DNA of 63,758 bases, the filler included, from Klebsormidium nitens (Eukaryota > Plantae > Klebsormidiophyceae): the NCBI GenBank assembly GCA_000708835.1. It is 6 parts of 6 records of this genome, joined end to end, with 100 filler letters (N's around TTAATTAATTAA, not from the genome) between each part and the next. Parts side by side here need not be neighbours in the genome. Positions count along the whole stretch, not along the records: positions 1 to 2,468 come from DF238681.1; positions 2,569 to 16,291 come from DF238058.1; positions 16,392 to 20,900 come from DF238496.1; 3 more parts are not named here. One strand, written 5' to 3'. A model generated the notes under the pieces. The model was given only the letters and a program-made list of their open reading frames with translations, did no database searches and was not told where the DNA came from. The position numbers and the translations under genes were made by a program. Positions 1 to 63,758 of this stretch are shown one piece after another (positions within the stretch are counted from its first letter, which is position 1; each line of letters opens with the position of its first letter).

Positions 1-2436
1 ATTGAAACATTGCACGGCTCTTAACGCAAAACCGTCTGCTCTCATTGATGGAGTATTCTTTGTATCGTTTCTACCAACTCATGCATCAGCATTTCAAGCA
101 AGAAAGACAAAGGATATAGAGCTATGCGCAATACTCTTTACCTCTTGCGACCAATACAAGTCGTATACGTGGGCATTCTGCCACAGCCCCAACCATCTGG
201 TCCGGCAAGGAGGTGGCGCTAGCGGGCACGGGGCGGAAAGACTCTGTGCAGCGCTAAGCTCTTCGAAATCCCGGGCCGTGAGCTCGCTGACTCGAATGGG
301 CCTTTGCAGCAGCGACACCTCGGGGTCGTGGACCTGCCAGGAGTCAGTAGGACGAACGAGCTTGGGCACCTCCAGCTGCACGCCCTCAGCTTCCATAGGC
401 AACACCGTCGCAAACCCGTGGGAGGCACCATGCGTGCACACGTTCGAGGGGCACAAGCAGATGTTACACACCGGAATCGAGAACGCGTTCCGATCATCGA
501 CCTGGGGGGCGCTCTCCGTTCTCCGCCCCCTCTCCTCGGCTGTTTTCAAATCAGCCTCCTCCACGCTGCCCGTTGCAGCGTTCGACTTCTCCATCTCTGT
601 GCCTTTTGCCGTCCAAAATGATTTGGTTCTCCGTTTGCCCGATCTCGCGCTCGCTTCCCCAACGCTACCGGAACCTTCTCCTTGCTCCGATCGAGCTCGC
701 TTTCCGTTCGTTTGAGCAGACGCGCAGCACCTCGCTGCGCAGGGCTCCTCGTCCACATCAGCGCCGCCGAACACCCTCGCATGCTGCTTGCAGAAGCAAC
801 TTGGCCCTTCGCATGCGGCCCTCTCGTGACTGCCAACGACCAGCTCCGCGAGGTACCCCTCCACGTCGGCATCCGGTGCATACTGCCCGCTGTGCGCCAT
901 GCCGTCACCACCACGGCTATCCACTAGCCCGCCCTTCAAGGACGTTTTTGCAAGCTCAAGCTGCCCCTCCGAGAACGAGATCTTGCTCAGTTTATCCACG
1001 CCGCCCGGTCCACTCAAAGCTCGCTTCACCCCTTGGATGTGCGAACAGTCAGCCGTCTTGCTGCATCCGCCGCTCTTCTGCCCCTCGCAATACCAGCCCA
1101 TCTGCGCCCCCTCGCTATAGTGGACCATGGTCCGCTGAGGTGAGGGCGAACCAGCATTCCAATACACCCCAAAAACCCGCTCCCCGACCCTGTCGCATGG
1201 GATTTCTACCACCCGTGGCCCCTTTTGCAGCAATATGGCGCTAGCTAGCCTCGGCGACTCCAACGCCTGTAGCGTAAGTTTGTGCACGCAGGGTGCCTGA
1301 GAGTACAACCGGCCCCGGTCGCAGGTGCAGCTCAGGTTTCCCATGGTGTCCCGATGCACCGTCTCGAGCAACGCGCGCACTTTGCTAGGGCGCCCGAGAG
1401 GTTTGGGTCTGGCGGCGTTGTGATTCCAAGTACTATCCAGATAGACTGTACCAGCGGATTCCTGCTCGCCGACGCTGTAAAAAGCGCACTCTCCTGATCG
1501 GAGGCCATCGAGATACATCACAGCTTGGTCGATGATGGTTCGGCGATCCTCTGCGTCGGACGCGTCGCCGTTTTCTGTGTGAGGTTGTCCCTGCGTCCAC
1601 ACTAGGAACGTAGTTAGATATTCCGCAAATGGTGGGAGACGAAGGCTCCACAATGCTCCTAACGGCGGTGTTATCCATCAGCATAAGATCTTTGACTCTT
1701 CTTCTGTTACTGTATGTGTTTTCTTGTTGTGCACACTTGGATCAAATATGCAGCAGTTTCCGGGCTGTAAAAAAGCATATAGACAGTGCTCAATCAAACA
1801 TTCACAAGCAGATGCAGAGGCTACTAGGGTTCGAAGATCTGCATTCCTGCTTACCTTCACTTGCGCGCTGGATCTTGCTGTCTCCCCCACTTTTCGCCCC
1901 CTGTTCACCGCTGCTTGCGCTGCAGTTGTCTTGCGGCGCCCGCCCGGCCGTTCCTCCTCTGCCTTCTCTCGCAGGTTGCCGATCTCTTCGCCCGACAACT
2001 CCTTCAATTGTCTCCATTCCTCCCCCAGTGACTTGCGCTGAAACCAAATTTCAACCGAACCCGCCGAGCCCCGGTTGGTCCTTGCTACGCTGATTGTCAG
2101 GTTGTCACCACACTGGGTGACAGGACCGAAATGCCGCTTTATGCACTTCAAACAAAGAGGCTGGCGCTTTCTCTGACCCTTGGCGACTGATTCGGATGAG
2201 CTGATTGCAAAGCCCTTCTGTGCTTGGCTTTTCCGAAATGTGAGTTGGTAGTCTTTTGTCACAAGTGTTTGTTTGCAAAGCGGGCACTTGGTAGCCCGTG
2301 AGTTAGCGGGAATGGTTCCGTAGGCTCGTGGATCTACAATAATGTTGCCACAGTCCACCTCCCTCTGAGTCGCCGGGTGCAAGCTATGAGTCGAAATGTT
2401 TGGTCGGGCCACACTGAAACCCGGGGTTGGTTGCAT
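1..2436 (-). mobile_element. KDZ (Zisupton-like) transposase gene, copy 1, 5' part only (C4 zinc finger exon, SWIM exon, start of CxC region); continues off the left edge
   Basis: ORF 1678-2436 has CPLC...CLKC. ORF 94-1653 has SWIM-type CTCDRGRLYSQAPCVH and WYCE...CSKTADCSH, then Cys clusters. Both align by eye, exon for exon, with the 5' half of the KDZ gene at 10569-16288. The true start may lie in the gap at 2469-2568. Confidence 0.85.
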
Positions 2437-2581
2437 CTCTTCTTCAAGATGTCAAGGATCCAGATGAGNNNNNNNNNNNNNNNNNNNNNNNNNNNNNNNN
2501 NNNNNNNNNNNNTTAATTAATTAANNNNNNNNNNNNNNNNNNNNNNNNNNNNNNNNNNNNNNNNNNNNTATTAGCGACTCA

Positions 2582-3679
2582 ATGTCCACGAGAGTCTTTC
2601 AAGGGCCAAATCATCAGCGTAAGACGTTGCTTATGGAGTTCCCAAAACTGAGGAGGTTGCTCGAACTCAAGGAAGCCCAAGATGGTTCGAATCCCACAGT
2701 GCGAACAGAGTCCACGTTGATTGTCTACATCCGCCAGCTTCGCACCATATTCGGTACCGTCCATCCAAACAAACAATTACATGATGAGGATTCAATTGAT
2801 TGGATAGAAGATCATGGAAAGGTTATAAAAGCGATCGAGGGCTTAACGGATTCGAAGGGCGAGCCCCTCAAACCGCTCACAAAGGGTTGCTATGCAGCCC
2901 CCTTTTCAATTCTCGCTCAAAAAAAAGGTTTTGTTGACGCACACAAAGCTTACAGTGACTACATTGAAGCAAAAAAGCCTTCGGAAATCGAGCTCGACCA
3001 AACGATGCAATGTAAAACGGATAAGGAGATACAGCAGTGGGTTCCATGGAACGACATTCTGAAGGTCAGAGATCACCTCGATCAGATCATCACACGAACC
3101 ATTGTGGACAAGTTTGAACAAGGCCGACCAATGACCCGTAGTGATAAGCAGCTCATCAATGATCATCTGATATTGGCCCTATATACGATGCCTCTGGGGC
3201 CAGTACGGAACGAGTTTGGTAGCTGTCGGATTCTGATGCAAGAAGATATTGCCGATTTTGACCCCAAAGCCGGCGATATCAACTCATGTTTGCTAACGAA
3301 GGATCCAAAGCAGTGCCAATTTATTATAACGAAACATAAGACGCTCAACAAGGTTGGGATCAGAAGATTGCACATTCCCGAAACACTGATTAAGGTCATT
3401 GTACGGAGCTTCAATCTCTGTCCAAGGAACTATCTGGTCATGAAACGTCACTACCTCGGCTTCAAGGACGAACCAATCACCAACTTCACACCTGTGCTGA
3501 ACGACCTCGGGCAACGACACTTTGGTAAGAATCTTTCGTGTACCCTTCTGCATCATATATCCCATATAGAACTCACACCCGGTTTGGGTTCACGAGGCGA
3601 TGTTCGAAAGAAGTGCGAATTTATAGGACACTCACTTTCGACCGCACTGAATCACTACGAACGACGATGGTCACCCTAA
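2582..3679 (+). CDS. Tyrosine recombinase/integrase of the type seen in virophages, Polinton-like viruses and NCLDVs; one catalytic Arg substituted
   Basis: Intronless 365 aa. Motifs: LALYTMPLGPVRNE (Arg I), KHKT (Lys), LLHHI (where LRH is expected) and IGHSLSTALNHY (His/Trp, catalytic Tyr at 3656-3658). Family assignment is from motif recognition only. Confidence 0.8.
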   Translation: MSTRVFQGPNHQRKTLLMEFPKLRRLLELKEAQDGSNPTVRTESTLIVYIRQLRTIFGTVHPNKQLHDEDSIDWIEDHGKVIKAIEGLTDSKGEPLKPLTKGCYAAPFSILAQKKGFVDAHKAYSDYIEAKKPSEIELDQTMQCKTDKEIQQWVPWNDILKVRDHLDQIITRTIVDKFEQGRPMTRSDKQLINDHLILALYTMPLGPVRNEFGSCRILMQEDIADFDPKAGDINSCLLTKDPKQCQFIITKHKTLNKVGIRRLHIPETLIKVIVRSFNLCPRNYLVMKRHYLGFKDEPITNFTPVLNDLGQRHFGKNLSCTLLHHISHIELTPGLGSRGDVRKKCEFIGHSLSTALNHYERRWSP

Positions 3680-3863
3680 TCGACTTCAAAATCCTTGAGA
3701 TGCGTGACCACAAAACTGCGATATCATGTCATGCGACTCGGGTCTTTCTATAAACAGCTAGCGAGTGCCTTTCTTGCAACGGTGAGAGGCACGAGCGGAT
3801 ATCCGTGCGTTTGAAGGTTCGATTTTTTCTGACTCCAGACCATAGAGGCAACCGGGCCCCAAC

Positions 3864-4115
3864 ATGGAGTCGAGCATCCACAACCACTCGTCACCAAGCG
3901 TGTGCCCTCATTGCATGGAGGCTGTAATCTACAAAGCAGAGCATCAAAATAAGAAGCGGGCGTACAGTAAATCGTATTACGCAATACATAAGGACGAGAT
4001 ATTGCTCCGGAGAGCTCTTGAACGCGAAGAGCATGGCGAGAAGCTCTCCAAACGCACAAGGGACCGACTTTATAAGGCGAAGATTACTACTAGCCCTATG
4101 ATTCGGTCGTATTAA
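3864..4115 (+). CDS. Small basic protein (83 aa) with CxxC and a KRAYSKSYYAIHKDEI helical motif, virus-like
   Basis: ATG-initiated and co-oriented between the recombinase and the primase. It is Lys/Arg-rich, and similar short motifs occur in small proteins of large DNA viruses. Function unknown. Confidence 0.5.
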   Translation: MESSIHNHSSPSVCPHCMEAVIYKAEHQNKKRAYSKSYYAIHKDEILLRRALEREEHGEKLSKRTRDRLYKAKITTSPMIRSY

Positions 4116-4349
4116 GCTGACAACTCGATTTGAAGGAATGAGTTTAAACGGACTACCAGATCCCATGAAGCCCTGAGGTCAAAATGGCTTCACGGTAATC
4201 CGTCACGCACCACGTTTTTTCAGGAGTTGAAAATCTGATGAGGCGTCATGACACGAACCGCGCTTTGAGTGCCGCCGCGTTTTAGGCTGCCAAAAAATTT
4301 GTACCCCTGAAACATAGGGGTATGTTGACCTTAATCGGACTGAGTTGAA

Positions 4350-7188
4350 ATGGCGAAACATTTCACGACCTTGCGCGAGAGGGCCTCTATGCCGTCCCGG
4401 CAAAGGTCGTACGCGAAGAAAACGGGAGCAAGAAAGTCCGGGGAACGATGCCGCATGCGAAAGGTGACACGGCCATCAGATCGAAATCCGAATGGAATGC
4501 TGCACGCGGAAGGATTTCGGAATTCATTGAGGAGCGAGGGTACAACTTTGCGGCTACAAAATGTGGTGTCATTTCCGATCTCTTTGTGCTTGACGTCGAC
4601 ACTGCAGATAAGCCCGATGAAGACATCATGGCCGGCATGCCCCTCTGGCAGCGTTTGATTGCAGAAAATGGGGACCCTCCCACCCTACGAGTGTCTACGC
4701 TCAGTGGAGGGCTTCATTATTACTTCTTACTGGGAGAATCGCTCAACAACGGGCTAAAGTCAGGGAAGGATTTTGTCAGCGTGGACTTCGACGGCCAGCT
4801 TTACGGGATTGACGGCCGCGGCGAGGGCGGCATCGCCTTTTGCCCACCGAGCACCCTAGGAGACGGGTTGGCATACAAATGGAACACGGCACCTATCAGG
4901 GCCAACATCAAGCCCGCCCCCGCGTGGGTGATCGAATCCATCAACGGCTGTGCAAAACGCGCGGGTCAAATGAGTGTTGCGCCAACTTTGAGCTGCAGAT
5001 TTGATGATACCGCAATGGTGGGGGGGTTTGAAAGTGAAAAAGACGAAGTGCCTGATTTGGGCACCGGCGAATCCGGCGAGTCGTGCATCGACGAGAGCTC
5101 ACTAACCCCCCGTGACGCTGAACCCGCCGAGAGCAAGATCGCGGACGGTATGATGAAGCTATTACGAAACGACGGACTTGACTCTAACGTCCGTTTCTCC
5201 GGCAAGGTCACTCCGCGTGGATCGGACGGCACTTTCTACTCGTTCGTTTGCGACGGGCCACGGAAATGCATACACGGCCATCGGCATCACGGAAGCAACA
5301 ACTTCACCCTCATAAAGCGTGGGTGGACCGTCATGTACCGGTGTTTTGGCGCCGAATGTTCAGATAAGCCGCTCAAGGAGCTAGGGAACCTCGGCCTTGC
5401 CGTGTCCTTGCTTGATGCAAACCAGGGAAGCTGCATCCAACGCACGATAGAACGATGTTCCCAGCCAACTGCGGGGCAGGCTTATCGAAGTCTGAGTTGC
5501 AGGCGCATCTGAATCTGATCAGGCGTAACGTGACGCAGCGCTATCGAGGCATGGCTGGCATCTTCTCTGCCATGCACCTCATCGATGGACGCATTCTAGC
5601 TCAGGAGAAAACGTTTCAATACTGGACTGGCCGCCGGTGGATTACCGACAATGCGTTTCACGTTCAAAGTGTCTTTAGCAGCCACATGTCCCGGATCATG
5701 AGCTGGTATGCAAACCAGAGAGCATCCGCCTACAAGAAAGAGATCCACGCCCAAATGAGAGCCTCGAAGACCTGGGGAGATGTAGCGCTGACCCCGGAGT
5801 CCGATCTCCCGGAGTGGGCCTCAAATCCAGATACCGACGAGGAGAAGAAAGCGTGCGCTGCTGCGTGGAAGGTCGTTAATCGAACGTATCCGCTTCTGGC
5901 CAAAGGCGACCTGGTCGACCTGACTAGAGGCAGCGAAGTCCGTGTCTGCCTGGAATTCGTTTTCAACAGTCTCCAGGCTCCCGAGGAGCTGGGTGCCCTG
6001 ATGGACATTGCGAATCCGTTCTTGTTTGCGTGCGCCAACGGGGTCATTGATACCGAGACGGGGGTCTTGCAAGCGTTCCATCCTGCGCACCTATGTTCGC
6101 GGGCGTCCAAGGCGGCTTTTCGCGGCCTGCCGAAAGGGGGAAGTAGGTTCGAGCGATTCCATCTTGACAGCTTCAACGGAGACAGAGAGGTTCTCGACTG
6201 GTACCAACTCTTTAGTGGGTACTGCATGACGGCTGATACGTCGGAGCACATATTCCTAATCAAACACGGATCGGGGGCGAATGGCAAGAGCATGACCCGT
6301 TTGGCGATGTTCAAGGTGCTGGGGCAATACGCTGTGGTCATGTCGGAGGATTGCATCATCGAGGCAGGGAAGCGGTCGGCTGGAGCGGCGAGCAGTCACA
6401 TAATGGCACTCAAAGGTGCTCGGGCTGGCGACTGTGACGAATCAAACGAGAGAGCAAGAATGAACGAGGGCATAGTGAAGGGGCTTTCTGGGTCGGATAC
6501 AACTACTGCGCGTGAGCTTCAATCGCGACAGGAAACATTCCAGCTTAGTCACAAAGCGATATTGAACACGAATTTTCGACCCATCCTTGAAAACGTGGAT
6601 TATGCCCTCAGTCGACGCATGGCCATCCTCCCAATGCTGGTCACCTTCAAACCCCCAGAACAGCTCGACCTCAGCAAGCCCCGACAGAAGGCCATGGATC
6701 CAACGCTAGAAGCCTATCTAAAGAGCGATTTGGGTCGAGAGGAGGGTCTCTCGTGGTATGCAGAGGGAGCCAGAAAGTACTTTGAGCTGAAGCGTACCAA
6801 CCCGAATAGCCCTCCTCTAAAGCGCCGTCCACGCATTATGGTAGAAGCAGGCAAGGCCTACGAGCAAGACTCAGACATTGCCATGCGGTGGATCATGGAT
6901 CAACTCGAGTTCGAAGATATCGAGCCGGGAGCACGGCCGACTTGGCACCTAGCTCTCGGAGAAAGGCTAGGGGGAGCGTTCAGAGCATGGTTGCGGGAGG
7001 AGGATCTCACGAGCTCGCTTTCGGCAACGGCTTTAAAGAAGCGGATCGTTTTATACGCGGATGGAGCAAACCGGGTATTAGAAGATGGTCGGTTTACGGA
7101 TAGGCAGATACAGGAACGGGGGCAATTCAAGGGGCTGGCGGGAGTTCGCCTAAAGCCCGGCTGCGAGTACGAGGAGACGTATAACTAG
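4350..7188 (+). pseudogene. Bifunctional Prim-Pol + Zn finger + D5/P4-type SF3 helicase + winged helix (~940 aa when repaired), with two apparent 1-nt frameshifts
   Basis: Prim-Pol motifs LFVLDVD, TLSGGLHYYF, IDGRGEGG...PPS. Zn finger C...H.H.SNN...YRCF...C. D5_N motif FACANGVID. Walker A GSGANGKS, Walker B DCDES, motif C ILNTN, C-terminal FKGLAGVRLK. Frames 4448-5512 and 5455-7188 overlap, and adding 1 nt at ~5419-5423 joins them. The Prim-Pol-like N-terminus (GLYAVPAKVV...KK) is open back to 4349, one nt out of frame with ATG 4350. Confidence 0.85.
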
Positions 7189-7301
7189 TGGGCCGAGTAT
7201 GCTATGGCCGTGTTCCTATCATATTGACCGGACGGACACATTACGACATGAAAGTGCCGAAATGAACAAATTTTGTTTGCTCATCTATGCTCATATCAGC
7301 C

Positions 7302-7651
7302 GCAGACCATAAGTCCAAAAGACCATAATATTAAGTCAAATCAATTTCAGATTTTATATACTCAGCCATACTCCAGTGCCACCATTTCTATAATGAAAAA
7401 GACCTGGAATCACGGTCTTCTGGGCTTTTGGTCTGCATTCGGAATGCGCCATGATCGGGCGTTGGCATGAATCATTGGTGGAGGGCTCGCGTATATGCTC
7501 ATATCGGTCGCAGATTATAAGTCCAAAAGACCATAATATTAAGTTGAATCGATTTCAGATTTTATATACTCACCCATCCTTCATTGCCAACATTCCTATA
7601 ATGAAAAAGACCTGGAATCACGGTCTTCCGGCTTCCGGGCTTTTGGTCTGC
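7302..7651. promoter_or_regulatory. Two tandem origin-like units (inverted 8-bp iteron triplets around an AT-rich core)
   Basis: Forward gca-GACCATAA-GTCCAAAA-GACCATAA at 7302-7328 and reverse ggtc-TTCTGGGC-TTTTGGTC-tgc at 7414-7436. The pattern repeats ~208 bp later (7510-7651). The repeat structure is seen directly; origin function is inferred. Confidence 0.6.
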
Positions 7652-7880
7652 GCTCAAAATGCATCATGTGGATGTTTGACTGACATGAGGCCATTCGGCC
7701 GCTTGCATGAATCACTCATGATGCCCCCCCACCTTGCCGTACTTGCATAGACTAGCCGCGTGTCATAGGTTGAAAACGACATATGGCTATAAACACGGGA
7801 AACGCATTCTCGATAACAGATTCGAGCTTATATAGTGGTGGTATTGCACATCATTCTTGGAAGCCCTTTAGAAAGCAGCG
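7460..7880 (+). repeat. Left copy of a ~0.41 kb imperfect direct repeat flanking the cargo gene
   Basis: It begins cgttggcatgaatcattggtggagggctc, ends tttagaaagcagcg, and is collinear with 10095-10499. Confidence 0.9.
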
Positions 7881-8081
7881 AAACCTTACGGGGCTAGGTG
7901 GATTTTGGTGCTAAAGATCATCATATCCAAATTGCAGTGCCCCTACTTCGACCTTCAAACGTGCACATGTATATTTTTGCAGGCTTTCAATGCATCAAAA
8001 GCTTTTTATTGAGGGTTTGCCAGCAACATAGTTGGGCCAAAGGGAAAGGTCTTGAATGCACAGAGTCGTTCTACTCAATTT

Positions 8082-9548
8082 TCAAGCATCGCAGAAGGTT
8101 GCTAATGTTTCTTCCACAATAGCCACTTCTACATCAGTTCCATAATAATGTGCCTGGTCTGGACTGCTGTACATAGCATATGGGGTGCTGATGCCAAAAC
8201 CATCCACAACGGGGATGCTGTAATTAGACATAATTTGCTTGCTAAGCTTGTCCCAATATCGAAAGCGTTGTTGCGTACGCCAATCCTTTGTGTCAACAAA
8301 CCACTTCTTTCTAGGTGACGTCGGAAGAGGAATCGCCATGATTCCTTGGAAAGCCACCACTAAGTCGGACGGCATGACTTTGCTCGAATTGAGCTCAAGT
8401 GAGTGGGCCCTTCTCCTGTTGCTGCGCAACACTTGCAAGTGCTTTGCAACTTCATGCAACCTCTCCACATACTTCTCCGTGGTCCAGTGACCACCCAGCG
8501 ATTCGCCAGCAGCCGGCCAGTGACCAATGTTGAAGTAAATAATGTCTACCAGAGACCACCAAGTTTCATTCCTTTTAAGCAGCGCCTCCAAGAAAACATC
8601 CTGCTCAAATATAAGTCGAAGGTGCTCCAGATCTTGGGCACCGTGCTGGAACTTTTGACGAGCAGTCTTTTGGATGATATTCTGTAGCCGCTTTCCAAAC
8701 GCATTGTACGTATAGCGCATCTGGCTATCCCCAGTAAATACTGCTGTTCGGTTGCTAGCTTCCAGCCATGCGGAAGCTGAGTGATGACAAAGCTCGCTGG
8801 ACCGTCTAGAACTGAACCAGGTAAACTGCTCGTATAGGGCAGACCCTGTGCAATTTATATTTGTCACTGGCCACTGCGTCGCATTAAGCCAGTAACCAGG
8901 ACCTGGAAGATTGGCCTCCAAGAGTTGCAAGACTGCTTTGTCTGCGGTTTCGATCGGGGTAAGTCTTTTAGGTAGGGTCAGATGAAGCACTAACCGTTTC
9001 TCAAGAACGGGCGACTCGGTGACAAGATCGTCAAAGCCGCTGTAATTGCCATATAGATGGTACAGACTCAGCTCGTGACTGGCAAGTGGGCCTGGGATCA
9101 AGTGTATGTTAATCTGATACGAGCAATTCCCCAAGTACTTTGCTTCGTTGGTCCCCATCCGCTGGCTAGGCCCATCAACTATAAGGTAAAACGTGTCTGG
9201 ACCCTGTTCCTGCTCAGCCAATTGCTGATGAAGGGTATGTGGCGATACCACAAGTTGCCGGTCCACTTCTTTGCATCTTTCCACTCCTTCCAAAGGCAAG
9301 GGCTCAATAAAGAGGCTGGAAACGAGGTCTGTCTCTGTGCATATCTTGACAATTGACATCCTTGGCAATGTCACATAAAAATGTTGGCAGCTTTGCTCAT
9401 TATATTGAACCAATTCATTGGATGCCCAATCACTAAATCTCAGCAAGCTGGCATGTGGACTAAAGTGCACTAGGAGGAAGACTGAAGAAGCGAAAAAAGC
9501 CAACATGAAAATCGGCTTCCATGTTGTTCGCCGCCGCAAGTAATCCAT
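8082..9548 (-). CDS. Intronless SGNH/PC-esterase (NXPE/TBL-like) protein with an N-terminal membrane anchor; putative polysaccharide O-acetyltransferase or esterase; element cargo
   Basis: 488 aa ORF. N-terminal hydrophobic helix (IFMLAFFASSVFLLV), GDS motif (FTGDSQMR), YFNIGHW, C-terminal DxxH (SPDQAHY), several N-x-S/T sites. Confidence 0.75.
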   Translation of the reverse strand: MDYLRRRTTWKPIFMLAFFASSVFLLVHFSPHASLLRFSDWASNELVQYNEQSCQHFYVTLPRMSIVKICTETDLVSSLFIEPLPLEGVERCKEVDRQLVVSPHTLHQQLAEQEQGPDTFYLIVDGPSQRMGTNEAKYLGNCSYQINIHLIPGPLASHELSLYHLYGNYSGFDDLVTESPVLEKRLVLHLTLPKRLTPIETADKAVLQLLEANLPGPGYWLNATQWPVTNINCTGSALYEQFTWFSSRRSSELCHHSASAWLEASNRTAVFTGDSQMRYTYNAFGKRLQNIIQKTARQKFQHGAQDLEHLRLIFEQDVFLEALLKRNETWWSLVDIIYFNIGHWPAAGESLGGHWTTEKYVERLHEVAKHLQVLRSNRRRAHSLELNSSKVMPSDLVVAFQGIMAIPLPTSPRKKWFVDTKDWRTQQRFRYWDKLSKQIMSNYSIPVVDGFGISTPYAMYSSPDQAHYYGTDVEVAIVEETLATFCDA

Positions 9549-10094
9549 CTCTCAGCTTTGATGCTATCAAGTTCTTTCCAACAGCTTGCAGATCCCCGGT
9601 TATAAGTGGGCTTGTCGGAGAGCTTTTTACACAACTCTTTACCCCCACACCGGCTTCGGGTTCTCCATGCTAATCAAGAATGCTCAGGATGTTTTAAGAA
9701 CTAGAACGAAATATTTCCGATCGGGCCGACGGCCGTCGATGGGCACCCTGCGTCGACGTTCGTGCAAATAATATTTCTGCGGGTTTCATTTACGGTTTCA
9801 TACGGTTTCATCAATACCAAGCTTTAGCTTTTAATTCCTGTTGAAGTCCAGTCAGCAGTATTTCGCACCGCACGTTTCAAAAAAGACTTTGACATGGAGA
9901 GGTTGACACAAGATGCATCAAGTAAAAGCTTAGCAGGCGCTATAAAATCCGCAGCGGCGAGAAGAGCTGTGCGCGGACAATGGTCTTTTGGACTTCTGGT
10001 CTGCGCCCGGAATGCACAAAGGCAGTTCGGAGCATAGTTTAGATTCCATTGACACATTGACTGGATGTTTACCTAGCGCATGAAGAGGGCGGGA

Positions 10095-10499
10095 CGTTGG
10101 CATGAATCATTGGTGGAGGGCTCCCGTATATGCTCATGTCGGTCACAGACCATAAGTCCAAAAGACTATATTTCTAAGTTATTTCGATTTAAGATCTTAT
10201 ATTGTACCGCGAACATTCCAACAAGGGAAAAGACCTGGAATCATGGTCTTCTGGGCTTTTGGTCTGCGCTCGAAATGCATCATGAGAATGTTTGACTGGC
10301 ATGAAGCCAGCCGGGCGGCTTGCATGAATCATTCATGATGTCCCCCCACCCCTTGCCGTACTTGCGTAGACTAGCCGCGTGTTCTAGTGTCGTTGAAAAC
10401 GCCGTATGGCTATAAATACGGGAAACGCCTTGTCGATAACGGATTCGAGCTTGTATAGTGGATTGCATATCATTCTCGGAAGCGCTTTAGAAAGCAGCG
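10095..10499 (+). repeat. Right copy of the direct repeat, containing one full origin-like unit (10146-10267); an extra reverse iteron array lies just upstream at 9982-10004
   Basis: Collinear with 7460-7880. Forward array acaGACCATAAGTCCAAAAGACT, reverse array ggtcTTCTGGGCTTTTGGTCtgc. Confidence 0.9.
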
Positions 10500-10568
10500 C
10501 AACATTACAGCCGTACACCTTGAAGTTCAGTAGCCATGGCTTCTACGGGTTCTGACATTAGAAACCTT

Positions 10569-13500
10569 CTACACTAATAGAAGCCGGTTGCGTACAGCCG
10601 ACCGCCACAAATCCGCTCGCCCCGCGATCCGCAGCTTCGGTTCGTCAACTCGCGCGAGTTCGCCGTTTCGTCCAGAAATAAGATTAGCCAGAATAACCAT
10701 AAAGGCGGCGAGGCTAGAATACCATGCAAGCGTACGGAATTGTACAAGGAACGAGTTGCAGCTTTCGACCGCTGACGTGTTCACCCAGCGGACGGCGTCG
10801 TAGTAATCTGGACGTGACAAACCAGGGTTTAGCCGACATATTCATACCCACCGGATCGAAGGTGCAGAAATCACACCCAGATCACGTGCCACGTCAGCGA
10901 GGTCAACGGTGAGTCAATAGTCGCTTCCTTCGTATAGAAAGCTACTCGCTGTCGTTTTTGACTGCCACGTCGCGACCAACCAACGAATCTCATCTACCGC
11001 CAACGACCCTGCCAACTTCTGATGCAAATCGGCCATCTTTTCCAGCATTGCACATGCATCTTGTTGCTCACCAGGGTTAAACGATGGTCCACACTTGTGA
11101 GCCTCCGTGGATGTGCGCTGGAAATGAAAACTGCAGTGAATTGCGGCATGGGTTTGGAACGGGGCCGGCATCTCGACAATCGAAAGGCACGGTGATTCAG
11201 TGCCGCAGTGGCCCAAACTATTTCCACCACGTGCAGACCGTTGCATGCTGAAATTCAAGTGTGCTGCACGGACTTCCATTTTTTTGCCGTCACACTAACC
11301 GGTCGACGAGAAAGCGCACGTCCGCAAAGTGCGCAGGCTCTCTTTGCATCGCGTACGCCTGCAGCTTGCATGCGTTGTCGTAGACAAGAAAGCGCGGAAG
11401 ATGCCGCCGTTGAAGGCGGGTGTAGAGGACGGCAAAGGGATCCCTCGGCGACTCCCCTCGCAACATGACGTGCCACCCGTAGATGACACGATGGGGGCAG
11501 CAGAAAACGAAGCCGCCCTTCGTGTGTTGCTGCAGTCGCTTGGCCTCCTTAACTTTGCCTGAATCGAGGGCAATCTTGGCATCGAACTCGCCAATCGTGA
11601 GACCGCTGCGGCAACGGTGCTCCTCGTGGCGCTCGAGGGACCGTCCCAACTCGTCTTCGAACGGGCGGTACTGGGGCAAAGGCCTCTTCTGCTGCCACCC
11701 TGGCAGCGGATAGCAGCCAAGGTCTTGCTGCTCGCGGCAGTAGGGGTGATCATGGGGAAAGGCGGCTGACTCTGAGCCGTCGATCTCGAGCCCGAGCCTG
11801 CCGTTCAACAACTCCTGCTCTGCCGGCAGCAGTGGGTACCGCTGCGGGGCCGGTGGGGTAAGGGTTTCGACCCCGGGGAGAAGGGAGTTGGCACGAGCGG
11901 CCCAGAAGTCGAAGGCTTGTCGCTGCTCGACACTCAGGGGGTTCGGTTGGCGCTGCAGCCACATGCACACGTCCAACCCCTCGATTGCCGACAGCGCCCA
12001 CCCCGCACGCCCTACTCCGAGGCCCACGGCCCCCCTCCCGAATAGCGTCAGGCGGTAGAGGTGATGCAGCGCAGGATGGAAGAAGGCGGGGAACCGGTCG
12101 CCATAGTGGTCTAGAAGCCGGCGCAAGATGGGGGCGTGCTCCGCCAAGAGAATTCTGTCGTGGTCGTTTGCGGCTTCCCCGAGCAACAGTTTTCGAACCA
12201 CGCCCAGCGCCCGGCCATGCTGGATGAGGTTCGAGTCGTCCGATACGGACAGCGGCGCGCCAAGACTGTAGAGCAGTTCGGACCACGTCCCTGGGCAGCT
12301 CGGGGGCCAGTGGGGCTCGACCTGCATCGCCTCGATCTCGATGCTCTCGAGCAGCTCCAGCACGGCTTTGTTCTTGGAGCGCATCTGGCCGACCTGGTCC
12401 GTCCGAATCCGCCGCCGCCAATGGAGCAACACGGGGTCGCCATCCGCATCGTCCGGATCGGCAACAAAGTCGGTGACGAATTGCACGTCGTCCCGGTCCA
12501 ATGCGACCTGCATCGAGTCACGACGGGCGTCAGAGCAAGTCTTCAGCATGCCGTATGAATGAACGGCGCACTAGCCTCCAGTGCTCACTGCCTGCCACGT
12601 GGCAAGTTGTGCGGCGTGTTTCGGACGGTCCTCAAAGCATGCATGCGCGGATCGGACGGCTGTCAGAGTGTGATAAAAGGGCATTCCAGGTTGAAACACT
12701 TGGAGCCCAATCATCGGGGAAAAAAAAACTTTCTAGATTCAAAAAGTCTATAGGTTATAGAACGCTTTTTTTTCCCATGTCGATCTGCGCTTATGCGCTT
12801 AGTCATTTATTGATCACTCTGGGCCAGATACTACCAATGACTCGCTCTCCGGGCCTGCATATCTGACGGAATCTCTCGTATGCCTGCAGCATGATCATAT
12901 TGATAGAGTCAAGATCGCCACGTGGTGCTCAAGACGTGCATGGTCCGAATGAGACTCACCAGCAGCTCTTCGTACTCTCGCGCGGTGAGGTGCTTTCCGA
13001 ACTCGACGTCAGCCGGATGGTGTCCACTGAACCGGGCCAGCAACGTTCGGAGCTCCGGTTGATGCACGAGGCGCCGCTTCAGGCCAGCCCCCGCAAGCGA
13101 CGCCGCCAGGTAGTTGCCCCCTGGCTCCATGACTTTCTGAACGTTGACGTCGAGGAAGTCTCGACTCGGAGCCGTGAACGGCCGAACCTGGGCCGCGCCA
13201 GTACCCGCAAGCCCGCCTTTTTGCCGGCCCCCATCCGCACAAGCGAGCCCCGCAATGCCGTCGTAGAGTAGAACCTGCAGGGAAGCTCAAGAGCCTTGCG
13301 TCCGTCTTGACACAGAGCCCGCCGTTGCCACATCAGCAGAAAGCTAGTCAAAAACGCCACTCCCTTGTCTATGTAAAGCATGTCGATGAGTAGAGCCACT
13401 TACCGCCGGATGCGGCCCGCATAGGCTGCAGCACTCCAGGATCTGGCGGCCGCACAGCCTGAAAAAGCCCAGGCTCGCCTTGCTCCAAGTCTCCTCCGAG

Positions 13501-16288
13501 AGAAGGATGGCGTTGGGCTTAAAGAATCGACGGGTGGCGTTCTGAGCAGAGACGATTCCTCCGAAGGCCGAGCCCGAGTTTTGAACGGACCGCAGCAGCA
13601 GCTGGCATGCGGCCTGCGTGACAACAACCCCTCGCGTCCAAGCGTAGAGGCCGAGCGCCTCTCCGTTGAAGTGGACTGTGTGCTTCTCGTGGCAGCCGCA
13701 GCAGTAGATTCGCAGCTGCACCTGGGCACCGCAAGAGGGGAGTCTGCTTTTGCCAAGTGCCATTTGCAAACCCGCTTGTCTAAGCCGTTACCAAGCCCCA
13801 GATGGGACGGGAAAAAATAACTGTTGCGATTCAAGAAAACGTATTCATTAGGAATGTTATTTTTTCCCCGTTCGCCTTCCGACTCGATCAAGATTGTCAA
13901 GATTGCTTGACGAAATGCAAGATACCAAACGCTGCAAGACTGCAGGACTTCAAAGCTGCGATCCCTGAGCTTACCTCCTGCGACCACTCTAGAGAGTAGA
14001 TTTGCGCCGTCTGCCATAAGCCACTCCATCCGGTCCCGCAAGGAGGTGGCGCTCTGGGACAAGGCGCCGTGAGGCACTCCAGGGTGCTGAGCTCCTTGAA
14101 GTCTCGATCCGTGAGCTCGCTAACCCTCACGGGACGCCGTAGCAGCGTCACCTCGGGGTCGTGCACGTCCCAGGAGTCCGTTGGGCGAACGAGCTTGGGC
14201 ACCTCCACCTGAACGCCCTCGGCTTCCACTGGCATCACCGCAGCAACACGCATGGGCTCCCCTTGAGTGCACGTGCTCGATGGGCACACGCAACTGCTGC
14301 ACGCTGGAACCAAGAACGGGCCACGCACGCCTCCTGCAACCCCCGATGCGCCCACCCTCGTGTCTCCATTCCCTGCATTCTCCAATTCTGAAACCGGGCC
14401 ACCACCATTGGCGCCACGTGCTTCCCAGTACTTCTTAGTTCGGCGCTTCCCCTTTGCTAGAGGAACGTCCCCCTCTCCCGCCTCTGCTTGCCCCGATCGA
14501 GCCCGTTTCCCACTCGCAGAGGCAGAGTTGCAGCAGCGTGTCGTGCATTTTGCTGCCCCCCAGTGTCGAGTTTGACCCCGCCAAACAACCTCGCATGCTG
14601 CTTGCAGAAGCAACTGTCCCCCTTGCAAGTTGCTTCATGGTGGCCTCCCACAATCAACTCAGCCATGTACTTTTCTAGCCCCAAGTCTGTCGCCCCCTCT
14701 TTGTTCCGCTGCATACAGGACGGGGCCTCAGAGTCAACGTTGCTTTGATGCAAAGCGCCTCCGCTGAGCCCATCTTGGCCGACACTTCCCAAACCCCGCT
14801 TCAGCTGTTCGTTTGAAAAGAAGCTGCCGGCCAACCTCTGCATGCCCCCTTTTCGCTCGAGAGCTCTCTTCGCCTCTTGAATGTGACCACAATCGGCCAC
14901 CCTGCTGCACCCATCCTGCCGCCCCTCACAGTACCAGAAGAAGTCTGCGGTTGCGGAGTAGTGGACCATCGTTCGCTGCGGTGACGGTGACCCAGCATTC
15001 CAGTACACCCCAAAGACCCGCTCAACCGCCTCCTCGCATGGCACCTCCACGACCCTTGCCCCCCGCGGCAAAGACACATGGCTCGCTAGCCTTGACGGCT
15101 CTAGCGCCTGCAGCGCGAGCTTATGGACGCAAGGGGCGTCAAAGTACAGTCGCCCCCGATCGCAAGTGCAGCTTGTTCTCCCCATGGTGTCCCAATAAAC
15201 CGTCTCCAAGAGCGCGCGCACCTTGCTGGGCCGTCCTAGCGGCTTAGACCTCGCGTTGTTGTGATCCCAAGCAGTGGCCAAGTACACTGTGCTGAGAGAC
15301 TCCTCTTCGCCGACACTGTACAAGATGCACTGCCCTGATCTGATGGCGATGATGAACCGGGCAGCTTGTGCAGCGATAGTCAGGCGGCCATCGGCATTGC
15401 GGGCATCCGTGGGCGAAGCTTGGCTCTGCTCCTCCTACATATGTGCAAGGGCAATTGAGTCTTTGACACATCACATATCGACACATGCCAGCCGATCACG
15501 TGGAGTCTGCCAGCTTGAAGAAAACGTCTTCGATCCCGTCTCATTCTGGGAGTATGCGAGTGATTCACAAGTGACACCTCTGGCTCAATACATCGGCAAC
15601 TACATATGAGAAGGACGTACACGCTCTGCCCTCAAACATGTTAACAGAACAGCAAATGTAGGCAGCATATCCTGGACTGCAACCTCAGCAAACGACAATC
15701 AGCAGGTTGAGCAAGGGCACCGTAAGACCCTCCGACCGCTAGGGGCGCCCTCCCTCTTGCGATCTCCCCTGCTTTTCGCCCTCTATTGAGAGCAGCCTCA
15801 GCTGCAGTGCCGCCGCGGCGCCCGCCGAATGCTTGCTTAGCTTGCTCCTCCCTCAGAATGAGGGGCTTCAGCTCTTCTCCTAGCAGCGCTTTCAGCCGAC
15901 ACCATGGCTCTGCTGGTGAGGAGCGCTGAAACCAGATCTCGGCAGGCCCAATCGAATCTACTCTAGCTACGGAGATTGTAAGTCTGTTTGCTGACTCTGA
16001 CACCGGACCGTAATGCCGCCCCACACATTGCAAGCACAGAGGTTGGTCCTTCCGCTGCCCTTTAACCCTAGAGTCTCTCTCAGTGACTGCAAACCCTTTC
16101 AGCGAATGCGACTTTGGAAACGCCAACTGATAACCATCCACAAGCTTTGCAATCAGAGTCTGCCTGCATATGGCGCATTTAGTAGCTAGGAAAACTATCG
16201 ACTCCAGCCGTGAGGGGTCTACCGGTACGATTGAATTACCAGACTGGACCTGCTTCTGGGTCACTGGGTGCAACCGTGATGGTCTCAT
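10569..16288 (-). mobile_element. KDZ transposase gene, copy 2, nearly complete and multi-exon
   Basis: C4 finger (CAIC...CLQC), two SWIM motifs and CxC clusters (YCCGC, CCSLCGPHP). Spliced LLYDG (Asp at 13260-13262), KGGFVFCCPHRVIYG, GESPRD, LVYDNAC, FLVDR^FHF and NTSAVESCNS give the KDZ D-D-E core. Canonical splice sites, e.g. 13404/13274 and 11072/10807. One frameshift in the G6 run at 14556-14561. The 5' end abuts a gap. Confidence 0.92.
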
Positions 16289-16391
16289 TTCNNNNNNNNN
16301 NNNNNNNNNNNNNNNNNNNNNNNNNNNNNNNNNNNTTAATTAATTAANNNNNNNNNNNNNNNNNNNNNNNNNNNNNNNNNNNNNNNNNNNN

Positions 16392-18565
16392 TGGTGAGCA
16401 TGGAGATGCGGCCACTACTTGGGGGGGCGGGTGCACTGCGGGGGGGCATAGGAGTGGTGTCGTTTGCGTCTGTGAGAGTTGCTCCTGCCCTTCGTTGGCG
16501 TGCCTTCACACGGAGGCAGCACGTATTGCCGTCGTCATGCCCATGAGCGCAGAGGGCGTTCAGGTGGAGACTCCAAAGTTAGTGCGCCCAACAGACGGCT
16601 CGGCCGTTCACGACCCTCCTGTCACCCTGCTGAAGCAGCCGGTGAGAGTTAGCCAGCTGACCTTTCACCGCAGGTTGCGCTTGATCGAGCGGACGTACAA
16701 GTCGTCACCGAGTTCATTCCAGACCCTGACGACCCCAACGCGGACTCTGTTCTTCTTCATTGGCGACGACGTCTTCTTCTCGAGCAGACCGGCTTGATTC
16801 GGACCAAAAACCGGGCGTTGTTGGTTCTCATGGAAGGGATCAAGGCAGAGTCTCTGCTGAGCAATCCCGGACAGAGCCCCCCCCGTTGCCCTGGAAGATG
16901 GTCGGAGCTTCTTTACAGCCTCGGCACGCCGAAGTCCGTTCCTGATGATAGCAATATTATCCAGCATGGCAGTGCTCTAGCGGTGGTCAGAAAGCTTCTC
17001 CTGGGAGGAGTGGCGAATCTAGACGACCGTGCCGTCCTGGCTGAGCATTCTCCCATCTTGCGCCGATTGCTAGACCACTACGGGTCCACCTTCCCCACCT
17101 TCTTCCTCCCAACCCTCCACCATCTATATCGGCTCACACTATTGGGCCGCGGAACGGTCGGCCTAGGGGTGGGACGCGCTGGGATCACGCTCTCTACCAT
17201 CGAGGGGCTAGACATCTGCGTTTGGTCAGCGCGAGACAGAGTAGAGCGGCCGCACGCATGGTCCGCGGACCGCCACCAAGCTTTTGCATTTTGGGAGGCG
17301 CGGGCAAATGCTTTGCTACCAGCGGTTGAGCAGCTGTCACAACCGGAAGCTGGGGTCTACCCGCTCTCAGTACCAGAGACAGCGCTTTGGAATGGGCGGC
17401 TAGGCCTAGAAGCAGGTGGAACCATCCCTCCCGATCTACCTCTCGATCATCCCTTCTGCAAAGAACAGCGCGCGCTTGGCTGCTATCCTCTGCCTGGCTG
17501 GGAACAGAAGCGCCCTCTGCCGCAGTACAGACCTTTTGAAGACGAGCTAGGCAGATCCATCGAACGGGCTGAAGAGCATCGATGTAGAGGGGGCTCACCG
17601 TGGGGGAGTTTGACGCTGAGGTCGCGATTCTTAGCAAGTCGAAGTCTGCTCAGCGTCTCCAGAAGCATACCAAAGGGGGCTTTGTGTTCTGCTGTCCCCA
17701 CTGGGTAATTTATGGTTTTCATGCCATGCTTTGGGGGGAGTCGCCGCGCGATCCGTTTGCCGTGCTGTATACACGACTACATCGACACCATCTGCCTCGC
17801 TTTGTCTTCTACGACAACGCTTGCAAGCTGCGAGCCTACTGCATGCGACGCGAGCCGGCTTTTTTCACCGACGTTCGCTTCCTAGTAGACAGGTGAGATG
17901 GAGACACACTCTTTTTGACTTCTTCCGTATTGCCAACACACGACTTTACATCTCTTCAAACGTCACAAATCTGCAACCTTGGTTGGGGCACTGTGGTCTA
18001 GATTCAGCACACTTTGTATATGCCTTGAAACCGCAGAACCTAGACAAGTCCTACGGTCATAGAGCAAACTTTCGAGAATTTAGCCAGTCAAACGCATTGT
18101 CTGATCCCTGACGCCATGCTACCGTGCAACGAGGTTGATTGTTGTCTTGTGAGGTTGCTTTATGTGCACATTGGTTGGCTGACATTGTGAAGATGTTGTC
18201 CGTATGATCACTTCCATAAACGCGTTCTTCTTAAACTAATCTGATATTCGCGCAATGTTGCGTGCAGATTCCACTTTCAGCGAACTGGAGCGGAGGGACA
18301 CAAGTTCGGACCAACATTCAATCCAGATTACTATGACGTAGTGCGTTGGGTTAACACTTCGGCTGTCGAGAGTTGCAATTCTTTTCTCATCAGGTTTAAG
18401 ACGCTAGGCTGGTACTCTGGGCTCGAAGCTTTCATGATTATTCTAGCCAGTTTGGTGAGTGGCCGAAATTCAGAACTTGTGCGGGTAGATGACGCTAAGA
18501 TGAGAGTAGCGGGTAACGTACGCTGGTGGACACCGTTTGTTCGATATTGCCTATTACATGTTTGA
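16392..18565 (+). pseudogene. KDZ transposase copy 3, internally deleted and frameshifted
   Basis: Homologous to copy 2, but jumps from RPVRVSQLT (~16664) straight to the acceptor before VALD (~16671), losing the CxC and YDG exons. Frameshift in the G-run near 17587-17592. YDNAC and NTSAVESCNS are retained. Confidence 0.88.
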
Positions 18566-18633
18566 AAGATAGTCTTCTGGTTTGCAATCAAATGGCTGTC
18601 ACCGAATCAATCTGATGAGGCAGGATGGGATTC

Positions 18634-18996
18634 GCAGACCAAAAGACCAGAAGCCCAAGATTCAATCTTTTTTATTCTACAGAGAGGCACTATGTCATAG
18701 TGTTATTCACTGGGAAACGAAATGAAAAAGATCTAGAATTCTGGTCTTCTGGTCTTTTGGTCTGCAATCATGTATTTGTCATTGATCTAGATCTCTAGTC
18801 TTTGAAACCTAGTCTTTTTGTCTGCAATCAATGAACTAATCCAATGAAGCAGAATAGGATTTGCAGACCAAAAGACCAGAAGTCCGAGATCCTAATTGTT
18901 TCTCATTTCACAGAGTGGCTCTATATGATTGTCTTATTCATTGAAAAATGAAATTGAAAAGATCTAGAATTCTGGTCTTCTGGTCTTCTGGTCTGC
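18634..18996. promoter_or_regulatory. Two origin-like units of inverted GACCAGAA iteron triplets
   Basis: Forward arrays 18634-18660 and 18863-18889, reverse arrays 18739-18765 and 18970-18996 (the last is a perfect TTCTGGTC x3 + TGC). Each pair encloses an AT-rich core of ~80 bp. Function is inferred. Confidence 0.65.
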
Positions 18997-19077
18997 AATC
19001 ATATGGATGTCATCAAACCAATCCAATGAAGCAACACGAAAGCCATGTAACATGCACGAGGTATCGCCGTTGCCCAC

Positions 19078-19830
19078 TCATCCATCTGCCGTTTCATGCA
19101 TAAAATCAGGTTTCAATCGCACGCCACTAAGACCCTTGAATTGCCCTCTATCTTGCACAGATCTATCCGTAAAACGACCGTCTTCGAGTCGATAGTTGGC
19201 TCCATCGGCATAGAGGAGGATGCGTTTTTTCGGGGCTTGAGCGGTCAGAGAACTAGAAATCTCCTCCTCCTCCTTCATCCAAGCTCGAAAAGCATCACCA
19301 AGCCTTTCTCCTAGAGCTAGATGCCATTTCGCACGTACACCCTCTTGCATCTCTTCAAACTCGCAACACTCCTCGATGAAACGTTTGCCAACATTGTTGT
19401 CGTTGACATACGCCTTCAAGGCGTCCTTCATAGCTTTTGGTCGTTTCTCCAGAACAAGAGCGCTTGGATTTGCTCGTTTCAACTCAAAGTAGCGCTTTGC
19501 CCTGGCTGCAATCGATGAAAGTCCATCTTCTCGACCCTCGTCGGACTTCAAATAAGCTTCCAAGGTAGGGTCTTTGGGCTTCTCTCTAGTTTTCCGCGGA
19601 TCAACATCGTCGGCCGACTTGAAAGTCACTGTCATCGGAAGGAGGGCCATACGACGTACGAGACTAAACAAAGTGTTTTCCATGACGGGCTTGTAATTAG
19701 TGTTTAGAATGGCCTTATGGGACACCATAAAGGTCTCTTGCTTGCCTTGAAGCTCTCTTGCCGTGACGGAGCCGCCTCCAGACAACTCCTTGATTGTTGC
19801 TTCGTTAAGGACGGACTTTTTGCTCGACTT
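19078..19830 (-). CDS. D5/SF3 primase-helicase, C-terminal part (5' truncated by a gap)
   Basis: ARELQGKQETF, KAILNTN, RRMALLP and WHLALGERLG...FKGLSGVRLK. Clearly homologous to 5455-7188. The N-terminal residues in the ORF track come from reading across Ns. Confidence 0.9.
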   Translation of the reverse strand, partial: KSSKKSVLNEATIKELSGGGSVTARELQGKQETFMVSHKAILNTNYKPVMENTLFSLVRRMALLPMTVTFKSADDVDPRKTREKPKDPTLEAYLKSDEGREDGLSSIAARAKRYFELKRANPSALVLEKRPKAMKDALKAYVNDNNVGKRFIEECCEFEEMQEGVRAKWHLALGERLGDAFRAWMKEEEEISSSLTAQAPKKRILLYADGANYRLEDGRFTDRSVQDRGQFKGLSGVRLKPDFMHETADG

Positions 19831-19898
19831 NNNNNNNNNNNNNNNNNNNNCACATGTGAAGTAGACAGGCAGCGTGTGACCCTGTCCAACCGTCACAC

Positions 19899-20900
19899 AA
19901 TCAATGAACTAATCCTATGAAGCAGAATAGGATTCGCAGACCAAAAGACCAGAAGTCCGAGATTCTCATTCTTTCTCATTTCACAGAGTGGCTCTATATC
20001 ATTGTCTTATTCATTGAAAAATGAAATTGAAAAGATCTAGAATTCTGGTCTTCTGGTCTTCTGGTCTGCAATCATATGGATGTCATCGAACCAATCCAAT
20101 GAAGCAACACGAAAGCCATGTAACATGCACGAGGTATCGCCGTTGCCCACTCATCCATCTGCCGTTTTATGCATAAAATCAGGTTTCAACCGCACGCCAC
20201 TAAGACCCTTGAATTGCCCTCTATCTTGCACAGATCTATCCGTAAAACGACCGTCTTCGAGTCGATAGTTGGCTCCATCGGCATAGAGGAGGATGCGTTT
20301 TTTCAGGGCTTGAGCGGTCAGAGAACTAGAAATCTCCTCCTCCTTCATCCAAGCTCGAAAAGCATCACCAAGCCTTTCTCCTAGAGCTAGGTGCCATTTC
20401 GCACGTACACCCTCTTGCATCTCTTCAAACTCGCAACACTCCTCGATGAAACGTTTGCCAACATCGTTGTCGTTGACATACGCCTTCAAGGCGTCCTTCA
20501 TAGCTTTTGGTCGTTTCTCCAGAACAAGAGCGCTTGGATTTGCTCGTTTCAACTCAAAGTAGCGCTTTGCCCCGGCTGCAATCCATGAAAGTCCATCTTC
20601 TCGACCCTCGTCGGACTTCAAGTAAGCTTCCAAGGTAGGGTCTTTGGGCTTCTCTCTAGTTTTCCGCGGATCAACATCGTCGGCCGACTTGAAAGTCACT
20701 GTCATCGGAAGGAGGGCCATACGACGTACGAGACTAAACGAAGTGTTTTCCATGATGGGCTTGTAATTAGTGTTTAGAATGGCCTTATGGGACACCATAA
20801 AGGTCTCTTGCTTGCCTTGAAGCTCTCTTGCCGTGATGGAGCCGCCTCCAGACAACTCCTTGATTGTTGCTTCGTTAAGGACGGACTTTTCGCTCGACTC
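19899..20900 (-). repeat. Near-identical second copy of [origin unit 19936-20069 + D5 C-terminus 20151-20900]
   Basis: Offset 1073 bp from 18826-19830, with scattered substitutions and a 3-nt indel. Both copies end at the same D5 codon against a gap. Confidence 0.9.
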
Positions 20901-21000
20901 NNNNNNNNNNNNNNNNNNNNNNNNNNNNNNNNNNNNNNNNNNNNTTAATTAATTAANNNNNNNNNNNNNNNNNNNNNNNNNNNNNNNNNNNNNNNNNNNN

Positions 21001-21320
21001 ACACACACGAGCCCGGTATAAATGGGTCGGCAACGCCAACAGTCCGAAGATATAAGAGTCCGGTCTCGGTCTAGGATCCTCCTACCCTAGACAAAGTGTG
21101 CAAGTCTGCAGTGCGAACTCGGCCGTCCTGGACTACCTCGGCTCTGAGCCCTACCGACCTCTCGATCGCGCGGGCCGCTCTATGGTGAACTGCCCTAGCC
21201 TGGCTACGCTGGAGGATAACTGAAACCCGCTGACGGAAGTAGCAGAGTAACCTTGTAACCTTGTAATTGCCCCTCGTGAAAGACCACTACACTAGTTTCG
21301 GCTCAACCTAGGTCTCAACA
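21001..21320 (+). mobile_element. Probable 3' part of an LTR (solo or the end of an element lost in the gap)
   Basis: TATAAAT near 21017, repeated accttgtaa motifs, and an end at ...TCTCAACA typical of TG...CA LTR termini. There is no coding evidence and the 5' end is in the gap. Confidence 0.35.
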
Positions 21321-21509
21321 AAAGTGCTGAACTGATCGGACGTGCCACGTCGCCACTGCAGCATGGGCTAGCACAGCCCCTGCAACATCTTTGTTGACGA
21401 GTTACAATAGAGAAGAAGGGCGCCTACAGATGAAGGGCGCCTGCTAGCTCGATTGCCTGGCCATTCCAAGCTGTGGGGATCTTTGCTTTGTCGAATTCGG
21501 AGACGCGCC

Positions 21510-23847
21510 ATGGCCCTCGCGCTGGTCAGAGGTAGCTTGCGAGCTGGTTTCTGCGCCCGTGCTGGTCAGGTTTTTCAAGCAACCTCTGGGGCCTTCGACA
21601 TCGTTGATTCACAAACACTCACCGCAGACTGCAGAATTTCTCAGCAATCGGACGAAGGCAGGACCCTGCGGCTTTCAGAAGCAGGCTTTGCCTTCAGGTG
21701 CGGTCCGGTGATTGCGAACAATGGGTTTGGCAGTCTGCTTTTAAGCGTCAACACTTCTTCAGGGGCATGCAGCTTGTGTCGTCTTCAAAGGATTGCAAGA
21801 GGGAAGCTCTCTCTACTCTTGTCAATGATTGATATCAAACTCAGCGAATCCTCAAGAGAAGTTCTTTAGTGGGGTCTATGCATCTGTGCTCCTAGGTGTG
21901 TGTGCAGTTTCGCTGGCGCTGATATGGTCGAAGTTTTCTCCCGAGATAGCTGTCAGATATCCATCTTCTTGCCAGAGCGCACCTCTGCTATGAAACTTTA
22001 CTTCGTTTGCAAGTTATGCATTGATGAAGCAGTCCACCTATCCTCCTCACAGGGTGTGTCACAAACTTGATTAGGAAGGCGGTTTGCAGGTACTTTTGGA
22101 GCCAACAGAAACCGCACCACTCCATCGAGAACCTCGTTTCTTTCAAGCACCATTGAGCACGATGCCAAATGATCGAGTAGACCCCCAAGTAAATCTATTG
22201 GAGGAATGGCTATCCTAATTTTTGACAGACTAAAGAGTCAGACTTTGATTGGCTTTTCCAACAAATGGGGGGATAATTACTTCAACTATCATACAGATAG
22301 CTCAAGTCTATCGTCTCCCCTGAGCTGTTATCTCATTGACCGCAGGTCATCGTTCCATACGAGCAACCCACAATCTGACGCCACAACTAGCGGCGGTGGC
22401 AGCGCCTCTGCGGCAGAGTTGGAAGAGAAGCGGCGGAGCATCAACAAGATATTGTATCGCTCACGGCAGCGTGGACTGCTCGAACTGGACCTGTTAATCG
22501 GGAAATGGGCCTCCGAAAACGTGCCGCGGATGGACGGGCAGGCAATGGATCACTACACGCAAATACTGGACGAGGTGAGTGCCACGACTTTCACCCATTT
22601 TTAAGTATGTCCTACTGTTTGTTTTCCCGATATGGTCGGTTGGCTGCTGCTCTGCGTTGCTTTTAGTGGTTAGTAGAGAGACTTCTATTGGATCTTACCG
22701 TGTTGGTTGCCAACCTTTCACCTATTGACCTTCTAGAGACCTTTCTTTAGTCGCCTTCACATTTGACTGTGAGGCGTCACCTGCAAAGCAACCCTAGACC
22801 TCTGGTTGACAATTTCGTAGCTTACAAAACAGCCCCCAGATCAAGCGACTGAGAACTCCGTAGCTTCGTGTCTTATGTCAAAGGTTATCCTTTGGCTGTT
22901 GCGTCCAACGCACGAGAAGCAAGTCCTCAGCTGAAGAGATTGAGTTCAATGCAGTGACTTCAGAAAACTTTCGAAGACAAAAGCAGAACTTGGCTCTCTG
23001 CCTGACAATCATGTGGTTTACGAATGCAGAGCAGCACTGCAATTATCATCTTTTGGAGTTCAGACGAACGACTATACACAATTGAAGCGAGATTTCGATT
23101 GTTCCTAGTCAGCAGAAGTCCCAGATTTGAGTGCAAGTTCAACTTATTTGCTCAGTGTCGAGCTGCCCAAGCGGGTCTGAAAAGGCGCATCGGATCACGC
23201 TTGTCATGCGAAGGACCCATATTGCCTCCGGACAACCTCGATAAGAGATGGTTTTTCCATTTTGAGTTTGTGACATGATGCAGTAAGGCTAGCAGGTCGT
23301 AAAGTTTGTGGGTCCGATTTGAACAGTGAGTTATGCTTTGTTTTGCAGGAGAATCCCGATCTTTGGAAGTGGCTCACCGAACAGGCGGAAGCGCCCGCCG
23401 ACCTCAAAACCAACCCGGTGAGTAGGTTTTCGATGAGTACGCGGTTCGTTTTTGCATCTGTAACCACCAATCTTGTAAAGTCAATTATGGATGTGCCCGG
23501 AGTCCCATTCTCCTGATAATGGAGTTGATCGATTTGTTGGGATTTTTAGTCGTTGTGGAAGTCACGCTACTCGCTAGTCAAGCGACTTGCCGTTTTTACT
23601 TTGGGAAAGAAATGTCAAGGTTGTTGAGAGTCATTTTCCCGACAGCACGGTTTCTCCACCTTGCTGAGGATCTTACTATGCCCATGTGGTCAAATGACAG
23701 GTCTTCGAGTCGCTGTGTAAGTACGTTCGCAAGGACCTGGAAGCGAAAGCGGACCCGGCAACTAGGACGGAGCCAGGCAAGGCCTGGGTCCGCGGTTGGA
23801 ACGATTCGGATAGGAAAGTCGGCGGGCCTCCGGCAGGGAATCAGTGA
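21510..23847 (+). CDS. SDHAF2: Succinate dehydrogenase assembly factor 2 (Sdh5/flavinator), 4 exons
   Basis: Exons 21510-21697, 22346-22574, 23349-23417 and 23701-23847 splice in phase with GT-AG. Motifs KILYRSRQRGLLELDLLIGKW and ENPDLWKWL, plant-type tail WVRGWND...GNQ. Confidence 0.93.
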
Positions 23848-25067
23848 GGTCTCAAGGTTTTGTCTATAGTCGATATTAGTCTAAAAGGCTGGCATAAACG
23901 GGTCGTTTTATGAATATTTTTGACCCCGCGTTTTGGCTTGGGGAGGACGGAAGGTCAAAAAGGATCAAGATACCTCTATTGCAAGCTAGTCGTCGTGACA
24001 ATCACTTAGCGACGATTCGACGAGATCATTACACTGGTCGAGCATGATTGTTGCCTGACAAATCATCAGGCTTTGGAAGCACCATGGCCGGCATTTGCTT
24101 CGCGGCCCGGGCGACAGCTGGGCCTCGGGCCCGTCAATCGCTTCTGTCCTCGCTCGAATGGGCATGCAGGATATGCAGTTGTGGTCGACAGCTAGGTGTG
24201 GTGATCATGCAGCGAGCAAACAAGGCCCATCGCGAGCTTACTGCGACCTTGAGGCTCGCACGTAAGCTCTGTTCGGCACCGTCGGACTATCATTCCGATC
24301 AAATGATTCCGTTTGCATATTACATAATAATTGTAGAATGTCGATCGACTGAATTGTCTCGGCCGACCATTTACTTACTACAAGACGACGTCTCCAAGAA
24401 TGTTATGACCACTGTCGTGCGCAAGCGCTTCATATATAGTATACGCGTGCATGGCGCGTCCGACACATGGTTGCACTAAAATCGATCAGCTAGGCTATAG
24501 CAGAGACCCATAGGTCGGTCTGCATATATCAGCGCTGCCGCCGCCACACATGTGATATCGCTCATGTGACTATTGACCATGTCAATTATGATGCGCGAAA
24601 CTTGGTATGCACACTCATGTGCATACGGCTTATCAGTACACCATATGCGTGATCGAGGCCGCGGCCGGCCACGTTGTATATACCGTACGCACGGCAAACG
24701 ATTCAAGCAGCCGGGGCGGGCTGAGCCGGCCTCCTAATTGCATGCAGATGTTTATAGCTAGGGCGGCAGCGGCGCATCCTTGCAGCATGTCCCAAAGGAC
24801 CGTCACTGATGATGGCTTGCATGATGTACAGGGTTTGACGTTCACAGAATAATGTGTACACTGACCTTTAGTCCAATCAGATCGGGTCATCTTTGATCAC
24901 CGCGGGTGTTGACAAGGAACCTCTCTGGCTGCCGCTCTGGAGATTTCTTGTCACCAAGAATTAGGCAGGTTGTGACCAACACAAATGCGGATGGCACCAT
25001 GCTTCCAACGAATCTACGACAAGCTTCCGACTAGAGTACACCAGAGGATGGCCAGTTTCGTCAACGC

Positions 25068-28000
25068 TCACCCGAAGGCGAATGTCCTTGCAACCATTGG
25101 CCGCGTTCTGGCTAAACCTTGCGACGATGGTAGACGACTAGGTACGCCAACTGGCCTGTCTAAGCTGAACACTCGTACAGGGCACCTCTGGGCCGCTTGA
25201 TTTCTACAGAGCCTTTTTACATCTAACCGAGCGAATGTGCTCGGGACTTGGGGACCAACACGCGTGCGGGCTGCACTCGTTTTCGGGCAGCCCAGGAATA
25301 GTGGAAGACTACCAGATCGACGCCCCCCAAGGGCTAATACTGAGGGTGTGACCACGTTCGCAGCCGATGCGCGGCTGACGTTTCGACTAGTGCTCACGGG
25401 CGCTCGCGCAGGCCCCGCCCCGTTCTCGCTGCCCCCCGGGCCGTACCTCCGTCGCGCCCGCTCGGCCACCTTCCGCGCGTCGTGTGGGTAACCCAACCGG
25501 ATCAACCCACTGGTTAGCAGCTCGTAGCAGTTGTTATCCACCTCTAACCCTTCCCGCTCCATTACGTCCAGCACTTTCTGCGCCTCCTTCGGCAGCTCCG
25601 CCTGGATGTACCCCCGTATCAGGATCGCGAAAATGTCGGGCGACGGTTTTACGCCCGTCTCGCGCATTTTGTCGAGCACTTTCAGGGCCCGGTCCATCTG
25701 CCCGGTGATGCACCAACCGGTCACTATGGTGGCGAAAAAAATGACGTTCGGTTGCAGACCCCGAGAGAGCATCTCGTCTAGGGTCGCCTCCGCCTTCTCG
25801 GGTTGCCGGGAGCGCATGTAACCTGGAAAGGGAAGATGCGAACGCACTCTCAGCTTGTTTCTTTGGCGGGTGAAAGGCTGTCCTGGAGAATCGAGCGAGC
25901 CATTGCACTACAACGCAACAGATGAAAAGTCGGCACTTGGCCATGCTGAAGCAGATGGAGACAATGGGCGTCTTACTTGATCGCTCAAACGCCTGCCGGC
26001 TCGCAATCTCTCCTGAGAAGCTTTTGCGAACCAACGACAGTCAGAAATAAAACACGAGCGCCCGCATCATCCCAGATATAACGGGAGAAAAGTCACACAC
26101 TTTGCCAAAATCCTGCATGTATTTGAGAGTTAAGCGCAACCCCACAGGGCACCATGGCTGCCGACTGAATCAGGCAGGACCTTCGAATACTGGTTCCGTC
26201 ATGCCACAAGGAAACGAGACGCAAGCACCCACCACATCTGCGTTCCGATGCTGCACCCAGCCCGGCTCCAACAACCCTAACAGGCACGCATGTTTGATTC
26301 GTCCAGATCCGACCCACTACTAGTTGTTCCACCAACATCTCTATCCGACGGCCTGGCAGCGTCTTGCATCTCAACATCATGCACTTTGGCAGGGGGCCGG
26401 ACAGAGAAGGTCTTCTCCGAACGTATAAAGACTTTGCGCGGAAGACGTACCTTTTGCTAGGGTGCTGTAGACGCGCATGTCGGGCGCGACCCCGGAGGCG
26501 AGCATGCTGGCCAGGATCTGACGCGCCCCGTCGACGTCCCCCGCGTCACACATGGCGTTCATTGCGATGGAGTATGACAGCAGGTCGGGCTGCAGGCCAG
26601 ATACGACCATGTCCAGGAGCACCTGCAGAGAAACGGGTTATGGGAGGTTTAGAGTGTGGTTTAAAGAAAGGCCGAGAGGGACTATAGGCTTGGTAGGAAT
26701 CAGAGGGTTTCATCAGTGGCGTAAGACAGCAGGTCGGGGTGCAGGCCCGAGACGACCATGTCCGGGAGCACCTGCGAACAACGGGGTAACGAGGAGTTTA
26801 GCAATCGCTTTGAAGTATATCTCAGTCTAGATAAATCGTACTGAATAATATACTTTTTTGCGGGTGGACAGGCTGCAGGTCACAGGCGAGATGTCCAAGA
26901 GCACCGGAGAAGAGAGGGGGATGTTAAGGGGATGTTTAGGGTTGGACATCAGGGTGGTCGGCCTTTGAAGGAGAGTCGACTTGAGACGGGTTTTGGGCAA
27001 GGGTTAAGAGGGGAACATGGGAAAGTGGTACACAGAAGGTCAGGCTGCGGGCCTGAAAGAACCAGGTCCATGAGCACCTGCGAAAAGAGAGTAAGAACGG
27101 AGCGCAGAGCACGGACTAGAGAGGACTTCGCAGCCGATGTAAGGGCTGGTTTCTGAGGGAGCGTCTTAGCAACAGAATACAATCGCAGGCCGAACAATTA
27201 AACCTGCGGCAGGGGGGATAGAATGCTGACGCTGGCTTTTACAAGAAAATTTGACTGGCTTTCTATACAAATCAAGGGAGGAAAGTGGAGATGGCAACAT
27301 GGAGCGGGAGAGGCGTTACGATCAAGAGCTAGAAAAGACTCTGGCGGATGTACGAAAGGAAGGCCGCGCGCTTCGGAGCTTCAAGATTTGAAGGTTACCA
27401 ATCATTGAAAAGGAGGTTTTTGTTTGGGGCCTTGCTGTCCGCCCTCGTGGGACATAGCTTCGTCTACCTCCATCAGCCAGGCAAACATTCCCAATGCCTT
27501 CATTTACGAGTCAGGAAGACTTTCATATACGAGTCAGGAAGAACAAGCATTGTGCCCAGGATGCCGAGAGAAAGAAAAACCAGTTCGGAGGTCGTGCCCA
27601 CCCCTGATGGACTTCCCAATTGTGGCCATCGCTCAATGCTTGCCAGTCTATTCCTTAGGTTCAACCGAGCACATGAATTCAGGCTTCGGGGCTTGCCACA
27701 AATGAGAAAAACTCACACGAGCAGTGCGCACGGCCTTCGCTTCCTCGATGTCAGCCTTGCCCCTGAAAACGTGAACACTTTCCAGCTTGACAGGAAATCC
27801 TTCGACCCAAGTAGAAACGAGTGCCTTGGACATGTCAATAGGTTGAACGAGAGCGGAACCGGAGGAATGAACTTAGGTCAAACTGTGTCACGCACCCGCT
27901 TGAGCCCCTCAATGTCGGCCTTGCGTGCGTAGCCCTTGAGCAGCGTGTTGTAGATGATCGCATTCGGCGCGATCTTGCGCACACGCATGTCCTCCAGCAG

Positions 28001-29047
28001 CCCCAAGCTGCGCCGCAGGTCGCCCTGGTTGCAGTAGCCGTTCATCAGCGTGCCATACGTGACCTGCAGACGCTGACGTCAGGATGAGCGCCGTGGTGAC
28101 GTGTGATGACGGATGATGATCTATATTGGTGCGAGTGGTGTGGGATTACTCCCCCATGTGCTGAAAGGTCCTAGGAGGTCGTGCTAATCGATGAAAAATG
28201 GCGTTGATCAGAGAGGGGTGGGATTCGCATCCAGGGACTCTTTTTCTCTTTCAAATAGCAGGTGACTCAGGAGCTAAGAAGTCGAGCCCATCCTCGCCTC
28301 TGTTGGTTCGACGCACGCGTCGAGCATCTCCCGAAGCACCGCTTCCGCCGAGTCCAGCCTTTCTAGTTCGGCGTACCCCCGTATCAAGGTGTTATACGTC
28401 ATCGCATCCGGCTTCAGCCCCACGCTTTTCATCGCCTCGAGCGCCCGCCACGCCTCCTCAATCCTCCCCTCCCGGCACCACGCGTTGATCAGCGTGTTAA
28501 ACGTCGTTAGGTTAGGCTTAACCCCGGCCTCCTTGACCATCCGCACGAGGAGCTGCACGGCATCCTGACCCTTCCCTGCTTTTGCAAACCCCTTCATCAG
28601 AGTGTTGAACGTCGCCGCGGTTGGCGCGCACCCCCCCGCCTGCATCTCCTCAACGATCGCCATCGCTTCTTCCATCCGGCCGGCTTCGACGCACCCGTTC
28701 ACAAGTGTGTTGTACGTTAAACTGTCCGGCGCCGCCCCACCTTCCTTCATCACCCGCAGAACCTCCTTGATCTCCCCCCCCCGCCCCGCGTTCATCAGCC
28801 CCTTCAGCAACGCAGTATACGTGACCACGTTCGGTTTGTGCAGATCCCGCTCGATGACCCCGAACAGCTCTTTCGCGGCGTCCGCCTCGCCCTTGTTTGC
28901 AAACTGGTTGATGCGCTTCGTTCGGGTCATGACCACCCGACAGGGCCCCGGGCGCGTTCCGAAGCAGATGGGGCAGGGGCGCCCGATGTTGGGGCACTCG
29001 GAGCGCACGTGGTCTTCCTCGCCGCAGCGGGTGCACCATGGCTGGTC
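25068..29047 (-). CDS. P-class pentatricopeptide repeat protein with an N-terminal CCHC zinc knuckle (resembles the Arabidopsis At5g21222/At5g25630 group); further 5' exons likely up to ~30.3-31.0 kb
   Basis: Exons 29047-28298, 28063-27896, 26622-26451 and 25822-25068 splice in frame. Many 35-aa PPR motifs (PNVVTYTALL, PDSLTYNTLV, PNAIIYNTLL). The 5' exon structure is not resolved. Confidence 0.9.
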
Positions 29048-31105
29048 CTGCAGTTAGTAATGTAATGTTTTGCCCTTTCTGTTTGCGCACCCTTTTCTCT
29101 TGATTCGTTCGAACCATCTCAAGTTCCCGCTTGTTTCAACCACTACCCGCCATAAGGGGCAGAAAATCACATGCTGAGATTCTTTGGCGTTTCAGCTGCG
29201 ACCCAGTTTTGGACCTTGGACCTTCAAGCTGGACCACTGAACAGATGACATACTGCAATGACTTCAATGCAGTGGGTACACTGAAGGAGGTGAAAGCGTC
29301 CTCTTGTGCCTGCTGCAAGTCTTTCTTTCCATTTTGACTCAACAGATTTAGATCTCTGCCTGCAGATTAGACCTCTGCGGACCCAGCCCCTCACACGACC
29401 CAGGCTGCCAAGCAGTTACTCGAACGACCAGGACGCTAGCTGAATGCAAGATGCTGAGCCCTTCCATTACACTGTGCGCTGAGATGTCCACACTTTATAT
29501 GTTCTCTAAACAATGCAACAGCTCGTTTTTTAGTTGCTTCACAATGTTGTCACAAGAGGCCCTCACTTCATCAACTGGCCACTCCCAACAGCACACTTTC
29601 AGAGTCTGCCGACAAATTTCATCAAGAGGAGTGCTCCATTGAAAGTCAACCTATGGGATTTCTAAGAATCACATTCCTGTACTCAAGGAAAGTTCCGTGA
29701 ATCTGGTATGAGAACCAGTTGGAAAATCGGGAAAGGCAGGAAAGAGGTGCTCAACTGTGAGATGGTGCACAAACAACAAACTGACAATGTATTTTCTACG
29801 CTTCTTATCAAACCCAAGATCATTTCGAGGTTTGTGCCCAGCATGTACTGTGGCATGGGGAGGGCACAGATTGACCATTACCAAGAAAGAGAAAATACAA
29901 TGATCCTGCCACCAAGCAATTCTTGAAGGGAAGAAGGATGTAGCCTGACTGTCAAGAAACAGGCAACAAGAAAGCCTTCGTACTTTAGAATTTCAAACCG
30001 CAAGGAGTGCACTAAGAGAGCAACTGAAATGTAGCAGGAGCGCTTGCATTACAGAAGCACCTTACCTTTCTAACTTTTCCAGCTTTTGTAGCACTCTGGC
30101 TTGTGGTTGCAGAACTTGCGCTCAAGCCCCTGTCATTATCCCGCCTCCACACTTGCCTTGGGGCTTCATTGCGCTTGCTTCCGCCAACCAAAGCGTCTCC
30201 CAGCCTTGCCACCTGCTGGGTAGCCCGCTCGTTCCCCTCCATTTCTGTGTGCCGCTCAATGCGGTGCCAGCTAGCTCTTGCACTGGGGTGTTTCAACAGC
30301 AAAAGCTGCCAGCAGTCACGCCCATAAATTCATTGAATCAGGGCTGAAGCTGGATCAGACTATGGAATGCTGTCACAGAGTATTATATGCGCGTCATCAT
30401 CCACTTATATAGCAGGCCCAATTCAGAACTGGTGGGACGTTTGTAGTCTGGCACGCGCACTAGAAATATATGAATGCTCGTCCTGCGACAATTACATGAT
30501 TGACTGCATATGCTGGTGAGGCCCTCCCCTTATGCGTTCCAGAATCACGGATATGGCCTCCTAAGACACGAAGCCAAGCCAACAGGAGTAGCTGGAGTGG
30601 CATGGAAGAGCGCTTTCACAGCTAGGGACATCATCATGTCAAAGTGAGAGGAAGAAGCCTACATTGATTCTAATATTGCCACTGCCAGGTCAGGTTCAGC
30701 AGCCTGTCAGGGAGACTGCAGGCAATGCTGCATAACTATCTTCTTATCTGAATCCAGGGCGCCCTTGGATGCTCGCAGGCAATTGGAAACTGAAAACAGT
30801 GACTGTGACGCTGTGCTTGAGCATTTGGGTTTCTGATCATTGGGAGACTGAGAACAGGACCTGAAAGTGGAAAGAAGATAAAGCACTGCCTGCGCATCTC
30901 TCGCGCTTGCAGCAGAAGCAAAATCAAGCTTCATCACAGAGCTGACGTGAAGTTGCATAAGAAATAGTCTCTAGAGGGCGGCAGAGACTTTGTGCCAAAA
31001 CTTGCCTTCTCCACTGACCGCACTTAAATTCATCGAGCATCTAACCCCAACAGACTCACAAAAAGGTGGTACAACTATCTATACCACTTTTGGCAAGTTG
31101 CTTCG

Positions 31106-33300
31106 ATGGAGCCTGGGAGTGCGGGCTTGGAACAGCAGGAAGATGACTATGACAGTGCCGCTTACTTGGCTGAAGATGTGAAGAACCTTCCAGAAAGGCC
31201 AGTTCCTGCTGTCCAACGAAACTTCACGCAGTACTTTGCACTAGGTGAATTACAACACACTTCCCCATCCTGGTTTGGATTGGGGGAATCGCCAGAGAAG
31301 GGAATGCCTTCTGGTCTCCGTGCATTGATATGCTGGTGGGGACTTGAACATTTCACTATGGTCCTTCTTAGGAAAACACTTCAAGGATTTGGGGCATGAA
31401 GGGACCTTCTGCCTTGTTCCAAGCTGGAGACACTACTTGATATGTCTAATTTATGTTCTGACCAATGGGAGTAACTAAGCTGCCAGCTTCTTTCATGCAG
31501 ATGTAAATGGTATCCAAGGGCATGATCAATATATCTACAGGCATCCAAACGGGTAAGTATGACGATGCTCCAAACCTCTCATTAACCTGTTAACAATTAC
31601 ATGAAGAGCATTAGTTTTGATTCATAGCTGCTGCAATACTCCGAGCGCAAAGGACAAATCTGTAAGGTCTTAAAGTCAGACCCATGAATCAGGTGCGATG
31701 GAAAAGTCTCTCGACAAGTGCGCTAACAGTGTCACCGACCAATTTGCTCAATACATGTGCAGTCTATGCATCGTCGGGCTCGCACCGTCCCACCCTGCTT
31801 TGCAGCCGGGCCGGAATATTCAAAGAGTTGACTTCAACTTGAAGAAGGACGGGAAAGGCCATGAAGACATGAAAGGGAAGCTAAAACGGGTAAGAAGCTT
31901 GTTTGTCATCGGTGTTCCTGGCCCTACTCCGCGCGCGACTCTGATGTTCTTGAATATAAAGCTTTTGATGTCGTCGGGGACGCTCTGAATGCAGTAGCTG
32001 CGTTGACGGACTTATAATCAAGTCGAAGATTGGCGTCTGGTTCGTTGGTTCAGCTTACCCAGCGCACGAGCAGATGATTTGTTGCCTAATGGACCTGAAG
32101 GATGCCGTCCCCCTTCTACAGTCCTCCCACAGCAACAGCTTGAGAACTGTGTTGCTGCACGAAGCTCCAAATCGACCTGAACGCTCCTCGTGCCAAAACT
32201 CGAACCAGCCAGCATGCAATGTAATTCTGCCTCCTTGCAGAATGCTCAGCCTCTTCAAGCAAACTCGCATCTCTGCAAGGTGGTGATGGACGATGGCATG
32301 GTGTTCAACGTCCGGTGAGCTTGCTGTCCGTTGCTTCCTTCGGTCGAAACTTAAGGTAGGCAAGAAACGTTCTAATAACGAGGAAGTTTGATCGGAAAGC
32401 TCGACTGCATCTGAAGATCCAAGATTCTGTGCCGAATAGACCCGCCTGTTTCCAGATGATGATAAGACATTCTGGCCATGGTGGAATGTTTACGTGCGAC
32501 CTGCACTTCATCTTGCCAATATCTGCTTCAATTTCTTAGAAACAGTCCAGGTGCGCAATCGTTTGTTGAGACGCTGCTGAAACGCCGTGTTCTAGTAAGC
32601 TCTTCCGAACGAGTGGATGCATCTCGCGGGAAATAATTTCGCTAGCGGAACGTCTTGTGATCCTCCGTTTTTACATTCGAATATTAACGTTATTACTTGT
32701 TCTTTTCCAGGTACGGCTTGCAAGGGGTTCTGCTAGAAAAAAACTCTAGGTTGGCGGAAGATTCCAAGCTCTTGCAAGATAAGGTGCGTCTTTCTCAGGT
32801 CTCGGGACTGCCCTTTTTAGCGCAATCACTCGGTTGCGCTTCATATAGCATTCGAAGTCCACGGGGGAAAACTTGTGTATCTCGTGCCATAACTTCGACC
32901 TTGACGTCCAACACACATAAGAAGTCCAATGAAACCCCATTTGGAAAAGCGAAGCAGAAAAGTGGTGCTTTTCTTTCATTAGGGCCCTGCGTACCCCATA
33001 TTCTCTTCTTGGGACTTCTCCTGAGAGGTTTGTGTCCCAACTTGGATCCCGGCACTTCACCGATGACCAGTGTTACTTTGAAACTGCATCGAATCTGTGG
33101 GATTTCTTCAGTTTACACCTCTTACCGACCCTTCTCGAGAAAGCGAGGACGATCGCTCTCGAGTATCCTTGCAGGCCGCAACGGAGGGGTTTCTCGCCAT
33201 CCTTATGCCACGGCCGGAGGCATGGGTACAGACGGAAAAGAATCTTCTCAGCCTAGAACAGTATCTTCTTCAAAAAGGAAGCGTGGTGCCGAGCGGGTGA
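31106..33300 (+). CDS. ABITRAM: Abitram/FAM206A (Simiate)-like protein, 6 exons
   Basis: Exons 31106-31244, 31501-31552, 31763-31889, 32241-32314, 32711-32783 and 33175-33300 are phase-consistent. Motifs HDQYIYRHPNGLCIVGLAPSHP, GVLLEKNSRL, TEGFLAILMP. Confidence 0.88.
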
Positions 33301-34520
33301 TTCGGTAGCCTAGTACAGCCGCATGGCCCTAGCTCCTGCAGGAGCATATCCTCGCTTGCCAAGAGGCCCTCCAGACTGCACGTCTCGATTCGTAAAAGCT
33401 AGCCAGAATGCCCTCCAAATCACAGGTCGTGGTTTTGCTTGAGAACTTGTATCAGGCTTGATGCACAATGAGCATCGCTTTAACCCATCTAAGTTGAGGT
33501 CATTTTGCATAAGGCCCCGCTAATGGTGCCAGTATTGCTGTCGGTCAATATAATGCTTTTCAATGAAAAATGAACGGATCTAGCATGTATCACAGAATTT
33601 CTAGCGGACGTTAGGCAGGATGTCTCGTGTTGCCGTGCTTCCGTTGGTTCCTCCAATAAGATAGTCTAGATTGTGTTTGCTATCAAAACATTTAGCTCCT
33701 CTTGTTTGATTTATACAAGAAATTAGGTGTACTTGGCCCATATCGGTCTCCGCAAAGAAAGTAATACCTAACTACCGTAGCCGAGTGCGTTGACTTCCCG
33801 GCGCGAACAAAATGCCAGCATGAGGGTTCGATCCGGCGGAATTGGGTTCCGCTGCTTATGTGTAAATGGAGCGGAACGGTTGAGCTGCAAACTTTAAACC
33901 GAGCTATGCGCGCGCAGACGTGCGATGCAGGCTTTGCAGCTCACAATCTTCGCCCAGCTAGAGGTTCGAGAGCAGCTGGTCGCCTCTGCATGGAGCCGAC
34001 TGCTCTTTATGCATGTGGTTGGATGTCCTTCTGCCTCTCTGCACAGTGCATCAATCAAAGCTGTATTTCTGGGGCATTCAGCAACAACACCATCGCAGCA
34101 ATGCCGATAGAACAAAATCACCTCTGAAAACCACGCTGCGTAGCTGCAGTTGCATATTTCCTGGAAGCTGGCAATTGAAGCTCATACTCCACTGCTGATC
34201 GCCACCATCAACAGGGCAGTCACCCATTTCGGCTGATGTGAGCAGCACATGCTTCTCCTTACAGCATTCCAGCCCGCCTCCCCATGTGAGACCAAGATAG
34301 GCTGACAAACTGCGCTCCTGGCAGGGTTGCTGTGTTGAATCCAGCTTCTTAGGGCCATACTTTAGTGCTTTCGCAGACTGCTTCCAGCACGTAAGCAGAA
34401 TCCAATCAAAAAACTTCTTCACATTCTTAGTCAGACTGTCCTAGAAAGTAAAAGTTGCGCCTCTGATGGAATTGAGCAGGACTCTGACTCAAAATCCTCC
34501 TGGAATTGAGAGCCTCAGCA

Positions 34521-36847
34521 ATGGAAAGGGAGCGGGCGTGGCTGGCCCGCTGCGCCCCCATCTTCATGCAGCCAGAGGTGGACGTCCGAAAGGGGAACGG
34601 GCTGGTCAAGCTCTTCTTCGAATTCCAACATGACGGCCAGGGGCGCCTGTGCTGTGACCTTGTTGTTGTCCTTGAGGTGACTTGAGTCCACCCTCAACGT
34701 TTCTATCATCAATCCTCCTTCTGAGAGTATCTCTTGAATTCATTGTTTACGTGAACATCTAGGGCAATCTCTGAGCGACTGGGGGATTTTAGCTCAGAAG
34801 TATCAAGGGATCTAAAGAAGAAACTCAAAAGGAACGTTTGAAGAGCTGAGATTGACGTTCGGAACTCTGCAGATGCAATTGGACGCTGTATTTGAAGTGT
34901 CCAAATGATTTGGAATTTTGGACTTCGCTTTGGTCCTCCAAAGTCTGTAGAGAACGATTGGCAACCAGCGTATGTTTTCCAGTGACCAGCAACTCGGAAT
35001 TCTTATAAGGGAGTCAGACATTGCCAACACTGCTTAGGGTGACCCCCAATGCTCTGTTAGTACTGCAGATCTTGAGACAGCTGTTCTGTTGCCGGCTGCT
35101 GGGACTGCATGACTCTATAGGAGGAAACCTTGAATACAGAAACATATTTGCGTGAGGACGAGAAATTGATACAGTGACATGAGGCAGAGATAGTTTTTTT
35201 GTTAGACGTTGTGTGACTGGTTCAAGACTCATGATGGAAGTTCTCCTGTCTGTTTTTTGCAGAGCGAGGAGAGCTACCCAAGATTCAATCTTGAAGCTCG
35301 CAACCCAATAGCAACGACCTTCTACCGGTCCTTCAACAAGCTCAAGTGAGCCCGGCGATCCAAGTTGTACACGAACTAATTCTCCTGTCTGACAAGTCAA
35401 TGTGCTGAAATCCTGGTGAAAATGGATAGTGAAAGGGCCTCACTAGACTCATCACCTGAATCTTCTCGTCAGCAGCTGAGGCTATCCGATGACACAGCTC
35501 GAGATAGCCTTCAGTTATCCTTTGCAGGTCGACATGAGCCTTTTGGAAGGAGACAAGTGGCAGTACTCGACAGGGACGTTTCTCTCCCGTTTATCAGAGG
35601 AGACAGTGCCTGTGGAAAGTATAGAGCTGCTTTGGAGTAGACTCATCGACTCGGCTTGGAGTTGTCCAACGATGAAATCAGAAACCGGGAAAATGAAGTA
35701 TCTAGGTAGCGCCTCAAAGGGTTACGTAATTCGGATCAAACATCAAAGAGAAGTGAGGTTTTAGTTCTTACCCCCAGGTTTGGCCGCACCGCAGACCTCA
35801 ACTACCTCACATTCAGGGGGGTAGATCTCCAGCCAGAGAGCCCCCTCCCGTGGGCCTCGATCTACAGCTTCGACCACAGTGGAGACCAGAGCCTGATGCA
35901 CGGCAACAAGGGAAGCTGCGGACCATGGTTCTCGCTTTTCTACCACTACAAGAAGGACGTGTCATATGGGGAGTGGCAAAGGAAAGGCGACCGGCCACTG
36001 GTTTACCTAAACACGCAGGTGGGTCGACGATGTTCATGTGTGAGCTTTTTCCTTGCGTTTGGGCCTTTTGGCATGACGAGATGAATGAAAGTAGCTCCTT
36101 GCCGAAGGGGTGAATATCGTAAAGTAAGCCGAGCCGCCGATTCTTTCCGGCCGCCTGGCTTTGAACGGGTTTAGGACGGGACTTGTAGACAGTTTCGAAA
36201 AGGAAGTTCGTTCCATTATCGTGATGTTAAAGTTGTTTCACAACGTACGAGGTAAGTGATCCGGTCCTAACCCGGTGCTTATGGGCGTCTCGACCTGAGT
36301 CGGCTTCTTGTCTTCAGAACCTTCAACCTGGAAGGTGTTGCACGAGCAGGGAAGAAAGGTCTGGGTTTCGTGTTCATCCCCTCTTCAGCCTCGCTGATCT
36401 CTTAGCCCTTTTCATTTACTTCTCGGCAATTCCAAACCTAGCCATGCGTGATTTCTGCAGAACCACATGATGGGCGAGGTTAATCGTAACCCGGATCTTC
36501 CACTGAAAGCGTGGGAGACGTACTTGCTCGGGGTGGGCTCCCAAGCGACCGCAGAGGCGTACGCCAGGCACCACGTGACCACCAAACCCCTCCTTTGGGC
36601 GCCGTTAACCCGGTGCTTAACCCCAAAAAACTTGGTGCTCGACGAGCGAGGAGAGCCGTGTAAGCGTCCCTGCTGCGCGGGGCAGCCTCCGGACGGTTTC
36701 CGGACGGTTTGGCAGACCGAGTTGGTTATGGACGTGCCTTTCGGGGCGAAATCGCCCGGCGGGGTTGCACGTGATGGGATTCTCGACAACGAACGGGGTA
36801 ACGGGATGAGGGGAGAAGGTCTGGGGTGGTTGAGAGAGAGGCGCTAA
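34521..36847 (+). CDS. Uncharacterised protein (~290 aa), 4 exons
   Basis: Exons 34521-34676, 35263-35345, 35778-36018 and 36461-36847 all have GT-AG sites with matching phases and give a stop-free, protein-like sequence. Family not recognised; the start is uncertain. Confidence 0.65.
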
Positions 36848-37887
36848 CGGAGAAGGTAACTAGAGTTGAAGGAAGCTCTGTCGGGGTTGGGAATCACCAA
36901 CTCGAAGCAAGGAGGAAGGGAAAGAGATTAGTTTGGCACGGGGGCTGGTGTTGAGCGAGTTGAGACAGTAGGATATATAGCGGACGGAAATGGGCGCACG
37001 AATGCAAAACCATCCAAGATTGTCTCTGAAATGGTTGTTTGGTAGTCGAGAACCGGACTGAGCGCCACGTCCTTGATCGAGCGCAGCACGAAAGAGAGCC
37101 GCTTGCCGGCTTAGCGTGGACACTTACATGAGCACGGATCAATAGCAGAAAGACTCGGCATAAGTTATTGGACTAGGTTAACGCTCTTAAGTCAATTGGC
37201 TCGAAACAACATGTTATTTTTATTTGACGTTTCAAATCGAGCAGACTCTATGTCGTGACTCGTTCCACCGTCCACGGTGTTGGCTGAACATACTCTTGAA
37301 CCATCTGCTAAGTTGGTGCGCGCGTCATGCAAGGACGTGCATGTGGAAAATTGTTTCGCTTAATCCGTGCGCTGCCGAAATTTCTATATAGGATCGATCG
37401 CTTTGGCGGCTGGCATGTGCATGATACCTGCATGGAGACGCGTGCACAATTGTATAACAGCTAGGGGCCCGGGGCCCTGAGTTGCTGGGATGCTGAGTCC
37501 TGATCTTCAAACGTATCATGCATGCATGGCTGCAAGGGAGCATGGGCCACAAATCATGACGGCAGATCACAAATATAAAGTCATATATTCAGCTAGCAAA
37601 GGTCGCGGCCCATCATTCAGCGTGTGTATCCGAACTCATGCACTCCCTTTTGTTGAATACCAAGACGCATGCAGCCAGATTGATGCAACTCGAAACGATG
37701 AGCAGGGTAGCGAAGACTTGACCCAGACTTGACTCCACGACTCTCTGCGTCTCGTTGTTAAAAGCCAAGCGCCAGCACTTGGCCATGAGGCTTTTATCTT
37801 AATCTGCTCGAATCTGCCAAGAAACGTATCTACTTCGAATCATGCGCTATGATACGATTGACTGTTGGAAACTCAACGGTCAAGCGG

Positions 37888-40480
37888 TCAGGACGAAGCT
37901 CCTCCCGTGGGCGTGAAGCTGTCTAGGAGCGCTCTGAATGGAGATATCGTCCACTTTTCATCATGCAGCACGATGAGCCCGTCGTCGTCCATAGTGTACG
38001 TGGTCGAACCTGCAGGTTTGAGGATAAATCACGATTGGTCACGATTGGTCTGAAAACCGGATGGCCCATGGAAAGTCAGAAAGTTTAGAGTCTCTGAAAG
38101 GAGAATGGCACACAGACTGAAAGACCAGCATCGAGACTCGATGGTTTCTTGAAAAACCTTTTCAGACAAAATCTCGCGTTGACTTTTAGGAGGGTACTGA
38201 TTTGGCAGAAGCGATGCAAGAAGAAGGCGGCCTCAGATATGCTGCTTCGCAACGCCCCGTCTTTGCGCGGCTGCCACACCGCCGGATCGACGGAGTTTGA
38301 AGAACCAGAGTCTTTATGAGCACCTTCGATCCCCAGGGTTAAAACAAAATTTGTCACTTCTGGAAACCAATAACATCGATCTGGTTGCCAGTGGCCGGGG
38401 ATCCAAATCGAGTTTTTCTAGTCCATCGGATGAAGATAAGGAGAAGTCCAGCATGCAAAGACACGACAGGAATGATGGATAATAGACGTTAAGCTTGCCA
38501 TGGTTTGCTCACCCGACGTGCCAACTTTTGGCTTCCAGGGAAACTTGAGGTAGCCCTGTAGATCCCAGGTGGTTTCGACGGTCTTCGGACTAGTTACTCT
38601 GATCGATTTCAATTCTAAAGTCGAGAGTTTGGGGTCGAAGAGAAGCGCAACCGCCTGGAGGTACTTGTCAACGCCCGTTGTGTCATTGGTAGGGTCTTTG
38701 AACCTGAAGAAAAACGGGAAGCCCAACTTTACGTTGCAAAATTCGAACCGGATTTTGCGGTCAACTAAGACGAGCACGTGTAGGATGATTTCTGTTCCCG
38801 AAGCTGCTCGAAAGCGTGGCTCTGTCTTGCTAGACAGAGATATTTCCTGCGGACCCACGGATCGCCTTTTATGAAGAAGCATGCATAGAATTTAACGGAG
38901 TCGGAGGGACCATGAGGTCGAGAGCGATTTCAAGAGGTTGTGGCTGCTTCAGATAATCGAGCGGATGTTGACATCCTGCAACAAAGAACTTTCGCACAGT
39001 AGAACGAAAACGCATGGGAAACAATCGCCCCTGATTATGGGAAGGCCACTGGGGTCCACGTGTGGCACCCAAGAACATCATTCGTCCTTCATCTGTTGGA
39101 GATCAGACCGCTCAAAGACGCACGGCAGAATGTCGATTGAAGTGCAAGTGCTGGGTTGAAAGGGGGGAGTCAAAACCTCAAATTGGTCACCTGCAGTTGT
39201 CATTGTAGATCTGCCGCGTGAGGTCCCCGGTCACAAAGTACTGGCCGACAAGCATGTCCCGCTCAATGATATCCTGCAAACACATTTGACAGCCACAGGA
39301 AGTGTTGGCCGCTAACCAGGTTGGTTATAAGACTGGAGCTCAGGCATTTGGACAGATAACCGGGCTTTAAACTTGTTCGGGGCTGGTAATACCGCCTGAT
39401 CCTGGTAGGACATTGAACCAGATTGTAACCAGCTCATAAGCAGCCCGTAACCACCCATGATTAAGGGCCCAAATCTCCTGTGAGCCCCAACTACCGGTAA
39501 GATACGTGTACTAAAGCGATGATTCTCAATGCAGTAGCAATGTCTCAGGTCAGCAGCCTTTAGCCTTTTGCCTGGCTGAAATCGGGGGGTCTGCAGTGAT
39601 TCCAAAGCTCCAAAAGTGCACACTCGGAACTCTTCGTCACAGATATGCAGGTTCGGACCACCATCTCGAGTAAAGAACCTGGTGAAGCATCCAACACTAG
39701 ACTTGGTGAAGACATGGTTGTTCTAATTGCCAAGAACACTGGCTCTGGTCTAGAAAGAGGGTTGTTACAATTAAACTCAATTATTTCGCAGCAGATCTTG
39801 CCGTTGACCCTTGGGGAAAAAGAGCGACTAACCGAAAGCCCGCAAGACTCGCCTGGGAGAAGGGCTCCTCATACTCAACTAACCAGACATTGTCATCAGT
39901 GCGACTTGCCTTGTGGCTTTGACCAGGATATGGTTTGGGACACTCTCAAAAGGCCTTCTACTGAATGCTACTTTCCCATGAAAACAGCGGCAGCACTTCT
40001 TGATGTGCCCACCTTGATCTCTTCAATTGACAGGTTTGTACGCTTCTCATCTGTGGCTGCCGTGGCGCCTTTCGCGCAGCTAATGCAGATTGCCAATGCA
40101 GCCAACCCTGACAGCATTGAGCGCTTAGTTACATATGAAGGAGACGTGTCTGCAAGCGGCTGAGGCACAGTAGCAACCGTCTCGTGCGCTCCTTTGGAAG
40201 AGGCTTTGATTACTGACCGCTGCCTCGTCCTCTGTTTGTAAGACTGATACACGAAGCACGCCAGACTCAGAATGCAGTCCCGATTTGGTCCTAAACTTCT
40301 CTGTTGTCTAAGGAAGGGTTGATTGGGTGTTGACCGCAGACAGTGCGCTGCGGAAGCCTGTTCCTTGCACCCGGTGGTTCCTACATTCGTGAAAGCGGTG
40401 CTGCCACAGCGCAGATGATTGGCAGCTATGGTAGCTGAGGAGGAGCCCGTTGACGACCACAGCTGCATTGCTGGCGCCAT
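37888..40480 (-). CDS. DUF2358 / SnoaL (NTF2-like) family protein with a plastid/thylakoid-type presequence
   Basis: Spliced IEEIK^DIIERDMLVGQYFVTGDLTRQIYNDNC^RFKDPT...LKFPWKPK...^GSTTYTMDDDGLIVLHDEKWTISPFRAL. The long Ser/Ala-rich N-terminus has a KRSMLSGLAALA-type segment. Confidence 0.85.
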
Positions 40481-41423
40481 TGCGGAATTTTTACGGAATC
40501 AGCAACTCAGCAGAGCAACACGGTACAGATTTTGATTTGGAACGAAGTGGAGAAAATATCCCAAAAGTTCCCAAATGAGGAGCAAACCCTAATAAAGCTG
40601 TACCAGAAAGCCGCGAAGCCCAGAAATGTGGCAAGCGAACTTGAAGGTAACACTCATAGCACCACTGCAGCAGCGTTACCAAACAACGCCACCTGGAGGG
40701 TCTGCTGCAGATGCAATTTGCCAAAAGAGGAATGCTGGAATGCTGGAAGCTGGAATGCTGGAATGCTAGTAGTAGTACTATTGCTAGTTCTGTCAATCAC
40801 TAGCCATGCAGGCGCAACATTTGTGGGGCGCAGGGAGGATTATTGAGTCAGGACCAGGCCCTACACAGGGCTGAATCGCGAGGTTGCTTCTGGCAAAGGA
40901 TCAGTCGGTGGAAGGGAAGGACAATAAGCCCCCATCTCATGAACAGCATGCGCTACCGTACTGAGCTGAAATGCTGATTCCTTCTTGATCTCACCGCTGT
41001 GTCCACGCAATTTGTGTAAAAAAAGCATTGGCAGGTCTTATCGAGAGCAAGATAAGTAGTGGTTGTCCTGGCGATTATTGCGTTGTTGAAGTCGTGAGAG
41101 CGTCAGAGTAGGCTAAAATCTTTGACGAATGCAGGTTGCAACGGGGATTTGCACTGCCTTCACCAGTACAGCGCGCGCCAGGCCGAAAGGCAAAAGTCTA
41201 CAAATGCACGCTCAGTGCTTGATGACAGGTGGTGGTTCACTGAGTAGAAACCACTAAAAAGTACCAGTGATCAGGAGACTCCAGTGATCAGGAGACTATG
41301 TAACTGTGCGCTTTCAGGACACTTCTTGTCAAGGAGAATAGTGCCAGCTCCTGTAAGACTGTACTTCAGCCCTGTTCCATCCTGACCTATCTGCTTTTAG
41401 ATAAAGCTCGAGAATGCAGTGCG

Positions 41424-42606
41424 ATGAATGTTGAGCTGTACATACCACCGAAGAAGGGCTCTCTAGACCCTGTTATCAGTGAAATAGCGGCCCTGGAAAA
41501 GCGCATCTTCCCAAAGCATGAGTCTATGTCCTCATATCTCAAGGAGGAAGTCAACCGGAGAGGGACCACTCTGATGTTCGTGAGAGCGAAGCAGAGCCAT
41601 TCAAATCTGGAACCTCCGGATGTAACCAAAGCTGGGGAAAGCGAACCACTCCCCCCAGTGGTCGGGTACATCATATTCACTGCCAGTTCACTGGTGGGTA
41701 ATATCACCAAGCTAGCAGGTGAGCTATCTGAGAGTAGCGAATATTCTGATGATAAGAAGTATCAATGAAGCCATTCCGTTTTGAGGCCCAGTTCTGAGTG
41801 CATCCTTTGCCTGAAAGATTTGAGTGTGACAGCTTTGTAGGGGAGGCAGTTTCGCCACGAAAACTTTTCTTATGTAAAAGCGTGACTTGGCTGAAGGTCT
41901 CTTCACATTCCTGCCGGTTCAGCACTTCTATCAGAGAGCAGGAGGGGCTGGAAGAGGTTCAACCTTGTGTCTGCATCTTTAAGCGTCCTATGGTTATGAA
42001 GGTCGTTTACGAATATTGTCCCTCCTCAATACCTTCGCTTAAACATCGTAGATCCTGCTGTGCATGGGGCAAAGATTGAGACCTAAAGTCACATCTGAAA
42101 ACTCTAGGATCCTCCTTTTGATGCCAAGCAGGCTGTTCTCGATTTTGGCAAGAGGCAAGGCTCTCAGCAACTTCTGACACCTAAGCTGCGTAGGGACCTT
42201 TAGCTGGTGCTTCTTTGCGGCCAGCAGGCTGTTGACTCGCTAAGAAATACTCAAGGGAGAATGGACGCCTTCGAGAAGTCGAATGAAGGTTGACGCCGTT
42301 CGTTGATGGTCTTGTTTGTACATTCATAATGTACAACGTATGTTTTCAAGAAAGTCACAAGTCGTCTTTCTACTTGATGCAGTCCACGAAGCATACCGAC
42401 AGCAAGGGTATGCATCTGCTCTTATCGAAGCTGTAGTCAAGCGCTTGAAGGGTCGCCGAATAGCAAGCGTTGCACTCCATGTCGATCCATCTCGAACCGC
42501 TGCATTCCAGCTCTACAAAAAACTTGGCTTCTCGGTAGAGTCGCGGCATGAGTCATACTATGCGCCTGATCGGCACGCTGTGAGGATGCTTCTTGAGATT
42601 GATTGA
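41424..42606 (+). CDS. GNAT-family N-acetyltransferase (RimI-like; resembles Arabidopsis AT1G03650), 2 exons
   Basis: Exons 41424-41718 and 42383-42606. Motifs LEKRIFPKHES, ITKLAV...YRQQGYA, LHVDPSRTAAFQLYKKLGF, YYAPDR. Confidence 0.9.
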
Positions 42607-42856
42607 CCAGGGCGGGTCAAATTGCTGCGTAAAGCGTCACAGCTCATTGACGTCTAATCTTGTCAATTTTTGGTGGGCCAAAAGACATGGCTGATATCCT
42701 GCTTGCTTGCTTGAGATCGAACAAGATGTGCCAGCACGCCTAATTAAAGACCAAGTCGTTGATGAAGGGATTCAAATGATGCATGTATACAATTCATGCT
42801 TCAATGGTGCCAGATCTGGCAGAGGCATCATCTGACATCTGACATTTGATGCCGAC

Positions 42857-44938
42857 ATGCTTTTGCCCTCCTCTTACCGCCCCATCTCACTGACTTCTGC
42901 CGTCTCCAAAATTTTCGAGAAGGTTATGCTCACACGTCTAGACTGTTATGCAGATGAAACCGAACTGTTCCCTGACGAACAAGCCGGTTTTCGGAAAGGT
43001 CGTTCTCCCTTAGAACAAGCCTATATCCTTCGCGAAATCCTTGACGCCCGAAAGCAATTGAAACAAGCCACGACGTTTTTATGCTTCATCGATCTGGAAT
43101 CTGCCTTCCCGTCTTCTTGGCGAGAGGGAATGTGGAGACGACTTCACGAAGCCAATGTCAACGGTAAAATGTTCCGTATAATCAAGTCGCTTTATGTTGA
43201 CTGCTCCTCGGCTCTGCTTACTGACTCCGGTTTGTCAGACTGGTTCCCTGTTGAAGGTGGCACTCGTCAAGGTGCTGTGTTATCACCCTTCCTTTTCTCG
43301 CTTCTTATTTCCCCCCTCGTAGATGCATTGCAGTCAGTAAACATGGGGATCGATTTCTTTGGAATCCGCATCGGTTGTCTTCTCTTTGCTGATGACATTG
43401 TTTTGATTGCTGACTCGGAACTGCACCTGCAGGCGATGATGGATGTTGCTACACAGTACTTTAGTAGATGGCGGTTTACAGTTTCTGCCACCAAATCTAA
43501 AGTTGTAAGCCTTGGCCACTGCGAAACTCGGACGTTAAAAGATCGCTCTTGGAACTTAGGCAGTCGCACAATCAAGGATGTTGTCTCTTACACGTATCTT
43601 GGGATTGAATTCGACAAATCCGGCAATTGGCTAAATGCAATCCGAAAGAACATAGAAAAGTGCCGCCATAGCATGGGTCACCTGTACTCGTTTACTGATA
43701 ATCCTGATCAAGGACTCACTGTTGGACATTTGTCCACTCTGTGGGGTCTTTTTGCACGGTCTCGCCTTCTCTATGGATCCGAAATCTGGTCGGCCCCTAG
43801 TGCATCTGCGCTCGAGTCCTTGGAGGTAGCACAGACCTCTGCAGGACGTCAGATCCTTGGCAAGGCGGGTGATTCTAACATCATCCGTGAAGCTGTGTCT
43901 GGCGATCTTGGATGCTTGTCTGTTCGATCGCACCTGCGCCTTGCCAAACTCCGCTTTCTTGTTCGGCTTCTTCGCCTCCCCGATGATCGCCTTGCTAAAC
44001 GAGTTTTCGTTCTTGCAGTCGCACAGTCGGATGCCTCATGTACCTCACTTTTCCCCCCAACCTCTACTCCGTCTTGTTGGTGCAAAGAAGCTTACGAAAC
44101 CCTTGTCGAATTGGGGTTAGAATCCTGGTGGACTTCCGGCCTCCCTCCTCCTTTGCTTCAGTCCGATTATGCTTTGAAACGCGAATGCAATCGACGAGTC
44201 TCTGAATTAGACAACGAGGAATGGTTGCAGGCTCTCCACGAACCCCCTGTCCCGCAATCTGGTCTTTCCGCGCGTGAACATTATCTTCGATCAAAGACGT
44301 GCAAATCCGTTGAACGTTACCTATTCTGTGATGATCGTAAATCAGCTCTGATCAAGTTCTATTCGCGCTCTCGTTGCTTCGGTCTCAACGCTCGTACCCA
44401 ACACGGTGCGGCAGACGCGGCGACATCGGCCCGGAAAGCCTGTTCCCTGTGCAATTTTAGCATCATTGAAGACGAAGAACACTTTTTGCTTGTCTGCCCT
44501 GAGTATGCATTATCACGTCGGTTGATGTGGTTGAACATTGAGGCTGCACTTGAGCATTCCGTCTGGGCACAACTGGCCCTTTCTCCCCCGCGCTTACAGT
44601 TAGATTATTTGCTTGGTCGTTGCGAAACCGCCTGGCCTGACGAAACTGGCGCTTTACTTGATTCACTTGTTCGCACGTTTCTTCTCAGGGCTGCCTCTGT
44701 GCGCAAGTCTCGCATGAAACAGGCTCCTCCATAATCAGCCGCTCGCTCGTTCAAGCTTCTGATTGCGTCGCTAACATTTTCCCTATCTTTTCAGGATCTG
44801 TGACTTAGGTTCGTATGCACCTGCATCATACCGGACCAGGCCCATTGAGTGAACAGCGACCCCCGGCAATCTCGTCCCAGCCCTAGCATATGCCTTTGCT
44901 CGGAGCGTGAAAGAGCGGCACTTTCACTCCGATTTAGA
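42857..44938 (+). mobile_element. 5'-truncated non-LTR retrotransposon (RT + C-terminal zinc finger, 3' UTR stem-loop)
   Basis: ORF 42857-44734: YRPISLTS, EQAGFR, FIDLESAF, QGAVLSPFLF, FADD, YLG, CSLC...EHFLLVC. It starts at RT domain 0/1 with no endonuclease. The 3' end runs into a gap. Confidence 0.93.
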
Positions 44939-45931
44939 NNNNNNNNNNNNNNNNNNNNNNNNNNNNNNNNNNNNNNNNNNNNTTAATTAATTAANNNNNN
45001 NNNNNNNNNNNNNNNNNNNNNNNNNNNNNNNNNNNNNNCCTTTTTAGCGAGTGGTTTTCGTATGCTGCAACTTTGACAACATGACATTCTGTCATGGTCT
45101 ACCGTATATGTCTCGACGCGAATTCCGAGTCAGATCCAGATTCGAGGACCTCGAAAGGCCGGCGGGGCAAGTTAATTTGATCTGAGGAAATGATTTAGAC
45201 TCAACGGACGATCATGGCGCCTAGAAAAGGCGCATCGTGGCCGTCCCAACATTTCTGAATCAAATATATAAGGAATATGGCATCTCGTCGGAAGTATGTT
45301 TGCATGGAAAAACTAGGCTAGTATAGCAACCAGACATTCATCATGGCATGCCGCGCTGCAGAAACTTGAAAAGCATGCAGTGCAAAACCTATGTAGAGCT
45401 TTTTTTCGAGAAATTATAATGCCTGTTTTTGTAGAATAATAGCATGGCATTTTTGGACCGTATTGACGATCAAGAACCTTGGCTCATATTCTGGGCTTGC
45501 ATGGGCGGCCGGCCGGGCCCGGCCAATTCGGAACTTTCAACCTTTAAAAATGCCCGCCGGGTTAAATTTTTAATTTGAGCTAGGGCGAAGCTCGTGCATG
45601 ATCAATGATCGGATCGACTCTGCGGAGTCCCAAGCATTCGTTAATCAAGTCCAACCTATATCGATTATTCAAACTTATGACTAGCTTGTGACAGCCAGCG
45701 ACTAACAATGGTATGCGATGATTGGAGCGTTCAAGAAGTTTATACTATGTTGGACCTTGACATGAATGGATGCAGACGTGTCCAACACAATCGAATGGTC
45801 ACACATGGTCGCCCCCATCCACCTCATTTGCAGGCATAGGCTGATGGATACGTCTACCGCTATCAATATGTCATCATATGTAACTTCTATCTACAATCGA
45901 TCCGGCCCCGAAACTGCGATGCCATGATGTC

Positions 45932-48346
45932 CTAATCTGGGCCTCCAACCGGTGGTTCTTCCGATGGGAAGTCTTCTGGTGTGTCCTTTGAAGAGCTACT
46001 CCGAAAGACGTCCTTCACGGCTGTCGCTGCCGTCAGATAGTTCAGTGTGTTCCTGAGCGTCGACTGCTCTCGCTTTAACCGCTCCGTCGTGTCTGTCAGC
46101 TCCAAAAGCGCTTGCTGCTCGGCAGGGGCGCCTTCGAACGTACTTGCAACCCAGAAACTAAAGGGCGTAGGGAAGGCTTGCTTTCGCAGGTCATCCCCCT
46201 CTTTGTCCTTTTTGTTCTGCTTACCGCTCACCTGCAAGAACGACAAAGCAGGCGGTTGTCAAATCCGGTTGTCAAATCAAAACTCACTGATATCGGCCAT
46301 GGTACAGTAGATTGAAACCTACTGCTGACCTTCAACTTTTGAACCGTCATCAACTTCTGAAAGTATAGACGTCAGTATCTCGCCCAGTAGCCGGTAAAAC
46401 GAGACGCCCAACGTCCAGGCCAATGAACAAAGTCCACATCACCTTCGGCAATTAGGACTCGCCCACAGGCAGAAGCAGTAATCCCCAAGCTTCAATCCAA
46501 CTTTTGCTAATATATGATTCAGCAGAAGTGCGGCGGCGTGTGCAGAGACCTTGTTGCTGAGTCGAATGACGTCCTTCATGAGCCCCTCCACCTCGCGCGC
46601 CAGCGTCTCTGCATCCTCCCCCGGGGCAGGCTCCGCGGACGGCCGGTCCTCCAGCCACTCCACCTGCACCAACCAGCAGCTGCCGCTGTCGAGGGCGTGA
46701 CACGTGCACATGCTCCAAGTGCTGGGCGCTATCACACGAACTTCGCATATTCCTGCAAGTTGTGCCTAAAGCCAGAAAGCAATTGTTGGAAGCAATCCAA
46801 AAACACTACATCTCGCTTTTTATAGCACCTAGACCTGCCAACAGCTTTTGGCTCCTCATCTTCTGCTGCAACCCAAGGAAAAGAGTTTTCTTCGGCAGCC
46901 ACCCCATGTCCGGGGGAGTGCGCGGTGGCAGCTGCGGGTGGGGCGCGCGCGGAGGCTCACCCGTGCGACGAGGTAGGGCTTGGTGCGCACGATCTCGTGC
47001 ACGCGGAAGCGCTGCTGGCCCTTGCACACGAGAGTGAAGCGGTCCTCGGGATGCTTCTCGTGCTTCAGCACCTCCGCCACGCACCCAATGGCCGCAGCAG
47101 TGCCCGTCACCTCATTTGCGTACACAACCCCAAACCTGGCGACACCAGAGACAAAGCACTTAGCTTGAGAGGTCAGGAGGGGCAGGACCAGTGGGGAGCA
47201 GATTGAGAAAGATCTTTACAAAGTTTATGCAACATTTAACCAAGGGGTTGTCAAATGAACGGACTAGCTCAACAAGTGCTTAGTCCCGATTGAACCGTCC
47301 TGATCACTTTCCTTGTTTACTTGATCACAAGCTGCAGCTGGAGCGGGCTTTCAAGACTGATGGGCCGCCAACCAGGTGAAGCGAGTGAGTAGGGAGATAG
47401 CTTTTGAAAGAAGCCCCTTTCGTCACCACTTCAAAACCCTTTCTTCAGCATAAATCTTGACAAATCTGTCAACAGAGCCTTAACCCACGAACAAGTCCGA
47501 GCTGCACAAGTGGGCAGGGGGTTGCCCTGCACGCCCCATCCCCCCATACACCAGGTCGGGGGGGGGTTTCGACCCTCACCGGAGGTCCGTCTGCAGGAGC
47601 GTGTGCGTCATGATCCTGTAGCGGTACTCAAAGATCTTGAGGGGCAGCACCTGCCCAGGGAACAACACCTGCACGAGACCCACACCGCATATCTCAAAAC
47701 CTTTGATCAAAGGGGTCATGCCCTGCAGCATGACCATGTGCTAGAATCAGATTGCGAGTGCTTCACACACGTCGGCCCTCCTTTGGTGCTAACATGTATC
47801 CGGCAAACTTGGTTAACTCCAGCGTCTTGGAACGAAGTGGGAGCTTCTGGGCACCACCTTCAATCGTTCTGAGGTTCTCACAGAACAACAACATGGTGGC
47901 CAGCGCTGCGTGGCTACGGATGTCCCGCTGCAGCGTACCAGGGGCAGCGGGAAGAGGGGCAGCTCCACCAGGTCCCGCGGGCGAGCAAACGGGAAGCGCA
48001 CCCCGCTCGACTCCGAGCTAGCATCCGCGCGCACCCTGCGCCCATGCCGCCTGTGCCGCATGCTGCCAGGCACAGGGCCAGGTTGCAGGGGCAACCCGGG
48101 TGCTAAGAAACAACTCTTTTTGAGAGGCCCTGTCGTCTGCATGCTGGTCCGTCCTGACGATGACGCTGCCGGATGCGCAGTCTGAGGCCATTGTTCACGG
48201 AAAGAGGATGGGGCCTGAGAGAGGTGGGAAGACAAGCTCCGGAGATCGCAAGAGCTTCCGCCCCCACTTCCACCACACAGGGCAGCATTGCCAAAGAAGT
48301 TTTGCCCCTGGGCCCCCAATGCTGCAGCCGTGCTCATGGCAGCCAT
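45932..48346 (-). CDS. LON peptidase N-terminal (substrate-binding, PUA-like) domain protein, plastid-targeted, 5 exons
   Basis: ELPLFPLPL^VLFPGQVLPLKIFEYRYRIM...^RFGVVY...KGQQRFRV...KPYLVAR^VEWLEDRP...^FPTPFSFWVASTFEGAPAEQQALLEL. The N-terminus looks like a transit peptide. No ATPase or protease domain. Confidence 0.9.
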
Positions 48347-48570
48347 GGCCGCCCCAGCGCCTGCCAGTGCTGCCTGCTTGCGCTCGACTCGTCCCTGCGC
48401 TTTATGCTACGTTGATCTGGGCTCAAGCCTCAGACTCAGAGTCAGAGCTTTGCATACGTGTGTCCCTGCTGAAACCTGAAAGGCCTGCGGGCTGCAATTC
48501 TCCAGCTTTAGGGTTTTCCATAATAACCACTCAAAGCTCCACATCGCGGATCTGGATCGCAGGACTGCGG

Positions 48571-49111
48571 ATGGCGTACGGCAAGATCATCCCCGTCGAT
48601 CTTGCGTACCTGTGGAGGAGCGACATCATGAAGAGCCACATCCAGAGTCTGCCCCAGGAGTCAGCCTTCGACGCGGTCGTGCGGCAGAACCCTCGCCTGT
48701 ACGGCGCCATCGTGACGATCAAGCGGGCGTTCGACCGGGCGGATGGGGGCAACGTCCTGCCGTACACCGTGGTGAGACTAACCTCTCAAGCCTCTCTCTT
48801 CTGGTATGAGCCAATGTGCCCTCCCTCGCCAATCGCCAACGAGACTACAAGGACGTTTCCATCAAAATTCTCCCTCAGAAACATGACTGCTGCAAGCCTT
48901 CTCAGAACTCTTGCTCACCTAGATTGGAACAGATCAAAGTCCACGTCATGCTGGGATTATCACTTGACCCGAGTCAGGACATCATACACCTTTTCATGCT
49001 CCTGTGAGTCTGATTGTCCACAAATCCACCTATCACGGAACTCTGCAGGAAGAACCTGCCGAGAAGAAGCAGAGGCGCCAGGTGCCGTACAAGTCCCTCA
49101 CCTTCAAGTAG
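48571..49111 (+). CDS. Two-exon host-like coding segment (up to 87 aa) inside the 5' end of the TSD-bounded insertion
   Basis: Exon 48571-48771 (donor GTGAGA) and exon 49049-49111 (acceptor CTCTGCAG) join in frame. Codon usage is GC-rich like host genes and unlike the A/C-rich LINE body. The frame is also open upstream of the ATG, so this may be an internal gene fragment. Confidence 0.5.
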
Positions 49112-49219
49112 GGGACGACATTCAGGCAAGTGGCCCCCTAACATCAGGATCATCTAGTAGTGTAGTAACAGGCTTCATGACAATATATGTCCAGCCCGTC
49201 AATCCTCTGAGAGAGCCAC

Positions 49220-52200
49220 GTGACATGCGAAGAACTTAGAGTGACGTTGCCGGTCGCAGCAGATATAGTTCAATGCAGACCGACATACTCAGCCACGATT
49301 AATGCTGTTTGTTATAATTGTATTTGCCTAGTTAAAATCAACCTCATATATATGCATCATAATACCGGACCAGTTAAGATTCAATTGCAGACCGCCTATA
49401 GAAATACACACGAACGAGCTGAAAGCACATCTTGTGACGATGCCAAAAGTAATTTTGGACACAAATCGCATTCTCAGAGCATACAGTCAACTCACAACCC
49501 AACGACTTCTGCGCACCTACGCATAGACTGCCTATTCAGTGTACGACTCCGTACAGATCTGGCATATCCGTTCGGCTTTGTGCCCAATCCAAGTAATGAC
49601 TCCGTTACGCACATTATAACATGTTGTACAGTAAGCAGTGACTACAGCTGCACTTCGTGCAGACCGAACACATCAGTGATTGAAGAGATAGATCATAAGG
49701 CAATGGCACACGACAACTCTGACCTCCTCTTGCAATGTGGAGATATTCACCCTAATCCTGGACCAATGGTGCCGTCGGGTGCACACCGCAATGATGAAGA
49801 TGATGTTTGCCTTGATATAGACGGGCAACCTAGTATACGCATGCACGACAAATTAAACGTCATGAATTGGAATTGTCGGGGCATTGATAATAAACTAGCA
49901 GATCTTCCAGCCTTTTTCAAGAAACACGACGTCCATATTGCTGTCCTCACGGAGACTCGACGTACCATTGGGAAAAATAAGGTTGGTAAAACCTACACTA
50001 TCGACGGATACACTTTCCACTTTGTGTCATACATTGATATCTCACATAGCTCACATGCAATCACAGATACAGCAAAGGAGTGGGGTGTATGCGTCGCCGT
50101 GCGTGTGGGTCTTGCATACCAAGCTGTAAAGCTAAACGTTCAATCACTTGCCGCAAGAGTGATTCAAGGATCTCTGATCATCCCGACTAAAAGTGACAAT
50201 AGCATCACCTTGGAGATCATCGGAGTATATGCCCCAGCCAAAGAAGAGCAAAAGCCTGCCTTTTGGGAATCGCTAACGCTACATGTGGCCGAAACAATGA
50301 AATCACTTATTGACCAGCCAAATAGCCATTTGATTCTTGCTGGCGACTGGAACAGCTATACTAATGCTGAGCGCGACATCTATAGACCCTTGCTAGCAAA
50401 CGGCCCACAGCATGCGCAGAAGCCCACTAGAAAGTCAGACACACGCTTCTTGACTGGCCTGATAGCGGATCTAGCAGAAGAAAATCTATTCCTATTTGAC
50501 CCTATGGCACGACAGAAACTCACTGCCCATACAGCATACACTTTTGCGTCCAGTTCCCAACGCTTTCGCTCCATTTTGGACAAACTGTTCACATCCTTTC
50601 CCACCGACCACCTTGAAGACACAGTCATAGTTGACTGGGATCAGTATGACACAGTAAAACTCTCAGACCATAGAGCTGTCATACATCCAATCAGCCTAAG
50701 CTCGTTATGCGATGGATGGGTGGAATATCCAGACATACCGTTCAAACTCAATCCACTGATTGAACTTGATAAAATATCTAAGGAGCACCTGCAAAACTTA
50801 AAGCGGAGTATACAAAACTGGCGCTCTGATCTCCCCGCTGAAATAGCACAACATCTATTGCACGATACTGACCAAAATCAAACCACAATGGAAGCTCTCA
50901 CATCGGAACGCCTTGCAGAAATACACACACATCTAACCGACTTATTTGTGAACAGGGTTGGTCAAGCACTAAATTCGGGAGGTGACCAGCGACGCCGAAT
51001 CTACAAGACGGTTGAAACAGGCTTTGCTAACCATGTCATGGTATGGTTACATCGCTATAAAACCAGCCTCTCCAACCTATATGATGCAAGAGCTCGCGGT
51101 CGGCGTAGTCTTGACAAGGCAGCACGGCTCCAAGCAAGAAGCACATACTTGGACTTCCAAAATGAACCCCGATTGCGAGAAGCGCTCCCCGAATTGACAA
51201 CCCTACTTCCACGAGAACCCTCCGGGCTTCGATGGACCGAAGGAGACTGGGTCCGTCACTGGACGCTCGTCTGTCAACTGCACTTCAAATGGAAAAAAGA
51301 ATATGACGTACAACTTAGATCAGCAAAGAAATCCGGGAAAGAAAAGATCCAAAAAGAAACCTTTGCCACAGGCATAGGCTCCAAAGCCCGTCGTGCATAT
51401 CACCTGACACACAAAAACGCCAGCTCTCCCTTACCGGCCATGATGAAAGATCCTGAACTACCGCAAAAGATGATAACTGGCCATGCAGTGAATGAGTATT
51501 GGGGCACCACAGCCGCGGCCACCCGCCCAAACATTATGACACCATGGCCCATAGATGGCCCCGTCCCATCCTGGCTTGACGCCTCAATATGGAAGGAGGA
51601 GCGCCAAAAGATTAAAAGCGCAGATATTGATATGATGGCACCAATCACAAGAGAAGATCTAAGAGAATTTCTCCAAAGCACGGGTCGTTCCTCACCTGGG
51701 ATAGATCGAATACAATACGATGTACTCAAATACATGTGTCTCAATGAAGCCCTCAAGGACTTCGATATAGAAGGCATACTTTTAAGGTTTCTGAACACTA
51801 TCCTCAGACAACAACAGATGCCGGCCTCCATGAAACAAGCCTTCCTTATCTTTATCTACAAGTCAGGCGATCCCCTCCAATTCAAGAATTATCGTGGGTT
51901 CAGTCTACTTAGCTGTCTTTTTAAAGTCGTCACATGCTCACTCAATAACAGACTTCAACGACTGCTTATAAAGACAGGAGGCCTGGACCCTAATCAAGGA
52001 GCGAATCGTAGGGGCATCCATTCTGCACACAAAGCTGCGGTAGTCATGAACATCATCGCAGACGCAAAATTAAATAAGAAACCCCTACATATCATATACT
52101 CAGACATAAAAGGTGCGTTCCCCAGCGTCCCATACCAAGCTTTTACAGATGCCCTCACTGCCCTTGGACTTGACGGTCCCTTCCTTGCCCTGATCAAGGA

Positions 52201-55200
52201 TACTCAACATGAATTTACATGCACAGCTCGCGGGCCTACTGGTCTCTCCGGCCCTCAAGCCAAACACAATGGAGTCCATGAAGGAGATTGTCTCAGCCCC
52301 ACCCTGTTTTGTTTGGTTCTAAACATGTTCTTCAAATGGCTCCACTCACGAGATCTTGGATACGAAATGGAAAGCCCTCCTCAATCTCCACTTGATCTGA
52401 AAATAAAGGTACCGGTTAATGGCTATGCTGATGACATGGCACTCATAGCTAACTCCTATAAAGAAGTCACGGACATTTTTGAAATGCTCGAACATTTCCT
52501 CGTATACTACGGCATGGAACTGAATGCAGACAAATGCGGTTACCAATACATGGAGCAAGGAGAAACTCCTCCTCCGACAGCCCCACAGAGCCGATGGGGA
52601 GCGATTCCAATACTACATGGTAAAACTTCATATAAATACCTCGGTTACTACATCAACATGGCCCTAGACCTCAAACAGCAACGTAAAGAAATGGTAGCCA
52701 AACTTCGTAGCTCCTGTGCTGAATATATAAGCCGACAGAAAGAACGCATGGCACTGCATGAAGCCATTAACTACGTCAACTCCGATCTGGCCAGCAAGTT
52801 GCGGTACCGGATGTATTTAGTAAAGTTCTCTAAAACCGACCTTGAACAATTTCAAAGACTACTTGCTAAGACGGTTAAGTGCCTGGCAGGCATCGCACAA
52901 TCCACCCCCACGGACCTCCTTATTCACCAGGGACTATACCACATCCCAACACTACAAGCAAGCACACGTGCAGAATTCATGCAATCTGCACTTCTAAGCG
53001 TGGACCAACCATGCCAAACAACTTCGCGCATAAGCTACTCTTATATCAGACATAACGCACTTGAAGGTACACCACCCTTCTCTTGCACTGGTCGTAGAAT
53101 GGCATGGCCAGAAAGGAAGTTTTCCCCACTGTTCTACGGGGTGCGTGAACACTTGCAAAAAGTCAACATGTCTCTGCTGATTCATTTTGACACCTGCATC
53201 GACCTTCAAAGCCGAAAGATCTGTGAAACACTAGCACCCATAGCCTACAAGTATCGTCACGAACTAAGTGCCTCCGGAAAATTCATTGAAACACATATAG
53301 TTCGCCTATTCAGCAATCTTACAAAAGCCAAACTTACTACTCTCGATGACATATCCCCCCTATTTGAATTAAGCATTGCAGATAACCAGCAAAACTGTCA
53401 ACCGCAAGAACCCTGGCAAAAACAGAAGGGTCGCGCTACGGCGTCTGCAGTGGATCTGATTGAAAGAAAGCTTATCAGTCCATTCACGAGGCCCCTACAC
53501 CATGATCTCAAAATTCCATCGGCCAGCATAGCACAAATGAAGCTTCTAAAACTATTAATACAAGTGTATATTGAAAGTCTTCTATATCCTTACTCTAATA
53601 TAATGCCTGCTCATAATGAAGAAACGGCGGACATGTGGGGCATCTACCCCAAACACACTATCTCTACTTCCATAGCGTACCCTGACGGTAGTGCCAACAC
53701 GGAAAACACAAAAGCAGGGTTCGGAATCTACTTCCCTGAATTGAGTTCAGACGAGGCCTATAAAAAGATCAGCTCAAGAATACCGGGACACCAAACTATT
53801 GCCCGGGCAGAGGCCTTTGGGATCCTCGCAGCCCTGATGTTAGTAAAACAAGATCACGATCTCACCATCTACTGCGATCGAAAACCATTGGTAGATCAAA
53901 TCAACAAACTTACAAACCGGCAATTAGAGTCGCATGTCATCAGAAAGATTAAAGATCAATCGCTCGTGATGAGAATAGTCAATGAAATTACTGAGCGCAG
54001 CGCGCGGACCACAATCCAACATGTTAAGGCCCATATCATCGTGATAACACAAAATCATCTCAATCACACGACGTGCAGATCGTACTCGATGAGAATGAGC
54101 AACATCAGGAACACAACAAAATTGTGGACGCTCTTGCTAAAGATTCGATTAATGGCGTCGAGGAACCCCCGCTGATACCGGATGAAACAAAACATCTTCC
54201 TGAAGTAACCGTGACCCTTGACAAATACGGCACCCCGTTCCGGAAATTAGGACCCATCTTTGAAAATAATCCGCTTAAAATATACCAACAAGCATATCGC
54301 GAGTCTCGCCAAGTCTATACCTTCAGAGGGAAGTGGCACCACAACCTATTTAACCAGGAAATTTGGCTCCCACCCACGGAAAGCATCCTGCGAAGTCGGA
54401 AAGACCACAACCTCAAAAAATTTATGGTCCAGATTCTTGGCCGTACACTTCCCACCTTCTACAGACTTAACCAAATTCGGCCTAAGCTCTTTCTTGACAA
54501 CCTTTGTGCTGCGTGTAATCAAAGCACAGAGGAAAGTATTGAACACATCTTCTATCACTGTCCCACGTGGAATACCCTCCGCCAAAAAGTTTACCTCGAC
54601 TGCGTTCGAATCTGCAAAACAAACCGACTACAAGCATCTCAGTCTGAGACCATTGACTTCATCAGACAGAACTTCTTTGTGACGCAGCACAACGACGGGC
54701 GAAACATCTCGGCTGGGCAAATCTCCGAAACGACACGAACATGGTTGTTACAGCGAGTTGGCGCTTCCAAAACTCTCTCGCTTCGAATTGCTAAAAAACT
54801 CCACAAATGCCTTGTTTCTGGTTTCAAGGAAATTTGGAACACAAGATGCGATGAAATGCGAAGAAAACATTTGCTCTTCAAAGACCGTATGAAGCTCTTT
54901 AAATCACAAAAACCTCTCCACGAGATGACCGAAGATGACTACGTCCAATTTGCCGAATCATGGTGGGCACCTGAACGCTCTCAAACAAAAATTCCCTCGC
55001 CGACCGAGGCTACAATCCAACCAAAACGTAAAGCTACAGACACAACTTCCCGTTCCACTAACCTCGAGACACACACTACCCTCCCTCCACACGAAACAAA
55101 AACCATCGTCAGGCAAACACCACACGCCAACATACATTGCCCCAGTACTGCAACTGAAGCGCGGTACGCTGACAACGATTCCGATGTCCCAATTCTTGAA

Positions 55201-56193
55201 CTTGCGACAGAAAGGTTCCGCAAGCGGTACAAACGGTTGGCTTTTCAAGCAGACTCCTCAAGCATCAATCCAAACTCTACGTCAACTGCTCAACAACCAT
55301 CATCCAACATGTCAACCTTGGGGCACCGCATAAAGACTTCCAACCCACATAACGTGAATCAAACGTTACCCACTGGTCTTAGAAAATTGCAAACATCAAA
55401 ACGAATTCTACCGACCTTCATCACAGAACAAACAATCAAGCCTCCAAATGCGCCGCAAGAACCAGGTGCTGAGATGAGCAACCCCGACCGTGACCCATCA
55501 AACACACTCAAATCCGTCTTATCTATGCCCTCTCTGGGGAAAAACGTACGCACGCCTTTCAAGATAGTTGCTCCCACAATAAAGAAACATTCTGACCTCA
55601 CGGAGACAACACAGATCACATCGACCAGCACACACAATCCTGTATTCACGTGTACAACTCAGAGTGGCAAAAAGCGATGTTCATCCTCGATTAATCAAGC
55701 CACCCAAATCCAACCGAAACGCCACTGCCATACAACACTTCATCCTCGAACAGAAGACCCACAAAATCTGATCACCCTTGCGTCTCCGTCAATACTGTAT
55801 GGCAAATCCCTACTTTTGAGAAATAAAAGGAAGCAAAGACTTGGCCACGATAATTTGTCCCCACAAAGGAAAAAGCAAGTAACGTCCGCAACCAACAGCA
55901 TCACTATCCCAACAAGGCCGATTGCTGACCTACCACCACGACCAGCTAGGTCTATACCAACCTTACTCACTGAATATACCGCTCCACTCCACAACCGCAG
56001 CGTCCTTAGATATGGCACGGGCGCAGTCAACGCCAAAAGAAAACGGTCTACTAGAAACACCCACCGTATAGGGTGGGTGCAAGCCCTCTTACCTTCTCCC
56101 CTCCTCCCCACTGGGGAAAGAGTGGAGGAGACCAACACCGTGAACTCGAGACCCCAACGCTTGCGTAAGCGCCCTGCGCGCTACCAGATTTAA
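49220..56193 (+). CDS. LINE polyprotein: 2A-like peptide, AP endonuclease, RT, RNase H, zinc finger and long low-complexity tail; one frameshift at ~54035
   Basis: GDIHPNPGP. APE motifs NWNCRG, LTETR, GVYAP, AGDWN, LDK, SDH. RT motifs SPGID, DIKGAF, EGDCLSP, YADD, YLG. RNase H motifs PDGS, QTIARAE, YCD, HVKAH, and N..VDALAK in the second frame. Zinc finger CAAC...EHIFYHC. The true start codon is uncertain. Confidence 0.92.
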
Positions 56194-56464
56194 ATAGGCA
56201 TTTACCATGGGTTCAACGAACATATTGGATTTCAGTCCCTCGAATCCTAGTCACTATTTGCGATATCGCGTATGCCAGTCAGCAGCTTCCATCTGACGAA
56301 CTGCTTGAGGCCAGATTATTGAGAAACAAAAAAAAAAAAAAAAAAACTCAAAGCTCCACATTGCCGCTGATCATTGGTGGTGGCGGCCATGAAATGCGCC
56401 ACTCTTTCGCTGCCCCTTTGCAGTGCCACGCCTTTTAGCTAGGGACTTGGTCGCATCTTGTAGC

Positions 56465-59400
56465 ATGGTGTCCGCCAGGGTGCTCACTCTTGAGGCGCCC
56501 GCGCTCGCTGGTGTGCAGCTGTCTCCCTGTGAGTCTGCCGGCAGGAGCCAGCGCACTCCTGCGTCCTGCCTTGTGCCCAATGCGGCAAACCTTGGGCGTG
56601 GCACAAACTCCTGCCTGCCCTTCGAGGGGAAATGCAAGCAGGGAGCCAGGCTTGCCCTGAAGCGCAGAACGGTCACTCTCCTAACTGGTGAGTTTGTGTT
56701 CAGGACCTGAGCATTTAGTTCTCTAGTGCATTGGGGTGCGCGCATCCACTTCACAACCTGGCAAACCAGCGCCAGGTAGCTGCCACCAACTAGACAGCGG
56801 GCTGCATGATATGTTCCAACTTTTGACCACTCCTCTTTCTTGGACGTGTGTTTGAGGTTCCAGATACACTTGGAGGATGCCAGCTTGCACCACCGTGAAT
56901 GGGCTGAGGATACCTTGGTGAAACCTTGCTAAGCAATGGGCGCACTCATTGAGATGAGCAGCTTCTGAAGTTGTGGGCAGACAGGCGTTGCCCACGAGGG
57001 TGCCACGCCCAGTTGCTTCAATCTGGCTAATGTTTGTACCCTGCACGGTGCTTAGGCCATAGTCGCCAGCATTGCACTCGGCAGGCGTTTGCCATGCTGA
57101 GCTGCACTCTGCACACCGCTAGGAGGAAGCACGCAGTGTGCTTGAGAAACATTGAAGCAGAATATTGTTGTCGGCTTGTCTGGAGTGAACCAAACTGCCA
57201 GTCATGGTCCCCAGTCCTTGGAGTAACGCAGGATGGTCCTTGCAGGGATGGGCCTCTCCGCCATGCCCCCACCTGCGCGCGCCTCTGCTCCGGTGGCGGC
57301 TGCCTCCGCCAATGGCAGCCACTCGCTGGAGGTGCGCCACAAGGACCTGCTCGTGGTGGGGCCGGGAGTGCTGGGGACGCTCATCGCACAGCAGTGGTTC
57401 AAGGTGGGGCATGGGGGGGCTCCCGTTCGGCCACTCTCGGGTGTATGTTTTTGTATCTACCTAGTTTGGAGTGGACACCAACTCATCACGTGAAGCCAGC
57501 TACTTTGAGCCAGTAATCGCTCATTAGCACCCAGTACGAACATTAAGCCCCAAGCACGATCAACCGCAATGACCACCCCAGTTGCACTAACCCCCTCCTT
57601 AGAGCAGTTTAGCCCTGAAAGCAAAGCGCCATGTCCGAAGAGACTACTGCCCTTCTCAGAGGAGAATCCTGAAAACATTCCGTCACGAAAGGCAACACAC
57701 GTATGGTTGATCTCGATTCTGCCATAGTGCATCAATCTTTTAGAAATCTCTAAAGTAAGCTTTCTGCTTAATTCAGATAACATACAAGAGAGCCGGTTCA
57801 AATCTAGACACGTTCTAGAGTGTTTGGGATGGTTTAACCTCACACTTCAACTGGTCGGATCTGAGCAAGCCTTTTATCTCAACCAACGGATACTACCAAG
57901 GAACTGAGGGTCAAACGCCGTTCAATCGACTGCTGCCCTCGTCTATCCACAATCTGGCCCTCCCACCCACCTTATGCGTCCCGCCCCCACTCCTGTCCGC
58001 AGTCCCACCCCGACGCTGCGGTGGTGGGGCAGACCAACACGACCAACGCGCACGAGCGGCTGCGCTCCATTGGGGTGCGCCCTGTGGTGAAGGACCTGGA
58101 CGACGACGCCCCCCAAAAGTTCCCTTACGTTGTCTTCTGCGCACCACCCTCGGGAAGTGAGGACTACGCTGCGGAAGTCAGGTCAGCACGTTCAGCTTGC
58201 TACAGAGACTGTGATCCATGGGCCTGCCATGTGATTTCAGTTGACGAGCTTCATACCGCGTCTGGTGATGTCAGACAAAGTGTACCTCATCTTGAAGCAC
58301 ATAGTCTTATCGTCAAGGAACGGGGTCGGTCCTGTTGACCAAAGAGGGGCTCATTGTAATAGCGGAGCAAGTGACGGGCTCACTTGCTTCCATTTATCCT
58401 TTGATGCCAAAGCCTATCACCTAATAGACCGCGAAACAAAAGTCTGTAGTGTTTGTGCTTTACGAAGTATCGTTCGTCGCAGAATATACTCACTCGTCCT
58501 GGCTCACTGCGTTGGTGCAGAGTTGTCGCTACTCTACTCAAGGTAGAATGAAAATCCGAAGTGTCCGCATGGTCTTACACCAAAATCCTGATTAACTTGC
58601 TGACGCTTTTCGATAGAGGCGTTTACATTTCACCCCTCTGCATCGAAAGGCCCAGCAATCAAACAGTAGTCAGCTGCTCAAAGCAGACGCTGGCGTGACC
58701 TTGCAGTGCTGCGGCTGCGCGGTGGGACGGCAGTGGTGCGCTGCTCTTCACGTCCAGCACGGGCGTGTACCCGCAGGACGACGGCAGCTTCGTCGACGAG
58801 GTGCGGCGACTGGCACACCCCTCACGAAACGAGCCTTTCAGGAAGCCTCCAAACGGAACTCTGACCTGTTCGACGGTATCCGTGTCCCCTGACAGATGAA
58901 CGATAAGGATCATCGAAGGGCCAGTAGGCTTTCCGAAAAGATCACTTCGAACCCCACCTTAGGGAGAAACGTCCCCGAACGGTTCTGTTTAAACGAGAAA
59001 GAGTGCACGATGCGAAGCACCTTGCTTGTGTGACTCCCGGATCCGGCAGCTGCGACTCCTGCTCCATGAACGCGATTGCTCGCGCAGGACGCCAGTGTCG
59101 CGCTCAAGTTCTCCTACGCATCACATATGTCTCACTTCGGCAAACGACCCTCGCCTGTCTGGCATTTTACGACAAGTTGCGAAAGACAAAACAGTCGAAT
59201 CCCTGTTTTTTGGCTTACGTTTCTGCTTGGGAGCAGACCTCCCCCGCTGCGACGCCTGGCGCCAGCCCGCGGCTGGACCGGCTGCTGGCGGCAGAGGCGG
59301 CGGTGCTGGGCGCGGGGGGCTGCGTGGTGCGGCTGGCCGGGCTGTACCTCGCGGACCGCGGCGCGCACACCTTCTGGGTCACGCGAGAAACGGTGCCGGG

Positions 59401-60955
59401 GCGGCCCGACTCGTACGTCAACCTCATACACTACGAGGTGCGCCCTCTCGCACGAAGAAGGGCTATAAAGAATGTTGGATTCTAAGTCAGAGGTTTGGCG
59501 AGGCAGGCGATGCGGGAAGAGCGGGAAAGGGCCGTAACGCAAAGGGAGTCGTCTGCGAGAACTCGTCGGAGCATGTCTCAGGCTCGATACTGTTCCTGAC
59601 CGATCTCGTCTGGACGCTTTGTCTGTTGCCCGATGATACCTGGTTGATATTTCAGCTGCTCTTGGAGAAGTGTTCCTGTGATACTCGTTTCTGTTCGTGC
59701 ATGAGCGGATAATGCTTCACTCTCTCTTTATCGTCGGAGTCACCCGCTCAGGCCTCCTCCTTGCGACAAACGACGCCCTTCGCTGCTGCACTCGGAGCTT
59801 TCAGGTCCTCTCGCGCGTCGAGCTTCAAGGCTTGACGATGATCAAGTTGGCACGCTCATCTGAAGAGCCTCCAGCCGTCGCACCGTCCTGTTTACACCCG
59901 TGCCCCGTGTCGCAGGATGCTGCCTCGCTGGCGGTGGCCATTTTGGACGCGAAGCCTCGGGGCGAGACGTTTATGGGGTGTGACAACCACCCCGTCACTA
60001 GGTACGCCGTACACTGCCCAGATATCACATCCTGGAACCGCTGTGCTTCCTGACCCTGAGTGCCTCTCTTTAATGAGCGCCCGAGTGATGCGATGTTGGT
60101 GGGGCCCGTGCGGGACATCCGGAGGGAAGCTGCCTACATTTGCTGAGAGGTTGTGTGTTCGCTCTGCTCAACAAAGTCATGATAGATGGCGTCGGCCCAA
60201 CTTACGAACATGTTCCGCAGCAAGTTGGGCACGAGAAACGCAAAGAAACTCGCATTTTGCCGGAGGTTGTCTTGGACGTTCGTATTCCCACCTTGCTATC
60301 CCTCTCCCGTTGTTAGCTTTTGCTTTCACTCGAACCCCAAGAGCATTCAGCTTTCAGCAGCGGCACCATTTTGGCGTTGCTCGCTGAGCGCTCCGCCCGC
60401 CGCCGTGTGCAGGCAAGAGATCATGGACATCGCCCTCGAGTCGGGCCACTTCAAGGGGCCGTTCCGAGGGTTTGAAGGTGCGCTCCAATCTTTCAAAGCG
60501 CTGCTGGAAGATGACCGAAGTGGAAATTGGATTGCCACGGGTACCTCAAGAGGTTCTCAGTTGCATGCATTTCTGAGCGGGTACTCGAGGGCAGTAATAG
60601 TGCGTCGGAGCTTTAGGCTTTCGTACCAAGGGCTCCTGCTTACAGCGCTGCAGTCCGAGACAAAACCGTATACTCCTTTTCTCTTCGTTGGCCCTCCTTC
60701 CGAAGTCCCGACAAGAGTGATATGTGCGCGAGGGCACGCCTTGATGACGACCTGCCACTTTGCCCAATAGATTGACGTCTATGCCATGCTGCATGAGATT
60801 GAGGCCTGGCTTGTGGTGCAGGCAAGGAGGGCGGCCAGGGGAAGAAAATGCACAACGACCTGACGCGGGCCAAGCTGGGGTGGCAGCCCCGGTACCACAG
60901 CTTTGCGGACTTCTTTGAGCACTATCAGCCAGCAAAAAGCGAAGCGAAAGCTTAG
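56465..60955 (+). CDS. NAD(P)-binding Rossmann-fold protein (atypical SDR; resembles Arabidopsis At2g39080), plastid-targeted, ~8 exons
   Basis: LLVVGPGVLG, VGQTNT, FPYVVFCAPPSGSEDY, LFTSSTGVY, VVRLAGLY...RGAH, NLIHYE^DAASLAV, GCDNHPVTR, LGWQPRYHSF, all joined by GT-AG introns. Confidence 0.9.
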
Positions 60956-62355
60956 GTCGGCCGGTATTGGCCACACCGCTTGAGCGGTTGTAGAGTGTAC
61001 GATACTGAACGGAACCCGCACAGCTCCTGAACTTTGTCTTTCACACTCAGCTCGACGCCAGAATTGCATGGTTCACGGGATGTCTCTGCCATCAGTTGGG
61101 GCATCCATTCGGTCGTGTTTGCTGGGCCGCCGGGCCGGGCAACGCGGCCAGACGGTATGTTGCGCAGACAGGTCGGAAGTTAGGCGGCTTGGCTATGATT
61201 CCAGATCGAGTCCCCCCTCGAAGTCGGCCTTCGGAGCTTCAATCTCTTACCTCTCACGACTGTCTGGGACCGGACTCAACCGCAGTGTCTTATTGAATGA
61301 TCGAGGCGCCACTCGATGCCAGGAAAGCACTATGACTTGAGTATAGTGACCTAAATCCAGGCTACATAACGTGCATATGTGTGCCAGACATAATATCAAA
61401 TGCACGAGTCATGGCCGCTCCTAACAAGTTCAGGGCCCGGGGAGTGCAACGGCGGCCGGGCGGCCCAATATGATCGCGTGCTGGCACCAAACTTGAAATC
61501 AGCCTCTCATGCGCGACTCGAAAACACAATCGGATATTGTCGTCGATCGTTGTGCTTCTTCATCATGTACGTCAGCTTGTATAACGGCCATGCCATGATT
61601 GTGCGCGGCCGCATGTACATGCCATGATGGCCGCGCTGCATGATAGCATATATATTCGTAAATCTGCAATTATTGCGGACTCATCGACTATATAACGCGT
61701 GAGCCCCAACTTACCAAATGATCGCGGATGCAAAATACAATTAGACCTTTTATATGGATATATGCATGGTGACTCTTGCGTGCACAAGATATGTGCAGTG
61801 TGCACTGCACCCGCGCCGCGGCGCGCGCGCCCCATGCATGGCTGGGTACCGGCCTGGCCAGCCGGCCGCGGCACCAATAAGTGGCGACGTACGAACGCCG
61901 GGCGATCGGGGCGGCCGCCCGCGCCACCTATACTATATTACATAGGTGGTAAGGTATACTCTACTAGTATATTATCATAGTATGCTTTGAAACATATTGT
62001 ATTCATGTCGCGGTGGCCGCCCGGGGGCTTTTCGTCAAAGTAAATTGAGGCTGATCATGATCGAGCTGCAGGAAGGCATTTTTAAGTACGTTGAACTTAG
62101 TTAATTCCGGAAAGAGAATGCCTCATTTGATAGCGATCGGACGGTACCGTACAAATATGCCGGCGTACCGCGTATGTCTACTGGATCATTGATCGTTCAA
62201 GGGTTCGGTTCAAATGATTGGCTGGGCGGCGCCTGCCTGCAAGCATTCATGATGNNNNNNNNNNNNNNNNNNNNNNNNNNNNNNNNNNNNNNNNNNNNTT
62301 AATTAATTAANNNNNNNNNNNNNNNNNNNNNNNNNNNNNNNNNNNNNNNNNNNNA

Positions 62356-62923
62356 GCATCAGCGCACTTTGCCAAAGTGAGATTTATTGTCGACAGGTGA
62401 GAAGTCGCCCTTTCAAATGCTCGTATAGGGCTTGAATAATTTGTGTACATTTGAGGCCTGTTTGCAGTAAGCGTTGTTGCAGAGCCTTTCGTCATCCAAC
62501 GTTTGTGTGTGCATTGGAACACATTTGCAGTTGCACTGGTCTGAGAGTTGTGATCCTTGGATCAGAATGTGTACATTGATTTTGATTCTACAATTAAAGG
62601 CCGATGTACACCTTTCCATGCATAGGTTCCACTTTGCAAAGGCTGGATCCGAAGTGCACAAGTGCGGCCCCTCCAATTGTCCGGAGAGCTACTGCGGACT
62701 ACACTGGGTGAACACGTCGGCCGTGGAGTCGGTCAACAGCTTTCTCAAGGGCTTTAGAAGTCTGGGGTGGTATTCAGGGCTTGACAACCTCATGGTGATA
62801 CTGCCTCTGCTCCTCGGCGGCTATAACAGCTCTTTAAGACGAGTCGACGACGCCAAGATTAGCATCGCGATTGGATCGGCCGTTTGGGTGGCTGGGATTC
62901 GAAGAAGACTTTTGCTAGGCTAG
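62356..62923 (+). mobile_element. KDZ transposase copy 4, last intron and terminal exon
   Basis: Acceptor at 62625, then FHFAKAGSEVHKCGP...WVNTSAVESVNSFLKGFRSLGWY...VDDAK, homologous to copies 2 and 3. Confidence 0.9.
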
Positions 62924-62960
62924 CAAGGTGCGAAAAAACCTTGTAAGCTGTTTTGTGTTG

Positions 62961-63436
62961 TGATACAAACGTTGATACAAAAATCAAGGACTGTATCAGG
63001 CTTCCGAAGGCATATTGAAGGGGAGATTGAAAAGACGAGAGCGCTTGCATGGTTGTCAATGATAGGCAACCGCGATCTTCTTTCACTCTCATTTGCATGT
63101 GCCGCAGCGAAGAGGGTTCCGATGGTGCTGAAATGAGTGATACAGCTGATACAACCTTCTTGGCATTTGTGTCTCGCTCTCGTAACAATCCAATTTCAAT
63201 TCAAAAAACAAACTCTACACCTTTATGATGTATCTTGTATCACCTGTATCAGCCCCTCACCGTCACAAATTGTAAGTAACCACCACCAATATGCGCTTTA
63301 AATGATTGATGAACAAAAAATGGCTCACAAATCCAACTAACTTGCATCGAGGCGGCGCTTTGCTTGTACAAATGGGCCTTTAGATGCTGATACACGCCCG
63401 ACCAAAAGGTCAAATTTGTTGTATCAGGTTGTATCA
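62961..63436. promoter_or_regulatory. Origin-like region with a different iteron (TGATACA/TGTATCA)
   Basis: TGATACA at 62961, 62973, 63138, 63147, 63388. TGTATCA at 62992, 63236, 63245, 63420, 63430. The central inverted pair encloses ~75 bp of AT-rich DNA. Function is inferred. Confidence 0.6.
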
Positions 63437-63758
63437 GGCCTTTTTGTCGCTCGCTTGTGCCACTTCCGCCTCTAACTCTACCTCGGTCTTCAAGCGAATG
63501 CCAAAGAAGCCTCTTCCTCGCTTCTTTTTATCCAGCGTTCTGATCAACGGAGCGTTTCCCTCCCCTGGAAGCTTTTGCAAGAATCCCTTCAAACACATTG
63601 CTCTTGTCAACGACCTATCGTCTGCCAAGCTCGTGTCATGCCCGCCGGCACACAAGAAACTTCTGAAGGCGTCAACAAAATCGGACTTGGCAACGCTGAA
63701 ATCCGATGGCTCCCCAATCTTGCAGGCCTCGTCAATAAAGACTTGAAGTTTGTCGTTC
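63434..63758 (-). CDS. C-terminus of a divergent D5/SF3 primase-helicase (winged-helix region); continues off the right edge
   Basis: Translated by hand from 63757: NDKLQVFIDEACKIGEPSDFSVAKSDFVDAFRSFL...RGRGFFGIRLK. This fits the D5 C-terminal pattern (nD.l..Fi.e.c ... g..G.rLK). Confidence 0.75.
   Translation of the reverse strand, partial: NDKLQVFIDEACKIGEPSDFSVAKSDFVDAFRSFLCAGGHDTSLADDRSLTRAMCLKGFLQKLPGEGNAPLIRTLDKKKRGRGFFGIRLKTEVELEAEVAQASDKKA

Follow-up and report, generated by a model that had tools for sequence, protein, structure and literature searches.

Eukaryotic DNA transposons that copy themselves are known mainly as PolB-based Polintons and as rolling-circle HUH elements. P4-type satellites share a fused primase-SF3 helicase plan, and Klebsormidium, the host considered here, serves, in culture, as a model of early land-plant relatives. 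In the text available from PMC12730594, KDZ transposons are described with defined ends and a target-site duplication of 7-8 bp. The available excerpts of bioRxiv 10.64898/2026.10.13.758929 describe transpovirons without a morphogenetic module and indicate that, in Polinton-like viruses (PLVs), AEP replicases accompany a tyrosine recombinase (YR) while DDE enzymes accompany PolB. A search of the published literature found no description of a KDZ transposase combined with a primase-helicase.

We analysed 63,758 nucleotides of DNA from Klebsormidium nitens (the window), which consist of scaffolds chained by five 100-base linkers, so that adjacency across linkers is uninformative. An earlier note had claimed three convergent pairs of a KDZ gene and a D5 helicase gene, and all three hold: the stops lie at 7188/10569 (locus 1), 18565/19078 (locus 2) and 62923/63434 (locus 3), each pair lies within a single gap-free stretch on one of three separate scaffolds, and the KDZ 3' end faces the helicase 3' end in 3 of 3 cases. 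Both gene identifications in that note were confirmed by the domain matches and relatives given below, and its gene content was incomplete, since it missed a YR, a small conserved gene and a 1.5 kb passenger gene. Locus 1 is the most complete copy and fills its scaffold from 13 bases before the YR to the KDZ start. In the window, neither locus 1 nor locus 2 is an intact copy, and in locus 1 all three enzymes (YR, helicase and KDZ) are broken. Rfam families were absent from 2570-20900, and no rve-type integrase or protein-primed PolB was matched by Pfam among the 62 window frames scanned.

The helicase gene of locus 1 (4349..7188, plus strand) belongs to a group that we call clade 1 and encodes Prim-Pol (E 1e-15), D5_N (E 5e-7) and an SF3 helicase, as supported by Pfam, PHROG and its relatives, which are single proteins of 931-971 aa. 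The gene is split by a frameshift near 5420, and contigs from sequencing runs of the same sample carry the same letters in this region. At locus 2, the 3' part of a clade 1 gene (19078..19830, minus strand) is cut by a gap, is 82% identical to P0095 and matches PHROG primases at E 1e-21. The clade 2 Prim-Pol/D5/SF3 helicase of locus 3 is represented in the window by its C-terminal 107 residues alone (63434..63758, minus strand). Direct comparison of this fragment with the clade 1 helicases was not significant, and its identity came from a wider homologue search, in which it was 94% identical to P0202 and 59% to P0205, both of which carry D5_N and TIGR01613. The TIGR01613 match of the helicase is above cut-off. 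The two clades are 31% identical, are sisters relative to 15 sampled outside homologues (support 99/96), and both retain open frames, domains and Walker A motifs. Between window copies, pS is 0.71-0.88, with synonymous sites near saturation, and pN is 0.22-0.35. The helicase architecture is as in giant-virus and PLV primases. Neither the KDZ nor the helicase had a relative in the metagenome collection, and five scans of the viral collection gave no close relative of the helicase, YR or KDZ. One of these scans listed five loci at 26-29% identity, none of which (0 of 5) had a YR or KDZ match; one of them, L002, is phage-like with a terminase and PolA. The prokaryotic locus L006 was rejected as a chance match.

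The KDZ gene of locus 1 (10569..16279, minus strand, clade A) is 48-79% identical along P0128 (1377 aa) and comprises a cysteine-rich N-terminus, SWIM, CxC4-like and KDZ core parts. It aligns as seven colinear pieces separated by gaps with GT..AG ends, which corresponds to at least six introns, has one frameshift near 14560, and its start codon lies at or past the scaffold end. The clade A gene of locus 2 is a 3' part (16459..18565, plus strand, by alignment to P0128) in which about residues 620-878 of P0128 are missing and the frame shifts near 17600. The 3' exons of a clade B gene are found at locus 3 (62355..62923, plus strand), where the last exon is 77% identical to P0049 and 53-54% identical to loci 1 and 2. 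Pfam matches to PF18758 (KDZ) and PF18717 (CxC4) fall below gathering cut-offs, at E 0.03 and 0.015 in the window and E 4e-5 to 1e-2 in relatives. The motifs L.DG, YDNAC and NTSAVES, which we take to be the candidate acidic catalytic triad of KDZ, are conserved and occur in the locus 1 gene. The 5' half of a fourth, clade A KDZ gene (136..2436, minus strand; 67-78% identical to P0128 residues 1-668) lies on a separate scaffold and ends 32 bases from a linker.

Upstream of the locus 1 helicase we found a 365 aa YR of PLV/giant-virus type (2582..3679, plus strand), recognised by its fold, Atlas and the motifs of its relatives. Sequence searches of Pfam, NCBIfam, PHROG and PDB gave no naming match. 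A structure model with pLDDT 71 (35 when modelled from one sequence) placed XerH, Tre and Cre at the top of the PDB, with XerH/Cre at E 2e-3 to 8e-3 and none at E 0.001 or better; among viral structures, 13 rows reached E 0.001 or better, with integrases at E 5e-7. Atlas values to Preplasmiviricota clusters were 0.97-0.98. The relatives carry the motifs R, K, LLRH, GH and Y, and LLRH is retained in 31 of the 32 fetched pieces with the motif. The protein is thus a tyrosine recombinase by its Cre/Xer fold and R-K-(H)xxR-H-Y residues, and the window copy lacks the second catalytic R, which is replaced by H. Between the YR and the helicase lies a gene for a small conserved basic protein of about 84 aa (3864..4115, plus strand), which shows 49% identity to P0164, itself among several proteins of 80 aa on contigs matching YR or helicase contigs in size; PHROG matches are weak (E 0.002-0.04).

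The locus 1 spacer also holds an intron-free passenger gene (8082..9548, minus strand) in a 489-codon open frame (8082..9551), placed between two 440 bp direct repeats that are 82% alike. Its product has an N-terminal hydrophobic stretch and what we take to be a GDS motif, and it is likely an SGNH/NXPE-like hydrolase. Pfam and NCBIfam gave no match, and Atlas values were 0.94-0.96 to unnamed eukaryotic clusters, with NXPE rows at 0.88-0.89 that serve as leads only. Contigs of two sequencing runs guessed to be RNA cover the passenger gene; in these runs the YR and helicase are uncovered and KDZ has two short 90% pieces, which is uninformative on expression.

We found that the DNA between the convergent genes carries repeat units built of inverted arms around an A+T-rich core. 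In two units at locus 1 (7302-7436 and 7510-7651, within 7302..7651), each arm comprises three 8-base iterons and the arms surround a core of 67-68% A+T. The left copy of the 440 bp direct repeat, a repeat unit with a tail, spans 7457..7889 and is 82% identical to 10092-10508; the right side (9980..10508) contains a half unit (9980-10016), a third unit (10145-10267) and the right direct-repeat copy (10092-10508). The locus 2 block (18572..18996) contains partial arms at 18572 and 18814 and full units at 18634-18765, which is a near-complete palindrome, and 18863-18996, with hairpin z-scores of -10.1 and -5.3. The locus 3 block (62961..63436) carries another motif, with TGATACA as its core, arranged in three sets that face inward, with cores of 12 to about 80 bases, and the last motif copy overlaps the helicase stop codon. 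All 12 matches of the locus 1/2 motif fall in the spacers or in a duplicated piece of the locus 2 spacer (12 of 12; 0.61 expected), and the locus 3 motif has 14 matches, 10 of them within 62961-63436 (5.06 expected across the whole window). Cores contain 64-71% A+T versus 48.5% in the window. The distance from helicase stop to repeats is 113, 81 and 0 bases at loci 1, 2 and 3, and that from KDZ stop to first full arm is 301, 68 and 37 bp, with a partial arm already 6 bp past the KDZ stop at locus 2. Iterons had been claimed to start about 40-70 bp past the KDZ stop at two loci, which agrees with 68 and 37 bp; the related claim that the spacers are iteron arrays stands insofar as the repeats exceed chance, and falls short at locus 1, where the 3380 bp spacer also holds the 489-codon frame. 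Opposed iteron sets around an A+T-rich core directly after the helicase gene correspond, as far as sequence can indicate, to a SaPI/P4-type feature. An integron-like or hairpin-telomere reading was set aside, with 2 of 5 units folding strongly and protelomerases ranking far below Cre/Xer.

Downstream of locus 2, positions 19898..20900 (minus strand) are a 97.7% identical near-copy of 18825-19830, comprising one repeat unit and the helicase 3' part, with 20 substitutions and one 3-base indel over 1006 columns; the helicase part has 3 synonymous and 10 non-synonymous changes in 249 codons. The likeness stops at the outer edge of an arm, followed by 47 unrelated bases. The segment is either a recent paralogue or an assembly doublet, and its helicase piece (20151-20900) was rejected as a fourth instance.

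We asked whether the genes travel together by comparing public contigs of equal size that carry KDZ, helicase or YR relatives. Among clade A KDZ contigs of at least 7 kb, 12 of 28 share their size with a helicase or YR contig, and 16 of 28 have no listed helicase or YR in lists that are incomplete. Equal sizes were found for helicase and YR 16 times, helicase and clade A KDZ 9 times, YR and clade A KDZ 8 times, and all three genes 5 times versus 0.10 expected (maximum 3 in 20,000 jittered sets), counts that carry neither order nor strand and may include one sample's re-assemblies repeatedly. The finding that 0 of 29 clade B KDZ contigs pair with a helicase or YR was rejected as a control because the probes were clade 1 helicases and their YRs only. 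One contig of 7918 bases encodes helicase residues 142-953 and KDZ residues 903-1211 and is too short for a back-to-back layout, because about 9.4 kb would be needed by the locus 1 distances. Among K. nitens-named proteins, the scaffold numbers of the 12 KDZ proteins and the 2 helicases have no overlap (0 of 12). The clade pairs are helicase 1 with KDZ A and helicase 2 with KDZ B, each with its own repeat motif, the linkage of clade 2 with clade B being seen at one locus. Within one expanded family, most pairs show 82-96% likeness across all three genes; mosaic pairs also occur, such as locus 1 and contig 10087 (YR 91%, helicase 74%). Congruence of KDZ and D5 had been put forward as a check: the two-clade split matches and identities correlate across genes (Mantel p 0.001, 0.0002, 0.004), but the correlation vanishes once the expanded family is collapsed to one member (4-6 contigs, rho -0.18 to 0.66). 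In 3 of 3 loci the repeats between both genes are intact, as expected if integration occurs elsewhere. The scaffolds, which end at gene starts, yielded no element ends, TIRs or target-site duplications. Overall, the loci are probably copies of one co-inherited unit.

Our preferred reading, to which we assign a probability of roughly 0.47, is that the loci represent one capsid-less self-copying mobile element of Klebsormidium with the following mechanism. A PLV-type module (YR, small protein, Prim-Pol/SF3 helicase and inverted iteron units) is coupled, 3' end to 3' end, to a KDZ gene with introns; self-copying would start from the iteron units, and re-insertion would rely on the KDZ transposase. 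The helicase C-terminal domain may bind the iterons and load on the A+T-rich core like SaPI Rep, Prim-Pol would prime, and extension would be carried out by host polymerases or Prim-Pol itself. The recombinase might excise circles or resolve multimers, which would also explain why repeat units are in tandem and why direct repeats enclose the passenger gene. Linear copies would be inserted by the KDZ enzyme, and their ends would be found upstream of the YR and KDZ genes, at the points where the scaffolds stop. The earlier note had likewise read the loci as a replicative transposon, of which the composite element and origin-like spacer find support (shared contigs, co-expanded family, clade split and SaPI-type anatomy); it overlooked the YR, which is another possible integrase and with which the helicase half becomes a PLV end module of known type. 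More tentatively, the loci could represent a new class of self-synthesising eukaryotic DNA transposon that is capsid-less, has its own iteron origin, a Prim-Pol/SF3 helicase, a resolving recombinase and a KDZ integrase, is of sufficient age to have diverged into two lineages whose origin sequences differ, and can pick up genes between duplicated origin units.

The repeat units may instead be joined element ends (an att site with an origin) at which the YR integrates a circle, with YR and KDZ back to back in mid-element and KDZ as a second integrase or accessory; convergent junctions would then be visible since copies stand in tandem or are integrated elsewhere on the circle. The accessible part of PMC11296320 proposes that PLV inverted repeats beside the primase-helicase and YR are both recombination substrate and origin, and the AEP-YR and DDE-PolB pairing in PLVs favours YR as the integrase. 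Divergence of 19898-20900 from its twin exactly at the arm edge, the palindromic unit 18634-18765, direct repeats around the passenger gene that include a unit, and the opposed KDZ and YR 5' ends on either side of the first linker, should that join be meaningful, point the same way. We nevertheless regard this reading as unlikely: it requires tandem or permuted copies in 3 of 3 window loci and on the 7918-base contig, no split half-sites flanking a back-to-back element were seen, and the locus 3 cores vary in size, unlike a fixed recombination site. It is distinctly improbable that the loci are a giant KDZ transposon that moves by cut and paste, needs no replicon and carries an anciently acquired viral end module as a fixed passenger. 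The available text of PMC12477816 does describe giant KDZ elements, 10-30 kb in size, that contain accessory genes and fixed nested insertions, and YR, helicase and KDZ are all broken at locus 1; a mere passenger would decay, yet the helicase clades, despite their divergence, retain frames, domains and Walker A, YR pieces retain LLRH, and the repeat motif changed along with the helicase clade.

It seems very improbable that the loci are fragments of a larger endogenous virus, Polinton-like or giant, that acquired KDZ and whose capsid genes lie past the scaffold ends. The likeness of the YR to proteins of Preplasmiviricota and giant viruses, the helicase architecture noted above and flanks hidden by scaffold ends would fit this, but over 13.7 kb no frame for a capsid, a packaging ATPase or a protease lies between YR and KDZ, KDZ has spliceosomal introns, and the five viral-collection scans offered no close relative. 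We give least credence to two independent elements, in which KDZ transposons preferentially insert beside a YR-helicase element's origin and do so in a single orientation every time. The tighter YR-helicase linkage (16 equal-size contigs versus 9 for helicase and KDZ) and the loss of deep identity correlation on collapsing the expanded family fit this idea; against it, the KDZ stop and the repeats are just 6-68 bases apart at loci 2 and 3, so that a transposon end would have little space, and the pairing of A with 1 and B with 2, together with the co-expanded family, points to joint inheritance.

If the self-copying element is real, a satellite-type primase-helicase, an internal iteron origin and a spliced KDZ gene would represent another virus-to-transposon route, and a living example of the capsid-free PLV replication module previously argued from viral genomes in the available parts of PMC11296320 and bioRxiv 10.64898/2026.10.13.758929. 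The two lineages with different repeat motifs would offer a natural swap test of the repeat-reading protein. Teratorn, as described in the text available from PMC5601938 and PMC10175614, is likewise a stable fusion of a DDE transposon (piggyBac) with viral (herpesvirus) replication genes, but it is 180 kb with a kept virus genome, whereas the element here measures about 11-14 kb, has a PLV-type module and shows no virion genes. SaPI satellites, in the accessible portion of PMC9371898, share the fused primase-SF3 helicase, iterons directly after the gene and opposed sets around an A+T-rich centre; unlike SaPI/P4 satellites, these loci have a eukaryotic host, several tandem origin-like units and a transposase with introns. 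KDZ transposons, from the sections available of PMC12730594 and PMC12477816, share a transposase of about 1380 aa with SWIM, CxC4-like and KDZ parts, a passenger gene and an algal host, whereas here a primase-helicase, origin-like repeats and a YR are carried and no TET/JBP gene is seen. The PLV end module of YR, primase-helicase and inverted repeats is present here, in the same order as in AHEV_PLV2, CBEV_PLV1 and Gezel-14T as far as the excerpt of PMC11296320 describes them. Unlike in PLVs, an intron-bearing KDZ transposase lies on the repeats' opposite side, and no major capsid protein or packaging ATPase frame is found in 2569-16291, within the scaffold. Polintons and transpovirons, in the parts available of bioRxiv 10.64898/2026.10.13.758929, also combine replication and integration genes in one element, whereas the element here has no protein-primed PolB or rve integrase, and its AEP-SF3 replicase with a DDE enzyme contradicts the PolB-DDE and AEP-YR pairing described there.

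We found that the three convergent pairs of a KDZ (Kyakuja-Dileera-Zisupton) transposase gene and a primase-helicase gene claimed by the earlier note are all present, with facing stops at 7188/10569 (locus 1), 18565/19078 (locus 2), and 62923/63434 (locus 3), and that every pair lies inside one gap-free stretch. At locus 1, contigs of sequencing run X1, which is possibly the source sample and so not independent, span 5528-7417 and 7599-12850 with zero letter differences. Since these contigs cover both helicase-to-repeat and repeat-to-KDZ continuity without a differing letter, neither is a scaffolding artefact. The KDZ at locus 1 is a single spliced gene of approximately 1380 codons, comprising a cysteine-rich start, SWIM, CxC4-like region, and KDZ core, and is colinear with its relative P0128 (1377 aa); KDZ Pfam scores are weak and under cut-offs. 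The helicase combines Prim-Pol, D5_N, and SF3 domains, its relatives exceed the TIGR01613 cut-off, and its profile matches the solved giant-virus primase-helicase C962R (E 5e-18). The helicase end at locus 3 (107 residues) comes from a second family. This family has the architecture just described and, across 861 aligned columns, shares 31% identity with the first; a search for it among 1.84 billion representatives gave 11 matches at E 0.001 or better, the last two seemingly unrelated. The locus 1 copy is inactivated three ways (an active-site change in its tyrosine recombinase, a helicase frameshift, and a KDZ frameshift) and, judged from its sequence, is dead; at locus 2, a large deletion affects the KDZ gene.

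The tyrosine recombinase (YR, 365 aa) and a small conserved gene, both located 5' of the locus 1 helicase, were missed by the earlier note. The YR has 13 relatives (53-91% identity), its best viral matches are viral integrases, its predicted fold is that of Cre/Xer, and its Atlas neighbours are Preplasmiviricota clusters. Because the frameshifted YR of a relative, P0167 (473 aa), continues into the small gene that follows it, the order and closeness of the two genes are confirmed. Within the locus 1 spacer, an intron-free 489-codon gene is flanked by two direct repeats of 440 bases, each containing a repeat unit; contigs from two runs, guessed to be RNA, cover the gene.

The spacers had been described as iteron arrays; repeats do occur in all three, but they are organised as inverted units rather than plain arrays, and the locus 1 spacer also has a gene. 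Units at loci 1 and 2 (123-142 bases) consist of two facing arms of three 8-base repeats around a core of 65-71% A+T, and all 12 window matches to their motif fall inside repeat blocks (0.61 expected). The locus 3 motif differs, with 10 of 14 window matches within 476 bases in three inward-facing sets. Measured from the helicase stop, the first repeat is reached after 113, 81, and 0 bases at loci 1, 2, and 3, respectively; measured from the KDZ stop, it is reached after 301, 68 (with a partial arm at 6), and 37 bases, the last two close to the approximately 40-70 bp proposed for two loci. At its centre the most symmetric unit has a perfect inverted repeat of 7 bases about a single base (18686-18702), which the other units do not keep.

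Linkage was assessed by comparing the printed lengths of contigs carrying each protein, a shared length being taken as a shared contig. We compared 29 lengths for clade 1 helicases (the first family), 41 for YRs, 49 for clade A KDZs, and 36 for more distant KDZs, excluding 14 NCBI-named K. nitens rows and 11 distant helicase matches at 22-32%; relatives were counted among the cluster members listed (up to 15 per cluster), and 30 proteins were looked up. Among the matches listed, lengths were shared by helicase and YR 16 times, helicase and KDZ 9 times, YR and KDZ 8 times, and all three 5 times, counts that carry no order or strand and possibly include re-assemblies; jittered lengths gave 0.10 shared on average (maximum 3). 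Of clade A KDZ contigs of at least 7 kb, 12/28 match a helicase or YR contig among the matches listed. By arithmetic from the locus distances, a 7918-base contig with helicase and KDZ could not accommodate the two genes back to back. Against one unit, 16 of those 28 clade A KDZ contigs lack a partner among the matches listed, and no scaffold number is common to the 12 KDZ proteins and the 2 helicases named for K. nitens. The matches from that annotation, though, also include neither the YR of the window nor its KDZ at locus 1, and in 7 of the 12 the gene number is the first on its scaffold. At three scaffold ends, a YR or KDZ gene starts no more than about 30 bases away, suggesting repeated sequence there.

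Linked genes show correlated pairwise identities (rho 0.71-0.77, Mantel p 0.0002-0.004, 9-12 contigs), a result that depends on one expanded family (rho -0.18 to 0.66 with one member kept), and some linked pairs are mosaic in identity. The trees are more telling for joint history than these correlations. In the helicase tree (28 rows), clades 1 and 2 are sisters relative to 15 outside homologues (support 99/96), and the KDZ tree (28 rows) splits into clades A and B. A pairs with 1 at loci 1 and 2, and B with 2, together with the other motif, at locus 3; the latter pairing is one locus. KDZs with a partner are found in each of the three subgroups of clade A. Both genes are under purifying selection between window copies, while the pair of helicase copies at locus 2 has diverged as expected for neutral drift (ratio 0.96).

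The window was treated as separate scaffolds, cut by five linkers and one 20-base gap, and adjacency across linkers was used for no inference. The linkers (2469, 16292, 20901, 44939, and 62255) are identical, 100 bases long, and have stops in all frames; the joined scaffolds are unsorted by size. KDZ or helicase pieces occur on 4/6 segments, either as a real cluster or through scaffold ordering. The DNA is eukaryotic, with a spliced Sdh5 (SDHAF2) host gene (22391-23790, plus strand), a spliced PPR gene (25068-29053, minus) whose repeat-coding exons are probably the approximately 85-base repeats at 26568, 26717, and 27023, and a DUF2358 exon (38418-38891, minus). LINE reverse transcriptases are also present: a 632-codon non-LTR frame adjoining a scaffold end (42836-44734, plus) and a long LINE-type element (49211-56193, plus) with a 1654-codon frame (endonuclease, RT, and RNase H, the last unusual in many LINE groups) followed by a 721-codon zf-RVT frame. 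At another scaffold end, 61400-62254 is non-coding, G+C-rich, and has short palindromes; no similarity to the rest of the window was found.

We consider a full mechanism the most likely reading (probability roughly 0.47), and we infer each functional step: the helicase would load onto the repeat units, Prim-Pol would prime, YR would free or resolve circles, and KDZ would insert the element using ends that would lie 5' of YR and KDZ. The main rival, possible if unlikely, takes YR as the integrase and the units as joined element ends. It is favoured by the copy at 19898, which breaks off at the edge of an arm, and by the association of the replicase group AEP with YR in Polinton-like viruses (PLVs), according to the available text of bioRxiv 10.64898/2026.10.13.758929. 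It is improbable that the viral module is merely a passenger. More doubtful still is that the loci are a fragment of a larger virus, and a frame-by-frame search from YR start to KDZ start at locus 1 left no frame for a capsid or packaging gene. Independent elements joined by targeted insertion seem least credible.

The element is assigned to the KDZ transposons only provisionally, judged independently of its ends. In the literature searched, which included PMC12730594, PMC11296320, bioRxiv 10.64898/2026.10.13.758929, PMC9371898, PMC12477816, PMC11244446, PMC8226300, and PMC12220804, no description of KDZ joined to primase-helicase or YR was found, although Repbase, subscription papers, or supplementary TE libraries could hold one; no literature pairing Zisupton with Klebsormidium was found. 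Both halves, KDZ and the PLV-type module, are already known; a stable combination of the two that lacks PolB and capsid appears not to have been described. Since the defining genes of PLVs and Polintons were not encountered, we kept the element out of both and would class it with capsid-less replicating transposons. Excerpts of PMC9371898 describe a SaPI origin as a group of six to twelve iterons directly 3' of rep, set in opposition on either side of an A+T-rich centre and recognised by the helicase through its winged-helix end; the Klebsormidium units are alike in anatomy, a likeness only, and their origin function is putative. The PLV end module, as outlined in part of PMC11296320, has the order YR, primase-helicase, inverted repeats, which locus 1 matches, and a loose parallel comes from giant repeats with Plavaka on their flanks and many YR genes (excerpts of PMC11244446).

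Follow-up and report, generated by a model that had tools for sequence, protein, structure and literature searches.

A candidate replication-origin-like site of inverted 8-mer triplets beside the primase-helicase gene of a multi-copy element in Klebsormidium nitens

Compact units, in which two inverted triplets of 8-mers flank an A+T-rich core, lie directly downstream of a PrimPol-SF3 (D5/P4-type) helicase gene in a multi-copy element of the streptophyte green alga Klebsormidium nitens that also carries a KDZ-type transposase gene. Comparison of nine independent copies of the element supports the view that these units are a putative cis-acting site under selection and tied to the helicase gene. 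Judging from the sequences, we give about even chances to the more specific reading that they represent a replication-origin-like cis site of the element.

The window analysed here is the whole stretch of 63,758 nucleotides, in which parts of records of the K. nitens genome (GCA_000708835.1) are joined end to end with filler. Its range 2569-16291 is one complete scaffold of 13,723 bp, DF238058.1, with an overall A+T content of about 47%. Coordinates refer to the window unless a related locus is named.

Results

Architecture of the units

Three units of 123-142 bp and one lone arm were found in the scaffold, namely unit A (7302-7436), unit B (7510-7651), unit C (10145-10267) and a lone right arm (9982-10004), the latter being the remnant of a unit severed by an inserted block. 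Each arm comprises a GCA or ACA cap followed by three 8-mers in 8-bp register, and is itself a direct triplet. Unit A consists of GCA and three 8-mers, an 81-nt core (68% A+T) and the inverted three 8-mers ending in TGC; units B and C share this design with cores of 88 nt and 69 nt, respectively, and unit B has a 7-nt insertion in its right arm. In the right arm, the innermost 8-mer is truncated to its first four bases. The cores in the scaffold are thus 69-88 nt in length, with 65-68% A+T. A search with the 23-nt arm pattern, allowing up to three mismatches, returned seven matches in the scaffold and none in each of 200 dinucleotide-preserving shuffles.

The sequence-only reading that preceded this analysis had placed units at 7302, 7510 and 10146 and had described them as a capped triplet of 8-mers, an AT-rich core and an inverted triplet; units are indeed present at these places, and the description holds for units A, B and C. 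The three further sites that it named (18634, 18863 and 19936) fall outside this scaffold, to which the analysis was confined. The same reading had considered the cores not obviously alignable, which has to be corrected, as unit A aligns with unit B over 138 nt at 90% identity. Furthermore, 11 units from eight loci align end to end, with shared blocks within the core.

The primase-helicase gene and its upstream neighbours

Unit A begins 113 nt past the stop codon (7188) of a plus-strand gene at 4349-7188, encoding a PrimPol and D5_N/SF3 helicase protein of the P4/D5 family and carrying one frame change in the window copy; the homologous gene is one uninterrupted ORF of 931-971 AA residues in the relatives P0002 and P0004-P0006. 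The assignment is based on matches to the Pfam families Prim-Pol (PF09250, 2.5e-15) and D5_N (PF08706, 4.4e-07), to TIGR01613 (2.5e-32, 112 bits against a cut-off of 108.7) and to the PHROG DNA primase family (1.7e-41). K. nitens KFL_011090010 matches the helicase part with 100% identity, and the Walker A residues are nearly invariant among 66 sequences. Structural modelling of the helicase part gave a pLDDT of 90, with helices and a terminal beta-hairpin after residue 456, and the best solved matches were primase-helicases of NCLDV (E 5e-26). The C-terminal 122 residues modelled alone gave a pLDDT of 50, so no fold search was carried out with this model. Sequence and fold searches with the helicase did not return the origin-binding domain of P4 alpha. 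[quoted passage not shown]

Two plus-strand ORFs precede the helicase gene. The first gene of the syntenic block is a 365-aa ORF (2582-3679), for which ORFs of 51-91% identity were found at the matching position in L002, L003, L004/5, L006, L008 and L009, and to which no function has been assigned. An 83-aa ORF (3864-4115) lies between it and the primase-helicase gene and is found in all relatives, with 49-90% identity and its position kept. Searches of the other ORFs in the scaffold, the 365-aa ORF included, against Pfam, PHROG, NCBIfam and solved structures gave nothing significant; for interrupted genes, every frame was used as a query on its own. An exact look-up of the window ORFs among recorded proteins gave no hit, because the public gene models are spliced. 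Three such K. nitens models (795, 709 and 336 AA residues, corresponding to 3440-7188, 11290-14253 and 14457-16028) fuse neighbouring ORFs across frame changes, so they are probably chimeric models rather than real genes.

Copies of the element

The scaffold was compared with a second K. nitens copy, L002, and with copies from JGI metagenomes 3300060284 and 3300060285 (L003, L004, which equals L005, L010 and L011), from a Logan assembly (L006 and L009) and from an ENA assembly (L008). This gave nine independent copies, of which two come from K. nitens and seven are metagenomic: the window copy, L002, L003, L004/5, L006, L008, L009, L010 and L011. All related copies are colinear with the scaffold over a stretch that begins with the 365-aa ORF, spans the helicase gene and extends into the transposase gene. 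In K. nitens itself, gene models homologous to the element were found on ten different scaffolds, indicating that it is a multi-copy mobile element. A search for further relatives by helicase alignment among metagenome and IMG/VR contigs confirmed none, and a BLAST search of the unit block against phage records gave no match. The L010 locus contains a second, partial D5_N/helicase fragment upstream (L010 1306-1605 and 2588-3004), which suggests nested or adjacent decayed copies of the element.

Conservation of the units and a concerted switch of the 8-mers

In nine of the nine independent copies a homologous unit starts 55-129 nt after the helicase stop codon; the helicases of the related copies are only 57-71% identical to that of the window copy. 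Within the units conservation is concentrated in the arms: across seven independent loci the mean pairwise identity reaches 0.73 and 0.74 in the two arms, against 0.54 in the core and 0.40 and 0.32 in the flanks. A unit presents six 8-mers in 8-bp register, and the 54 8-mers tabulated from nine units are dominated by G at position 1 (53), C at position 3 (50), C at position 4 (42), A at position 5 (42), A at position 7 (41) and A at position 8 (46). Position 2 (A 30, C 13, T 11) and position 6 (A 23, T 16, G 10, C 5) are variable.

One lineage departs from this motif as a whole. In L004/5, all 12 of the 12 8-mers in two units are changed at positions 1, 2 and 4, with the core blocks and flanks still homologous to those of the other copies. 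Read from sequence comparison, this concerted switch is the behaviour of putative iterons changing their specificity. The helicase shows no domain swap between L004 and L006 alongside the 8-mer switch. The helicase gene of L006 (5994-8789) is a mosaic, of which the PrimPol part is closest to the window copy (70-96% per block) and the core closest to L004 (78-98% per 50-column block), indicating recombination between element lineages within the gene; the 8-mers of L006 are of the usual type despite this L004-like core. The C-terminus of the helicase is conserved in six of six full proteins. Its last 100 alignment columns contain three L004-specific substitutions, clustered near the predicted C-terminal beta-hairpin, in what is one switch event only; these would be compatible with a small change of specificity and prove nothing.

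A triplet scan of about 150 kb of loci gave matches above shuffles at these units only; what is informative here is the lack of matches elsewhere, given that the scoring matrix derives from the unit sites themselves. Matches to the 12-nt outer end of the unit are restricted in the same way, except for one extra match in L006 and those in L007 and L013. The arm pattern was found as a single lone arm among metagenome contigs, an exact right arm at L007 171-193, on a 1.4-kb bioreactor-metagenome contig beside a long minus-strand ORF unrelated to the element; it may be a relic or a chance match. The sole match of the arm pattern in IMG/VR, L013, was judged to be due to chance, as it lies inside a coding region in DNA of 40% G+C, with no partner arm and no relative of the helicase.

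Arm pairing and duplex stability

If the arms were kept as the two sides of a stem, they would be expected to match each other better within a unit than between units. The left arm matches the reverse complement of the right arm at 18.4 of 27 positions within units and at 18.7 of 27 between units of different loci; pairing is therefore not selected, and the arms share a recognition motif. The arms are accordingly described here as a putative protein motif and not a stem. Single-strand DNA folds of the units are weak (z -1.6 to -4.5), unit B forms no arm-to-arm fold, and Rfam and tRNA scans of the locus gave no match.

Duplex stability was calculated as nearest-neighbour stacking energy in 50-bp windows. 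Units C, A and B contain the three windows of lowest stability in the 13.7-kb scaffold (z 3.2-3.6), with the minimum at 10153-10202 in unit C (z 3.6), followed by 7316-7365 in unit A (z 3.4) and 7518-7567 in unit B. Among the relatives, the unit is the least stable stretch of four loci; in one further locus units take the second and third ranks, in another the third and in another the fifth. The A+T content of the core across the tabulated units is 58-83%. A peak of the cumulative GC skew at the units (7169-7568) was considered as evidence of replication and rejected; it coincides with the switch from plus- to minus-strand genes, so it is not readable as a replication signal.

Local duplication and an inserted block

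Units A and B, with their flanks, form a 208-bp tandem duplication (families D1-D3, spacing 208). The linker between them (7437-7509), composed of the start of the tail and then the upstream flank of a unit, makes up the 208-bp duplicated block together with unit A. Three lineages acquired tandem duplications of the unit independently of each other, the periods being 208, 139 and about 170 bp. Downstream of unit B lies the first copy of a non-coding tail (7652-7889), followed by an inserted block of 2.1 kb (7890-9979, minus strand) with a 488-aa ORF at 8082-9548 whose function is unassigned. Beyond the block, the lone right arm, a linker (10005-10144) that is a longer version of 7437-7509, unit C and a second copy of the tail (10268-10508) follow each other. 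This second copy of arm, linker, unit and 240-bp tail (9980-10508) repeats 7412-7889, the best segment being 7457-7889 against 10092-10508 with 82% identity over 440 nt, and the repeated block is therefore larger than the unit alone. The tail is conserved among the closest relatives only (the window copy, L004 and L006), and in relatives it directly abuts the 3' end of the transposase gene.

Neither the 2.1-kb block nor its 488-aa ORF has a homologue in any related element locus. It follows that the second array arose by local rearrangement in the window copy and does not belong to the ancestral design, and the 488-aa ORF, missing from all relatives, was rejected as part of the system. Window 7894-9568 is 93% identical to L012, an unrelated small contig without units, and the protein relatives of the 488-aa ORF are only P0066 (92%) and a hypothetical protein of the fungus Basidiobolus ranarum (27%). 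A short tandem repeat (9782-9811; period 10-11, 2.7 copies) lies between the 488-aa ORF and the lone arm.

The transposase region and the element ends

The minus-strand KDZ-type transposase gene region (10569-16291) converges on the units and runs off the scaffold edge in several frame pieces. It has at least two frame changes compared with uninterrupted relatives, and the remaining gaps may be introns. The region is colinear with L002, L003, L004/5 and L010 at 52-92% identity, a 419-aa ORF being its most conserved ORF. The window's own transposase ORF gave no Pfam match. The KDZ assignment comes from relatives: the C-terminal third of the 419-aa ORF is 71-75% identical to K. nitens P0055 and P0020, both with a Pfam KDZ domain, and P0055, the one that exceeds the curated threshold, matches with 33.3 bits (cut-off 26.6), its KDZ domain overlapping the stretch aligned to the 419-aa ORF. 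A CxC4-like cysteine cluster further upstream in the gene was detected with E values of 0.0024 in L004 and 0.015 in the window, both under the gathering score.

Several further repeats were observed in this region. A G-box-like palindrome (12594-12603) lies just upstream of the 419-aa ORF. Two palindromes of about 60 nt (12716-12776 and 13809-13869), composed of a G run and a long A run, a core, and then a long T run and a C run, occupy gaps between minus-strand ORF pieces and are the fourth and sixth least stable 50-bp windows of the scaffold. The gaps in relatives that correspond to the site of the G-box-like palindrome (L004 15224-15554; L002 477-794, 5121-5439 and 16606-16953) contain tandem arrays of 3-4 units with a period of 90-102 bp, in which small inverted repeats are each followed by a TGACGTGGCA-type motif. 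These arrays form a second repeat family, with single-site arms, that is missing from the scaffold.

The relatives also encode a UL9-like SF2 helicase, recognised by Pfam Herpes_ori_bp (E 6e-21), 7-10 kb upstream of the primase-helicase (L002 266-6033, L004 2447-3208 and L011 912-1628); the scaffold DF238058.1 ends before this region. The match spans the helicase motifs only, without a DNA-binding domain. The right end of the element was placed where homology is lost at a common boundary in four loci, about 7 kb beyond the units. It contains none of the unit 8-mers, and no inverted copy of it was found within the loci compared. No target-site duplication flanking the units is visible at any unit.

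Discussion

The proposed role of the units

The sequence-only reading had proposed a D5-bound origin just after the helicase gene. What stands is a selected cis site tied to that gene, as judged from its presence in nine copies, the stronger conservation of arms than of flanks, the least stable duplex of the scaffold and a design like those of SaPI, SCCmec and pRN1. Binding by the D5 helicase is not borne out to the same extent, given that the helicase shows no visible co-change with the 8-mer switch beyond three substitutions near its C-terminal end, and that the searches returned no match to the P4 domain.

In the model that we favour, a part of the element's initiator that binds DNA sequence-specifically, most likely the C-terminal tail of the primase-helicase, would recognise three consecutive 8-bp sites in each arm, set in 8-bp register. 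Two helicase rings of opposite orientation could then be nucleated by the inverted arms, one on either side of the core of 63-88 bp; the core, as the most easily melted DNA of the locus, would open, and the fused PrimPol would prime there. We infer the helicase as the binder, the two rings and the start of replication at the units from the arrangement described above.

The main rival to this origin reading assigns the site to another protein of the element and, possibly, to another role, which we consider rather unlikely. If the UL9-like SF2 helicase were the binder, the site would still serve as an origin, in the manner of herpesvirus oriS; if it were the KDZ transposase, acting through its cysteine cluster, the units would function as an internal enhancer, in synapsis or recombination, or in tethering, rather than as an origin. 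Such a binder would fit the helicase's lack of domain-scale change alongside the 8-mer switch and the Herpes_ori_bp-type helicase that relatives encode 7-10 kb upstream. The units are equally close to the 3' end of the transposase gene and to the helicase gene, and the duplication of the unit block around a foreign 2.1-kb insert in the window hints at recombination there. However, the right end of the element, the expected place for transposase-binding repeats, lacks the triplets, and the Herpes_ori_bp match of the UL9-like protein is restricted to helicase motifs, with no DNA-binding domain. The fixed distance to the helicase stop codon, together with the precedents of SaPI, SCCmec and pRN1, points to the product of the adjacent gene instead (PMC7581432, PMC4234260). 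Subterminal transposase-binding repeats, which the sequence-only reading had offered as its alternative, are disfavoured because the units lie about 7 kb inside a right end that has no 8-mers; their internal position, the lack of 8-mers at that end and the lack of a target-site duplication argue against both subterminal transposase sites and a nested miniature element.

The position between two convergent 3' ends would also suit a bidirectional transcript 3'-end or terminator element of the helicase and transposase genes, forming a hairpin in RNA or DNA. The arms can pair, as seen in the single-strand DNA folds, and two further palindromic A+T-rich units occur in gaps between minus-strand ORF pieces. 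We nevertheless regard a terminator as improbable, since complementarity is no higher within units than between them (18.4 against 18.7 of 27), mismatches are located at the variable 8-mer positions and are not compensated, unit B has no arm-to-arm fold and no Rfam family was matched; moreover, a stem needs neither a direct 8-bp triplet in each arm nor a concerted switch. Still less probable, to a degree that we hardly count it as a contender, is a nested MITE or foldback transposon, a passenger without a role for the host element. Units of 117-142 bp with terminal inverted repeats of 23-27 nt and an A+T-rich interior do have the look of such an element, and the local duplication of units and the lone arm on the unrelated 1.4-kb metagenome contig L007 would agree with it. 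On the other hand, a passenger would hardly occupy one site across nine diverged copies with its arms conserved and the flanks decayed to 32-40%, show no target-site duplication at any unit and leave no other copy in about 150 kb of related loci.

Significance of the element family

The combination of genes suggests that a streptophyte alga harbours a family of elements that bear a transposase and have replication genes of their own. It is conceivable, and we raise it tentatively, that these elements represent an undescribed eukaryotic class, in which a KDZ cut-and-paste transposon with a virus-like replication module (PrimPol-SF3 and UL9-like SF2 helicases) and an iteron origin would amplify extrachromosomally between excision and reinsertion, its lineages diverging in origin specificity like plasmid incompatibility groups. 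A literature search, which was not exhaustive, found no description of KDZ elements with primase-helicase genes. To our knowledge, almost nothing has been established about the origins of eukaryotic mobile elements and of D5-type primase-helicases, and we know of no defined origin-recognition site in large DNA viruses with D5-type helicases. The units provide a compact, conserved candidate site beside a D5-type helicase, with natural variants in the form of one lineage with switched 8-mers and one mosaic helicase; the way in which D5 helicases find their start sites therefore becomes approachable by comparison and structure.

Comparison with known systems

Phage P4 gp-alpha is a primase-helicase whose C-terminal winged helix binds octamer iterons at the P4 ori and crr. 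The Klebsormidium units have octamers in common with this system; the likeness of the binding domains is putative, and the P4 domain was not returned for the Klebsormidium helicase in sequence or fold searches. In the SF3 origins of the polyomavirus and papillomavirus type, inverted initiator sites lie next to or on both sides of an A+T-rich stretch that melts easily, and two opposed helicase rings are formed; in herpesvirus oriS inverted UL9 boxes flank an A+T spacer. The motifs and spacing in these viral origins are unrelated to those described here and their initiators bind through other domains. En/Spm (CACTA) has short motifs, direct and inverted, beside a transposase gene of a related superfamily and within a few hundred bp of both ends. 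Unlike these, the Klebsormidium units are internal, about 7 kb from a right end that has none.

Closer parallels are found among bacterial and archaeal elements. The Rep protein of SaPI and Cch2 of SCCmec bind repeats directly downstream of their own genes via the C-terminal domain, and SaPI5 Rep and Cch2 belong to the Primase_Cterm/D5_N family and are proposed to bind as two hexamers (PMC7581432). Shared with the Klebsormidium element are short iterons right downstream of the gene for a self-loading initiator helicase of the same D5_N family. SaPI and SCCmec are bacterial, with tyrosine or serine recombinases and iterons of 5-6 nt, whereas the element described here belongs to a eukaryotic alga, has a KDZ-type transposase as partner and presents 8-mers in two inverted triplets about 65-90 bp apart, with binding that is putative. 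The origin of plasmid pRN1 from Sulfolobus is an inverted-repeat element of about 100 nt within 166 bp downstream of orf904, which encodes a PrimPol, an SF3 helicase and a C-terminal domain (PMC4234260). The location downstream of a PrimPol-SF3 helicase gene is the same in both cases; in contrast to pRN1, the Klebsormidium arms gave no sign that pairing is selected over and above the motif they have in common.

Teratorn of medaka, a piggyBac transposon fused with a herpesvirus, links a transposase to virus-type replication in a multi-copy element (PMC5822658). The Klebsormidium element resembles Teratorn in uniting a cut-and-paste transposase and a virus-type DNA replication module in one multi-copy element, and differs from it in that both the transposase and the replication genes are different and no capsid or packaging genes were identified here. 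The design of the units is itself known from SaPI, SCCmec and pRN1; what is new is the setting, a nuclear, multi-copy, KDZ-bearing element of a eukaryotic alga with inverted triplets of 8-mers.

Follow-up and report, generated by a model that had tools for sequence, protein, structure and literature searches.

The window analysed here is a stretch of 63,758 nucleotides, filler included, from the Klebsormidium nitens genome, joined from six parts. In the last of these (positions 62355-63758, from DF237185.1) the ends of two genes on opposite strands face each other, both in unbroken frames and each cut by an edge of the piece. On the + strand, the 3' end of a penultimate exon (62355-62396; frame 2 reads ...HFAKVRFIVD) is followed by a phase 2 GT..AG intron of 229 nt (62397-62625; donor 62397-98, acceptor 62624-25) and by a terminal exon (62626-62923) that closes with a TAG stop codon at 62921-62923. 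On the - strand, positions 63434-63758 encode the last 107 codons and the TGA stop codon (63436-63434) of a second gene, D5-1. The 510 bp that separate the two stop codons (62924-63433) form a spacer, which we propose as a replication origin.

Two genes and a repeat array

The + strand fragment is the end of a multi-exon gene of roughly 1100-1300 amino acids. The end of its penultimate exon recurs in L009 and other relatives with 66-89% identity, the intron position is common to relatives (L009), and the DNA of L007 is 83.5% identical across the intron. A Pfam search with the window's terminal exon alone returned no match; in full-length relatives, the KDZ domain (PF18758) reached 16.7-17.3 bits against a cut-off of 26.6, and the CxC4/CxC cluster domain (PF18717) reached 18-23 bits against a cut-off of 26.9. 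In L002 and L013 the CxC4 and KDZ matches follow one another in the expected order, and weak CxC4 matches were found in L012 and L014. Because the two matches are ordered correctly and both stay below the Pfam cut-offs, 'KDZ-like' is a reasonable but not a proven name for this putative transposase gene. About 60 distinct exons were retrieved when the KDZ terminal exon was used for profile searches, and the elements form a multi-copy family with one sharp terminus. That terminus lies on the KDZ side, begins with GGGCCTACCAA, was defined in six loci and is common to two of the motif classes described below (TGATACA and ACCTACC). Terminal inverted repeats were sought inside L001, L005 and L013 and were not found there, the other element end lying outside this DNA. 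A one-mismatch 11-mer at L013:20229 was rejected as a terminal repeat, as it is within chance and would cut a second D5-like gene.

The heptamer TGATACA, or its reverse complement TGTATCA, occurs in ten exact copies in 62355-63758, all inside the 476 bp from 62961 to 63436, whereas 5,000 dinucleotide-preserving shuffles of 62355-63758 gave a mean of 0.12 copies and a maximum of three. Copies on the + strand start at 62961, 62973, 63138, 63147 and 63388, and those on the - strand (TGTATCA on the + strand) at 62992, 63236, 63245, 63420 and 63430; an extra one-mismatch copy, also on the - strand, lies at 63229-63235. Nine of the exact copies fall within the spacer, and the tenth overlaps the D5-1 stop codon, which is itself the TGA of the array's last copy. 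The copies form three modules. The module adjoining the KDZ stop codon (62961-62998) holds two direct copies and one inverted copy, and the one adjoining the D5-1 stop codon (63388-63436) holds one direct and two inverted copies. Between them, the central module (63138-63251) is made up of two direct copies, an AT-rich gap of 75 nt (63154-63228; 36% GC, with the near copy counted as a repeat), the near copy and two exact inverted copies. An earlier, sequence-only reading of this DNA had described ten exact copies in about 480 bp in an inverted geometry spaced by about 75 bp, and this description was accurate. The arms of the central module (63138-63154 and 63235-63251) are 94% complementary and 80 nt apart; its stem-loop potential is unremarkable (z = -1.6), and Rfam and tRNA scans of 62355-63758 returned no match. 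Across the whole spacer the motif layout is roughly palindromic.

The - strand open reading frame, which ends ...RGRGFFGIRLKTEVELEAEVAQASDKKA (the ...RGRGFFGIRLK peptide of the sequence-only reading), encodes, judging from its homologues, the C-terminal end of a primase-helicase of the P4 family (D5_N/SF3). The window fragments alone matched no Pfam family and no PDB sequence, and against PHROGs gave only weak C-terminal matches to 'DNA primase'. When the 107 D5-1 residues were searched with HMMER against 1.84 billion representatives, only 11 proteins matched. The window residues are 94% identical to P0001 and 59% identical to the C-terminus of P0004, a protein of 949 amino acids with Prim-Pol, D5_N and SF3 helicase regions. 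P0004 (139.3 bits) and the D5 protein of L013 (131.8 bits) both pass the cut-off of 108.7 of the NCBIfam P4-family primase model TIGR01613. Outside the window piece, P0001, P0004, P0007 and the L013 D5 all have a D5_N domain (PF08706; 32-52 bits, cut-off 22.4), and both P0004 and the L013 D5 have a Prim-Pol domain (PF09250; 54-57 bits, cut-off 22.8). The SF3 helicase core (PF19263) scored 19-27 bits, under its cut-off of 27.6; nearly invariant G..GK-type columns of this region are also present in bacterial relatives, and the PDB match covers the same part. The sole solved relative found by sequence was the viral PrimPol C962R (E = 1e-7, helicase part).

A word search with the helicase core of P0004 returned a clade of about 20 proteins with 53-81% identity. 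Their sources are K. nitens (KFL_ proteins), two JGI metagenomes and Logan runs. Beyond Klebsormidium, the closest relatives are P4-family primases of bacteria, with identities of about 30%. The C-terminal domain of D5-1 has a dN/dS of 0.14 between the window and L001. No virus hallmark gene, capsid included, was seen in the fetched loci, and a survey of giant-virus genes in eukaryotes has no D5 entry for Klebsormidium (PMC5294986). The elements also carry a conserved second D5-like paralogue. In L005 and L006, the D5 copies further upstream represent this paralogue and not tandem elements.

Motif classes and module exchange

Nine further independent loci (L001-L007, L010 and L014; L008 is a repeat of L007) belong to the TGATACA class, and all nine have the layout of the window: the D5 gene, then the spacer, then the KDZ terminal exon, which is encoded on the other strand. 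Compared with the window, their D5 C-termini show 39-88% identity. For the KDZ terminal exon, identity to the window is 64-86% in TGATACA-class loci, 68% in L009 and 53% in L011, the last two belonging to other classes. In the nine loci the TGATACA arrays lie in the spacer and are almost absent elsewhere across 8-24 kb, and the region upstream of D5-1 contains no motif copies. The distances of the motif copies from the D5 stop codon are also retained: counted from the first copy, most loci have copies at about 1, 10 and 42, at about 177-189 and then +9 and +7, at about 272-284 and then +9 and +9, and at about 426-439 and then +19 and +11. The module at the KDZ stop codon keeps its spacing in most of these relatives, with some copies one base off, and in six loci, including L003, L004, L006, L010 and L014, the first copy begins with the TGA of the D5 stop codon. 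When eight spacers were aligned, columns that coincide with iterons of the window were 87-96% identical to it, whereas the other spacer columns were 29-35% identical in divergent copies. This difference indicates that the repeats are under selection and that the remaining spacer is unconstrained.

Intact D5-1 frames of 925-1057 amino acids were found in P0004, P0012, P0016, P0017, P0019 and L013, and many element copies are broken. In L001, D5-1 was called as three open reading frames, its frame ends before that of the window, and the KDZ terminal exon contains one stop; in L014, D5-1 was called as two overlapping open reading frames; and the matches to the KDZ terminal exon in L004 and in L007 are split between two frames.

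Other motif classes came from look-ups in other KDZ clades and from one metagenome scan, which returned L009 only. In L009, whose KDZ terminal exon contains one stop, and in L013, the spacer carries 11-13 copies of CCTACC (extended form ACCTACC), with inverted sets around a gap of 84 nt and 30% GC. L011 carries three copies of the GACCAAAA type, a gap of 86 nt (34% GC) and three inverted copies; in L012, from K. nitens, the D5 protein is 59-74% identical to that of L011, the GACCAAAA repeats are decayed remnants, and the annotated D5 is short. The L011 class is evidently the one that the sequence-only reading had called the GACCAGAA type; exact GACCAGAA arrays were absent from every fetched locus, and the class found reads GACCAAAA. 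Across nine loci of the three classes, the repeat-flanked gap measures 71-86 nt and has 27-36% GC, compared with 41-47% for the whole spacer. The D5-1 proteins of the ACCTACC and GACCAAAA classes are only 24-38% identical to those of the TGATACA class, and BLAST gives no alignment between the D5 C-terminal parts of different classes. The domain nevertheless opens with one pattern, N-D-x-x-x-x-F...C, in all classes and closes in a similar way throughout, with G-x-x-G-[IV]-x-L-[KR]. On the basis of this shared pattern, and because the L013 D5 passes the P4-family cut-off, we regard the C-termini as diverged homologues within one P4 primase family, so that 'unrelated', the word used in the sequence-only reading, was too strong. 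Its suggestion that the elements fall into replicon specificity groups agrees with the three motif classes, each of which has a deeply different D5-1.

The iteron class matched the D5-1 class in 14 of 14 loci (ten TGATACA, two ACCTACC and two GACCAAAA, one of them decayed) and was discordant with the KDZ gene in two exchange events. The clearer of the two comparisons is given by the ACCTACC locus L013 and the TGATACA locus L014, whose KDZ open reading frames are 78-83% identical over their full length, including the CxC4 part; the L014 KDZ is further from the KDZ genes of its own TGATACA class (58-76%) than from that of L013. The two loci also have KDZ-side termini (GGGCCTACCAA...) that are nearly alike over the first ~110 nt, and accessory open reading frames beyond D5 that are 57-69% identical, and the second D5-like gene of L013 is 69-73% identical to those of the TGATACA-class loci L001 and L005. 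Their D5-1 proteins, by contrast, share only 38% identity in the Prim-Pol part and 24% in the helicase plus C-terminal domain. In DNA, L013 and L014 cease to resemble each other at the KDZ stop codon and become similar again at a small open reading frame diverging from D5-1. Because similarity is lost only between these points, the exchanged unit comprises the spacer, D5-1 and its upstream region, a piece of 3.4 kb with no other conserved open reading frame.

The DNA of 62355-63758 is itself, by the same kind of comparison, a mosaic, and it reveals another exchange that was independent of the first. Its nearest match over 62356-62925, with the intron, is L007 (83.5% DNA identity), whereas beyond about 62955 it resembles L001 (80-95%) up to its last base; the reverse comparisons give 60-70%; the junction falls within about 30 nt past the KDZ stop codon. 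Together, the L013/L014 pair and the window mosaic support the view that the motif travels with D5-1 and not with KDZ or another backbone gene. Two proposals of the sequence-only reading, that D5 rather than KDZ would read the iterons and that KDZ and replicon modules reassort, thereby gain support from comparison. Its more specific proposal, that the iterons co-vary with the winged-helix domain, holds for a larger unit, the whole D5-1 gene with its upstream region; because that whole gene was exchanged, the C-terminal domain is not singled out as the reader by co-variation.

A predicted winged helix at the D5-1 C-terminus

The fold of the C-terminal domain was predicted from P0003, a natural C-terminal fragment that is 53% identical to the window domain. 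With 72 aligned relatives, P0003 gave a model with a pLDDT of 86 and a pTM of 0.71, in which a helix, a beta-hairpin, a helix, a short helix and a further helix are followed by two wing strands, the last of them GFFGLRL. The window's own fragment, modelled with 19 sequences, gave a poor result (pLDDT 55). The best Foldseek matches of the P0003 model were RFX winged-helix domains (1dp7, probability 0.99; 8zjr, probability 0.97; E about 0.02), and the next was the C-terminal part of the viral PrimPol C962R (probability 0.6-0.9). A PDB sequence search with the window fragment or the domain profile gave no match at E values up to 10, and the solved origin-binding domain of P4 alpha was neither recovered by sequence nor present among the fold matches listed. 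The D5-1 C-terminal domain is accordingly predicted by the P0003 model to be a winged helix; its likeness to the RFX DNA-binding domain is one of fold only, with 8-13% sequence identity.

Among the 107 positions of the domain, 17 do not vary in 11 members of the TGATACA class, and nine of these 17 lie in the last helix (A53 and K57) and in the wing strand (R80, G83, F84, F85, R88, L89 and T91). An invariant last helix and wing strand would fit a DNA target that does not change within the class. Within the TGATACA class the domain as a whole is no better conserved than the helicase core (37-53% compared with 53-81%); the better conservation that the sequence-only reading had judged by eye was that of its units A and B, which lie outside 62355-63758.

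A candidate origin cassette and competing explanations

Cassettes in which an initiator and an iteron origin have matched specificity are textbook features of bacterial plasmids, satellite phages and chromosomal islands. We consider it likely that the spacer is the cis-acting part of such a cassette, an origin of replication within a large DNA transposon of the KDZ type in Klebsormidium. Such a cassette would consist of the D5-1 gene, its own upstream region and the spacer of 0.4-0.55 kb that lies right after the D5-1 stop codon. The cognate D5-1, a protein with Prim-Pol, D5_N, SF3 helicase and C-terminal winged-helix domains, would bind at the 7-bp repeats, and its C-terminal domain, with the invariant last helix and wing strand, would most probably read them. 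In the central module, inverted site sets flank an AT-rich stretch of 71-86 nt; SF3 initiators load two opposed rings on such an inverted layout and open the DNA. After opening at the spacer, the Prim-Pol domain may prime synthesis and host polymerases may then copy the element, and the two outer modules may serve as auxiliary loading or copy-control sites. There would be at least three specificity classes, the cassette being swapped as a unit between transposon backbones.

Repeats of this kind could be bound by D5-1 for a purpose other than initiation, such as tethering or partition, copy-number control, or control of the converging transcripts. A site between two 3' ends, with outer modules that abut both stop codons, would suit such roles, but against them stands the arrangement seen in three classes, with inverted sets on both sides of an AT-rich gap that keeps its length; moreover, the region upstream of D5-1 is free of copies, and the position of the repeats directly after a primase-helicase gene is a known origin layout (PMC6092414, PMC4234260). 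We regard a non-initiation role as improbable. A different reader of the repeats, namely the KDZ transposase or another backbone protein acting as in CACTA-type sub-terminal repeats, is suggested by the short direct and inverted repeats, which are typical of transposase-binding regions, and by the module that abuts the KDZ stop codon. Against a transposase stand the unrelated motifs of L013 and L014, whose KDZ genes are closely similar over all their open reading frames, and the KDZ-side terminus, which in the six loci, of both classes, has no motif copy in its first 400 bp; against other backbone proteins stand the accessory open reading frames that L013 and L014 share and the second D5-like gene that L013 shares with the TGATACA class. 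Binding by a backbone protein is in our judgement very unlikely.

Least credible of all, to our mind, is that the spacer is a small non-autonomous element, a recombination hot spot or a set of host-factor sites. Its roughly palindromic motif layout and the exchange junctions at its edge are what a small element or hot spot might show, but the position and spacing of the repeats are kept while the D5 C-terminal domain drops to 39-59%, and the first copy overlaps the D5 stop codon in six loci. Host factors are opposed by the three different motifs that share one place in one host genome; a site for a GATA-type host factor was dropped on the same ground.

The origin reading can be compared with several known systems. 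In phage-inducible chromosomal islands (PICI), the pri-rep genes are followed by an ori in which two iteron sets flank an AT-rich region (PMC6092414). The order of primase or initiator genes and origin, and the two iteron sets around an AT-rich stretch, are alike in both systems; however, PICI modules belong to bacterial, integrase-based islands, whereas the Klebsormidium cassette is nuclear, in a streptophyte alga, and lies inside a KDZ transposon, and its spacer has three modules of 7-bp repeats, with two extra sets at the gene ends. Plasmid pRN1 has its origin just downstream of its own Prim-Pol/SF3/winged-helix gene (PMC4234260), and the product of that gene, ORF904, has the same domain order (Prim-Pol, SF3 helicase, winged helix) as D5-1. 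The pRN1 origin has a conserved stem-loop without iterons, whereas in Klebsormidium the repeats are conserved and the stem-loop is ordinary.

In satellite phage P4, the primase-helicase alpha recognises repeated sites of the origin through a winged-helix domain at its C-terminus. Relatives of D5-1 pass the P4-family primase model TIGR01613, but the bacterial members of the family are only about 30% identical and the N-terminal primase in Klebsormidium is of the Prim-Pol type. With the D5-type primase-helicases of large DNA viruses (C962R), the Klebsormidium proteins have D5_N in common, and the relationship is distant. The elements themselves resemble the KDZ (Kyakuja-Dileera-Zisupton) transposons in forming a multi-copy family with a sharp terminus and in the ordered CxC4 and KDZ matches of the neighbouring gene, although the Pfam scores of these matches lie below the curated cut-offs.

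No paper retrieved by full-text searches connects KDZ elements to a primase-helicase or to an origin, and in the literature searched we found no description of such a cassette inside a eukaryotic cut-and-paste transposon. It is conceivable, and we put it forward tentatively, that these elements are transposon-plasmid hybrids, in which a KDZ cut-and-paste element copies itself in the algal nucleus from an iteron origin with a P4/PICI-like initiator, and in which at least three incompatibility-like groups are kept distinct by cassette exchange. If the origin reading is correct, the family would offer a natural series of cognate protein and site pairs, in three classes of which one has many diverged members, that could be used to learn how the winged-helix domain of an SF3 primase-helicase reads DNA. 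Replicon modules would then pass from one transposon backbone to another in an alga closely related to land plants, which would bear on the trade of replication modules among transposons, plasmids and viruses.

The second D5-like gene has a downstream repeat array of its own. Together, the gene and this array hint at a second such module in each element.

A second primase-helicase gene and its downstream repeats

A second, divergent D5-like primase-helicase gene is present per element, as seen in four of the relatives' loci (L005:1-6476, L006:1931-5232, L013:17651-20372 and L001:about 1-2771), with about 30% identity to D5-1, the primase-helicase gene that adjoins the iteron-bearing spacer. 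The L013 gene shares 69-73% identity with its L005 and L001 counterparts and is therefore part of the conserved backbone, the element outside the exchanged D5-1 and spacer cassette; its identity to the L006 gene is 43%. The second gene is followed on its downstream side by units of 103-113 bp repeated in tandem, 9 copies in L001 (3334-4275) and 4.6 copies in L005 (7053-7571). Every unit carries the palindrome TGACGTCA together with a CGGACAC-type motif that is doubled. The same palindrome and CGGACAC-type motifs recur at L013:17050-17700, without a scored tandem array. These downstream repeats may represent a second cis site.

The KDZ-side element end and its surroundings

On the side of the KDZ-like transposase gene, which converges on D5-1, the element ends sharply at six loci (L010:1163, L003:8316, L001:17568, L007:10049, L013:4903 and L014:31), starting with GGGCCTACCAA (GGGGCTACCAA in L007) and bordered by unrelated flanks. 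This end is common to the TGATACA and ACCTACC iteron classes. At L004:1-3100, the element is adjoined by an LTR-retrotransposon polyprotein (RVT_1, RNase H and rve) and a DNA-methylase fragment, confirming a eukaryotic nuclear setting.

Repeat variants in the spacer and the KDZ intron

In the K. nitens copy L012 (GACCAAAA class), the repeats survive in the expected places only as mutated remnants (7040-7210). The one-base variant TGATGCA replaces TGATACA four times in the central module of another K. nitens copy (L005:14352-14470) and at three places in L007 (4304-4500), and a tandem duplication of the entire spacer at L003:1958-3032 yields 20 exact motif copies. Within the KDZ intron, at window positions 62442-62577, TGTGTACATT/TGTGTGCATT occurs three times at intervals of 62-64 nt.
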